Translations under genes and position numbers: made by a program | Notes under the pieces: model-generated | The model's input: the letters and a program-made list of their open reading frames with translations, nothing else | Told to the model about the DNA's origin: nothing | Database searches by the model: none | Part shown: one piece after another, positions 1 through 64,000 of the stretch | Layout: the number at the start of each line of letters is the position of its first letter | How positions within the stretch are numbered: position 1 is the first letter of the stretch | Assembly (NCBI GenBank): GCA_965112735.1 | Contig: OZ218959.1 | Coordinates: forward strand, 744,001 to 808,000 | From: Phaeosaccion multiseriatum | Taxonomy: Eukaryota > Protista > Ochrophyta, other classes | Reading direction: 5' to 3' | DNA length: 64,000 bases

Positions 1-510
1 GCCCACCACAATCACTGCCATCTCGAGGTCGTTGATGGAGATAAGCTGTGGTGACGCCTGGTGAGCAGCCCGTACCTCGGGAGGCCACTCCCACTGCGCG
101 AAAAGTCCTGCAGCCTCCCACACAATGCCTCCCCCCCTGATAGCCCCCTCTGAGTCCACCCACACTGCTGCATCTCCATCCAATACGATATCCGGGACTC
201 GCTTCACCATCAATTCCAAAGGGCGGACCAAGACGGAGGGATCTTTCACCCCCCAATCTAGAAGATCCCGCCACCGTTGCAGGTCGAAATGCGCTTGAGA
301 GGAGAGCGTGATGCGAGCGTGGGGCGACAAGCCGCAGTGCCGAGTGAGGTTGGTGAGCTGGCGGAGCATGTAGCGACCGGGTCCTACGCAGTAGCTCATG
401 CTCCGGAGTTTCCCGATGACAGACTGGAGCTCCTTCAGCGAGCAAAAATGGCGCTCGGGCCCCCACTCCGCCAAAAGAAGCTGCAGCTCCTCCAGCTTAT
501 CGGGGCGGAG
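1..510 (-). pseudogene. DIRS/Ngaro RT-RNase H fragment (family 3-like), runs off the window edge
   Basis: Minus-strand translation gives ...WGVKDPSV...PQLISINDLEMAVIVVG, homologous to WGVKDPSI...PKLITVNDLEMGVIVTG of the 39805..42162 RT-RH; also similar to 23770-23980. Confidence 0.75.
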
Positions 511-672
511 AGCAAGGGGTTCATATCCTATGTTGAGCGTGTATTTGCTTTCCTTATCAATCTCACTTCGTTATCTATCCTCCTCCTGCGACATGCCGTT
601 CATATGAGGCGTACGTTCCCCAACTGGCGACAATCCGGATTCGAACATACCAAACACCTTTGAGACTCCACA
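511..672 (-). repeat. Truncated LTR of Gypsy family A
   Basis: Matches the 210-bp LTR-A and ends ...gagactccaca; shares diagnostic variants with the LTR at 45304. Confidence 0.85.
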
Positions 673-1217
673 CGACTTGGGGGGTTGGCATTGATCGGTA
701 TTCATGCTTCAGCTCGCTGTGTGCACAACGGGTACGGGTCGGTTAGTATGTGGTTGTTCTCATTTTTCTTTTTGGTGTTGTGTCACACCGTTATTTTCTT
801 TTGTTTGCCGAAGAAGTTGGTGCTACGCTTTGGAATATGGATGCTTTGCTGCTTAGCTTGCTGCTAGATGCATGGGGTTTTGGACTTTGTTTCTTTCCCC
901 ATTATGTTGCTATAGTTCTATTAGAGGTTTGTGTGTGAGCTGCTCCTTTTCGCCCCACAGTTTTCTCAGTCCTTGGCTGGTTGGCCTCGGTCTTGGGGGG
1001 GGAAGTTGTGGAGTCTCAAAGGTGTTTGGTATGTTCGAATCCGGATTGTCGCCATTTGGGGAACACGTGCTTCATATGAATGGCATGTCGCAGGAGGAGG
1101 ATAGATAGGAAAGTGAGATAGAGAAAGGAAAGCTAATACACGCTCAACATAGGATACGAACCCCTTGCTTGTTGGTTGTCTGGGGTGTGTGGTCTGTCCC
1201 ACATCCCAGGCGGCTCA
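673..1217 (+). mobile_element. 3' end of a Gypsy-A element: 3'UTR, PPT (995-1006), 3' LTR (1007-1217)
   Basis: ggggggggaagt PPT followed by a tgtggag...ggctca LTR; same as 54835-55381. Confidence 0.85.
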
Positions 1218-1648
1218 GTTCGCGGCGGACGATTGGAATCGCAGCGGAGTGGTCTTGGTACGGCGTGTGCAGAAGGGTAACTTCTACGAGTTGATGTTCG
1301 AAGAGCTTGGAGCGGAAAACATGAGCGCTTCTGTGAGGGCATTTTCGGCTTTTCTACAGGGGTTGGATATACGTACACTTTTGGATCTGTGATTCCGAAA
1401 AGAATCCGAATTTGCTGCTTTGGGCGCGCTTTGCTGCTTCCACTAGCCGTGCCAGAGGACTGAGCAGTGTATTTCGCTCAGTGGCTCGCCCCCCCCCCAG
1501 CACACCATCCCAAGCGAGTGGGGTTAGGGTGATGGTCAGCAGGGGGCGTGCGAAGGCACCTCTTCAAAGGACACTGACTCTGCCCGTGGCGACACCAGCG
1601 GCTCCTCCCTCGCCATCATTCCTCCCCCAGCAGCGGGGAGCGCAGCCC
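1218..1648 (+). mobile_element. Fragment of the internal region of the non-autonomous Ngaro-1 element
   Basis: Near-identical to ~7430-7859. Confidence 0.75.
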
Positions 1649-3541
1649 CAATGCCGGCTTTGGGCATTTTTGATCCCAGCACAGAGCCAGATTGGGCCAT
1701 TTGAGCCCATCCAAGGCCCCACTTGGCGCTGTTGTGGCAATGTAGTATCTCAGTTGGGCCTGTTGCGCTGAGCCAATGCCCGGCGTGGGCATGTTGTGGC
1801 CAGCAAACGCGTCGTTCGGGCTGTGTGTGCGCCACAAATGCCGGCTTTGGGCATTTTTGGTCCCAGCACAGAGCCAGATTGGGCCATTTGAGCCCATCCA
1901 AGGCCCCACTTGGCGCTGTTGTGGCAATGTAGTATCTCAGTTGGGCCTGTTGGGCTGAGCCAATGCCCGGCGTGGGCATGTTGTGGCCAGCAAACGCGTC
2001 GTTCGGGCTGTGTGTGCGCCACAAATGCCGGCTTTGGGCTTTTTTGGTCCCAGCACAGAGCCAGATTGGGCCATTTGAGCCCATCCAAGGCCCCACTCGG
2101 CGCTGTTGTGGCAATGTAGTATCTCAGTTGGGCCTGTTGTGCTGAGCCAATGCCCGGCGTGGGCATGTTGTGGCCAGCAAACGCGTCGTTCGGGCTGTGT
2201 GTGCGCCACAAATGCCGGCTTTGGGCTTTTTTGGTCCCAGCACAGAGCCAGATTGGGCCATTTGAGCCCGTCCAAGGCCCCACTTGGCGCTGTTGTGGCA
2301 ATGTAGTATCTCAGTTGGGCCTGTTGTGCTGAGCCAATGCCCGGCGTGGGCATGTTGTGGCCAGCAAACGCGTCGTTCGGGCTGTGTGTGCGCCACAAAT
2401 GCCGGCTTTGGGGCTTTTTTGGTCCCAGCACAGAGCCAGATTGGGCCATTTGAGCCCATCCAAAGCCCCACTTGGCGCTGTTGTGGCAATGTAGTATCTC
2501 AGTTGGGCCTGTTGTGCTGAGCCAATGCCCGGCGTGGGCATGTTGTGGCCAGCAAACGCGTCGTTCGGGCTGTGTGTGCGCCACAAATGCCGGCTTTGGG
2601 GCTTTTTTGGTCCCAGCACAGAGCCAGATTGGGCCATTTGAGCCCATCCAAAGCCCCACTTGGCGCTGTTGTGGCAATGTAGTATCTCAGTTGGGCCTGT
2701 TGTGCTGAGCCAATGCCCGGCGTGGGCATGTTGTGGCCAGCAAACGCGTCGTTCGGGCTGTGTGTGCGCCACAAATGCCGGCTTTGGGCATTTTTGGTCC
2801 CAGCACAGAGCCAGATTGGGCCATTTGAGCCCATCCAAGGCCCCACTTGGCGCTGTTGTGGCAATGTAGTATCTCAGTTGGGCCTGTTGTGCTGAGCCAA
2901 TGCCCGGCGTGGGCATGTTGTGGCCAGCAAACGCGTCGTTCGGGCTGTGTGTGCGCCACAAATGCCGGCTTTGGGCATTTTTGGTCCCAGCACAGAGCCA
3001 GATTGGGCCATTTGAGCCCATCCAAGGCCCCACTTGGCGCTGTTGTGGCAATGTAGTATCTCAGTTGGGCCTGTTGTGCTGAGCCAATGCCCGGCGTGGG
3101 CATGTTGTGGCCAGCAAACGCGTCGTTCGGGCTGTGTGTGCGCCACAAATGCCGGCTTTGGGGCATTTTTGGTCCCAGCACAGATGCTTGAGCCAGCTTG
3201 GGCCATTTGAGCCCATCCAAGGCCCCACTTGGCGCTGTTGTGGCAATGCAGTATCTCAGTTGGGCCTGTTGTGCTGAGCCAATGCCCGGCGTGGGCATGT
3301 TGTGGCCAGCAAACGCGTCGTTCGGGCTGTGTGTGCGCCACAAATGCCGGCTTTGGGCATTTTTGGTCCCAGCACAGATGCTCGCGCCAGATTGGGCCAT
3401 TTGAGCCCATCCAAGGCCCCACTTGGCGCTGTTGTGGCAATGTAGTATCTCAGTTGGGCCTGTTGTGCTGAGCCAATGCCCGGCGTGGGCATGTTGTGGC
3501 CAGCAAACGCGTCGTTCGGGCTGTGTGTGCGCCACAAATGC
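1649..3541. repeat. Satellite block 1, ~10 monomers of 187 bp (188/194/195-bp variants)
   Basis: Tandem unit aatgccggctttgggc...gtgtgcgccaca; 187-bp periodicity in the ORF track. Confidence 0.97.
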
Positions 3542-3903
3542 TGTGCTATTGTCCTATACAGTGTTGGTCATACATTCAGGGGTCACAGAAATATGAGTGT
3601 AACCTTCATGGACACCCCTGACCCAGGGGGAACAGATAGAAAGCGTGTGGAGAGCACTCTTTTTCTTGCAAGCTCTAAGTGTGTAGTAAAGACTTAATAC
3701 GGACACCGACGCCCCACCAGAGGCGCGGCGAATACTTGGTCCAAACCCCTTAATCTTTTCTACGTCAGCTTAGCATAGAACTAGTTCTCGCATAAAGAGT
3801 TGCGAAAGAAGAATAACAGCAGTTGCAGGAGTTCTGAGGAGACGTCCAACGAGACTTCAGCAGCGACAGACATCAGTGCAGTCTTCTAGGGGAACCTAGG
3901 AGG

Positions 3904-5340
3904 ATGGTTACGCCTTCAGAGCAGGATAAGTATGACACCAGCGATTGGAGAGGAGATTGGCCGATTCTTAAAGGGCAGAAGACTCCGATCAGAGTGAACA
4001 CCTTTGTGTATGGCTATGAGAGGTGCGCAGAGAGAATGAGACTCGCTAGACAGCAAGCTCGCATTCCCGACATGGCTACTTTGTTGGACCCTGTTCTGAG
4101 AACGCAAGCCAGCGTTGAGTTAAAGGTACAGGTAACAGAGCTGAACACTGAGAACGTGAAGAAATGGCTCAAGGATTGGTTGAAGGAACATTCTGAGAGC
4201 GACGTGCAAGGAGAGACACTTGCATCTATTGCCGACGAGATCACGATAGAATGTGCGAATCGTGAGAACGCCGGAGCGCTGAAGGAGGCTTTAATATATG
4301 CCCACACGGAGTTTTTGGGTATGATCAAGAACAGCTCCTTCAGCTCCCTCTTGCAGACGGAGGATGGCACTGCAGACAATTGGTGGCTGCCCAAAGATAA
4401 GGCGGCTACGAAGTCCATCAGGTTTGCTTTCAACAGTGTCCTGAACCGATTTGATTCCAATATGGTGAAGCTCATTAAAGATGCCGAGAGACAGTGGCAG
4501 AGCTCGATTGATTGGGACAAGAACTACAAGCAGTGGTTTGAGCTCGTGATTGATATCCACATGGGGTGGGCTAATGCTCGAGCTGCTGCCGCGCGAGCGA
4601 ATCTCACGGCGGAACAGGCCTTGCCCAACTTGAAGAAGACGGGAGGAGGCGGCTCTGCTAATTCTGGAAAGGGGGGAGAGCCCGCCTGGAAGAAGAAGAA
4701 GCAGGAGCAGGCGGCGGCCAAGAATGGTGCAGCTGCAAGTGGTGGTTCGGTTGACGCGAAACCCAAGGAGGATGTTAAGCCTGCCGGAGGAGGGGGGGCT
4801 AAGGAGCCACGCCCTTTCTCTGGAAAGTGTCTTTCATGTGGGTTAGCCCACACCCTCAGGAAGTGCCCAACGACCTCCCAAGATCAGAAAGATCGGCTGT
4901 GGGCGGACTATAAGAAGAAACACCCGCACATTAAGGTCCTGGCATCAGCAGAGGCAGATGCAGGAGCCGTAGCAGAGGATGTGGAAGGGGAGAGAGTCAC
5001 AGTTGATCTCGTCGCCAACCCATCTGAGACGGTGTCGGAAGCCGCACGGCTGAAGATTTCCGCAGTTTGGGACTCGGGCTGTGATGTGGGGCTGGTTATC
5101 TCCCGCCGAGATGCAGACAAGTTTGTTGCGCTCGGGCGAGGTGGCGAGCTCACAGTCATTAAACCCCGGAGCCTCAAGACTGGAAATGGCCTGGTCGAAG
5201 CCACGCAGGTTTTGACAGGAGCGCATTTGTTGTTTGACTTTCCATGGGGGCCAGTGAGTACCCTTCAGATGGAAGAGAGTCTGCGCAATGCGTACGTGTT
5301 GGAGGAGATCGACATGATGTGTCTAGGTCGTCCTCTTTAG
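3904..5340 (+). pseudogene. gag: Gag-protease part of family B Gag-Pol (interrupted)
   Basis: Zinc knuckle CLSCGLAHTLRKC and protease WDSG; ends at TAG (CAG in the intact copy) at the insertion site. Confidence 0.9.
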
Positions 5341-8300
5341 AAAGCCTGTTCAGCAGCGCAGCAACGGAACTTTGTTTCTCGCGGAACAGAGACGAGGACG
5401 AGGTGGGAGACATGGGAGCCAGCAGGGCGAAGCGTCAGCGTAGGTGCTTGGTACCGCCCCAAGGGGGGGGTCCCCTCTGGGGAGATGTACAGTATGTCAG
5501 TGAAGCAGGGAATTTAGATTTTTCAGAAGAGGAGAGACCTTGGCGTGTGCTGTCACTTACTGAGGCGGCGGAGACAGAGCCCAGGAAGAGTGGAACACAC
5601 TGTCAAGGAGGAGAGTAGATACTGGTGTGGTGGAAAGCGAGCCTCTTGTCCTGGGCCCGGACAAAGCGCTTGTGTTGGCCAAGGGGATCCGCCTGGTGTT
5701 GCGAGCCGGGATCCTCGTGGAAGAGGGAGGAAGAGCTAGGGAGACTGTGTCTGGTGTTGCGTGCCGACAGTCTCCACGGTGTTGCGTGCCGGAACTCTTC
5801 TTTTCTTTCCTTTGCCGGTGTTGCGGGGCTCTATGGCTTGGGACAAGCGGTGTCTGGTGTTGCGTGCCGACCGCCTCCACGGTGTTGCGTGCCGGCGCCT
5901 TTTGCCCTCTGCGCCCTTTCTTCCTTGCTGGTATCGCCGTAGGATCCGCGTCCGGTGTTGAGGCCGACGCCCTACTCATCTCTCCGCCCTCTCCTCTCTC
6001 CCGTGGCCCAAGGTTTGGGGGGGGTGGTCCACGGCATTTTTTGTCTTTTTGCGAGGCGAAAGGGGCTCCCGGGTGACGGCAGGCCCCTTAGCTCTTCCAG
6101 GTGTCTGTCTGTATGTTTGTGTGTGTATGTTTCGACGGTGTTTCTGTGTGTAGGGTGCGTATTTCCTGTGTTTGGCGTGCGAATAAGGGCCTCCTCCACA
6201 AAGGAGGCTGGCTCTGCGCGCGGTGACAACAGCGGCTCATCCCTCGCCATTCCGGCCCTCAGCGGCGGGCGGGGCAGTCCCAGGCAACAGCAGCCGTGGT
6301 CACTGCCCCTACACACGATGTGTGTTTGTATCTGTGTGTGCTGGTCTGCGTCTGTGTGTGCTAGTGTGCGTTTGTGGGTCCTGGTGTCCCTGTATTGTGC
6401 CTTTGTCTATGTCTGTGTGCCTGTGAATGTTTGTGTACGTCTGCGTGTTTAAGTGTACCTCCCTTGTTGTTGGAGTGTCTCCCACCTACAACAGCAGTAT
6501 GGCCAGAAGGAGGCGTACGTGGTCGCCACTGGGCTTGCCTGCAGTCTCTCTGGATGGGTGGGGGCGTAGCTGACCTTCGATACGGGAGCTCGCACGGCTC
6601 ACCTCCGGCAGCTACATCCGAGAGACATATCGGGCCGAGGAGCGGCGAAGGGAAGGAGACGGACTACAGCTGTACCTCCCTCACCATCTCGAACGCATGG
6701 GAAGGGGAGGGGGGGGGTCCGATGGAGGCTCAGCTCTCAGGACAAACAGCAACCGCCAGGCAGTTAGTACGAGCGTCAAAGGTGGCAGCATGGATGCGAA
6801 GGCAGCTATTCGGGCTGTTGGAAGGAACCGGAGAGCCCTTTGATGGTGGTTGGCGCCTCTAGTTTGCGTGTGGAGCGGATATGGGACCTGTGGCCATAAC
6901 AGCGAACCGATGGGCGACAAGAGAGGCACAGCATACGAGGGAGAATTGGGAATTGGAAGGCGGCATTGGGAGTGCACGGTACTCGCATTTCGGGAGGTAC
7001 GGCAGCGTTTGGTGACCGTCTACGGAGTGTACGGCGATGTACGTCGTCCGGTGCTGAAGGAAATTGGGGCATTGAGCAATCTGGCTACTTATCTGTAATG
7101 GACGGCGGAAGCATGACGTTTGGTCGTCCACCACAGCTATGGAGTGGAAGTCGGGGCCTGCCTGTGATGCAGAAGAGAAGGTGATGGATTTTTCGGCGTT
7201 GGGGCTCGTGAGCGGTGTGAACATGGAGGATGGGAGAGAACAGGGCTTGTGGCTCGCTCTGCTTGCACGACCCACTTGCAGTAGTATGGATGGACTACCC
7301 TCTTGCTATCGTGCTCGGTGGTCGAGGGATTGATGCCGCCGCGCTTGAGATATTGGACTTGTTCATCTTTCGGGCCCGCAGCACCGAGGTGTTTTGCATT
7401 CGTTGTATTGCTCAGCTGGTACAGCGGAAGTCCGCGGCGGACGGTTGGAATCGCAGCGGAGTGGTCTTGGTACGGCGTGTGCAGAAGGGTAACTTCTACG
7501 AGTTGATGTTCGAAGAGCTTGGAGCGGAAACATGAGCGCTTCTGTGAGGGCATTTTCGGCTTTTCTACAGGGGTTGGATATATGGACACTTCTGGATCTG
7601 TGATTCCGGAAAGAATCCGAATTTGCTGGTTTGGGCGCGCTTTGCTGCTTCCACCAGCCGTGCCAGAGGACTGCGCAGTGTATTTCGCTCAGTGGCTCGC
7701 CTCCCCCCCAGCACACCATCCCAAGCGAGTGGGGGGTGTGTGATGGTCAGCAGGGGACGTGCGAAGGGACCTCTTCAAAGGACACTGACTCTGCCCGTGG
7801 CGACACCAGCGGCTCCTCCCTCGCCATCATTCCTCCCCCAGCAGCGGGGAGCGCAGCCCTTGGCAACAGCACCAGCAGCCCTACACCGGTACACGCGGCG
7901 GGTGTTTGTATGTGTGTGTGTACTGGTGTGCGTCTGTGTCTACTGGTGCCCCTGTATGTGTATTATTATGTCTGTGTGCGTATGAATGTTTGTGTATCTT
8001 TGTGTTTTGTGTACCGGCCGACTACGATCGGGAGAGTGGGCTCTCGACTAGGCTGGGGCAGGTGCTGCTGCACCCTCGCAGCGCACCGGTGGGTACTCGG
8101 ATGGGTGGGGGTGAAGCGGGACTTGGGGTGCTCACTGCGGTGGCACCCCAAGCTCCACTACATCCGAAACCCGGTGCCCGCCTCCCTCCATGGAGGCGGC
8201 CCCCTTGGAGGCGCTCTGCGCTCCCGAGGTGGGACTCCCTCACGGGACTGCCCCCCCCTACTAATGATGAGTCCTTCCCCCAACGTTAGCTACCCCTGGT

Positions 8301-9442
8301 CCACGACCTCTCCACCTGCGGAGCAGGTGGGCACTTGGGAGTCCAGCCCTATTCCTCTTGGCCTCGAACACGGCGTGGATGTGGATAGTCCTCAGCATGC
8401 ATACCGCGACGCCTTGGAGCGGGAGTCGGACATCTCCCGGGCCCTCGCCTACGACTGAAGGGAGGAGGCCTCTCACTGGCTTCCCACCTTCGCCCGAGCG
8501 CCGCGACCGCGCGAAAGCCTGTTCAGCAGCGCAGCAACGGAACTTTGTTTCTCGCGGAACAGAGACGAGGACGAGGTGGGAGACATGGGAGCCAGCAGGG
8601 CGAAGCGTCAGCGTAGGTGCTTGGTACCGCCCCAAGGGGGGGGTCCCCTCTGGGGAGATGTACAGTATGTCAGTGAAGCAGGGAATTTAGATTTTTCAGA
8701 AGAGGAGAGACCTTGGCGTGTGCTGTCACTTACTGAGGCGGCGGAGACAGAGCCCAGGAAGAGTGGAACACACTGTCAAGGAGGAGAGTAGATACTGGTG
8801 TGGTGGAAAGCGAGCCTCTTGTCCTGGGCCCGGACAAAGCGCTTGTGTTGGCCAAGGGGATCCGCCTGGTGTTGCGAGCCGGGATCCTCGTGGAAGAGGG
8901 AGGAAGAGCTAGGGAGACTGTGTCTGGTGTTGCGTGCCGACAGTCTCCACGGTGTTGCGTGCCGGAACTCTTCTTTTCTTTCCCACCCACCCACCCTCAG
9001 TCTTAGTTTTAGTTTTAGATACTCATACATTATGGGGGTGAAGCGGGACTTGGGGTGCTCACTGCGGTGGCACCCCAAGCTCCACTACATCCGAAACCCG
9101 GTGCCCGCCTCCCTCCATGGAGGCGGCCCCCTTGGAGGCGCTCTGCGCTCCCGAGGTGGGACTCCCTCACGGGACTGCCCCCCCCTACTAATGATGAGTC
9201 CTTCCCCCAACGTTAGCTACCCCTGGTCCACGACCTCTCCACCTGCGGAGCAGGTGGGCACTTGGGAGTCCAGCCCTATTCCTCTTGGCCTCGAACACGG
9301 CGTGGATGTGGATAGTCCTCAGCATGCATACCGCGACGCCTTGGAGCGGGAGTCGGACATCTCCCGGGCCCTCGCCTACGACTGAAGGGAGGAGGCCTCT
9401 CACTGGCTTCCCACCTTCGCCCGAGCGCCGCGACCGCGCGAA
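5340..9442 (+). mobile_element. Non-autonomous Ngaro-type (YR) element, family 1, A1-internal-B1-A2-B2
   Basis: A1 5340-5810 = A2 8513-8983; B1 8106-8515 = B2 9033-9442; GAA at both ends and at the B1/A2 junction; no intact RT or YR inside. Confidence 0.9.
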
Positions 9443-12400
9443 GGCTTTTGGACTATCATCCATCCGAGCCCAGTTCGAGACGATGCATAGCGAAGAAGCT
9501 TTGCGTCGCGAACGAGAGACTGCGGAGAAGGAGAAGGAGGCAGAGCCTCTTAGCTCCAGCGCAGGTAGAGTGATGAGTCTCTTTTCGTCAGCTCCCTCAG
9601 AGGAGAGTGACGATTTGTTTCCTGTTGAGCAGGGGACGGGCAAGACGCCCATAGTAGGATCGGTAGGAACCTACCACCTTAACAATGAAGAGATCAAACA
9701 GTATGACGGTGTAGCTGTTACCATTCAGCAACCTGAGGACGGACTGCCGCCCACATACGAGAGCCTAGAGGCACGTTTGGGGTCAGTCGTCGACAATGCT
9801 ATAGCAGAGCATGATTTTCCCGAGCGGTTGAAAGAACCGATGCTGAGGGCACTACTGAAGTGGCCTGACGTGTGGCGGGATGAGTTACTGTGGGAGGACG
9901 GTGCTGCTAAGGTTGAGCCGATGAAGGTGCAGTTCAAGAGCTCTGAACCACATTCGCAGCTCCCTATCAAGCAACCCGGTCCGAAGGCGGCCTTTGTGCG
10001 CGAGTTCACCAATAAAATGGTAGACAAGGGCTTTGGCTACAGCAACCCGCAGAGCGTGTATTCTAACCGAGCCTTCGCAGTGGGAAAGCCGGGAAAGCCC
10101 GGTAAGTACAGACTGGTGTGTGACCTTCGGGCAGCTAACGCAAACACAGTCAAGGTTGATTTCGGTATGACTGACACGGAGACTATCTCTCTCGCACTGC
10201 GAGGGGCCAGATGGTTTATTGAGATTGATGGCAAGGATTTCTTTTGGCAATTTCCGCTCGAGGAGTGGTGCCAGGAGCATTTCACTTACATAACCGCAGA
10301 CGCAAAGGTGACTCCTACGAGAGTACCACAGGGAGCCCTCAACTCAGCGGCATATGTGCAGGGTACCATGAGCGAGGTCTTTCGCGAGGAAGTCGGTAAG
10401 ACTCACGCTGTGTACATTGACAATATCGCCTACTGGGCTATCGAGGGTGAGGAGCTGGTCGAGAGGACCGAACTCACCATGGACAAGCTTCACGAGAAGA
10501 ACTTGAAGATGGGAGTCAGCTCATTCAGTTTCGGAAGTGAGTTGAAGTTCGTGGGCAGAGTGCATGACAGACATGGTACTCGTCACGATCCGGAGCGAAT
10601 TCAAGGTCTGACAGACTTGGGTACGCCGGAGACAGCGGGCGATCTGATGACGTTCCTGTGTGGAATACAGTGGTTCAACCGCTGGGTGAAAGATTTCGCA
10701 CAGTGGGTGGGGCCTCTGTATGACTTGTTGAATGAGTGTTTGGGGGAGGCTAATGCCAAACCGCATCAGCACAAGCGCTCTAAGGCTGTGGCTGCAACTA
10801 TTCAACTAGACAAGAGGTGGACAGCTGAGCATGACGCGGCTTTCTTGGGGATCAAGCGCGTGCTCGCAGAGAACACGGTGCGCGCTCACCCGGACCCTGA
10901 GCAGGTAGTACTAGTGTTTGCAGACGCCAGTGACCGCTACTGGGGGGGCATGATCGCACAGTGTAGACCCGAGAACGTGGGTCTTCCTCTTGACGAGATG
11001 GACATGGAGCCTGTAGCTTTCTGTTCAGGTGGCTTTGGGAAGCATGAGCTCAAGCGAGCAACTGTGGACAAAGAGGCAGATGCCACTTACCGGACTGTGA
11101 TTCAGAATGAATACGCTTTGGTAGGGGCGAGGAAGGTATACATTTTCTGCGACCATCGCAATTTGGCTTTTCTCTGGTCTAACGACCCACAGTACCCGGG
11201 TCTGACCAAACCCATGCGAGAGCGGCTGCAGCGACAGGCACTTCGATTGCAGGCATTTGACTATACAATCATGCATTTGCCTGGCGACAAGCACTTGTGG
11301 GCTGACCCTCTGAGCCGTTGGCGCAAGAGGACGAGCCATGCAGCGCCTTGCGTGTTGGCTCTACGAGGCGGGAAATTCGGAGCCATGCAGGTCTTTGACA
11401 TGATGGCGCCTGACTTTCTTTGGCCCACGGAGCAGGAGATTGTCAGCGTTCAGCAGGAGGCCTTTGCAAAGCTCCTGGACGCTGGCAAAGAGGTGGGAGA
11501 GAGTGGTCGCCAACTGCTTCTCTCACAGACTGGCGACGGCGGTCTGATTCGAGCAAAAAGTAGCACAGATGACAACGCTCAGCAGTCAAAGATTTGGATA
11601 CCGCGTAAGGCAGAGGACTTGCGCCTTCGGCTCAGCGTAGTGGCCCACCAGGGGGGCATGGGCCATCGTGGGATGACCAACACGCTGGAAGCTGTAGGGA
11701 AGGACTTTGTTTGGCATGGCCAGCAGGAGGATATCAAGCGCTTTGTGAACGAGTGTATTCATTGCCTTAGCAATGGCGTAGGGCTGCGCGTTCCTCGACC
11801 GCTTTTGGGTCAATGGCATGCTACCAAGCCCCAGCAGATGATATGGTTTGACTATGTCAAGATGGGCAAGGGTATCATTTGGGTTGATGGACCTGATGGG
11901 TTCATGCAGATTCAAGTACAGTACGCGCTATGCATTTTTGATGACTTTTCGTCCTTGACAATGTACGAGCCGTGCTATGAGGCTACCGCACGAGGGTGCG
12001 CGCGGGCTTTGCTGAGATGGTTTGCTCAGCATGGCATTGTGCCTCGATGGCAGAGTGACAGAGGCAGTCATTTCCTCAATGAGGTGATGAGCGAGCTGAG
12101 AGCAATGTTGAGGTGTGATCATCATTTTGTGGTGGCACATGCGGCTTATAGCCGTGGACTTGGGGAGCGCGGTGTGCAAACGCTTCAGAAGCTTATGCAG
12201 CCGCTACTATCAGAGATGAGGGCACTACCAGAGTCGTGGCCGCAGTTTCTACCAGTGGTCGAGTCCATCGAGAACAGTTGCACCAAGAGCAGTCGTTCCA
12301 GCAAGTCTCCGATTGAGCTGCATTCAGGCCATGTACCTCAGCGCCCTATCGACACGGTTATGCTTCATGATGCTGATCGAGCGCAGAAGGTGGAGTTGAA

Positions 12401-13118
12401 GCAACTCACACAAGCGCAGGTCGACACGATGGCTGAGGGGCTGCAGCAAATTCGGGAGCAGTTACGTACACGGGTCGAGGAGCACCTCTCCAAGATCAGG
12501 GAGCGCAAGCGTGATGGCATCAATGCGCGTCTGTTGCAGGGGCGGCGTGGCGCCGAGCACAGGAAGGATCTTGATCGCGCGCGCGAGCTCGCCAGCGAGT
12601 CAATTTTCCAACCTGGAGTATTTGTGACGGTGGCGTCAGTGGGGCCTACGAGCAAGGTCGTTGGCCGATGGCATGGTCCTTGCCGAGTGACTGAGGCTCT
12701 CGAGCACCACGTATATCGCATTGAGGAGTTAGTGGGACAGAAGCGCACTTTGGACGTGCACATCAACCGGCTACGCTACTACTGCGACAATGATGTCAAT
12801 CTTACTACCGACGTCCTCCACCAGATCTCACACAGCACTCAGAGTTTCGTAGTCGAGTCTTTTGAGGGGCTGGTTAGGCGTGCTGATGGCAGCTGGTTCT
12901 TAATCGTCAAGTGGAGAGGCTTCGACGCAGTCGAGAACAGCGAGGAGCCCATCGAGCAGCTTATGGCGGATACACCCCAAGCAGTGGAGCAGTATCTCGC
13001 CAAGCATCCGGACAAACAGCGAATCAGCGCAGTCCGAGCCTACTTGCGGGCCCTCTCGGAGCGGAACGCAGAGCGGGTAGTAGCGCCCAAGCGCAAGCGT
13101 ACGCGCAAGAAGCGGTAA
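9443..13118 (+). pseudogene. pol: Pol part of family B (RT, RNase H, integrase, chromodomain), separated from gag
   Basis: RT (LVCDLR, PQG, YIDN), RH (FADASD), IN (HHCC, WFD..SDRG..GER), chromodomain FLIVKWRGF; the ORF-track start at 9285 is read-in from Ngaro B2. Confidence 0.92.
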
Positions 13119-13421
13119 GCGTTGCGTTAGGTACTGGGATAGTTTCTTTCCTCTTTTGACGGCTCGGGCTGTCGCTTGGGGGTAGTGTGCTATTGTCCTA
13201 TACAGTGTTGGTCATACATTCAGGGGTCACAGAAATCTGAGTGTAACCTTCATGGACACCCCTGACCCAGGGGGGATAGATAGAAAGCGTGTGGAGAGCA
13301 CTCTTTTTCTTGCAAGCTCTAAGTGAGTAGTAAAGACTTAATACGGACACCGACGCCCCACCAGAGGCGCGGCGAATACTTGGTCCAAACCCCTTAAGCT
13401 TTTCTACGTCAGCTTAGCACA

Positions 13422-14225
13422 ATGCCGGCTTTGGGCATTTTTGATCCCAGCACAGATGTTTGAGCCAGATTGGGCCATTTGAGCCCATCCAAGGCCCCAC
13501 TTGGCGCTTTTGTGGCAATGTAGTATCTCAGTTGGGCCTGTTGTGCTGAGCCAATGCCCGACGTGGGCATGTTGTGGCCAGCAAACGCGTCGTTCGGGCT
13601 GTGTGTGCGCCACAAATGCCGGCTTTGGGCATTTTTGGTCCCAGCACAGAGCCAGATTGGGCCATTTGAGCCCATCCAAGGCCCCACTTGGCGCTGTGGT
13701 GGCAATGTAGTATCTCAGTTGGGCCTGTTGTGCTGAGCCAATGCCCGGCGTGGGCATGTTGTGGCCAGCAAATGCGTCGTTCGGGCTGTGTGTGCGCCAC
13801 AAATGCCGGCTTTGGGCATTTTTGGTCCCAGCACAGAGCCAGATTGGGCCATTTGAGCCCATCCAAGGCCCCACTTGGCGCTGTTGTGGCAATGTAGTAT
13901 CTCAGTTGGGCCTGTTGTGCTGAGCCAATGCCCGGCGTGGGCATGTTGTGGCCAGCAAACGCGTCGTTCGGGCTGTGTGTGCGCCACAAATGCCGGCTTT
14001 GGGCTTTTTTGATCCCAGCACAGAGCCAGATTGGGCCATTTGAGCCCATCCAAGGCCCCACTTGGCGCTGTTGTGGCAATGCAGTATCTCAGTTGGGCCT
14101 GTTGTGCTGAGCCAATGCCCGGCGTGGGCATGTTGTGGCCAGCAAACGCGTCGTTCGGGCTGTGTGTGCGCCACAAATGCCGGCTTTGGGGCATTTTTGG
14201 TCCCAGCACAGATGCTTGAGCCAGA
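13422..14225. repeat. Satellite block 2 (~4 monomers)
   Basis: Same 187/194-bp unit, resuming in phase after the TSD. Confidence 0.97.
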
Positions 14226-16013
14226 TGTTGGAAGGCCTCAGAGTGAGAAGGACCATAAGTCAATGGTCGGTGTGTCCTATATTACGTAGATTCTGAGTGG
14301 AGGAGGACGTCAGAACGGTGATCTTGGTATAAGGAGAGCCTAGCAGCAGGGCTTGCAAACGGGTTCCATCCCATATACTATATCAAGTGTTACCACTTGT
14401 CTAAGCGGCTTAGGTCGCTTTTACAACCCGTTTTGACACAATTGCTGGTGAGGATATCCGAAAAACAAAGGAAGGAGAGGAAGGAAGGACAGGACCGGGA
14501 AGGCAGGAGGCACACAGGCCATCTAGGACCAAACTCGGAGGCGGTAGGCAGTACCAGCACACGGCCTACAGGGGACAGTGGCTGCCACAGCGGTGGGCAG
14601 AGGATAGGCAGCAGGCAGGGAGCGAACAGCAGAAGCGGCATAGCAGTGTGGAGGTGACGTGAGGGGCGCTCGGTCGGCCACAGCGGCACCCATGGCGGAT
14701 TCTCCCACCAGTGTGGTCCCGAGTGGTGTTCGGACTCGCGCCCAGCGCGCTGCCGCTGAGGAAACACGTGCTGCAGGCGAGGCTTCCCTGACGGGGGCGA
14801 GCACGGGCCTTTGGGGGCAGCGGTTCCGAGGAGCCGCTCATCCCCCCCTTAACTACTGCTGAGTATCTAACTACCCAGTACTAAAACTAATCTAGATGGG
14901 TGGGTGGGTGGAAAAGAAAAAACCTTGGGCTAGACGTGAGGACCATCTTCACACACGTAATCAAGCCCAGGCTCTCAAACTTCTACTAGATGCGTGTGCG
15001 TAGCGCAAGCCCTTGCGACAGTTAGCATTGGGGGCACCTCATGTGTTTGCGACAGGTAGCATGACACAAGTAAGCACACAGCATCTTCACCCTCACAAGA
15101 GAAGCAGTCGGGCCCTACTGCGATCCTTGCTTTCCTACACCATCAGTCTCTACTCTCCTCCCTGCTTGGCTGTACACGCTCCCGCACCTGCTCTCGATCT
15201 CCTCCAATCACGGTAGCGTGGCGAGTACAGCAGGGCTCCTCCTCTTCTGAGCTCCAGCAGAAAATCCAAATCCGCTGTTTTCCATCTGCTGCCATAAATA
15301 TACTTTCTATCCTACCAGCTCCCTCGGGGTCCACGCACACGCGCTCACGCTCCCCCCTCCTCGGCTCTCAATACCCTGTTTCTCCGTCGACTCCACTCTG
15401 CGAGAACAGAACTTCCGTGGCTTCGCTGCTGAAGCAGCGGGCACCCATGGCGGATTCTCCCACCAGTGTGGTCCCGAGTGGTGTTCGGACTCGCGCCCAG
15501 CGCGCTGCCGCTGAGGAAACACGTGCTGCAGGCGAGGCAACAGCGACGGTCACGCCCCCATCTACTCCTCGTACGTCAGGATTTCTCCAGCGTCTCTCTG
15601 GTGGTCTCACTGGGTTCCTCTCTCGGCAGTCGGCGGCCCTCTCGGCGGCTGACGAGGCGGAGGTGGACGCTCAGGCTGAGCGGGATGTGGACCGGGTTAT
15701 ACAGGCGGGCGATATGCATGCGGCTGCCCTCGAGGCTGATGCCGCGGCTGGAGCGGTGGAGGAGGAGGAGGAGGAGAATTCGGAGGAGGAGGAGGAGGAG
15801 GAGGAGGAGAAAGGAGGAGGAAGGGACGGCTTCGGCGGCAGCGGGGATGGCAGGGGGTACTGTGGGCGCTGTGGCAGACGGCAGGGCTGCGACTGCTGCA
15901 GCCCCGACGGTAGCGGAGGCAGCGGGCGGCATCGCTGTCGGTGACGGGTTGGGGGTGCAGCAGCGGTTGCTAGCGGCTCAGATGTTGGGGCTGCAGCAGC
16001 AGATGGCCAGTTT
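14226..16013 (+). mobile_element. Probable 5' fragment of another LTR element (family C): candidate LTR ~14226-14440 plus a low-complexity gag-like N-terminus (ATG 14692/15448)
   Basis: Starts tgttgg at a satellite break; possible end ...gacaca 14440; Ala/Glu-rich frameshifted ORF; no second LTR to confirm. Confidence 0.4.
14784..15440 (-). mobile_element. Ngaro family 3 fragment (A2 plus start of B2) flanked by a 98-bp direct duplication
   Basis: Minus strand begins ccgctgcttcagcagcgaagccacggaagtt (homologous to the A-repeat start of families 1/2) and has the ccacccaccc..ttagttttag A2 end; duplication 14686-14783 = 15441-15538. Confidence 0.75.
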
Positions 16014-16015
16014 GC

Positions 16016-16819
16016 ATGCTTCGTCAGCTCACCAATCTCACCCGAGGCTGTGGTACGGGTCGTTTTGCCGGGCGTACGAAGCTCTTTCTGGACGACGACG
16101 CCCTGTTCGACCTCCAGCGCTGGCGGCATCTTATCTGCGTGTGGGGGGTGAAAGATCCCTCTATCCTGGTGTGCCCTTTGGAGCTACTAGTCCCTCGCCA
16201 ACCGGACGTTTGCCTCGACGGAGACGCGTCTGACTGGGGAGGGGGAATTGTATGGGCAGAGGCCTCCATGTTCGCACAGTGGCGCTGGCCTGCGGAGGTA
16301 GTAGCCCGACACCATACGGTCCCGAAATTGATCACTGTAAACGATTTGGAGATGGGCGTGATCGTTACGGGCCTCTGCACCTTCTGGCTCCAACATCCAA
16401 CAGCTTTCGACCTCTCAGCGGTGCTAGTGCGTGGTGACAACACCAGCAGCTTGTCCTGGGTAGAGAACCAGGGGGCCCCCAACAGCTCCATCAGCAACGG
16501 CTTGGCAGGGCTGGTGGGCCTCCTGGAGATCGGTGCTCGGTGCAGACTCGACACCGTCCATGTCCCCGGACGCATCAACCTTATCCCCGATGATCTCAGC
16601 CGTGATTGGATTGAAAATCTCATCGGAACTGACCGCTCCTCCCCCATTGCCCCTCACCTACAGCCCCTCACTCAGTGGACGCAAATCATGCCGGACTCAA
16701 TCGTTTTGGACGCGGTCTTCTCAGCTCTGCTCGGGCAGCCGCAGCAAGCGGTCTCCGCCCTAGCACCCTGGATCGCTACTCATCGGTCCAACGTCAATGG
16801 ATGGAGTTCTGCCAACTAG
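16016..16819 (+). pseudogene. C-terminal RT/RNase H fragment of Ngaro-2
   Basis: DGDASDWGGG, NDLE, RGDN, HVPGRINLIPDDLSR motifs. Confidence 0.88.
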
Positions 16820-17805
16820 TGGAGGTACCACCTCTACTTTTCGGAGACGATGACCCCCGGAACTCGGAAATCTTCATGGCTTTTCTGGCGTGGTGTCGTG
16901 AGGAGAAGGGCAACAAGGCGGCGACGTTGGAGGGGAAGGGACCGGCGGTGAATGCTCTGTTTTCTCGGGAGGGGATGAAAGGCCCCGCGGTGGGCAAGCA
17001 GGTGCAGTTGGTTCTCCGGAGTTACAGACTCACCGATGGCGACTCCATCCCGCAGCTTCCGGTGGATGTAGCTCTTCTAGAGGCTACCAGAGGCGTGCTC
17101 AGCACGGAGGGGAGGAAGGGTACCATGCTCTGGGCGCTCATCCGGTTGGGGTGGTTTTTTCTGATGCGTGTGAGCGAGTTTGCCCCCTCCAATACGAGGG
17201 GGAACACAGACGTGCGCTACATCCTAACCCCCCCCGATGTCTCGTTCACAGACGCCTCGAACCGGGTCTACTCAGGGAGAGAAGCCCTTGCAGCCGTCGG
17301 CCGAGGGGTGCGGATGCTGCGCGTGACTTTGGCTTTCACAGGCAGCAAGACAGATGCGTTCAGGAAGGGAGAGGCACGTACGCACCAGAGGACAGGCGCC
17401 CCCACGCTTTGCCCGGTACTCGCTGCTGTAGATGCGCTCCGCTGCCACTTCGGCGGAGAGCAGGTACGCCCTCGAGAAGTTGGGGAAGGGCACACTCTCC
17501 TCGCTTCCTACATCGACGAGACGGGGCGAAGGACATCCGTCACTTCCCACCAGGTCAGCAGAGCCCTCAAGGCGGGAGCAACGAGAGCTGGGAGGGACCC
17601 CAACCGGATCAGCGCTCACTCCCTGCGGAGTGGAGGTGCTACAGCCCTTGCAGCTGGCGGAGCAGACTGGCGCGCACTCCAGTTTTGGGGGCGCTGGTCG
17701 TCGACGACGGCTTTCCAGTACGCCCACAGGACAGTCCAGGAGGCTCTTGGCTGGGCGGGCCGCATGCTGACGGCGGATACGACTCCCCCACAGGTACACG
17801 GATGA
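16675..17805 (+). CDS. Tyrosine recombinase of Ngaro-2 (start codon uncertain)
   Basis: FLMRVSE...SKTD...SAHSLRSGGAT...GRWSS...FQY catalytic residues. Confidence 0.92.
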   Translation: MDANHAGLNRFGRGLLSSARAAAASGLRPSTLDRYSSVQRQWMEFCQLVEVPPLLFGDDDPRNSEIFMAFLAWCREEKGNKAATLEGKGPAVNALFSREGMKGPAVGKQVQLVLRSYRLTDGDSIPQLPVDVALLEATRGVLSTEGRKGTMLWALIRLGWFFLMRVSEFAPSNTRGNTDVRYILTPPDVSFTDASNRVYSGREALAAVGRGVRMLRVTLAFTGSKTDAFRKGEARTHQRTGAPTLCPVLAAVDALRCHFGGEQVRPREVGEGHTLLASYIDETGRRTSVTSHQVSRALKAGATRAGRDPNRISAHSLRSGGATALAAGGADWRALQFWGRWSSTTAFQYAHRTVQEALGWAGRMLTADTTPPQVHG

Positions 17806-19113
17806 AAGGGGGGTGAAGCGGGGCGTAGGGCACTCACCATGGTGACTTCCCTACCTTCCGCTACATCCGAAATGCAGTGTCCGCCCTCTGTGATAGAAGC
17901 GGCCTTCTTCTGAGACCAACTGGCCTCCGAAGAAGGAGCCCCTCACAGGGCTGCACTCTCCTAATGAAGAGTCCTTCCCCCAACATCCCAAGCTCTTGAC
18001 TCACCGGCGCCCCATTCACAACTGACGACTGTGTGGATGAGGAGCCCTCCCACTTGCTCACTCACAGCTGGCGACGCCCTGGATGTCGAGGTCCGTCACT
18101 TCCCGCGACGACACTGAGGAGCACCTGTTCTTCCCCCGGCTCTCGCCGACGACAAGGGAGGAGGCCCCTCACCGCATTCCCGCCCCCACCCGAGCGCCAC
18201 GACGGCGCGAAAGCCTGTTCAGCAGCGCAGCAACGGAACTTTGTTTCTCGCGGAGCAGAGACGAGGGAGTGGGCGGGAGGCAACGAGGGCCCGAGGTGCA
18301 GTGCCGCGGCCGGTCCAGCCCCGAGGGGAGCGGCCTCTCCCCCGGGGAAAACCCATATACTTGCAGATATTACTCTTGTACCAAACTTAGGAATTTAGAA
18401 GAGGAGGAGCCTTGGAGTGTGTTGCCGCCTACTGAAGCAACGGAGCCAGTGCACAGGTAAGGCGGGACACACTGCCAAGGAGGAGAGGTAGATACTGGTG
18501 AGGCGGAAAGCAAGCCTCTGTCCCGGGCCCGGGCAGAGCGCTTTGTGTTGGCCAAGGGGATCCGCCTGGTGTTGCGAGCCGGGATCCTCGTGGGCGAGAG
18601 AAGGAGAGATAGGGAGACTGTGCCTGGTGTTGCGTGCCGGAACTCTTCTTTTCTTTCCCACCCACCCACCCTCAGTCTTAGTTTTAGTTTTAGATACTCT
18701 TTATTAACTACGGGGTGAAGCGGAGCGTAGGGCACTCACCATGGTGACTTCCCTACCTTCCGCTACATCCGAAATTCAGTGTCCGCCCTCTATGACGGAG
18801 GCGGCCTTCTTCTGAGACCAACTGGCCTCCGAAGAAGGAGCCCCTCACAGGGCTGCACTCTCCTAATGAAGAGTCCTTCCCCCAACATCCCAAGCTCTTG
18901 ACTCACCGGCGCCCCATTCACAACTGACGACTGTGTGGATGAGGAGCCCACCCACTTGCTCACTCACAGCTGGCGACGCCCTGGATGTCGAGGTCCGTCA
19001 CTTCCCGCGACGACACTGAGGAGCACCTGTTCTTCCCCCGGCTCTCGCCGACGACAAGGGAGGAGGCCCCTCACCGCATTCCCGCCCCCACCCGAGCGCC
19101 ACGACGGCGCGAA

Positions 19114-22100
19114 TGTAGTATCTCAGTTGGGCCTGTTGTGCTGAGCCAATGCCCGGCGTGGGCATGTTGTGGCCAGCCAATGCGTCGTTCGGGCTGTGTG
19201 TGCGCCACAAATGCCGGCTTTGGGCATTTTTGGTCCCAGCACAGAGCCAGATTGGGCCATTTGAGCCCATCCAAGGCCCCACTTGGCGCTGTTGTGGCAA
19301 CGTAGTATCTCAGTTGGGCCTGTTGTGCTGAGCCAATGCCCGGGGTGGGCATGTTGTGGCCAGCAAACGCGTCGTTCGGGCTGTGTGTGCGCCACAAATG
19401 CCGGCTTTGGGCTTTTTTGATCCCAGCACAGAGCCAGATTGGGCCATTTGAGCCCATCCAAGGCCCCACTTGGCGCTGTTGTGGCAATGTAGTATCTCAG
19501 TTGGGCCTGTTGTGCTGAGCCAATGCCCGGCGTGGGCATGTTGTGGCCAGCCAATGCGTCGTTCGGGCTGTGTGTGCGCCACAAATGCCGGCTTTGGGCA
19601 TTTTTGGTCCCAGCACAGAGCCAGCTTGGGCCATTTGAGCCCATCCAAGGCCCCACTTGGCGCTTTTGTGGCAATGTAGTATCTCAGTTGGGCCTGTTGT
19701 GCTGAGCCAATGCCCGGCGTGGGCATGTTGTGGCCAGCAAACGCGTCGTTCGGGCTGTGTGTGCGCCACAAATGCCGGCTTTGGGCATTTTTGGTCCCAG
19801 CACAGAGCCAGATTGGGCCATTTGAGCCCATCCAAGGCCCCACTTGGCGCTGTTATGGCAATGTAGTATCTCAGTTGGGCCTGTTGTGCAGAGCCAATGC
19901 CCGGCGTGGGCATGTTGTGGCCAGCAAACGCGTCGTTCGGGCTGTGTGTGCGCCACAAATGCTGGATTTGGGCATTTTTGGTCCCAGCACAGATGTTTGA
20001 GCCAGATTGGGCCATTTGAGCCCATCCAAGGCCCCACTTGGCGCTGTGGTGGCAATGTAGTATCTCAGTTGGGCCTTTTGTGCTGAGCCAATGCCCGGGG
20101 TGGGCATGTTGTGGCCAGCAAATGCGTCGTTCGGGCTGTGTGTGCGTCACAAATGCCGGCTTTGGGCATTTTTGGTCCCCGCACAGATACTCGCGCCAGA
20201 TTAGGCCATTTGAGCCCATCCAAGGCCCCACTTGGCGCTGTTGTGGCAATGTAGTATCTCAGTTGGGCCTTTTGTGCTGAGCCAATGCCCGGCGTGGGCA
20301 TGTTGTTGCCTGCTGAAGCAGCGGTCGTTCGGGCTGTGTGTGCGCCACAAATGCCGGCTTTGGGCATTTTTGGTCCCCGCACAGATACTCGCGCCAGATT
20401 AGGCCATTTGAGCCCATCCAAGGCCCCACTTGGCGCTGTTGTGGCAATGTAGTATCTCAGTTGGGCCTTTTGTGCTGAGCCAATGCCCGGCGTGGGCATG
20501 TTGTGGCCAGCAAACGCGTCGTTCGGGCTGTGTGTGCGCCACAAATGCCGGCTTTGGGCATTTTTGGTCCCCGCACAGATGCTTGAGCCAGATTGGGCCA
20601 TTTGAGCCCATCCAAGGCCCCACTTGGCGCTGTTGTGGCAATGTAGTATCTCAGTTGGGCCTGTTGTGCTGAGCCAATGCCCGGCGTGGGCATGTTGTGG
20701 CCAGCAAACGCGTCGTTCGGGCTGTGTGTGCGCCACAAATGCCGGCTTTGGGCATTTTTGGTCCCAGCACAGATGCTTAAGCGAGATTGGGCCATTTGAG
20801 CCCATCCAAGGCCCCACTTGGCGCTGTGGTGGCAATGTAGTATCTCAGTTGGGCCTGTTGTGCTGAGCCAATGCCCGGGGTGGGCATGTTGTGGCCAGCA
20901 AATGCGTCGTTCGGGCTGTGTGTGCGTCACAAATGCCGGCTTTGGGCATTTTTGGTCCCCGCACAGATACTCGCGCCAGATTAGGCCATTTGAGCCCATC
21001 CAAGGCCCCACTTGGCGCTGTTGTGGCAATGTAGTATCTCAGTTGGGCCTGTTGTGCTGAGCCAATGCCCGGCGTGGGCATGTTGTGGCCTGCTGAAGCA
21101 GCGGTCGTTCGGGCTGTGTGTGCGCCACAAATGCCGGCTTTGGGCATTTTTGGTCCCAGCACAGATGCTCGCGCCAGATTAGGCCATTTGAGCCCATCCA
21201 AGGCCCCACTTGGCGCTGTTGTGGCAATGTAGTATCTCAGTTGGGCCTTTTGTGCTGAGCCAATGCCCGGCGTGGGCATGTTGTGGCCAGCAAACGCGTC
21301 GTTCGGGCTGTGTGTGCGCCACAAATGCCGGCTTTGGGCATTTTTGGTCCCAGCACAGATGCTTGAGCCAGATTGGGCCATTTGAGCCCATCCAAGGCCC
21401 CACTTGGCGCTGTTGTGGCAATGTAGTATCTCAGTTGGGCCTGTTGTGCTGAGCCAATGCCCGGCGTGGGCATGTTGTGGCCAGCAAACGCGTCGTTCGG
21501 GCTGTGTGTGCGCCACAAATGCCGGCTTTGGGCATTTTTGGTCCCAGCACAGATGCTTAAGCGAGATTGGGCCATTTGAGCCCATCCAAGGCCCCACTTG
21601 GCGCTGTTGTGGCAATGTAGTATCTCAGTTGGGCCTGTTGTGCTGAGCCAATGCCCGGGGTGGGCATGTTGTGGCCAGCAAATGCGTCGTTCGGGCTGTG
21701 TGTGCGTCACAAATGCCGGCTTTGGGCATTTTTGGTCCCCGCACAGATACTCGCGCCAGATTAGGCCATTTGAGCCCATCCAAGGCCCCACTTGGCGCTG
21801 TTGTGGCAATGTAGTATCTCAGTTGGGCCTGTTGTGCTGAGCCAATGCCCGGCGTGGGCATGTTGTGGCCTGCTGAAGCAGCGGTCGTTCGGGCTGTGTG
21901 TGCGCCACAAATGCCGGCTTTGGGCATTTTTGGTCCCCGCACAGATACTCGCGCCAGATTAGGCCATTTGAGCCCATCCAAGGCCCCACTTGGCGCTGTT
22001 GTGGCAATGTAGTATCTCAGTTGGGCCTTTTGTGCTGAGCCAATGCCCGGCGTTGGCATGTTGTGGCCAGCAAACGCGTCGTTCGGGCTGTGTGTGCGCC

Positions 22101-23081
22101 ACAAATGCCGGCTTTGGGCATTTTTGGTCCCAGCACAGATGCTTGAGCCAGATTGGGCCATTTGAGCCCATCCAAGGCCCCACTTGGCGCTGTTGTGGCA
22201 ATGTAGTATCTCAGTTGGGCCTGTTGTGCTGAGCCAATGCCCGGCGTGGGCATGTTGTGGCCAGCAAACGCGTCGTTCGGGCTGTGTGTGCGCCACAAAT
22301 GCCGGCTTTGGGCATTTTTGGTCCCAGCACAGATGCTTAAGCGAGATTGGGCCATTTGAGCCTATCCAAGGCCCCACTTGGCGCTGTTGTGGCAATGTAG
22401 TATCTCAGTTGGGCCTTTTGTGCTGAGCCAATGCCCGGGGTGGGCATGTTGTGGCCAGCAAATGCGTCGTTCGGGCTGTGTGTGCGTCACAAATGCCGGC
22501 TTTGGGCATTTTTGGTCCCCGCACAGATACTCGCGCCAGATTAGGCCATTTGAGCCCATCCAAGGCCCCACTTGGCGCTGTTGTGGCAATGTAGTATCTC
22601 AGTTGGGCCTGTTGTGCTGAGCCAATGCCCGGCGTGGGCATGTTGTGGCCTGCTGAAGCAGCGGTCGTTCGGGCTGTGTGTGCGCCACAAATGCCGGCTT
22701 TGGGCATTTTTGGTCCCCGCACAGATACTCGCGCCAGATTAGGCCATTTGAGCCCATCCAAGGCCCCACTTGGCGCTGTTGTGGCAATGTAGTATCTCAG
22801 TTGGGCCTTTTGTGCTGAGCCAATGCCCGGCGTGGGCATGTTGTGGCCAGCAAACGCGTCGTTCGGGCTGTGTGTGCGCCACAAATGCCGGCTTTGGGCA
22901 TTTTTGGTCCCAGCACAGATGCTTGAGTTAGATTGGGCCATTTGAGCCCATCCAAGGCCCCACTTGTCGCTGTTGTGGCAATGTAGTATCTCAGTTGGGC
23001 CTGTTGTGCTGAGCCAATGCCCGGCGTGGGCATGTTGTGGCCAGCAAACGCGTCGTTCGGGCTGTGTGTGCGCCACAAATG
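19114..23081. repeat. Satellite block 3 (~20 monomers); from ~20055 a 780-bp HOR (194+198+194+194) repeated ~4 times
   Basis: Variant tgctgaagcagcg at 20311, 21091, 21871, 22651; ORF-track periodicity 780. Confidence 0.95.
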
Positions 23082-23295
23082 TGAGCCACCTGGAATGTGG
23101 GACAGACCACACACCCCAGACAACCAACAAGCAAGGGGTTCTTATCCTATGTAGAGCGTGTATTAGCTTTCCATATCAATCTCACTTTCCTATCTATCCT
23201 CCTCCTGCGACATGCCGTTCATATGAAGCTCGAGTTCCCCAAATGGCGACAATCCGGATTCGAACATACCAAACACCTTTGAGACTCCACAACTT

Positions 23296-24612
23296 GTGTC
23301 GTCCGAGATGAAACCGCTGTGTACTCGCAATGCTGTCTGCCAACGACCCATGCCTTCCTTGCTCGCTGCGCCCCTCCTGTTGTACGGGGCTTCTCTGTTG
23401 TGGCCACAGGTGGAACAGCCGCTTCACACGCCACCTCGAGGCGTCAACCACCATCAAAGCAGAGCTCACCGGTTCCTTGTCATAGCCCGAACACCTGCCC
23501 CGTATCCATGCGGCCGCCGCTGCCACACTCACGAACTCCTTCGCCGTGGCTCCCGAGGCTCTTGCTGCTTGGCTGAGAGCCCCTTTTCACTCACTTCTGC
23601 TGCTGCCCTTCTCCCACACGCAAAACGTCTCCAAAGGCGAGGAAGAGGAAAACAAGGCCACCTCCCAGCGATCCTTTCGCAGCCATAGCACTCACTCCCA
23701 TACTACACACCAACTGTCCGTGCGCCCGTGCCCTCCGGCTGCAGCGACACCACTGCGCGCTGCTGCTGCCCACACAATACCTCCCCCCCTGAAAGCCCCC
23801 CCTGAGTCCACCTGCCCTGTTGCATCTCCGTCGGATACGATCGTCGATACGTGGGGCTCTCAGCTGCGGCATCTCCGTCCAACACGATACGCGGGGCTCT
23901 CATCACCATCAGGACCAGCCACGGCGGGAGGATCTTTCACCCCCCAACCTAAAAGATCCGCCACCGCCGCAGCGACGCCACAACCAGGCGGGCTGGGGAA
24001 GGGAGGAGACGGAGAGGCTGGGGTGGACGGACCCCGCGAAACTAATGGAGAGGAAAGGGCGACGAGCTAACGTGGAAGCCCCGTCACCGGCGAGAGAAGA
24101 AAGAAAAAACCTTTTGCCCGGCGAGAGCTCCATACTACACCAGGCTAAGGGTCTCTCACTTCTACTAGATGCGTGTGCGTAGCGCAAGCCCTTGCGACAG
24201 TTAGCATTGGGGGCACCTCTTGTGTTTGCGACAGTTAGCATGACACAAGTAAGCACACAGCACCTTCACCCTCACAAGAGAAGCAGTCGGGCCCTACTGC
24301 GATCCTTGCTTTCCTACACCATCGGTCTCTACTCTCCTCCCTGCTTGTACACGCTCCCGCACCTGCTCTCTATCTCCTTCAATCACGGTAGGGTGGCGAG
24401 TACAGCAGGGCTCCTCCTCTTCTGAGCTCCAGCGGAAAATCCAAATCCGTTGTTTTCCATCTGCTGCCATAAATATATTCTATCCTACCAGCCCCCCTCG
24501 GGGTCCACACACGCGCTCACGCTCCACCCTCCTCGGCTCTCAATACCCTGTTTATCCGTCGACTCCACTCCGCGAGAACAGAACTTCCGTGGCTTCGCTG
24601 CTGAAGCAGCGG
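23296..24612 (-). mobile_element. Ngaro-3 non-autonomous fragment (A1, RH remnant, cargo) flanked by a 71-bp direct duplication
   Basis: 24163-24612 matches 14983-15440; 23770-23980 resembles the RT/RH at 120-270; duplication 23225-23295 = 24612-24682. Confidence 0.72.
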
Positions 24613-26855
24613 AAGCTCGAGTTCCCCAAATGGCGACAATCCGGATTCGAACATACCAAACACCTTTGAGACTCCACAACTTCCCCCCCCCAAGGCCGAG
24701 GCCAACCAGCCAAGGACTGAGAAAACTGTGGGGCGAAAAGGAGCAGCGCACACACAAACCTCTAATAGAACTATAGCAAACCAATGGGGAAAGAAACAAA
24801 GTCCAAAACCCCATGCATCTAGCAGCAGGCAAAGCAGCAAAGCATCCATATTCTAAAGCGTAGCACCAACTTCTTCAGCAAACAAAAGAAAATACCGGTG
24901 TGACACAACACCAAAAAGAAAAATGAGAACAACCACATACTAACCGACCCGTACCCGTTGTGCACACAGCGAGCTGAAGCATGAATACCGATCAATGCCA
25001 ACCCCCCAAGTCGTAGCGCCAGCAGTGTTGCCTCCAAAAGAAAATCAAGCTCGCGAGTTCCAGAAGAGTTGATCAGACCCTTCGCAATAAGCAGCAGTAG
25101 CAGTAGCAGCAATCCCATCAATAAAGCAAACGAAATCCCAAATGCGTGCAGCGAATCCTCGTCGCAATGTGTGTCACCAAAGGACGGCAATACCTCCAAA
25201 CAAAGCCGCAAGTAGAGCAGCATAATCCAATTTCCATAGCAAGCACCAAGTAACCAGCTCCAGCAGCATCCATACGGCATATACATCGCGAAAACACTGC
25301 GAAATCCGCTGACAAGGCGGGCATAAACAGCAAAGTGCGTCCGATGCAGCAAATTCAAATTCTTTTCGGAATCACAGATCCAAAAAAGCCCATATAACCA
25401 ACCCCTGTAGAAAAGCCGAAAATGCCCTCACAGAAGACACTCATGTTTTCCACTCCAAGCTCCTCGAACATCAACTCGTAGAAGCTATCCTTCAGCATAC
25501 GCCGTACCAAGACCACTCCGCTGCGATTCCAATCGTCCGCCGCGAACTTCCGCTGTACCAGCTGAACAATACAACGAATGCAAAACACCTCGGTGCTGCG
25601 GTCCCGAAAAACGAACAAGTCCAATATCTCAAGCGCTGCTGCACCAATCCATCGACCACCGAGCCCGATCTCAACTTGGTGGAAGCTGAGGGATTTCCTT
25701 TTGTTGTGGCCGAGCCGGTGAGAAAAAGAAATTTAGCAAATCAGCACAAAATAAAAAGCGGGGGGGAGATTTTGGAAACGGTTCCAATGGCCAAGGCGGG
25801 AGGACCCCGAAAAGGTGCGGGGCCGCGGCGCCCTGTGGGGGCTGCATCTTCGGGTGTGCTGGAGCGCCTTTCATCTTCCCCACCACCAGCGGGCGCTCGT
25901 CCTTCTCGTCGAGCTCCTCCGCCGGTGAGCCACCTGGAATGTGGGACAGACCACACACCCCAGACAACCAACAAGCAAGGGGTTCTTATCCTATGTAGAG
26001 CGTGTATTAGCTTTCCATATCAATCTCACTTTCCTATCTATCCTCCTCCTGCGACATGCCGTTCATATGAAGCTCGAGTTCCCCAAATGGCGACAATCCG
26101 GATTCGAACATACCAAACACCTTTGAGACTCCACAACTTCCCCCCCCCAAGACCGAGGCCAACCAGCCAAGGACTGAGAAAACTGTGGGGCGAAAAGGAG
26201 CAGCTCACACACAAACCTCTAATAGAACTAGAGCAAACCAATGGGGAAAGAAACAAAGTCCAAAACCCCATGCATCTAGCAGCGCAAAGCAGCAAAGCAT
26301 CCAGATTCCAAAGCGTAGCACCAACTTCTTCAGCAAACAAAAGAAAACAACTGTGTACAACACCAAAAAGAATAATGAGAACAACCACATACTAACCGAC
26401 CCGTACCCGTTGTGCACACAGCGAGCTGAAGCATGAATACCGATCAATGCCAACCCCCCAAGTCGTAGCGCCAGCAGGGTTGCCTCCAAAAGAAATCAAG
26501 CTCTCGAGCTCCAGAAGAGTTGATCAGACCCTTCGCAATAAGCAGCAGTAGCAGTAGCAGCAATCCCATCAATAAAACAAACCAAATCCCAAATGCGTGC
26601 AGCGAATCCTCGTCTCAATGTGTGTCATCAAAGGACGGCAATACCTCCAAACAAAGCCACAAGCAGAGCAGCATATTCCAATTTCCATAGCAAGCACCAA
26701 GTAACCATCTCCAGGAGCATCCATGCGGCAGATACATCGCGAAAACACTGCGAAATCCGCTGACAAGGCGAGCATAAACAGCAAAGTGCGTCCGATGCAG
26801 CAAATTCAAATTCTTTTCGGAATCACAGATCCAAAAATGCCCATATAACCAATCC

Positions 26856-29800
26856 TCACGGCTGTTTGCGCAAAAGACACCAATCTCCAATCTCTGGCTC
26901 CATAGCAGTGGAATACGAGGCGTACGGCAAAGGCAGCTCCATGCGGTCGCCATCCTCAAACTTAATAACATAGGTAGGCTCGGCTCCTGCAGTACGCTGT
27001 CGAGGCTTGCGCACCTTACTCACTTCTCCACGATACCACACAGTCTTCCGCTCCAAAACCTTGAACGTGTGGAAAACCACCGCCCCAACCTTCAATAACT
27101 TAGCGCAAGCAGCAGCGTCAGCAGGCCTCGGGAGCAACTCAAACCCATCCGGAATTACAAACCCATCACGCTGCAAGGCCTGCCACTCAGTCAATAGACT
27201 CGTCCGCTTTCGCACATGCACACTCTTAGAATGCGCAGCGGGCACACCCTTGCGAAGTAAATCGCGCCAATACGACATCACCTGATCCTCTGTCAGCGTC
27301 GTCTCCATCTCCCACGATATCAAGCCATCCGCCCACTCGACACAATACTCAATCGAAGTATGCCCCTGCGTCAACTTCGTCAAGCGATGGTCCACAATCC
27401 GCCGAAAAATCCACTCACCAACACTACCATCATCAGGCTGTACGTCGTCCTCCAGCAAGGCAATGCGACGACCTTCAATACGACGGGAAAGGTAATACTC
27501 GCAAAGGCCAGAAGGCAAACCCTTTGGGCGATCAGCGTCAGCGTCAGCAGGATGGAAGCATTTCTTCACGCGATGAACCGAAACCATTTTCTCCTTGCCA
27601 TCACACTCCTTCACACAGATACAATTTACAGGAGCAACATTTCCGCCACGCAGCCCATCCTTCGCGATCGGAGCAGACGCAGGAGCCAAAGAACCCACAT
27701 TTACAATCTCAAGGGGCCCATGCCAAGGATGAAGTAACTTTCCCGCTCTAGACCGCCCATCAGGCCCAACAAACGTACCCCGGGGGTCATAGACGTAAAC
27801 GTAATCACCAACCTTGAAAGGCAACTTGCGTAGCTTGAAGGCATCGGAAATATCGGCAGAACGGCGGGAAGAAGTCACACGCTTGGTCCCACTAAGGATT
27901 TCCTCCGTGCGCTTGGAATTCCTCCGTTCAGCCGCAGCATGTGTCGCACGAATGTACTTGTCTGCCGCCAACAAACGCTCACGAAGTCTCACAAGGAAGT
28001 CAGTATCACCAACATCGAGAATGTCCGGGCAGAGGAAGGAATCCAAATCACGCTCCAACAAAGGCAAAGGGAAGCGCGGTGCTCTCCCATGACAAATCTC
28101 ATACGGAGAAATACCTCTACCAGCTTGCCTTGACCAGTTGTATGCCCTCGCAATGTGCGGCAGAAAAAGATGCCAATCACTCTGAAAGTCGCAAACTAGC
28201 ATGCTCAATCCACGGGCCAAAACTTTCATGAACGACTCCGCAGAACCATTGCTCATAGCGTGATAGGCAGTAGTGTGCAAGTGCCTCACCTTCATCATCG
28301 CGAACACCTCTTCAGCAACGTGTGCAGTGAATTGACTCCCCATGTCGCTCAGAAACGTAGAGGGTGCGCCATGGCGAGCGATGACACCATCCACCAAAAG
28401 CTCCGCTGTGCCCTGAGCTGTGTATTTGGATTGCGTCACAGGGTAAAGCTCGATGTAGCCGCTATAGCGATCACGAACGACGAGGATGTACTGGAAATGC
28501 CCCTCCGTAGTCGTGGGCAAAGGGCCAAAGTAGTCCACCGACGTATGTTGCCACGGGCGAGTAGGCATCTCACTCAAAGCGATAGGCCAGCTGATGCGCC
28601 GTACGCCGAGCGCGCCATCACGTGCCTGACACTGCAAACAGCGGCGCTTCCACCATGAACAGTCTTGCTCCATTGTCGGCCAGTGGTAGTGCCTGCTCAA
28701 AGTATCAAACATTTTCACAACACCGTAATGTCCAGCCCAAGGGGAAGCGTGGCAAGAATCCAAGACCAAGGGCCTCCAAGGCGAAGGAACCACGAGGCGC
28801 TGCTGTACCCCCGCCCCACCTAAAGGCGCGCCGCGTTTCCGTTTGTCTCGATAGACGAGGAGAGGAAGGCCGCACTTAAGACGATGAACCCAACATCCCC
28901 TAGCATCCACTTGAATCTTTTGCGCAGCGACGCGGTCAGATGGCAAGGTTTTATGCTCGACGTATTTGCGGATAGCCAGGCACTCCGAATCCGACTCTTG
29001 GGCACGTGCCCACTCCTCCATAGACAGGTCACCCAAGCTAGTAGGGGCAGAGTGAGAAGTCGACACCGGAGAAGGTGAAGAATCCGTCTCTTGGGTGCGA
29101 AGGGGCAACACCTGAGAAGGGGCAGGGAGGAGTACCCCTACACACAGTTCCACAAGGTTAGAAAAGACCAAAGCAGCGTGGTCAACAAGAGTACCCGAAA
29201 GATTTCGATCTTCGGAATCCGTTACCGTGGCGAATTCAAGGGCGTAGGAGTCAATGGCCTCCTCTTGCTCTCGCAAAATCTGCGCCTCCTCCGGACCAGA
29301 AACAGGCAAAGCGTTGCGCGAGAATCCGTCGGCATTGCCCAGCAGAGTGCCCTTGCGATAAACGATCTTCATCTGGAAGGGGGCAAGCATCTCAAACATC
29401 CGCTGAACACGCGCACTCTTATCCCGGAGACTCTCCATGTAGGCAAGGGCCTTGTGGTCAGTGTAAGCAATAAAATGACTGCCATAAAGCCAGTGGCGGA
29501 ACTTTTTGACCCCATAACAAAGAGCGCCAAGTTCCACATCCCCAACAGACCAATTCTTTTCACTGCCCACCAAAACTCGGCTTGCACAAGCAATAATGCG
29601 CTCTTTTCCTTCAGCATCATCTTGGCTCAAAACCGCCCCAAAGCCACATGTCTGAGCCGCATCAGTGTACAATTTCAGAGGGCGCTCCCCACTCATGGAC
29701 GCTTCAAAATCAGGGTAGGCCAAGGCAACCGCATTCTCCAACTCATCACAGATCTGACGCATACACGAAACACGCTCCGGCGTCATCTCAAAGGGGACCC

Positions 29801-29988
29801 CCTTCTTGGTCAATTCAGTCAGGGGCTGCAAAAGCATAGTCATGCGGGGCGTATAGCGGCGATAGTACCCAGCCAAACCAATAAAACTGCGGAGCTTACC
29901 AATATCAGTAGGGACAGGCATCTGGCGTAAGGCAGCAAGCTTCTTCGGGTCCGTCTTGATGCCTTCCTTGCTGATGATGTGACCCAGT
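26856..29988 (-). pseudogene. pol: Gypsy A pol, 5'-truncated: RT end, RNase H, integrase, chromodomain, Tudor-like domain
   Basis: LYTDAA; H..H..CLQC; VDYFGP..SDMG..AES; WHGP; YCVEWADG; WYRGEV..YVIKFEDGD. Confidence 0.9.
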
Positions 29989-32900
29989 TGAGCCAACTGG
30001 AATGTGGGACAGACCACACACCCCAGACAACCAACAAGCAAGGGGTTCTTATCCTATGTAGAGCGTGTATTAGCTTTCCTTATCAATCTCACTTCCTTAT
30101 CTATCCTCCTCCTGCGACGTGCCGTTCATATGAAGCTCGAGTTCCCCAAATGGCGACAATCCGGATTCGAACATACCAAACACCTTTGAGACTCCACAAC
30201 TTCCCCCCCCCAAGGCCGAGGCCAACCAGCCAAGGACTGAGAAAACTGTGAGGCGAAAAGGAGCAGCTCACACACAAACCTTTAATAGAACTAGAGCAAA
30301 CCAATGGGGAAAGAAACAAAGTCCAAAACCCCATGCATCTAGCAGCAGGCAAAGCAGCAAAGCATCCATATTCCAAAGCGTAGCACCAACTTCTTCAGCA
30401 AACAAAAGAAAATACCGGTGTGACACAACACCAAAAAGAAAAATGAGAACAACCACATACTAACCGACCCGTACCCGTTGTGCACACAGCGAGCTGAAGC
30501 ATGAATACCGATCAATGCCAACCCCCCAAGTCGTAGCGCCAGCAGGGTTGCCTCCAAAAGAAAACCAAGCTCTCGAGCTCCAGAAGAGTTGATCAGACCC
30601 TTCGCAATAAGCAGCAGTAGCAGTAGCAGCAATCCCATCAATAAAGCAAGCCAAATCCCAAATGCGTGCAGCGAATCCTCGTCTCAATGTGTGTCACCAA
30701 AGGACGGCAATACCTCCAAACAACGCCGCAAGTAGAGCAGCATAATCCAATTTCCATAGCAAGCACCAAGTAACCAGCTCCAGCAGCATCCATGCGGCAT
30801 ATACAACGCAAAAACACTATGCAATCCGCTGGCAAGGCTAGCATAAGCAGCAAAGCGCGTCCAATCCAGCAAATTCAAATTCTTTTTGGAATCACAGATC
30901 CAAAAATGTCCATATAACCAACCCCTGTAGAAAAGCCGAAAATGCCCTCACAGAAGCACTCATGTTTTCCACTCCAAGCTCCTCGAACATCAACTCGTAG
31001 AAGCTATCCTTCAGCATACGCCGTACCAAGACCACTCCGCTGCGATTCCAATCGTCCGCCGCGAACTTCCGCTGTACCAGCTGAGCAATACAACGAATGC
31101 AAAACACCTCGGTGCTGCGGTCCCGAAAAACGAACAAGTCCAATATCTCAAGCGCTGCTGCACCAATCCATCGACCACCGAGCACGATAGCAAGAGGATA
31201 GTCCATCCCTACTGCCGCAAGTAAGTCGCGCAAGCACAGCAAACCACAAGCCCTTTTCTCTCCTATTGCCCACGTTCACACCGCTCACGAGCCCCAACGC
31301 CGAAAAATCCATCACCTGCTCCTCTGCATCACAGGCAGGCCCCAAAACCCACTCCATAGCTATTGTGAACGACCAAACGGCATGCCTCCGCCTTCCATGG
31401 CAGATAAGTAGCCACACTGCTCAAATGCCCCAATTCCCTTCAGCACCGGACGACGGGCATCTCCGCACACCCCGTAGATGGCCACCAAATGCTGCTGCAC
31501 CTCCCGAAATGCAAACGCCTTACACTCCCAATGCCGCCTTCCAATTCCCAATGCCTCCCTTGCATGCTGCGCCCCACCTGTCGCTCTTCGCTTCGCTGTT
31601 CTGGCCACAGGTTCAAGATCCGCTCCACACGCAAACTCAAGGCGCCAACCACCATCAAAGTGCTCCCCGGTTCCTTCCAACAGCCCGAATAGCTGCCTTC
31701 GTATCCATGCTGTCACCGCTGGTGCTCGTACTAACGGCCTTGCTGTTGCTGCTTGTTCTGAGAGCCCAATTGCACCACTGCTGCCGTCCTTCTCTCGCGC
31801 AAAAACTCTCCAGGGGCGAGGAAGATGAACACAATGCCACCTTCCGGCTATCCTTTTGCGACTAATGCACTCACTCCCACTACCCCCGCTGGCCGTGCTC
31901 CCGTGCGGCCCGTGTGCATCGATAGTAGGCTGGGGCGAAGCACTTATTGCTGTTGCTGTTGCGTTGCTGCTAAATTCCGCTTCTCCAAGCGGGGCTGTCT
32001 CTATGGTTATATCCGTGGCGCCAAGCGGGACGTTCGCTATGGCTGTAGGCGAAGCACTCCCGTGGGCATTTTCCGCTGTATCAAGCGGGGCGGCGGCGTT
32101 CTCAATGGCATCACTGATGGCTGTGGCTGTAGCGGTGCTGCAAATTTCCGCTTCTCCAAGCGGGGCTGTCTCTATGGCTGTATCCGCTTCTCCAAGCGGG
32201 GCGTCGGCGTGTTCTATGGCAATTTCCGCTGTATCAAGCGGGGCGGCGGCGTTCTCAATGGCATCACTGATGGCTGTGGCTGTAGCGGTGCTGCAAATTT
32301 CCGCTTCTCCAAGCGGGGCTGTCTCTATGGCTGTATCCGCTTCTCCAAGCGGGGCGTTCTCTATGGCAATTTCCGCTGCGCTAAGCGTGGCTTCCTCTCC
32401 CTCAATTTCCAAAATACTTCGCTCCATTGCGATCCCTGTTGCTTCCCCGCCCTCGTCCGCCTTAGACGGAGCGTAAAAGCTATGCATGTCCAGTGCCTCA
32501 TCACAAGACAGCGATGCTGGCGTATCCCCATGCTGTGCTACTCTCTGCAAACACAAAGCCTTTCTTCGGTCCTCACGCAACGACTCTACCTTTGTCTGTT
32601 GCATCCACTGTTCCACGAACTGCATAGACAGCTGATGCAACCGCAATACATGCTGCTGAAACCGAAGCTGGTCATCACTGCTACGAGGAGAATCCAATCC
32701 AACCATCCTGCTGTGCAATCGCCATCGTTCTAGTCTTTGTCTGCTACAGCCACGCAACACCAACAAAAGGAATATCCCTCAGCTTCCACCAAGTTGAGCC
32801 ACCTGGAATGTGGGACAGACCACACACCCCAGACAACCAACAAGCAAGGGGTTCTTATCCTATGTAGAGCGTGTATTAGCTTTCCTTATCAATCTCACTT

Positions 32901-33004
32901 CCTTATCTATCCTCCTCCTGCGACGTGCCGTTCATATGAAGCTCGAGTTCCCCAAATGGCGACAATCCGGATTCGAACATACCAAACACCTTTGAGACTC
33001 CACA
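29989..33004 (-). mobile_element. Non-autonomous family-A element (LTR-PBS-repeat ORF-3'UTR-PPT-LTR, ~3.0 kb)
   Basis: Two near-identical LTRs, PBS and PPT, no gag/pol homology. Confidence 0.88.
31360..32766 (-). CDS. Unknown ORF of the non-autonomous A element with AIE(N/T)APLGEA(D/E) repeats (468 aa)
   Basis: Open in three copies; non-ATG start in the track; coding status unproven. Confidence 0.4.
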   Translation of the reverse strand: MLVLRGCSRQRLERWRLHSRMVGLDSPRSSDDQLRFQQHVLRLHQLSMQFVEQWMQQTKVESLREDRRKALCLQRVAQHGDTPASLSCDEALDMHSFYAPSKADEGGEATGIAMERSILEIEGEEATLSAAEIAIENAPLGEADTAIETAPLGEAEICSTATATAISDAIENAAAPLDTAEIAIEHADAPLGEADTAIETAPLGEAEICSTATATAISDAIENAAAPLDTAENAHGSASPTAIANVPLGATDITIETAPLGEAEFSSNATATAISASPQPTIDAHGPHGSTASGGSGSECISRKRIAGRWHCVHLPRPWRVFAREKDGSSGAIGLSEQAATARPLVRAPAVTAWIRRQLFGLLEGTGEHFDGGWRLEFACGADLEPVARTAKRRATGGAQHAREALGIGRRHWECKAFAFREVQQHLVAIYGVCGDARRPVLKGIGAFEQCGYLSAMEGGGMPFGRSQ

Positions 33005-35137
33005 CCGGCGCATGATTCGGGTGCCGATACGGGAGATGACCACAGCTCTTCTACTGAGGAGGGCTCCATTGGCCTCGACGGCGAGGATTCCAAATCGCCG
33101 ACGGAGGCGGAGGCGAAGTCGGACGCTGTGCCTGCCAGTGTTGGTCCCCAGTCTCGTGATGCTGCTCCCCCACGTACCGGCGTTGGAGCCCCAGATACTG
33201 CTGCCGTAGCTGATTCGGATGACGGTGTGGAGGAGACTAAGGAAAATCCTCCTGAGGACGCACGTGTGCAGCCCGAGCCTCGAGCGGGACAGGAGCAAGC
33301 CGCTGGTGCCCCTGTCTCCCTGGACTCCATGAGCCTCTTCTTTCAGCGCTTCGCCGAACAGCAGCAGCAGCTGATGTTGGACCAGCATGCACAGGATGAA
33401 GTTCGTCGTGAGAGGGATCGGGCTGACTTTGAGGCTCGTCGTGCTGCGGATTTGGCCGACTTTGAAGCCCGTCGTGTTGCGGAGCGGGCCGAGGCCGAAG
33501 CTCGTCGTGAGGCAGAGCGATCTGATTTTCAAGCTCAGCTTAGGGCTCTCGCTCTTCAGAATCAGCCGCAACAACCCCCCGCCCCCGCCCAGCCTCCTGC
33601 TGCCCCTGTGGCACCAGGCCCACCGCCTCAGCCTCGGAAGGTGAGCTATCCCAATCAGCTGGCACAGGCCCCTCTTCTGTGGCCTCCGCCGCCGGATGCT
33701 CCTCCGGAGGATCAGCTGGAGCGGGTCGGAAGCATCATCGTTGAACACGAGCTCAGCATTGCAAACTCTTCTCCCTTGAGTTTGGACCATTCCAAGCTCT
33801 CGCAATATCCAGACTTTGGTGTGGAGTGGATTAGCCCTGTCTTCGACCGCTTCCATCGCACCATCAATGGCCCTTCCATGGGTGTTGGCTTGGCTGCTAC
33901 TGCTCGGGACTGGCTCACGGATATGCGTACACAAGCGGAGACGACGAGAGCGGAGCGCGGAGACGGCGCGGCTTGGGCTGTTTTTCGCAGTGCATTCTTT
34001 GAGACTTGGGCTAACGTCTCCCTCTCTAGCCTACAGAACCAGATGCTCCTCCTCACACCGGAGCCGGGGGAGCTGCTGCCTACCTACATCGAGCGGATGC
34101 GCAGCAAAATCCGCATTGCCGACCTCTTGGACGGTGGCCTCATGCCTGAGATCGCTCTCCAACGCCTGCTGTCGTCTCTAGAAAATCACTACGCGGCTGA
34201 CTTTGAGAGTACCACTAACATGATTTTCGCCCAGCCCACGCCCGCTCAGGCCACTCTTCTCAAGGGTCGCAAGTGGCCCCTCTTGTGGATCGAGAAGTAC
34301 CCGCGCTTTGACGCACTTGCCGACATGGTGGGACTCCACATGCGCCGTAGCCACGCTTCTTCGTCTGGCCGTCCCGCGGTATCTTTGCTCGGCACCAGAG
34401 ACAGCCCTGTGGAGGTGGGGGCCGCGGAGCGTCCCCACGCCCGCCTCCTCGACCCCACATCACCGCCGCCTCCGCTCGAGAAGGGTCAGTGCTATAGGTG
34501 GCTTCGTAGTGGCGTGTGCTCGACCAAGGATACTACGTGCCCCTATCGCCATCCCGCCCTTGCGCCGGCCTCTCCCGCAGCGCGTCGGGACCCTTCTCCT
34601 GCCCCTGTTCCTCCCCCGGGTGCTGCCGGTCGCGGCGCTGGCGATGGCGCCCCTGTGCATGCCAAGTACTCTGCCGTTGCTAGCCGTGGCGTTGATACTG
34701 CGAGGACTCCGCCCGCTCACACCCATGCCTCCCCGCACTTCCATGGTGCCTCCCGCGCCCAAGATGCTCGCCTGTCGGCTCCTGGTGCGCGGGATGGTCC
34801 TGCAGCTGGTCGCCTCTCCAATCGTGGTCGAGGTGGTGGGCGTCGCATCCTGGGCCGTCGCTTCGTTCCCCGCCGGGCGGAGTCTGTGGTGAACAGGTGT
34901 GATGACTTCCAGACCAACTTTTGCGAGTGGGGAAAGGAGTGTAAGTACGAACACATCCTTTATTGCTGGAATTGCGAGACCGCCGGGCATCACCTGTGGT
35001 TCGCCTGTGGTGCGGGCTACACCGACGCCGCTAAAGACAGCGGGTACGCCTCCCCGGCGGAGTTCGAATCCGAGCAACTCCGATGCGGTGGTTATGCTTC
35101 CCGGCTCTCGGATGCTCAGGGCGAGGATTACTACTGA
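33005..35137 (+). pseudogene. gag: Gypsy A Gag, main part (N-terminus at 25787-25925)
   Basis: Coiled coil, WAVFRSAFFETW capsid-like motif, two CCCH fingers, CWNCETAGHHLWFAC knuckle. Confidence 0.85.
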
Positions 35138-35428
35138 GGGTTCGTACAGGCAGACACCAAGTTGCCCAGCTCTGCCTGTGTGGAACGCGCTGGGCCGACC
35201 CCTTCCTCTGCTGGTATGTGTAAGAGTCAAGGGGAACAGGGGAAATTGGATATGGAGGAGCAGCAAAGGGTGGGGTGTGAGAACCACTCTGAGAAATGTA
35301 CATACATGGGATGGCATGCCGAAATGTTAGCCGCACAAGTACGTTCACACCGCTCACGAGCCCCAACGCCGAAAAATCCATCACCTGCTCCTCTGCATCA
35401 CAGGCAGGCCCCAAAACCCACTCCATAG

Positions 35429-36709
35429 CTATTGTGAACGACCAAACGGCATGCCTCCGCCTTCCATGGCAGATAAGTAGCCACACTGCTCAAATGCCCC
35501 AATTCCCTTCAGCACCGGACGACGGGCATCTCCGCACACCCCGTAGATGGCCACCAAATGCTGCTGTACCTCCCGAAATGCAAACGCCTTACACTCCCAA
35601 TGCCGCCTTCCAATTCCTAATGCCTCCCTTGCATGCTGCGCCCCTCCTGTCGCTCTTCGCTTCGCTGTTCTGGCCACAGGTTCAATATCCGCTCCACACG
35701 CAAACTCAAGGCGCCAACCACCATCAAAGTGCTCCCCGGTTCCTTCCAACAGCCCAAATAGCTGCCTTCGTATCCATGCTGTCACCGCTGATGCTCGTAC
35801 TAACTGCCTTGCTGTTGCTGCTTGTCCTGAGAGCCCAATTGCACCACTGCTGCCGTCCTTCTCTCGCGCAAAAACTCTCCAGGGGCGAGGAAGATGAACA
35901 CAATGCCACCTTCCGGCTATCTTTTTGCGACTAATGCACTCACTCCCACTACCCCCGCTGGCCGTACTCCCGTGCGGCCCGTGTGCATCGATAGTAGGCT
36001 GGGGCAAATCACTTATTGCTGTTGCTGTAGCGTTGCTGCTAAATTCCGCTTCTCCAAGCGGGGCTGTCTCTATGGTTATATCCGTTGCGCCAAGCGGGGC
36101 GTTCTCTATGGCTGTATCCGCTTCTCCAAGCGGGGCTGTCTCTATGGCTTTATCCGCTTCTCCAAGCGGGGCGTTCTCGATGGCTTTATCCGCTTCTCCA
36201 AGCGGGGCGTCGGCGTGTTCTATGGCAATTTCCGCTGCTCCAAGCGGGGCGTCGGCGTTCTCTATGGCAAGTTCCGCTGTTCCAAGCGGGGCGTCGGCGT
36301 TCTCTACGGCTATTTCCGCGTCTCCAAGCGTGGCTTCCTCTCCCTCAATTTCCAAAATACTTCGCTCCATTGCGATTCCTGTTGCTTCCCCGCCCTCGTC
36401 CGCCTTGGACGGAGCGTAAAAGCTATGCATGTCCAGTGCCTCATCACAAGACAGCGATGCTGGCGTATCCCCATGCTGTGCTACTTTCTGCGAACACAAA
36501 GCCTTTCTTCGGTCCTCACGCAACGACTCTGCCTTTGTCTGTTGCATCCACTGTTCCACGAACTGCATAGACAGCTGATGCAACCGCAATACATGCTGCT
36601 GAAACCAAAGCTGGTCGTCACTGCTACGAGGAGAATCCAATCCAACCATCCTGCTGTGCAATCGCCATCGTTCTAGTCTTTGTCTCCTACAGCCACGCAA
36701 CACCAACAA
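35429..36709 (-). CDS. Second copy of the unknown repeat ORF (426 aa)
   Basis: Paralog of 31360..32766 with in-frame repeat-number change. Confidence 0.4.
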   Translation of the reverse strand: MLVLRGCRRQRLERWRLHSRMVGLDSPRSSDDQLWFQQHVLRLHQLSMQFVEQWMQQTKAESLREDRRKALCSQKVAQHGDTPASLSCDEALDMHSFYAPSKADEGGEATGIAMERSILEIEGEEATLGDAEIAVENADAPLGTAELAIENADAPLGAAEIAIEHADAPLGEADKAIENAPLGEADKAIETAPLGEADTAIENAPLGATDITIETAPLGEAEFSSNATATAISDLPQPTIDAHGPHGSTASGGSGSECISRKKIAGRWHCVHLPRPWRVFAREKDGSSGAIGLSGQAATARQLVRASAVTAWIRRQLFGLLEGTGEHFDGGWRLEFACGADIEPVARTAKRRATGGAQHAREALGIGRRHWECKAFAFREVQQHLVAIYGVCGDARRPVLKGIGAFEQCGYLSAMEGGGMPFGRSQ

Positions 36710-36947
36710 AAGGAAAATCCCTCAGCTTCCACCAAGTTGAGCTACCTGGGATGTGGGACAGACCACACACCCCAGACAACCAACAAGCAAGGGGTTCGTA
36801 TCCTATGTTGAGCGTGTATTAGCTTTCCTTATCAATCCCACTTTTCTATCTATCCTCCTCCTGCGACATGCCGTTCATATGAAGCACGTGTTCCCCAAAT
36901 GGCGACAATCCGGATTCGAACATACCAAACACCTTTGAGACTCCACA

Positions 36948-38413
36948 GCGTGCGTCACAAATGCCGGCTTTGGGCATTTTTGGTCCCCGCACAGATACTC
37001 GCGCCAGATTAGGCCATTTGAGCCCATCCAAGGCCCCACTTGGCGCTGTTGTGGCAATGTAGTATCTCAGTTGGGCCTGTTGTGCTGAGCCAATGCCCGG
37101 CGTGGGCATGTTGTGGCCAGCCAATGCGTCGTTCGGGCTGTGTGTGCGCCACAAATGCTGGATTTGGGCATTTTTGGTCCCAGCACAGATGTTTGAGCCA
37201 GATTGGGCCATTTGAGCCCATCCAAGGCCCCACTTGGCGCTGTTGTGGCAATGTAGTATCTCAGTTGGGCCTTTTGTGCTGAGCCAATGCCCGGGGTGGG
37301 CATGTTGTGGCCAGCAAATGCGTCGTTCGGGCTGTGTGTGCGTCACAAATGCCGGCTTTGGGCATTTTTGGTCCCCGCACAGATACTCGCGCCAGATTAG
37401 GCCATTTGAGCCCATCCAAGGCCCCACTTGGCGCTGTTGTGGCAATGTAGTATCTCAGTTGGGCCTGTTGTGCTGAGCCAATGCCCGGCGTGGGCATGTT
37501 GTGGCCAGCAAACGCGTCGTTCGGGCTGTGTGTGCGCCACAAATGCCGGCTTTGGGCATTTTTGGTCCCAGCACAGATGCTTGAGCCAGATTGGGCCATT
37601 TGAGCCCATCCAAGGCCCCACTTGGCGCTGTTGTGGCAATGTAGTATCTCAGTTGGGCCTTTTGTGCTGAGCCAATGCCCGGCGTGGGCATGTTGTGGCC
37701 AGCAAACGCGTCGTTCGGGCTGTGTGTGCGCCACAAATGCCGGCTTTGGGCATTTTTGGTCCCAGCACAGATGCTTAAGCGAGATTGGGCCATTTGAGCC
37801 CATCCAAGGCCCCACTTGGCGCTGTTGTGGCAACGTAGTATCTCAGTTGGGCCTGTTGTGCTGAGCCAATGCCCGGCGTGGGCATGTTGTGGCCAGCCAA
37901 TGCGTCGTTCGGGCTGTGTGTGCGTCACAAATGCCGGCTTTGGGCATTTTTGGTCCCAGCACAGAGCCTGAATGGGCCATTTGAGCCCATCCAAGGCCCC
38001 ACTTGGCGCTGTGGTGGCAATGTAGTATCTCAGTTGGGCCTGTTGTGCTGAGCCAATGCCCGGCGTGGGCATGTTGTGGCCAGCAAACGCGTCGTTCGGG
38101 CTGTGTGTGCGCCACAAATGCCGGCTTTGGGCATTTTTGGTCCCAGCACAGATGCTTAAGCGAGATTGGGCCATTCGAGCCCATCCAAGGCCCCACTTGG
38201 CGCTGTGGTGGCAATGTAGTATCTCAGTTGGGCCTGTTGTGCTGAGCCAATGCCCGGCGTGGGCATGTTGTGGCCAGCAAACGCGTCGTTCGGGCTGTGT
38301 GTGCGCCACAAATGCCGGCTTTGGGCATTTTTGATCCCAGCACAGAGCCAGATTGGGCCATTTGAGCCCATCCAAGGCCCCACTTGGCGCTGTTGTGGCA
38401 ATGTAGTATCTCA
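36948..38413. repeat. Satellite block 4 (~7.5 monomers, 194/187 bp)
   Basis: Same unit. Confidence 0.97.
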
Positions 38414-38818
38414 TTCGCGCCGTGGTGGCGCTCGGGTGGGGGCGGGAATGCAGTGAGGGGCCTCCTCCCTTGTCGTCGGCGAGAGCCGGGGGAAGAACAG
38501 GTGCTCCTCAGTGTCGTCGCGGGAAGTGACGGACCTCAACATCCAGGGCGTCGCCAGCTGTGAGTGAGCAAGTTGGAGGGCTCCTCATCCACACAGTCGT
38601 CAGTTGTGAATGGGGCGCCGGTGAACCAAGGGCTGGGGATGTTGGGGGAAGGACTCTTCATTAGGAGAGTGCAGCCCTGTGAGGGGCTCCTTCTTCGGAG
38701 GCCAGTTGGTCTCAGAAGAAGGCCGCTTCCATCACAGAGGGCGGACACTGCATTTCGGATGTAGCGGAAGGTAGGGAAGTCACCATGGTGAGTGCCCTAC
38801 GCCCCGCTTCACCCCCTT

Positions 38819-39949
38819 TCATCCGTGTACCTGTGGGGGAGTCGTATCCGCCGTCAGCATGCGGCCCGCCCAGCCAAGAGCCTCCTGGACTGTCCTGTGG
38901 GCGTACTGGAAAGCTGTCGTCGACGACCAGCGCCCCCAAAACTGGAGTGCGCGCCAGTCTGCTCCGCCAGCTGCAAGGGCTGTAGCACCTCCACTCCGCA
39001 GGGAGTGAGCGCTGATCCGGTTAGAGTCCCTCCCAGTCCTCGTTGCCCCAGCCCTGAGGGCTCTGCTGACTTGGTGGGAAGTGACGGATGTCCTTCGCCC
39101 AGTCTCGTCGGTGTAGGAGGCGAGGAGAGTGTGCCCTTCCCCAACTTCTCGAGGGCGTACCTGCTCTCCGCCGAAGTGGCAGCGGAGTGCGTCCACAGCA
39201 GCAAGTACCGGGCAAAGCGTGGGGGCGCCTGTCCTCTGGTGCGTACGTGCCTCTCCCTTCCTGAACGCATCTGTCTTGCTGCCTGTGAAAGCCAAAGTCA
39301 CGCGCAGCATCCGCACCCCTCGGCCGACGGCTGCAAGGGCTTCTCTCCCTGAGTAGGCCCGGTTCGAGGCGTCTGTGAACGAGACATCGAGAGGGGTTAG
39401 GATGTAGCGCACGTCTGTGCTCCTCCTCGTATTGCAGGGGGCAAACTCGCTCACACGCATCAGAAAAAACCACCCCAACCGGATGAGCGCCCAGAGCATG
39501 GTACCCTTCCTCCCCTCCGTGCTGAGCACGCCTCTGGTAGCCTCTAGAAGAGCTACATCCACCGGAAGCTGCGGGATGGAGTCGCCATCGGTGAGTCTGT
39601 AACTCCGGAGAACCAACTGCACCTGCTTGCCCACCGCGGGGCCTTTCATCCCCTCCCGAGAAAACAGAGCATTCACGGCGGGTCCCTTCCCCTCCAACGT
39701 CGCCGCCTTGTTGCCCTTCTCCTCACGACACCACGCCAGAAAAGCCATGAAGGCTTCGGAGTTCCGGCGGTCATCGTCTCCGAAAAGTAGAGGTGGTACC
39801 TCCACTAGTTGGCAGAACTCCATCCATTGGCGTTGGACCGATGAGTAGCGATCCAGGGTGCTAGGGCGGAGACCGCTTGCTGCGGCTGCCCGAGCAGAGC
39901 TGAGAAGACCGCGTCCAAAACGATTGAGTCCGGCATGATTTGCGTCCAC
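38819..39949 (-). CDS. Tyrosine recombinase (Ngaro-2)
   Basis: R..HSLR..GRW..Y motifs; near-identical to 16675..17805. Confidence 0.92.
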   Translation of the reverse strand: MDANHAGLNRFGRGLLSSARAAAASGLRPSTLDRYSSVQRQWMEFCQLVEVPPLLFGDDDRRNSEAFMAFLAWCREEKGNKAATLEGKGPAVNALFSREGMKGPAVGKQVQLVLRSYRLTDGDSIPQLPVDVALLEATRGVLSTEGRKGTMLWALIRLGWFFLMRVSEFAPCNTRRSTDVRYILTPLDVSFTDASNRAYSGREALAAVGRGVRMLRVTLAFTGSKTDAFRKGEARTHQRTGAPTLCPVLAAVDALRCHFGGEQVRPREVGEGHTLLASYTDETGRRTSVTSHQVSRALRAGATRTGRDSNRISAHSLRSGGATALAAGGADWRALQFWGRWSSTTAFQYAHRTVQEALGWAGRMLTADTTPPQVHG

Positions 39950-42162
39950 TGAGTGAGGGGCTGTAGGTGAGGGGCAATGGGGGAGGAGCGGTCAGTTCCG
40001 ATGAGATTTTCAATCCAATCACGGCTGAGGTCATCGGGGATAAGGTTGATGCGTCCGGGGACATGGACGGTGTCGAGTCTGCACCGAGCACCGATCTCCA
40101 GGAGGCCCACCAGCCCTGCCAAGCCGTTGCTGATGGAGCTGTTGGGGGCCCCCTGGTTCTCTACCCAAGACAAGCTGCTGGTGTTGTCGCCACGCACTAG
40201 CACCGCTGAGAGGTCGAAAGCTGTTGGATGTTGGAGCCAGAAGGTGCAGAGGCCCGTAACGATCACGCCCATCTCCAAATCGTTTACAGTGATCAATTTC
40301 GGGACCGTATGGTGTCGGGCTACTACCTCCGCAGGCCAGCGCCACTGTGCGAACATGGAGGCCTCTGCCCATACAATTCCTCCCCCCCAGTCAGACGCGT
40401 CTCCGTCGAGGCAAACGTCCGGTTGGCGAGGCACCAGTAGCTCCAAAGGGCACACCAGGATAGAGGGATCTTTCACCCCCCACACGCAGATAAGATGCCG
40501 CCAGCGCTGGAGGTCGAAAAGGGCGTCGGCGTCCAGAAAGAGCTTCGTACGCCCGGCAAAACGACCCGTACCACAGCCTCGGGTGAGATTGGTGAGCTGA
40601 CGAAGCATGTAGCGGCCGGGGCGAATGCAGAAGCTGATGCTGCGGAGCTTGCCGATAAAAGATTGAAGCTCCTTCAGCGTGCAAACGGTGCGAGTAGGAG
40701 GCCACTCTGCCAACAGAGTGTGCAGTTCGGCGAGCTTGTCGGGACGCAAAGAGGCAGTGCCGGCCTCCGTGTCGATCATGATGCCCAAAACTCGCTGCAC
40801 GGAACGCCAGGGGCCCTCCTTCCCATGCTTCGCCAGATTGATGCAAGAGGAAACATGTGGATTTTCCCCAGGCCAGCCGAAGAGGTTGTAGTGCATCGCC
40901 GTGATGATTCTGCTGAGCTGGCGGAGGGAGGCAGCCCGCTCGGCGGAGGGGAGGCCCCGTCGAGCTGCTTTGGCGGCAATGAGGTCGTCGCCGTGAACCA
41001 CAGCATGGTGCTCTGGAATTTCCCCAACCGCCGTCGGAGTACCCCGTAACTGTCGCCGTTGGATTGGCCGTTGCTCCTCCACATCAATCAGCTCCATGCC
41101 CGGGATGAGGCCGTTGCAACAAGCAGGGATGACGAGATGAGTGGTGAGAGCCGTAGCGCAGATGACGGCGACGAGACTCTGGGCCAAGACGAAGTAGAAA
41201 GAGGGGCTAGAGCAAGGGCCAAATCCGCAGCGTAAGTCGAAAACGCACACTGCTCCAACGACCGAGCAGAAGAAAGGCCAGAGGCCGGCCTGACGGGAGT
41301 AGAAGATCCAGTTGAACGCAGAACTGACGTCGGTCTTGGAGATGAGAATATCCCACTCGGAGGGGTCGAGAGAAAGGCTCCGCCGAACCAAGTTAGTGAG
41401 GAATTCCGTTAAAGCGTCGTGGCCCTTCATGTTGACTAAAGCCTCCTTGTCGGTCTGGCTGTTGGACGTAGGCTCTCCGTCGGAAGAGGCGAAGGTGGGG
41501 TCGGTGATGAGGCGCCACTCGCCGCTCTTCTTTTGGAGGAGGCCGAGGGGGTTGGGGCGCAAACCCGGAAAAATCTGGCGCGCCAGCTCCACCGGTACCA
41601 GCAACACTTTCCCCTCCAACGAGCTAGTCACAGCGAGGTCCTCCAGCACCGTAGGATGCTCTCGTCCCGAGGGGTGGTTCCCGTACGCGTCTCGTTGGGC
41701 GGAAGGGACGGAGAAGAAGGTGCCAGGGACGGTGGCACCGTTGGTGGTAAGCTCATGGAGATGTGACCATAAAGGGACGTTGCCGAAGTAGCGCTCAATC
41801 CGTGCGGCGTCGAAGTAGGTGGGAGCGAAGGGAGGGCCTAGCCAAGCAAGGTAGGCCCCCAAGTCTCCGTGGAAGGCGATGAGGCCACGACCGTGGAGCT
41901 CGACGACGGAAGATGAAAAACTTTTCTCCCCATTGGCGCGGCGTCCAAATGCTGCGTCACTGAGGAAAGTCCGCTCCACCCACGCCCGATCAGCAGGCCT
42001 TTGGTAGCACGGGACTTCGGGGGGCCGACGAGGCGGCCGTTCCGACCCTCGAGTAGCCAAGCCGCTCACCCACGTGTGCTCCGGAGGGCGGCGTGGGGGC
42101 CGGCCCTCGTTCCCCTCAGGGCCCTCTCCCCCAATCCCTGAAGGCACGATGAGAGGTGACAC
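39805..42162 (-). CDS. Reverse transcriptase-RNase H (DIRS/Ngaro type)
   Basis: WRLITDPT, KTDVSSAF, FGPCSSP, HGDD, LGIMIDT, RNase H motifs. Confidence 0.9.
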   Translation of the reverse strand: MSPLIVPSGIGGEGPEGNEGRPPRRPPEHTWVSGLATRGSERPPRRPPEVPCYQRPADRAWVERTFLSDAAFGRRANGEKSFSSSVVELHGRGLIAFHGDLGAYLAWLGPPFAPTYFDAARIERYFGNVPLWSHLHELTTNGATVPGTFFSVPSAQRDAYGNHPSGREHPTVLEDLAVTSSLEGKVLLVPVELARQIFPGLRPNPLGLLQKKSGEWRLITDPTFASSDGEPTSNSQTDKEALVNMKGHDALTEFLTNLVRRSLSLDPSEWDILISKTDVSSAFNWIFYSRQAGLWPFFCSVVGAVCVFDLRCGFGPCSSPSFYFVLAQSLVAVICATALTTHLVIPACCNGLIPGMELIDVEEQRPIQRRQLRGTPTAVGEIPEHHAVVHGDDLIAAKAARRGLPSAERAASLRQLSRIITAMHYNLFGWPGENPHVSSCINLAKHGKEGPWRSVQRVLGIMIDTEAGTASLRPDKLAELHTLLAEWPPTRTVCTLKELQSFIGKLRSISFCIRPGRYMLRQLTNLTRGCGTGRFAGRTKLFLDADALFDLQRWRHLICVWGVKDPSILVCPLELLVPRQPDVCLDGDASDWGGGIVWAEASMFAQWRWPAEVVARHHTVPKLITVNDLEMGVIVTGLCTFWLQHPTAFDLSAVLVRGDNTSSLSWVENQGAPNSSISNGLAGLVGLLEIGARCRLDTVHVPGRINLIPDDLSRDWIENLIGTDRSSPIAPHLQPLTQWTQIMPDSIVLDAVFSALLGQPQQAVSALAPWIATHRSNANGWSSAN

Positions 42163-42177
42163 CGTGCCAGGGCCCCC

Positions 42178-44094
42178 TCACCACCACGGTACCGTTGGAA
42201 GGCCGCCAAGGCGAAGAGCGATGTTGGTGGCGTGGGACTTCTCCGCAGTGGTAGGGGCTTTGGGATCCCGCATGCCGCTCTTAAGGTGAGAGACGGCTGA
42301 GTTCTTCTGGGGAGTAGAGAGGGATCCAGGGGCACAGGGCGCGAAAGAGCATGAGCCAGACAAAGCTTCAGTGCACGACTGGGTCTTGAGCAGGGTGATA
42401 CAGGGCTTGAGGGCGCCATTCCCACGTGCTCCTCCCCCTCCATTGCCGTTGCGTGTCCCCCCCAAGTCCACATCACGCAGGAGGCACGTGAGAAGACCAC
42501 GTTGGACGATGAGAGCCGCTGGGGAAGCGTAGTGGTCGAGCAGAGCGTGAAGAGAGAAGACAGGAGCGGTGTCGTAGGAAGCGGGCGGGAGGCTTTGGCA
42601 GCTGAGCCACTTAGCTGAGGTGGTGGAGTGGAGGTCGAGCAGAGGGTTGGTGGTGGAGCACAGGATGTCGGGAGGCATCCCTAGCGCCGAGGAGTCGCTG
42701 CGTGTGCAGAGTTCGTCGAGGGTCGTAGAGAACTCGTCGAACTCGTCGATAATGTTGGTGTTCTCGGGGTAGACCAGACGGATGACGCTGACGAAGTTGT
42801 CGACGGTGGTCCGGAGAGCAGCGAAAGAGCGAGGGAGAGGGCGGGCGACCGTAGGGAGAGCGACGACTGCGCCACCTGCTTCTGCGCTCGAGCGTTGGAG
42901 GTCCGAGTGCTCCAAGCGTAGAGCGGCGTTAAGCGCCGTGGTGCGCTCGCGAGGGGTGCAGCATTGGAGCTCAAAACCATCGGGGATGCCAAACCGTCCT
43001 TGAAGGAGCCCCGTGATCGCTTTTGGGTCGAACGCGACGTCTCGCGGGCCCATGAGCGTCTGCACTGCGGCCGTGACGCCGTGAGCTCCTTGGCGACGAA
43101 CGTGAGAGACCTTGCCACCGTTAAGTAGGATAGCTAATGGGGCGACGGATTTACCTTTGTCTTCGCGGGTCGTGGTGGCGGAGGTGGCCGCTGTAGCCTT
43201 GGCCTCAGCGAGGCGAAGCTGCGCCAGCTCAGTCTCCGCTGTACGTTTTTCTAACTCGAGCTTATCCTCTGCTTCCGCGCGTTGACGCTCACGATCTCGA
43301 AGAAAACGACGATGCTCGCGCTCAGCTGCTTCCTCCTCCTGGATTGCGAGAAGGGCCGCCGCCGAGAGGGGGGCCGAAGGCGAACGAGAGGAAGGTTGGG
43401 GAGGCAGGTGGGGCGGAGAGGAGGCGGCGCGGAGTGCTGCCGATGTAGATGTCTGAACCTTGGGCTCCGGATGAAGACGAGCAGGGCCCGCAGGAAGAGA
43501 CGTGGTAGAAGTGGTAGGGAAGAGGGTGTGGAGGAGTGAGGCTGAAGGTGCCGATTGGGCTACAACGCCTACCGTGGCGAGGTCTGCGAACGTTGAAGCG
43601 GTCGCGAGGTGCCAGCGAACGGATTCCTCTGCCGGTGAAGTAAGCAGAGAAGAGATTTCACTCGGAGGGTTGGTGGAGGCCACCGCAAGCCACTCCTCCC
43701 AGACGTCTTGAGCGTAGATGATGTCGTCCGTGGGAAGGGAGAGGACGTAGTAGGTGGCCTCCATGTAGTGACTTTTCCCCGAGCGAACCAGAATTGCTGG
43801 CCGAAAGGAAGCCTTAGACGACTTGTCCTTGTAGATGACGAACGCTGCTTCTCCGTTGTTGGGACGGTGGTCGGCGACCCAAAGGAGCCTCGTGGCGTCC
43901 GAGGGAGTGCCAAGAGGTGACATGGTAGGAAAAACTTTGGTTGTCTGGTGGCGTGCACGTGGGCCACACCCCCCAAAGCATTGGGCCACGGGAGAGAGAG
44001 GAGGAGGCGGAGAGGGTAGTAGGACGTCAGAGGGGGTCCTACTGCGATAGGCTGGTGGTGTGGAAAGGGCGAAGAGGGCAAAAGGCGCCGGCAC
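42178..44094 (-). CDS. Gag-like ORF1 of Ngaro-2 (start probably at the internal ATG ~43923)
   Basis: Position upstream of RT, coiled coil, C-terminal Cys cluster. Confidence 0.7.
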   Translation of the reverse strand: MPAPFALFALSTPPAYRSRTPSDVLLPSPPPPLSPVAQCFGGCGPRARHQTTKVFPTMSPLGTPSDATRLLWVADHRPNNGEAAFVIYKDKSSKASFRPAILVRSGKSHYMEATYYVLSLPTDDIIYAQDVWEEWLAVASTNPPSEISSLLTSPAEESVRWHLATASTFADLATVGVVAQSAPSASLLHTLFPTTSTTSLPAGPARLHPEPKVQTSTSAALRAASSPPHLPPQPSSRSPSAPLSAAALLAIQEEEAAEREHRRFLRDRERQRAEAEDKLELEKRTAETELAQLRLAEAKATAATSATTTREDKGKSVAPLAILLNGGKVSHVRRQGAHGVTAAVQTLMGPRDVAFDPKAITGLLQGRFGIPDGFELQCCTPRERTTALNAALRLEHSDLQRSSAEAGGAVVALPTVARPLPRSFAALRTTVDNFVSVIRLVYPENTNIIDEFDEFSTTLDELCTRSDSSALGMPPDILCSTTNPLLDLHSTTSAKWLSCQSLPPASYDTAPVFSLHALLDHYASPAALIVQRGLLTCLLRDVDLGGTRNGNGGGGARGNGALKPCITLLKTQSCTEALSGSCSFAPCAPGSLSTPQKNSAVSHLKSGMRDPKAPTTAEKSHATNIALRLGGLPTVPWW

Positions 44095-44512
44095 TCAACA
44101 CCGGGGAGGCGGTCGGCACTCAACACCAGACACCGCTCCTAAGCCGTAGAGCCCCACAACACCGGCAAAGGGAAAGAAAAGAAGAGTTCCGGCACTCAAC
44201 ACCGTGGAGACTGTCGGCACTCAACACCAGATACAGTCTCCCTATCTCTCCTTCCCTCGCCCACGAGGACCCCGGCTCTCAACACCAGGCGGGTCCCCTT
44301 GGCCAACACGAAGCTCTCTGTCCGGGCCCAGGACTGAGGCTCGCTTTCCACTACCCCAGTATCTACCTCTCCTCCTTGGCAGTGTGTCCCGCCTTACCTG
44401 TGCACTGTCTCCGTTGCTTCAGTAGGCGGCAACACACTCCAAGGCTCCTCCTCTTCTAAATTCCTAAGTTTGGTACAAGAGTAATATCTGCAAGTATATG
44501 GGTTTTCCCCGG

Positions 44513-45303
44513 TCTCAGTTGGGCCTGTTGTGCTGAGCCAATGCCCGGCGTGGGCATGTTGTGGCCAGCAAACGCGTCGTTCGGGCTGTTTGTGCGCCAC
44601 AAATGCCGGCTTTGGGCATTTTTGATCCCAGCACAGAGCCAGATTGGGCCATTTGAGCCCATCCAAGGCCCCACTTGGCGCTGTTGTGGCAATGTAGTAT
44701 CTCAGTTGGGCCTGTTGTGCTGAGCCAATGCCCGGCGTGGGCATGTTGTGGCCAGCAAATGCGGCGTTCGGGCTGTGTGTGCGCCACAAATGCCGGCTTT
44801 GGGCATTTTTGATCCCAGCACAGAGCCAGATTGGGCCATTTGAGCCCATCCAAGGCCCCACTTGGCGCTGTTGTGGCAATGTAGTATCTCAGTTGGGCCT
44901 GTTGTGCTGAGCCAATGCCCGGCGTGGGCATGTTGTGGCCAGCAAGCGCGTCGTTCGGGCTGTGTGTGCGCCACAAATGCCGGCTTTGGGCATTTTTGGT
45001 CCCAGCACAGATGCTCGCGCCAGATTAGGCCATTTGAGCCCATCCAAGGCCCCACTTGGCGCTGTTGTGGCAATGTAGTATCTCAGTTGGGCCTGTTGTG
45101 CTGAGCCAATGCCCGGCGTGGGCATGTTGTGGCCAGCAAACGCGTCGTTCGGGCTGTGTGTGCGCCACAAATGCCGGCTTTGGGCATTTTTGATCCCAGC
45201 ACAGAGCCAGATTGGGCCATTTGAGCCCATCCAAGGCCCCACTTGGCGCTGTTGTGGCAATGTAGTATCTCAGTTGGGCCTGTTGTGCTGAGCCAATGCC
45301 CGG
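44513..45303. repeat. Satellite block 5 (~4 monomers)
   Basis: Same unit. Confidence 0.97.
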
Positions 45304-46923
45304 TGTGGAGTCTCAAAGGTGTTTGGTATGTTCGAATCCAGATTGTCGCCAGTTGGGGAACGTACGCCTCATATGAACGGCATGTCGCAGGAGGAGGATA
45401 GATATGAAAGTAGATTGATAAGGAAAGCCAATACACGCTCAACATAGGATACGAACCCCTTGCTTGTTGGTTGTCTGGGGTGTGTGGTCTGTCCCACATC
45501 CCAGGGCCATCTGACCGCGTCGCTGCGCAAAAGATTCAAGTGGATGCCAGGGGATGTTGGGTTCATCGTCTTAAGTGCGGCCTTCCTCTCCTCGTCTATC
45601 GAGACAAACGGAAACGCGGCGCGCCTTTAGGTGGGGCGGGGGTACAGCAGCGCCTCGTGGTTCCTTCGCCTTGGAGGCCCTTGGTCTTGGATTCTTGCCA
45701 CGCTTCCCCTTGGGCTGGACATTACGGTGTTGTGAAAATGTTTGATACTTTGAGCAGGCACTACCACTGGCCGACAATGGAGCAAGACTGTTCATGGTGG
45801 AAGCGCCGCTGTTTGCAGTGTCAGGCACGTGATGGCGCGCTCGGCGTCCGGCGCATCAGCTGGCCTATCGCTTTGAGTGAGATGCCTACTCGCCCGTGGC
45901 AACATACGTCGGTGGACTACTTTGGCCCTTTGCCCACGACTACGGAGGGGCATTTCCAGTACATCCTCGTCGTTCGTGATCGCTATAGCGGCTACATCGA
46001 GCTTTACCCTGTGACGCAATCCAAATACACAGCTCAGGGCACAGCGGAGCTTTTGGTGGATGGTGTCATCGCTCGCCATGGCGCACCCTCTACGATTCTG
46101 AGCGACATGGGGAGTCAATTCACTGCACACGTTGCTGAAGAGGTGTTCGCGATGATGAAGGTGAGGCACTTGCACACTACTGCCTATCACGCTATGAGCA
46201 ATGGTTCTGCGGAGTCGTTCATGAAAGTTTTGGCCCGTGGTTTGAGCATGCTAGTTTGCGACTTTCAGAGTGATTGGCATCTTTTTCTGCCGCACATTGC
46301 GAGGGCATACAACTGGTCAAGGCAAGCCGGTAGAGGTATTTCTCCGTATGAGATTTGTCATGGGAGAGCACCGCGCTTCCCTTTGCCTTTGTTGGAGCGT
46401 GATTTGGATTCCTTCCTCTGCCCGGACATTCTCGATGTTGGTGATACTGACTTCCTTGTGAGACTTCGTGAGCGTTTGTTGGCGGCAGACAAGTACATTC
46501 GTGCGACGCATGCTGCGGCTGAACGGAGGAATTCCAAGCGCACGGAGGAAATCCTTAGTGGGACCAAGCGTGTGACTTCTTCTCGCCGTTCTGCCGATAT
46601 TTCCGATGCTTTCAAGCTACGTAAGTTGCCTTTCAAGGTTGGCGATTACGTTTACGTCTATGACCCCCGGGGTACGTTTGTTGGGCCTGATGGGCGGTCT
46701 AGAGCGGGATGTGGAGTCTCAAAGGTGTTTGGTATGTTCGAATCCGGATTGTCGCCATTTGGGGAACACGTGCTTCATGTGAACGGCATGTCGCAGGAGG
46801 AGGATAGATAAGGAAGTGAGATTGATAAGGAAAGCTAATACACGCTCAACATAGGATAAGAATCCCTTTGCTTGTTGGTTGTCTGGGGTGTGTGGTCCGT
46901 CCCATATTCCAGGTGGCTCAACT

Positions 46924-46940
46924 TGGTGGAAGCTGAGGGA
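46924..46940 (+). promoter_or_regulatory. Primer-binding site of family A (possibly tRNA-Ala)
   Basis: tggtggaagctgaggga 3 nt after the LTR; the complement ends UCC-A-CCA, compatible with the G3:U70 Ala identity pair (inference). Confidence 0.7.
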
Positions 46941-46948
46941 TTTTCCTT

Positions 46949-48223
46949 TTGTTGGTGTTGCGTGGCTGTAGCAGACAAAGACTAGAACGATGGCGATTGC
47001 ACAGCAGGATGGTTGGATTGGATTCTCCTCGTAGCAGTGATGACCAGCTTTGGTTTCAGCAGCATGTATTGCGGTTGCATCAGCTGTCTATGCAGTTCGT
47101 GGAACAGTGGATGCAACAGACAAAGGCAGAGTCGTTGCGTGAGGACCGAAGAAAGGCTTTGTGTTCGCAGAAAGTAGCACAGCATGGGGATACGCCAGCA
47201 TCGCTGTCTTGTGATGAGGCACTGGACATGCATAGCTTTTACGCTCCGTCCAAGGCGGACGAGGGCGGGGAAGCAACAGGAATCGCAATGGAGCGAAGTA
47301 TTTTGGAAATTGAGGGAGAGGAAGCCACGCTTGGAGATGCGGAAATAGCCGCAGAGAACGCCGACGCCCCGCTTGGAACAGCGGAACTTGCCATAGAGAA
47401 CGCCGACGCCCCGCTTGGAGCAGGGGAAATTGCCATAGAACACGCACCGCTTGGAGAAGCGGATACAGCCATAGAGACAGCCCCGCTTGGAGAAGCGGAT
47501 AAAGCCATAGAGAACGCCCCGCTTGGAGAAGCGGATACAGCCATAGAGAACGCCCCGCTTGGCGCAACGGATATAACCATAGAGACAGCCCCGCTTGGAG
47601 AAGCGGAATTTAGCAGCAACGCTACAGCAACAGCAATAAGTGATTCGCCCCAGCCTACTATCGATGCACACGGGCCGCACGGGAGTACGGCCAGCGGGGG
47701 TAGTGGGAGTGAGTGCATTAGTCGCAAAAGGATAGCCGGAAGGTGGCATTGTGTTCATCTTCCTCGCCCCTGGAGAGTTTTTGCGCGAGAGAAGGACGGC
47801 AGCAGTGGTGCAATTGGGCTCTCAGGACAAGCAGCTACAGCAAGGCAGTTAGTACGAGCATCAGCGGTGACAGCATGGATACGAAGGCAGCTATTCGGGC
47901 TGTTGGAAGGAACCGGGGAGCACTTTGATGGTGGTTGGCGCCTTGAGTTTGCGTGTGGAGCGGATATTGAACCTGTGGCCAGAACAGCGAAGCGAAGAGC
48001 GACAGGAGGGGCGCAGCATGCAAGGGAGGCATTGGGAATTGGAAGGCGGCATTGGGAGTGTAAGGCGTTTGCATTTCGGGAGGTACAGCAGCATTTGGTG
48101 GCCATCTACGGGGTGTGCGGAGATGCCCGTCGTCCGGTGCTGAAGGGAATTGGGGCATTTGAGCAGTGTGGCTACTTATCTGCCATGGACGGCGGAGGCA
48201 TGCCGTTTGGTCGTTCACAATAG
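46949..48223 (+). CDS. Third copy of the unknown repeat ORF (424 aa)
   Basis: Paralog with in-frame indels. Confidence 0.4.
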   Translation: MLVLRGCSRQRLERWRLHSRMVGLDSPRSSDDQLWFQQHVLRLHQLSMQFVEQWMQQTKAESLREDRRKALCSQKVAQHGDTPASLSCDEALDMHSFYAPSKADEGGEATGIAMERSILEIEGEEATLGDAEIAAENADAPLGTAELAIENADAPLGAGEIAIEHAPLGEADTAIETAPLGEADKAIENAPLGEADTAIENAPLGATDITIETAPLGEAEFSSNATATAISDSPQPTIDAHGPHGSTASGGSGSECISRKRIAGRWHCVHLPRPWRVFAREKDGSSGAIGLSGQAATARQLVRASAVTAWIRRQLFGLLEGTGEHFDGGWRLEFACGADIEPVARTAKRRATGGAQHAREALGIGRRHWECKAFAFREVQQHLVAIYGVCGDARRPVLKGIGAFEQCGYLSAMDGGGMPFGRSQ

Positions 48224-48304
48224 CTATGGAGTGGGTTATGGGGCCTGCCTGTGATGCAGAGGAGCAGGTGATGGATTTTTCGGCGTTGGGGCTCGTGAGC
48301 GGTG

Positions 48305-51300
48305 TGTGCTAAGCTGACGTAGAAAAGCTTAAGGGGTTTGGACCAAGTATTCGCCGCGCCTCTGGTGGGGCGTCGGTGTCCGTATTAAGTCTTTACTACT
48401 CACTTAGAGCTTGCAAGAAAAAGAGTGCTCTCCACACGCTTTCTATCTATCCCCCCTGGGTCAGGGGTGTCCATGAAGGTTACACTCATATTTCTGTGAC
48501 CCCTGAATGTATGACCAACACTGTATAGGACAATAGCACACTACCCCCAAGCGACAGCCCGAGCCGTCAAAAGAGGAAAGAAACTATCCCAGTACCTAAC
48601 GCAACGCTTACCGCTTCTTGCGCGTACGCTTGCGCTTGGGCGCTACTACCCGCTCTGCGTTCCGCTCCGAGAGGGCCCGCAAGTAGGCTCGGACTGCGCT
48701 GATTCGCTGTTTGTCCGGATGCTTGGCGAGATACTGCTCCACTGCTTGGGGTGTATCCGCCATAAGCTGCTCGATGGGCTCCTCGCTGTTCTCGACTGCG
48801 TCGAAGCCTCTCCACTTGACGATTAAGAACCAGCTGCCATCAGCACGCCTAACCAGCCCCTCAAAAGACTCGACTACGAAACTCTGAGTGCTGTGTGAGA
48901 TCTGGTGGAGGACGTCGGTAGTAAGATTGACATCATTGTCGCAGTAGTAGCGTAGCCGGTTGATGTGCACGTCCAAAGTGCGCTTCTGTCCCACTAACTC
49001 CTCAATGCGATATACGTGGTGCTCGAGAGCCTCAGTCACTCGGCAAGGACCATGCCATCGGCCAACGACCTTGCTCGTAGGCCCCACTGACGCCACCGTC
49101 ACAAATACTCCAGGTTGGAAAATTGACTCGCTGGCGAGCTCGCGCGCGCGATCAAGATCCTTCCTGTGCTCGGCGCCACGCCGCCCCTGCAACAGACGCG
49201 CATTGATGCCATCACGCTTGCGCTCCCTGATCTTGGAGAGGTGCTCCTCGACCCGTGTACGTAACTGCTCCCGAATTTGCTGCAGCCCCTCAGCCATCGT
49301 GTCGACCTGCGCTTGTGTGAGTTGCTTCAACTCCACCTTCTGCGCTCGATCAGCATCATGAAGCATAACCGTGTCGATAGGGCGCTGAGGTACATGGCCT
49401 GAATGCAGCTCAATCGGAGACTTGCTGGAACGACTGCTCTTGGTGCAACTGTTCTCGATGGACTCGACCACTGGTAGAAACTGCGGCCACGACTCTGGTA
49501 GTGCCCTCATCTCTGATAGTAGCGGCTGCATAAGCTTCTGAAGCGTTTGCACACCGCGCTCCCCAAGTCCACGGCTATAAGCCGCATGTGCCACCACAAA
49601 ATGATGATCACACCTCAACATTGCTCTCAGCTCGCTCATCACCTCATTGAGGAAATGACTGCCTCTGTCACTCTGCCATCGAGGCACAATGCCATGCTGA
49701 GCAAACCATCTCAGCAAAGCCCGCGCGCACCCTCGTGCGGTAGCCTCATAGCACGGCTCGTACATTGTCAAGGACGAAAAGTCATCAAAAATGCATAGCG
49801 CGTACTGTACTTGAATCTGCATGAACCCATCAGGTCCATCAACCCAAATGATACCCTTGCCCATCTTGACATAGTCAAACCATATCATCTGCTGGGGCTT
49901 GGTAGCATGCCATTGACCCAAAAGCGGTCGAGGAACGCGCAGCCCTACGCCATTGCTAAGGCAATGAATACACTCGTTCACAAAGCGCTTGATATCCTCC
50001 TGCTGGCCATGCCAAACAAAGTCCTTCCCTACAGCTTCCAGCGTGTTGGTCATCCCACGATGGCCCATGCCCCCCTGGTGGGCCACTACGCTGAGCCGAA
50101 GGCGCAAGTCCTCTGCCTTACGCGGTATCCAAATCTTTGACTGCTGAGCGTTGTCATCTGTGCTACTTTTTGCTCGAATCAGACCGCCGTCGCCAGTCTG
50201 TGAGAGAAGCAGTTGGCGACCACTCTCTCCCACCTCTTTGCCAGCGTCCAGGAGCTTTGCAAAGGCCTCCTGCTGAACGCTGACAATCTCCTGCTCCGTG
50301 GGCCAAAGAAAGTCAGGCGCCATCATGTCAAAGACCTGCATGGCTCCGAATTTCCCGCCTCGTAGAGCCAACACGCAAGGCGCTGCATGGCTCGTCCTCT
50401 TGCGCCAACGGCTCAGAGGGTCAGCCCACAAGTGCTTGTCGCCAGGCAAATGCATGATTGTATAGTCAAATGCCTGCAATCGAAGTGCCTGTCGCTGCAG
50501 CCGCTCTCGCATGGGTTTGGTCAGACCCGGGTACTGTGGGTCGTTAGACCAGAGAAAAGCCAAATTGCGATGGTCGCAGAAAATGTATACCTTCCTCGCC
50601 CCTACCAAAGCGTATTCATTCTGAATCACAGTCCGGTAAGTGGCATCTGCCTCTTTGTCCACAGTTGCTCGCTTGAGCTCATGCTTCCCAAAGCCACCTG
50701 AACAGAAAGCTACAGGCTCCATGTCCATCTCGTCAAGAGGAAGACCCACGTTCTCGGGTCTACACTGTGCGATCATGCCCCCCCAGTAGCGGTCACTGGC
50801 GTCTGCAAACACTAGTACTACCTGCTCAGGGTCCGGGTGAGCGCGCACCGTGTTCTCTGCGAGCACGCGCTTGATCCCCAAGAAAGCCGCGTCATGCTCA
50901 GCTGTCCACCTCTTGTCTAGTTGAATAGTTGCAGCCACAGCCTTAGAGCGCTTGTGCTGATGCGGTTTGGCATTAGCCTCCCCCAAACACTCATTCAACA
51001 AGTCATACAGAGGCCCCACCCACTGTGCGAAATCTTTCACCCAGCGGTTGAACCACTGTATTCCACACAGGAACGTCATCAGATCGCCCGCTGTCTCCGG
51101 CGTACCCAAGTCTGTCAGACCTTGAATTCGCTCCGGATCGTGACGAGTACCATGTCTGTCATGCACTCTGCCCACGAACTTCAACTCACTTCCGAAACTG
51201 AATGAGCTGACTCCCATCTTCAAGTTCTTCTCGTGAAGCTTGTCCATGGTGAGTTCGGTCCTCTCGACCAGCTCCTCACCCTCGATAGCCCAGTAGGCGA

Positions 51301-54084
51301 TATTGTCAATGTACACAGCGTGAGTCTTACCGACTTCCTCGCGAAAGACCTCGCTCATGGTACCCTGCACATATGCCGCTGAGTTGAGGGCTCCCTGTGG
51401 TACTCTCGTAGGAGTCACCTTTGCGTCTGCGGTTATGTAAGTGAAATGCTCCTGGCACCACTCCTCGAGCGGAAATTGCCAAAAGAAATCCTTGCCATCA
51501 ATCTCAATAAACCATCTGGCCCCTCGCAGTGCGAGAGAGATAGTCTCCGTGTCAGTCATACCGAAATCAACCTTGACTGTGTTTGCGTTAGCTGCCCGAA
51601 GGTCACACACCAGTCTGTACTTACCGGGCTTTCCCGGCTTTCCCACTGCGAAGGCTCGGTTAGAATACACGCTCTGCGGGTTGCTGTAGCCAAAGCCCTT
51701 GTCTACCATTTTATTGGTGAACTCGCGCACAAAGGCCGCCTTCGGACCGGGTTGCTTGATAGGGAGCTGCGAATGTGGTTCAGAGCTCTTGAACTGCACC
51801 TTCATCGGCTCAACCTTAGCAGCACCGTCCTCCCACAGTAACTCATCCCGCCACACGTCAGGCCACTTCAGTAGTGCCCTCAGCATCGGTTCTTTCAACC
51901 GCTCGGGAAAATCATGCTCTGCTATAGCATTGTCGACGACTGACCCCAAACGTGCCTCTAGGCTCTCGTATGTGGGCGGCAGTCCGTCCTCAGGTTGCTG
52001 AATGGTAACAGCTACACCGTCATACTGTTTGATCTCTTCATTGTTAAGGTGGTAGGTTCCTACCGATCCTACTATGGGCGTCTTGCCCGTCCCCTGCTCA
52101 ACAGGAAACAAATCGTCACTCTCCTCTGAGGGAGCTGACGAAAAGAGACTCATCACTCTACCTGCGCTGGAGCTAAGAGGCTCTGCCTCCTTCTCCTTCT
52201 CCGCAGTCTCTCGTTCGCGACGCAAAGCTTCTTCGCTATGCATCGTCTCGAACTGGGCTCGGATGGATGATAGTCCAAAAGCCTTCTGAAGAGGACGACC
52301 TAGACACATCATGTCGATCTCCTCCAACACGTACGCATTGCGCAGACTCTCTTCCATCTGAAGGGTACTCACTGGCCCCCATGGAAAGTCAAACAACAAA
52401 TGCGCTCCTGTCAAAACCTGCGTGGCTTCGACCAGGCCATTTCCAGTCTTGAGGCTCCGGGGTTTAATGACTGTGAGCTCGCCACCTCGCCCGAGCGCAA
52501 CAAACTTGTCTGCATCTCGGCGGGAGATAACCAGCCCCACATCACAGCCCGAGTCCCAAACTGCGGAAATCTTCAGCCGTGCGGCTTCCGACACCGTCTC
52601 AGATGGGTTGGCGACGAGATCAACTGTGACTCTCTCCCCTTCCACATCCTCTGCTACGGCTCCTGCATCTGCCTCTGCTGATGCCAGGACCTTAATGTGC
52701 GGGTGTTTCTTCTTATAGTCCGCCCACAGCCGATCTTTCTGATCTTGGGAGGTCGTTGGGCACTTCCTGAGGGTGTGGGCTAACCCACATGAAAGACACT
52801 TTCCAGAGAAAGGGCGTGGCTCCTTAGCCCCCCCTCCTCCGGCAGGCTTAACATCCTCCTTGGGTTTTGCTTCAACCGGACCACCACTCGCAGCTGCACC
52901 ATTCTTGGCCGCCGCCTGCTCTTGCTTCTTCTTCTTCCAGGCGGGCTCTCCCCCCTTTCCAGAATTAGCAGAGCTGCCTCCTCCCGTCTTCTTCAAGTTG
53001 GGCAAGGCCTGTTCCGCCGTGAGATTCGCTCGCGCGGCAGCAGCTCGAGCATTAGCCCACCCCATGTGGATATCAAGCACGAGCTCAAACCACTGCTTGT
53101 AGTTCTTGTCCCAATCAATCGAGCTCTGCCACTGTCTCTCGGCATCTTTAATGAGCTTCACCATATTGGAATCAAATCGGCTCAAGACACTGTTGAAAGC
53201 AAACCTGATGGACTTCGTAGCCGCCTTATCTTTGGGCAGCCACCAATTGTCTGCAGTGCCATCCTCCGTCTGCAAGAGGGAGCTGAAGGAGCTGTTCTTG
53301 ATCATACCCAAAAACTCCGTGTGGGCATATATTAAAGCCTCCTTCAGCGCTCCGGCGTTCTCACGATTCGCACATTCTATCGTGATCTCGTCGGCAATAG
53401 ATGCAAGTGTCTCTCCTTGCACGTCGCTCTCAGAATGTTCCTTCAACCAATCCTTGAGCCATTTCTTCACGTTCTCAGTGTTCAGCTCTGTTACCTGTAC
53501 CTTTAACTCAACGCTGGCTTGCGTTCTCAGAACAGGGTCCAACAAAGTAGCCATGTCGGGAATGCGAGCTTGCTGTCTAGCGAGTCTCATTCTCTCTGCG
53601 CACCTCTCATAGCCATACACAAAGGTGTTCACTCTGATCGGAGTCTTCTGCCCTTTAAGAATCGGCCAATCTCCTCTCCAATCGCTGGTGTCATACTTAT
53701 CCTGCTCTGAAGGCGTAACCATCCTCCTAGGTTCCCCTAGAAGACTGCACTGATGTCTGTCGCTGCTGATGTCTCGTTGGACGTCTCCTCAGAACTCCTG
53801 CAACTGCTGTTATTCTTCTTTCGCAACTCTTTATGCGAGAACTAGTTCTGTGCTAAGCTGACGTAGAAAAGCTTAAGGGGTTTGGACCAAGTATTCGCCG
53901 CGCCTCTGGTGGGGCGTCGGTGTCCGTATTAAGTCTTTACTACTCACTTAGAGCTTGCAAGAAAAAGAGTGCTCTCCACACGCTTTCTATCTATCCCCCC
54001 TGGGTCAGGGGTGTCCATGAAGGTTACACTCATATTTCTGTGACCCCTGAATGTATGACCAACACTGTATAGGACAATAGCACA
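48305..54084 (-). mobile_element. Chromovirus family B, copy 2, intact and very recent
   Basis: LTRs 48305-48540 and 53849-54084 appear identical; 4-bp TSD ggtg. Confidence 0.97.
48608..53722 (-). CDS. gag-pol: Gag-Pol polyprotein (Gag, PR, RT, RH, IN, chromodomain), 1704 aa
   Basis: Single uninterrupted ORF in Ty3/Gypsy domain order; C-terminal basic NLS-like PKRKRTRKKR. Confidence 0.96.
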   Translation of the reverse strand: MVTPSEQDKYDTSDWRGDWPILKGQKTPIRVNTFVYGYERCAERMRLARQQARIPDMATLLDPVLRTQASVELKVQVTELNTENVKKWLKDWLKEHSESDVQGETLASIADEITIECANRENAGALKEALIYAHTEFLGMIKNSSFSSLLQTEDGTADNWWLPKDKAATKSIRFAFNSVLSRFDSNMVKLIKDAERQWQSSIDWDKNYKQWFELVLDIHMGWANARAAAARANLTAEQALPNLKKTGGGSSANSGKGGEPAWKKKKQEQAAAKNGAAASGGPVEAKPKEDVKPAGGGGAKEPRPFSGKCLSCGLAHTLRKCPTTSQDQKDRLWADYKKKHPHIKVLASAEADAGAVAEDVEGERVTVDLVANPSETVSEAARLKISAVWDSGCDVGLVISRRDADKFVALGRGGELTVIKPRSLKTGNGLVEATQVLTGAHLLFDFPWGPVSTLQMEESLRNAYVLEEIDMMCLGRPLQKAFGLSSIRAQFETMHSEEALRRERETAEKEKEAEPLSSSAGRVMSLFSSAPSEESDDLFPVEQGTGKTPIVGSVGTYHLNNEEIKQYDGVAVTIQQPEDGLPPTYESLEARLGSVVDNAIAEHDFPERLKEPMLRALLKWPDVWRDELLWEDGAAKVEPMKVQFKSSEPHSQLPIKQPGPKAAFVREFTNKMVDKGFGYSNPQSVYSNRAFAVGKPGKPGKYRLVCDLRAANANTVKVDFGMTDTETISLALRGARWFIEIDGKDFFWQFPLEEWCQEHFTYITADAKVTPTRVPQGALNSAAYVQGTMSEVFREEVGKTHAVYIDNIAYWAIEGEELVERTELTMDKLHEKNLKMGVSSFSFGSELKFVGRVHDRHGTRHDPERIQGLTDLGTPETAGDLMTFLCGIQWFNRWVKDFAQWVGPLYDLLNECLGEANAKPHQHKRSKAVAATIQLDKRWTAEHDAAFLGIKRVLAENTVRAHPDPEQVVLVFADASDRYWGGMIAQCRPENVGLPLDEMDMEPVAFCSGGFGKHELKRATVDKEADATYRTVIQNEYALVGARKVYIFCDHRNLAFLWSNDPQYPGLTKPMRERLQRQALRLQAFDYTIMHLPGDKHLWADPLSRWRKRTSHAAPCVLALRGGKFGAMQVFDMMAPDFLWPTEQEIVSVQQEAFAKLLDAGKEVGESGRQLLLSQTGDGGLIRAKSSTDDNAQQSKIWIPRKAEDLRLRLSVVAHQGGMGHRGMTNTLEAVGKDFVWHGQQEDIKRFVNECIHCLSNGVGLRVPRPLLGQWHATKPQQMIWFDYVKMGKGIIWVDGPDGFMQIQVQYALCIFDDFSSLTMYEPCYEATARGCARALLRWFAQHGIVPRWQSDRGSHFLNEVMSELRAMLRCDHHFVVAHAAYSRGLGERGVQTLQKLMQPLLSEMRALPESWPQFLPVVESIENSCTKSSRSSKSPIELHSGHVPQRPIDTVMLHDADRAQKVELKQLTQAQVDTMAEGLQQIREQLRTRVEEHLSKIRERKRDGINARLLQGRRGAEHRKDLDRARELASESIFQPGVFVTVASVGPTSKVVGRWHGPCRVTEALEHHVYRIEELVGQKRTLDVHINRLRYYCDNDVNLTTDVLHQISHSTQSFVVESFEGLVRRADGSWFLIVKWRGFDAVENSEEPIEQLMADTPQAVEQYLAKHPDKQRISAVRAYLRALSERNAERVVAPKRKRTRKKR

Positions 54085-55803
54085 GGTGTGAACGTGGGCA
54101 ATGGGAGAGAAAAGGGCTTGTGGTTTGCTGTGCTTGCGCGACTTACTTGCGGCAGTAGGGATGGATTATCCTCTTGCTATCGGGCTCGGTGGTCGATGGA
54201 TTGGTGCAGCAGCGCTTGAGATATTGGACTTGTTCGTTTTTCGGGACCGCAGCACCGAGGTGTTTTGCATTCGTTGTATTGTTCAGCTGGTACAGCGGAA
54301 GTTCGCGGCGGACGATTGGAATCGCAGCGGAGTGGTCTTGGTACGGCGTATGCTGAAGGATAGCTTCTACGAGTTGATGTTCGAGGAGCTTGGAGTGGAA
54401 AACATGAGTGCTTCTGTGAGGGCATTTTCGGCTTTTCTACAGGGGTTGGTTATATGGACATTTTTGGATCTGTGATTCCAAAAAGAATTTGAATTTGCTG
54501 GATTGGACGCGCTTTGCTGCTTATGCTAGCCTTGCCAGCGGATTGCATAGTGTTTTTGCGTTGTATATACCGCATGGATGCTGCTGGAGCTGGTTACTTG
54601 GTGCTTGCTATGGAAATTGGATTATGCTGCTCTGCTTGTGGCTTTGTTTGGAGGTATTGCCGTCCTTTGATGACACACATTGAGACGAGGATTCGCTGCA
54701 CGCATTTGGGAGATTTGGTTTGCTTTATTTATGGGATTGCTGCTACTGCTACTGCTGCTTATTGCGAAGGGTCTGATCAACTCTTCTGGAACTCGCGAGC
54801 TTGATTTTCTTTTGGAGGCAACACTGCTGGCGCTACGACTTGGGGGGTTGGCATTGATCGGTATTCATGCTTCAGCTCGCTGTGTGCACAACGGGTACGG
54901 GTCGGTTAGTATGTGGTTGTTCTCATTTTTTTCTTTTTGGTGTTGTGTCACACCGGTATTTTCTTTTGTTTGTTGAAGAAGTTGGTGCTACGCTTTGGAA
55001 TATGGATGCTTTGCTGCTTTGCGCTGCTAGATGCATGGGGTTTTGGACTTTGTTTCTTTCCCCATTGGTTTGCTATAGTTCTATTAGAGGTTTGTGTGTG
55101 AGCTGCTCCTTTTCGCCTCACAGTTTTCTCAGTCCTTGGCTGGTTGGCCTCGGCCTTGGGGGGGGGAAGTTGTGGAGTCTCAAAGGTGTTTGGTATGTTC
55201 GAATCCGGATTGTCGCCATTTGGGGAACACGTGCTTCATATGAACGGCATGTCGCAGGAGGAGGATAGATAAGGAAGTGAGATTGATAAGGAAAGCTAAT
55301 ACACGCTCAACATAGGATAAGAATCCCTTTGCTTGTTGGTTGTCTGGGGTGTGTGGTCCGTCCCATATCCCAGGTGGCTCAGGGAAAGCTACTTCATCCT
55401 TGGCATGGGCCCCTTGAGATTGTAAATGTGGGTTCTTTGGCTCCTGCGTCTGCTCCGATCGCGAAGGATGGGCTGCGTGGCGGAAATGTTGCTCCTGTAA
55501 ATTGTATCTGTGTGAAGGAGTGTGATGGCAAGGAGAAAATGGTTTCGGTTCATCGCGTGAAGAAATGCTTCCATCCTGCTGACGCTGACGCTGATCGCCC
55601 AAAGGGTTTGCCTTCTGGCCTTTGCGAGTATTACCTTTCCCGTCGTATTGAAGGTCGTCGCATTGCCTTGCTGGAGGACGACGTACAGCCTGATGATGGT
55701 GGTGTTGGTGAGTGGATTTTTCGGCGGATTGTGGACCATCGCTTGACGAAGTTGACGCAGGGGCATACTTCGATTGAGTATTGTGTCGAGTGGGCGGATG
55801 GCT

Positions 55804-56077
55804 TGTAGCCAATCCCGCTATCGCTAGCAAGTCGGAAAGTGAGCCAATATTTGAAGAGATGGGTGCAAGGTTGTAAAGTTTGGAGGCCTTGCCTCAGCTC
55901 TAGTAAAGAACCGAGTCTCCTTTAGCTTTAGGGTGGATAAGCTAAGAGTGAGGGAGCGCCACAGACTACTACTCCCGGTGGGCTGTGTGCCACCTCATTG
56001 TGCCACGTAAGATGTCATATGGGCATGGTGACAGTTACACGTACTAAGGCAATGAATATGAGGCTGTAGGGGCAACA
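55804..56077. mobile_element. Solo LTR (family E), 274 bp
   Basis: tgtagcc...ggcaaca termini; 4-bp TSD ggct; interrupts the A chromodomain codons. Confidence 0.85.
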
Positions 56078-57485
56078 GGCTTGATATCGTGGGAGATGGA
56101 GACGACGCTGACAGAGGATCAGGTGATGTCGTATTGGCGGGATTTGCTTCGCAAGGGTGTGCCCGCTGCGCATTCTAAGAGTGTGCATGTGCGAAAGCGG
56201 ACGAGTCTATTGACTGAGTGGCAGGCCTTGCAGCGTGATGGGTTTGTAATTCCGGATGGGTTTGAGTTGCTTCCGAGGCCTGCTGACGCTGCTGCTTGTG
56301 CTAGGTTATTGAAGGTTGGGGCGGTGGTTTTCCACACGTTCAAGGTTTTGGAGCGGAAGACTGTGTGGTATCGTGGAGAAGTGAGTAAGGTGCGCAAGCC
56401 TCGACAGCGTACTGCAGGAGCCGAGCCTACCTATGTTATTAAGTTTGAGGATGGAGACCGCATGGAGCTGCCTTTGCCGTACGCCTCGTATTCTACTGCT
56501 ATGGAGCCAGAGATTGGAGATTCGTGCCTTTTGCGCAAACAGCCGTGAGGATTGGTTATATGGGCATTTTTGGATCTGTGATTCCGAAAAGAATTTGAAT
56601 TTGCTGCATCGGACGCACTTTGCTGTTTATGCTCGCCTTGTCAGCGGATTTCGCAGTGTTTTCGCGATGTATATGCCGCATGGATGCTCCTGGAGCTGGT
56701 TACTTGGTGCTTGCTATGGAAATTGGATTATGCTGCTCTACTTGCGGTTTTGTTTGGAGGTATTGCCGTCCTTTGATGACGCACACACATTGAGACGAGG
56801 ATTCGCTGCACGCATTTGGGATTTGGTTTGCTTTATTTATGGGATTGCTGCTACTGCTACTGTTGCTTATTGCGAAGGGTCTGATCAACTCTTCTGGAGC
56901 TCGAGAGCTTGATTTCTTTTGGAGGCAACACTGCTGGCGCTACGACTTGGGGGGTTGGCATTGATCGGTATTCATGCTTCAGCTCGCTGTGTGCACAACG
57001 GGTACGGGTGGGTTAGTATGTGGTTGTTCTCATTTTTCTTTTTGGTGTTGTGTCACACCGTTATTTTCGTTTATTTGCTGAAGAAGTTGGTGCTACGCTT
57101 TGGAATAGATGCTTTGCTGCTTTGCTTGCTGCTAGATGCATGGGGTTTTGGACTTTGTTTCTTTCCCCATTGGTTAGCTATAGTTCTATTAGAGGTTTGT
57201 GTGTGAGCTGCTCCTTTTCGCCCCACAGTTTTCTCAGTCCTTGGCTGGTTGGCCTCGGCCTTTGGGGGGGGAAGTTGTGGAGTCTCAAAGGTGTTTGGTA
57301 TGTTCGAATCCGGATTGTCGCCATTTGGGGAACTCGAGCTTCATATGAACGGCATGTCGCAGGAGGAGGATAGATAGGAAAGTGAGATTGATAAGTAAAG
57401 CTAATACACGCTCTACATAGGATATGAACCCCTTGCTTGTTGGTTGTCTGGGGGGTGTGGCCTGTCCCACATCCCAGGTGGCTCA

Positions 57486-59788
57486 GATGATCTCCAATGG
57501 AGACAAGCCAGTCCGCTTGCGCACAGCTGAGTTGAGACCATACATGACCAAGGGCAAGACTGACTCTCACTCCGTCGGCGGGAGCTTGTGCTCAGAGAGA
57601 ACTGCTCGAAAAGCCACAATGATCTGCCGCATTAGCTGCTCCACCGTGCCGTTGCTGTGCGCTACGTTAGCGACTGAAAAGTGATGATTCACCTTATAAA
57701 TGTCCGCCATCTCCCGCAAGAGCTGATTCTTGAAGTGAGTAGGCTGATCACTCACCCATATACTCGGCATGCCATGCTGAGAGGCAAACAGAAGAAGATC
57801 CCGTGCTGCCAGATTAGCGTGCACACTCGGGTGAGCCGTGAGTAGGCAAAGGCCGCTGAGGTCGTCCATCTGCACAAAGAGGTGTTTGTTCATACCCTTG
57901 TCAAACTCAGAGTCCGACTCTCCAATGCTGAGCCAGTCCATGTGATGCACCTCTCCAGGTTTGCTGCCATGGAGGGTCTCACCAAGGGGGCGGGGTATCT
58001 TGTCACCTGCCCTAGAGTCCACGCAGTGAAGGCAGTGCTTGATGAAAGCGCTGACGTCATCTGCCTTGCCGTGCCAATGTATCAAACGCAGCTGCTCCAT
58101 GGTTGCTGTCTTGAGCCTATGGCATGCTCCTCCTGCGTGCGCCTCTGTACACAACCGTAGCTGAAGCTGCTTGTCCGCTGCCGGAACCCACACCTCTCCC
58201 GCTGCTGTCTTGTAGAGCTCCATATCTGCATGCCACACGAGAGCAATATCTGAAACGGGCTCCACAATCTTGTCAGTCCCATCTACCCCTTCCCCCTTTT
58301 GAGAGAGTGGGGCATGCTCCTGTTGGCTAAACCTGAGAGCATCAAGGGACACGAGAGTGGGACACGCAGGGGGAGGGGGGGGAGGGAGGGAGAGAGTGTG
58401 CCGCTGCCGCACTGCCACTGGAGGCAATGCGAGAAAGCGGGAGATCATGTCTCCCCACACATTCTTCTCGCCCGGGAGGTGCTGCAAAAGAAACCGAAAT
58501 TGGCCGAGGATGACTGCCCAGCCTTGAAGGCGCTGTGCAGTAGCCTTGCTAAGGGCCGTAACATGCTGCTTCGGATCAAAAATGTAGCACACGTTGGCGT
58601 GGTCCGTATTGACAAAAACATCAGGGCCCCAGAGGAGGTAATCATACCGCAGAAATGCTTGTACCACTGGATACCCTTCCTTGTCCAATGTAGGCCAGTT
58701 GAGCTGACTGCCGGTGAAAAGGCCACTGCCAAAGGCCAGTGGCTCATGAGGGAGGTCCTCCAAAGACTTGCCGGGGGAGTACAGCTCCTTAGGGAAAGTC
58801 GTGATCATGGTGCCCCACCCAAAATGCGATGCATCTGTGTACAGGCACACGGCGTAGCCCTCCTTCAGAGTCGTGAGCGTGACCGCAGACCACAAGAGCT
58901 CCTTCGTCGCTGCAAACGCCGTTGCACACTCGGGCGTCCACGCCTCTGCTGTGATGGGCCGCTTCGCAGCCCGTGCTTTGCTGCGCACCTCCAGTCCGTC
59001 CAGAGTCTGATTGAGAAGCTGCTGGAGAGGGAGAGAGACACGAGCGAGGTCTGGGAGGTGGCTGCGGTACCAGTTGAGAGAGGCAAGGAACTGCATCAAT
59101 TGCCCTCCGTCTGTGGGGGCAGCCGAATCCACCAGCCCCTGTAGGCGTGCAGGGTCCTGCCCCACGCCATTTTCTCCACAAGTCACACCGCAGTAAGTCT
59201 GTTCCAAAGCATACAGTACAAACTTGGGTGCGCTGCAAAAAAGCTTGGCCTTCGCGAATCGATCGAAAACCAAAGTCAAATTGTTCAGCAAGTCATCATC
59301 GTCCTCGCCCCAAATCAGCACATCATCGAGCCACACCACACAGCATTTACCGAAAAGATCTCCGAGGATTGTCTGCATGGTGCTCTGGTAGTACTCGACG
59401 CTGATGCTCAGGCCTTGAGGGACTCGCGTCGGGGTGAAAAGGCCGTCCGGGGTGGCGATGGTGAACATCTCCTGACTTGCCTTGTCAACAGGGAATTGCC
59501 AATAGCCCTTGTTCATGTCTGCTACTGCAAGGCGCCTCGCCTTGGACAGTATCTGCTGCAGCTGGGGAATGATGGTCTCCATGGGCCAGTGCTGTGGGTG
59601 GAGTCCTTCGTTGACCACTCGGTAGTCCACCGTAGCACGAAAGCTTCCCGAAGCCTTATCTTTCCCGTCGCTCTTCTTGCCATTGCCCTTTTGGTCGCCC
59701 TTGTTGGCTTCCTTTTGCTTGCCGTCTTTCTTCTGTTTGGACTGCTTAGCCATCAACTGGTCTGCAGACCTGAAAAGCTTTGCCTCCT
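57486..59788 (-). pseudogene. pol: Gypsy family D pol fragment (RT-RH-IN)
   Basis: RATVDYR, DMNKGYWQ, PQG, WLDD, LYTDAS, CLHC, HMDW..SDQP..VEQ; premature stop at 57567; truncated at both ends. Confidence 0.88.
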
Positions 59789-60396
59789 TGTTAGAAGTCG
59801 TGCTTTTGCTAGACTGGTACCTACCCTCTGAATTCAGACCGGGAGGTACCAGTCTAGCAAAAGCACGACTTCTAACACAAGCCCTAATGCTAGAAGTCGA
59901 ACCCCCCCCCCCCCACCGCACATAGTGGAGAGAAGTAACTCGCAGTCTGGGAATCAGACTAATGGGTGCCAGCCGGTACCAGTTTTCGCCGAAAAACACA
60001 CTTTTTTCACAAGCTACAGCCAGGGTTCGAACTCGCAATGGCCTTGTGTTAGAAGTCGTGCTTTTGCTAGACTGGTACCTACCCTCTGAATTCAGACCGG
60101 GAGGTACCAGTCTAGCAAAAGCACGACTTCTAACAAGCCCTAATGCTAGAAGTCGAATCCCCCCCCCCCCACCGCACATAGTGGAGAGAAGTAACTCGCA
60201 GTCTGGGAATCAGACTAATGGGTGCCAGCCGGTACCAGTTTTCGCCGAAAAACACACTTTTTTCACAAGCTACAGCCAGGGTTCGAACTCGCAATGGCCT
60301 TGTGTTAGAAGTCGTGCTTTTGCTAGACTGGTACCTACCCTCTGAATTCAGACCGGGAGGGTAGGTACCAGTCTAGCAAAAGCACGACTTCTAACA
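59789..60396. repeat. Tandem array: three 89-94-bp perfect hairpins separated by two ~168-bp spacers
   Basis: Hairpins 59789-59877, 60047-60135 (34-bp arms) and 60303-60396 (40-bp arms); unit 256-258 bp. Confidence 0.92.
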
Positions 60397-60615
60397 TGTT
60401 AGAAGTGGCCTAGTTGGGGTCCCTTGGGGACCCAATCAGTAGTGTAACGGCCGGAAAACGGGCCAACTAGACGGTAAATCAGTAATAAAAGAAAGGAAGC
60501 GCAGCCTGCGTGTGGGCTGGCTTCCGGGTGCTTGCTTCAGCTTCTGCTCTGCTCTAGCTTGGCTTTGAGGCTAGCTGTCGGTAGTTTCGACAACCCGGAA
60601 GACCCGAAAGACACA
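60397..60615 (+). repeat. Candidate 5' LTR of Gypsy-like family G
   Basis: Starts tgttagaagt, contains aataaa, lies upstream of a gag-like ORF; right end uncertain. Confidence 0.35.
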
Positions 60616-60713
60616 GGTCTGAGATCCAGCTTTGAGGCTGATTTATTGTGTTGGCTTGAGCTTTGCTTCCAGCTGCCCAGCTTTAGGCCGTAGACAGCTT
60701 TGGGCTTGCTAGG

Positions 60714-62588
60714 GTGGCACTGGCTGAGGCGGGGATGGACTTCCTGCGGTTCCACGCTGCTAGGGTGGCCAGGGCTGAGGAGGGGGACTTCCTGAGTCTT
60801 TCATCGGCGGAGGGCGCTACGAGTGACGCTGAGGGCGGTGGAGCTGATGGTGGTGCTGCGGACGTGGGGTCTGTGGTATCGGAAGCTGCTGCTCCTCCTG
60901 CGGAGGTCACTGCCAGCCCTGGGGCTGTGGACCGTGTGCGGGCGGCGTTGCGTCGGGGGGAGGAGTCCCTGGAGTCGCCCTCTTTTTTTGAGGGGTCTGC
61001 GATTACGGCTGCTGCCGCTTCCCCTCCTGCTGCTGGGGTGAGGCCGCTGACGGTGGCGGCGTCGGAGGTTTCCTTCCACTCGGGGGATGCAGAGTCGGTG
61101 GGCCAGGAGGAGAGCACGGTGTGGGATGTGGTTGGCACGCCCTTGGTCCCTCTTGTTGGTGCGTCTGGCGGGGCTCGGGTGGTGGATCAGCCAGCGGAGG
61201 GAGAGAAGACACCGGAGCAGGAGGACACGCGGGTTCTCCAGGAGGGGCTTGAGATGCTGACGCAGCACCAAGCTGCGCAGCTCATGGCGGCCCAACTGCG
61301 GGAGAGCAAGGCGGAGACGGCGGCCCTCCAGCGGGAACTGGAGGTGCTGCGGCTCTCGCGGGGGGCGGAGCAGCAGCGGGAGTTTGCGGTGGAGCTGCAG
61401 CAGCAGGTGGCGGCGGAGCTGCAGCGACAGATGGCGGCGCAGCCGCCGCCGAAGCGGCCGCCTGAGGGTGCTGCCCAGTTGGAGGTGGAGACGTTGCAGC
61501 GGGAGCTGTTAGCGGCGCAGCTCCAGCAGGTTAAGGATGCCGCACCGGGGGGGGTAGAGGTGCTGCAGCAGCAGGTTAAGGATATGCTACAGCGGGACAT
61601 GGAACGGGAGCGGGAGCGGGCACGGCAGCAGGCCCTGGATGTGCTGCAGGCGCCCGCCCGTCATACGGTGCAGACGATCACGCTGCCCGTGGGTGCTATC
61701 CGTGTGCTCCAGGAGCAGAAACTTCCCTCTCTATTCGATGCGGCTGGACAGCCTCATCCTCGTGCTGTGGTGCTCGCACGCATGTACAACTGGGTGAGCA
61801 TTCTGCAAGGACAGGAGATCTTGACTTCTACTGGGTCCGTGCTTCCGGGCCAAGGGCGGGTGATGGAGCAGCGAGTGCTGGCCGACTTGGGTGCAGTGGA
61901 TCGGGCCACTGTCCTGGCGGAGGCTCAGAAGGGTGCGTCGTGGATGGAGGGCGACCAGCACGTCACATTGGAGTGGGAGACGGAGAGTGCACAGTTCCAA
62001 TTGCTCGCGAGGTGTCTGTTGCGTCTCTTCGGCGTTCCTGTTGCGCGAGACGGCCTCCAGCAGCTTGTCCAGACGTTGGTGCGGGAGGCCAAGCCTCTGG
62101 AAGCGTCCACCGTTCCTGCCGAGGTGAACCAGGCGCTCGCCAGGCTGCTCACCAAGCTGGCGGAACTCTCTCTGTGTCTGGCGCAGGTGACGGGGCAGGC
62201 CACGGATGAGCAAGCCTTGGTTACGGGCCTGCTGGCGGTGCTGCGGCCAGAGGTCGAGATTCGGCTTCGTCACGGCTCGTTGCCATTAACTGACGGCATG
62301 ACCAACTTCTGGCTGCGCTGGGAGTCGGCGACTCCCTCGTGGAGTGATTTCTACGCCGCCTTCCAGAAGGCATTTCCTTCCGCGACTCGGGTGCTCCAGG
62401 CTGGTAGCCCACTTACGCTCTCTTCTACTGGTGGGGCTACGCGGGCCCGTGGTGGTGGTGGTGGTGGTCTGCGCACTCCGCGCGGGGGAGTGGCCGTGAA
62501 TGCGGTGGAGCAGCATCTGGAAGTGGCCGTGAATTCGGTGGAGCAGCATCTGGACCATCAGCCGTCACAGGAGGTGGGGGTGAATGCA

Positions 62589-62623
<35 letters not shown>

Positions 62624-62924
62624 GGCGCAGCAGCCGCGGCTCACGCCCACCCAGCAGCGGCCCTTGCTGTTCCACGGCTCGGTGAAGCAGCGTGGCAACG
62701 GCAATGCCCCATTTAACTGCATGACTTGTCGCCGCGCCGGCCATGGATGGATAGAATGCAACGCCATCCCCGCTACGCGTGAGGAGCTGCTCGGCATTGT
62801 GAGTCGCGTGCAGCGGCGGCAGGCGGTCAGAGCGCAGCACCAGGAGTCCGACATGTCTGAAGCCGTAGCAGCAATGGTGGCGGGCACTCTGGCGGCGCAG
62901 GACGGGTTCAAGTTCGAAGGCTGA
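60714..62924 (+). CDS. gag: Gag-like protein (first ATG ~60735) of an LTR retrotransposon
   Basis: Coiled coil, SWSDFYAAFQKAF motif, zinc knuckle CMTCRRAGHGWIEC. Confidence 0.75.
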
Positions 62925-63203
62925 CGGTGCCCCGGGGCTGCTTGGCCAGCAGCCCTGGGGCCCACGACCGCAGCGCGTGAGGATAGCGTCGGCGTGGGGG
63001 AACAGGGGGAGGGCGGGCAAGAGCAGTGTAGAAGATAATGAATGTACTTCGCACCTATCTTGTTTGTCAGACCCACCTTTGCCCCATGCCGACGCTCAGC
63101 GTAGGAGCGGTCAGGCTAGTCGTGTAGAGCAGGAGTCACCTGCCATCAGAGTTTATCGGAGTGACATGTGGTGTGGCGACAGACTCAAACGTGCTCGGCT
63201 ACA

Positions 63204-64000
63204 ACGGCAACAGCAACAGCAGCAGCAGCTGCAGCAGCAGCAGCTGCAGCAGCAGCAGCAGCAGCAGCAGCGCCGTGTCGTAGAGGCAGTCGTGGAGGGT
63301 GCGCACAGAGAGGCTGTGCCTGCGCCGTCCGCGGTCGAGCAGCTGCCAGCGTCGGAGCGGCAGCTGCCGCAGCCGCAGCGCCAGCAGCCGGAGCGGCAGC
63401 TAGCGCAGCAGCCGGGTCCTGTGGTACGCTCTGTGGTCGAGCAGTCGCGGGGCACTGACGGCCCGGATGCAGTCGTTGCTGGTGAGCACACGGCGATGAC
63501 GGCGGTACAGCAGCAGGCGCAGCGTGCAGTAGAGGTAGTCGTGGAGGGCGCGCACCAGGAGGCTGCGCCAGCGGCTTCCGCAGTCGAGCAGCTGCCGCCG
63601 CCGGAGCAGCAGCAGCAGCAGCAGCAGCAGCCGTGTCCAGTGGTACGCTCCGTGTGCTTAGTCGAAGCACCGCAGCCCGGCTCTGCCGTCGAGCCGTCGA
63701 GCGGACCTGACGTCGCGCTGCCGCTGCCTCTGCGCCAGGAGGATGCAGTCGTTGCGGGTGAGTGTCCGGAGCAGCAGGTGCCACCGTCGGCAGTGGGGGA
63801 GGTTGAGTGCGAGGCGGCAACCGTTGCGCAACACGAGTCTGTCTGGATGGATGCAAGGGGTTTGGAGCGGGTGCGTGCGTGTGCCTTCCCGGAACAGCGC
63901 GCACTGCGTGCGGCGAAGGAGCGGCAACAGCGGCTGGGACAGCAGCAGCAGCTGCTGCAGCAGCAGCCGCAGGTGGCGGGGGGGCAGCAGGAGCAATTGG
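63204..64000. repeat. CAG-rich low-complexity region with a diverged ~250-bp duplication (~63280-63490 vs ~63528-63765)
   Basis: (cag)n runs; repeated gtagagg.agtcgtggaggg...ggatgcagtcgttgc..gtgag. Confidence 0.6.

Follow-up and report, generated by a model that had tools for sequence, protein, structure and literature searches.

Truncated Ngaro-3 pieces with one exact terminus and long target duplications point to a possible second entry mode for these retroelements in Phaeosaccion multiseriatum

Retroelements carrying a tyrosine recombinase (YR) integrate without target duplication according to the published model (PMC3266345), and the complete copies analyzed here agree with it. How did a piece of such an element come to lie between two identical copies of a 99-bp host segment in the genome of Phaeosaccion multiseriatum? 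The piece belongs to the Ngaro-3 family and is located in a 64,000-nucleotide stretch (C10:744001-808000; the genome comprises 67 Mb in 22 contigs), hereafter called the window, to which all positions without a contig name refer. This region combines a 187-bp satellite with Ty3/gypsy chromoviruses and several YR retroelements in a mosaic.

The Ngaro-3 piece, designated E1, spans positions 14784-15439 (656 bp) with its sense on the minus strand and is bordered by identical target copies at 14685-14783 and 15440-15538. The first copy contains the ATG of a host gag gene at 14692, and the host gag ORF resumes in the second. In five paralogous host copies (L059-L063), the duplicated stretch occurs once, free of insert and with the same flanks. 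Therefore, E1 is an insertion accompanied by a long target duplication, as the preliminary description of this locus had held, rather than a pair of abutting fragments. An exact 99-bp repeat with copies 755 bp apart in non-satellite DNA cannot be due to chance. The repeat measures 99 bp when the G at 14685/15440 is counted as target, and the 98 bp given previously applies if this base is split off as one extra G. The previous start and family identity of the piece stood, while its end was shifted from 15440 to 15439 and its length from 657 to 656 bp.

Read in sense orientation, E1 comprises the A repeat from its base 1 (15439) over 528 bp and a 62-bp linker, and it ends 65 bp into the B repeat (at 14784); it is 98.6%-98.8% identical to Ngaro-3 copies on C12 and C7. 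Its right end, with the last bases GAAGCAGCG on the window plus strand, is the A terminus to the base. This end had been placed within about 2 nt of the A boundary; the location was right, but the coincidence is in fact exact, as at least 17 unrelated upstream flanks meet the same A start, CGCTGCTTCAGCAGCG. The left end lies 65 nt inside the 222-bp B, whereas other copies run on through 157 bp more of B, so that the far end is indeed arbitrary within B as first described. For the same reason, the interval 14782-15439 was rejected as a defined unit with boundaries common to all genome matches, because it gives only the limits of the window copy. The reported cagcg(g) microhomology between the A end and the target is present, but it lies one base out of register: it amounts to 5 nt (cagcg) with the extra G and strictly to 0 nt. 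At the non-A junction, 2 nt (GC) are common to the piece and the target.

Comparison with the paralogs identified the host of E1 as the 5′ part of an LTR retrotransposon on the plus strand (14227-16017), comprising an LTR of about 200 bp, a leader, and the start of gag. The paralogs begin at a common left boundary (14226/14227) and extend over more than 7 kb, and their ORFs give weak, sub-threshold matches to a zinc knuckle and an aspartyl protease. In the window, the host breaks off at 16015-16017, where it abuts a 3′ part of another YR element, Ngaro-1 (16015-19113, the reverse complement of 40609-38414). The composite of host and Ngaro-1 part is placed between two 187-bp satellite blocks; when examined for duplication, the flanks of the composite (14227-19111) were 97% alike, no better than ordinary satellite monomers.

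Ngaro-3 was reconstructed from genome copies, with the segment map taken from a tandem dimer on C7. Its 3′ end reads, in sense order, B1 (222 bp), A2 (528 bp), linker (62 bp), and B2 (222 bp). In L024 and L030, B1-A2-B2 directly follows a YR ORF, forming the split direct repeats of the Ngaro type; the layout A1-[ORFs]-B1-A2-B2 was checked for Ngaro-3 at this B1-A2-B2 part, an autonomous A1 lying outside the loci examined. The neighboring YR protein is 68% identical to the recombinase of the window Ngaro-1, and because its gene by the repeats has the strand opposite to the window orientation of the insert, the sense of Ngaro-3 corresponds to the window minus strand. The extreme 5′ terminus of A (15424-15439, minus strand) is a 16-nt palindrome with a 6-bp stem and a 4-nt loop, and the hairpin is present in both the minimum-energy and the centroid folds. 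The end of B (..GCGAGAA) is likewise sharp, being followed by 13 unrelated downstream flanks. Besides solo A-linker-B units of about 800 bp, Ngaro-3 has a non-autonomous form, A-internal-B, of 2675 bp that occurs in tandem arrays. The array at C7:861717-867874 (L008, L007, and L003 merged) is a head-to-tail dimer of the 2675-bp form, with units 99.97% identical, followed by A2-linker-B2; C3, C6, C9, and C16 carry similar arrays whose periods are 2.0-2.7 kb and about 0.8 kb. In addition, at 3548-3636 of L017 (C16, about 519788-519876), another A start is directly preceded by a tandem repetition of the initial 62 bp of A; no target sequence lies between this short A-anchored piece and the next A start.

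The window also contains Ngaro-1 and Ngaro-2. As determined by self-comparison and junction sequences, the split repeats of Ngaro-1 occupy 17810-19113 on the plus strand (B1, 17810-18211; A2, 18212-18711; B2, 18712-19113), with a B of 402 bp and an A of 500 bp. The YR ORF upstream of B1 (16675-17805) matched Pfam PF00589 with 27.8 bits (cut-off, 27.1; E value, 2.6e-6), in keeping with a YR in place of a DDE integrase. A 785-aa ORF of Ngaro-1 (39805-42162, minus strand) gave no reverse transcriptase or RNase H match in Pfam, PHROGs, and PDB sequence searches; by eye only, a reverse transcriptase-like ..HGDD.. in place of YxDD and an RNase H-like HVPG..N..DDLSR were seen in it. A complete, gene-less Ngaro-2 of 4.1 kb (about 5343-9442) interrupts the chromovirus copy at 3541-13421, with A1 at 5340-5810, B1 at 8106-8515, A2 at 8513-8983, and B2 at 9033-9442. 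Its empty site is found in the intact chromovirus at 48305-54085, and the 3-nt GAA core shared by element and target is not a true duplication.

Complete Ngaro-3 copies conformed to the published integration mode. The complete solos in L009 and L026 are exact insertions in satellite monomers with 0 bp duplicated, and a third complete solo A-linker-B, in L013 (C16:514193-517829, reverse complement 1343-2137), has a 9-bp satellite direct repeat, TTTTTTGAG, at its flanks. These values (0, 0, and 9 bp) support the earlier statement that YR retrotransposons integrate without target site duplication, and they indicate that the long duplications go with truncated pieces. Thus, E1 shares its element family and A terminus with the products of canonical Ngaro/DIRS integration, in which a YR recombines circular cDNA (PMC3266345, PMC8547959), but it departs from them in having only the A terminus, a B cut at position 65, and a 99-bp duplication.

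The recurrence of this signature was examined in a census of the window and 63 further loci, mostly chosen by similarity to A, in which an A-terminus flank recurring beyond the piece was sought. This tabulation of A termini, as proposed in the preliminary description, yielded four events with a fixed A end and duplications of 44-263 bp; the sample is small and was found via the duplications, so that events without duplication are missed and B-anchored events are under-sampled. The second event, E2, is the one at 23296 that had been named as a companion of E1. It spans 23296-24611 on the minus strand (1316 bp), begins at A position 1 (24611), and comprises A followed by about 790 bp from the internal region of the non-autonomous form, where its far end lies. 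The 71-bp target duplication in an LTR-like repeat is identical at 23225-23295 and 24612-24682, and a paralog at 26069-26139 has the stretch once with the same flanks. E2 matches L028 and L029 over its full length, its A part is 100% identical to copies on C6 and C3, and its terminal bases are those of E1. E3 (C6:2352287-2353004; 718 bp) has its far end at B position 141 and a 263-bp duplication with two mismatches in a 177-bp satellite, and it was later amplified inside a 2384-bp higher-order repeat. E4 (C16:505801-505879; 79 bp) has its far end at A position 79 and a 44-bp duplication with one mismatch in a low-copy repeat, and its empty paralog is located at C16:774927-774970. Empty-site paralogs were thus available for three of the four events (E1, E2, and E4).

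All four pieces start at A position 1 to the base, while their other ends all differ, and not one base of donor flank or upstream B1 sequence is included in any of them. Microhomology at the A end was 0 (or 5 out of register), 0, 1, and 0 nt for E1, E2, E3, and E4, respectively, and at the other end 2, 1, 0, and 1 nt; a possible 3-nt filler occurs at the E3 junction. Between E1 and E2, the A parts agree at 94.7%, but each has other genomic copies that match it at 99%-100%, indicating that the two came from different donors. Unlike canonical copies, which have both termini and no duplication, E1-E4 thus combine one terminus, an arbitrary other end, and a duplication of 44-263 bp.

Two other loci had been listed as companions of the same kind, and neither can be kept as such. 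The event at 38414 is real, but it has the opposite geometry: this Ngaro-1 copy (38414-44512, minus strand) has a precise 3′ (B) end, an A1 truncated at about position 131 at its 5′ end, no A2-B2, and a duplication of 5 bp (TCTCA). The one at 20310 is just a 13- to 14-nt motif in a satellite variant, whose duplication is not separable. The motif, identical to the Ngaro-3 A terminus, occurs in one of the four 187-bp monomers of a 780-bp higher-order repeat (at 20313, 21093, 21873, and 22653). It was rejected as an insertion of the A-anchored class, as it replaces about 9 nt of the monomer and the flanks keep the ordinary satellite phase; it could reflect micro-insertion, conversion, or chance. 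No event of the E1 type was found at the termini of Ngaro-1 and Ngaro-2, of which three lie in the sequence examined. In a sampling that favored A, none of 13 distinct B flanks showed the mirror arrangement of a long duplication around a piece whose B end is precise, and a genome query with B only returned mostly complete copies.

What kind of template could give pieces that all stop at the same base? As all four pieces, although from different donor subfamilies, lack donor flank and B1, we infer that the template physically ended at A position 1; this speaks against the copying of a chromosomal donor. This bears on DNA-level replication template switching of the FoSTeS/MMBIR type, in which replication would switch to a chromosomal Ngaro-3 copy and back. 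An insert between duplicated copies with short microhomology is a known signature of such switching and is what we see here. A chromosomal template, however, has no end at A position 1, where four of four pieces stop; the end fixed to the base points to an extrachromosomal template instead, and we regard DNA-level switching as improbable.

The reading that we favor, and to which we give about an even chance, is a recombinase-independent insertion of Ngaro-3 RNA, or of its first-strand cDNA, copied to the 5′ end. The template would be a replication intermediate of Ngaro-3 with a free end at the first base of A, either RNA on which reverse transcription reached the 5′ end or the linear first-strand cDNA produced in this way. 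A nick, a gap, or a nascent strand would supply a chromosomal 3′ end, which would join the template, or prime on it, at an arbitrary internal site, and synthesis would run off where the template ends. The new strand would then re-enter the chromosome 44-263 nt behind the place that it had left, and this offset would become the target duplication. Template jumps and end joining would match the microhomology of 0-2 nt and the one possible 3-nt filler. A ready-made linear cDNA would give the same product as copying primed by a host 3′-OH. In this scheme, the kind of template (RNA or cDNA), the enzyme, the sequence in which the joins form, and a transcript 5′ end at A position 1 are inferred.

Such run-off copying has partial precedents. 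DIRS-1 is known to accumulate linear single-stranded antisense cDNA able to integrate (PMC7192593), which speaks for the run-off route in that it provides a plausible molecule with defined ends that can enter the genome. That paper concerns complete retrotransposition needing the internal complementary region, and truncated insertions with duplications are not described in the sections consulted. Ty1 cDNA intermediates are captured at chromosome breaks, also with little or no homology at the joins and with a preference for intermediate ends (PMC11372161). This capture, however, involves no long target duplication and was described for LTR elements rather than recombinase retroelements. In our events, the targets are intact and, compared with the empty sites, duplicated on both sides, and the long duplications argue against plain double-strand-break capture. 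Target-primed reverse transcription of LINEs likewise produces target duplications, one template-fixed end, and near-blunt joins where synthesis finishes. The polarity is reversed, though: truncation affects the 5′ end of LINE copies, whose 3′ end is preserved, whereas the Ngaro pieces keep the 5′ end and vary at the 3′ end; they also lack a poly(A) or other 3′ tail, and their duplications (44-263 bp) are several times the usual LINE length.

Several observations count against run-off copying. In the classical DIRS model (PMC7192593), the transcript starts inside the terminal repeat. One would therefore not expect transcription to begin at the recombination point, unless its promoter is situated in B or downstream of the start. 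We saw none of the non-templated bases typically left when synthesis runs off a capped RNA; the sole possible extra base, that of E1, is G in cDNA polarity, not C. An HDV-like or other self-cleaving ribozyme could place an RNA 5′ end at A position 1, but an Rfam search of the A terminus with E values up to 10 returned only two chance-level matches, and this absence of a known 5′ ribozyme also weighs against the run-off reading. The first base of Ngaro-3 A is C; in 5′ self-cleaving ribozymes the first base is usually G.

The exactness of the A end is also what sustains the main rival to run-off copying, a recombinase half-reaction. The YR would cut the B/A junction of a cDNA or circle and attach its A side, precisely, to a single cut strand of the target; the second exchange would fail, host repair or replication would join the remaining side at random, and displacement synthesis would duplicate the target. 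To the base, the pieces begin where canonically integrated copies have their terminus, as found at 17 or more flanks, and the A-end joins are blunt and precise in four of four events. The B/A junction motif is conserved in all three families (Ngaro-1, Ngaro-2, and Ngaro-3), Ngaro-2 having used a 3-nt GAA core shared with its target, and the Ngaro-1 copy at 38414-44512, with its precise B and truncated A, could be a mirror product. None of the four target sites, however, resembles the junction core, and cDNAs with an internal B/A junction are required. Moreover, we know of no tyrosine recombinase that gives long duplications, which we count against a half-reaction. Altogether, we consider it unlikely, at roughly one chance in a handful.

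The sites of insertion bear on a further explanation, in which a chimeric cDNA is made in a virus-like particle: the reverse transcriptase of an LTR element would jump to co-packaged Ngaro RNA and back 99 nt behind, and the chimera would then be integrated. Both E1 and E2 sit in LTR-retrotransposon sequence, and retroviral reverse transcriptases are known to make double jumps that leave duplications. E3, on the other hand, lies in the 177-bp satellite and E4 in another low-copy repeat, the chimeric host copy of E1 is unique in the genome, and a Ngaro RNA ending at A position 1 would be needed even so. We therefore hold a particle-made chimera to be improbable, if marginally less so than DNA-level switching. 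Least probable of all, and only barely conceivable, is an artefact or a two-step rearrangement, that is, mis-assembly or a normal insertion reshaped later by ectopic recombination. The region is extremely repeat-rich, which would favor either. Nevertheless, the signature recurs at four loci on three contigs, the duplicate copies have since diverged in E3 (two mismatches) and E4 (one mismatch), and E3 was amplified within its higher-order repeat; a two-step origin of E1 would require that precisely the following 98 bp of target took the place of the 157-bp B stretch.

If the pieces record the 5′ end of a replicative RNA, the opposite end might be recorded as well. B position 141, the far end of E3, is an endpoint of Ngaro-3 in three independent junctions on C6 and C1 (L014/L015/L019, L010/L016, and L030), located 14-19 nt past an AATGAA motif. 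The autonomous copy in L030 has a B2 that stops at B141, straight against a 165-bp satellite. Such an endpoint would be compatible with an RNA 3′ end located in B2, which is what the DIRS model predicts, and E3 might then be a complete copy of a solo element transcript. A poly(A) tail after B141 in L010 and L016 was considered and rejected, as the A-rich run appears to enter an inverted Ngaro-3 A fragment.

Taken together, the insertion signature is real and recurrent and has apparently not been described for a recombinase retroelement, and it points to a possible second entry mode for these elements. In its full form, to which we give somewhat less than an even chance, this would be a second, recombinase-independent route of YR elements, in which chromosomal 3′ ends are extended on or joined to RNA or first-strand cDNA. 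It would leave 5′-complete, 3′-variable copies with duplications of 40-260 bp, and these fossils would map the ends of the replicative RNA, the 5′ end at the first base of A and the 3′ end near B141 in B2.

The priming of reverse transcription, the RNA ends, and the route of cDNA to the chromosome are still largely models for DIRS/Ngaro elements, and on these questions we found experimental work only for DIRS-1 (PMC7192593). Insertions with one exact common end and long duplications are a natural record of a replication intermediate and its non-canonical entry. Should the fixed end be the RNA 5′ end and B141 its 3′ end, one could test directly what the split direct repeats are for; RNA ends so mapped would show which part of the split repeats must be rebuilt in replication. 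If, instead, the recombinase made the precise end, these insertions would be the first candidates for products of a half-reaction in a eukaryotic recombinase retroelement. Either way, such copies would be misread by annotation pipelines built on the assumption of "no duplication" for this order.
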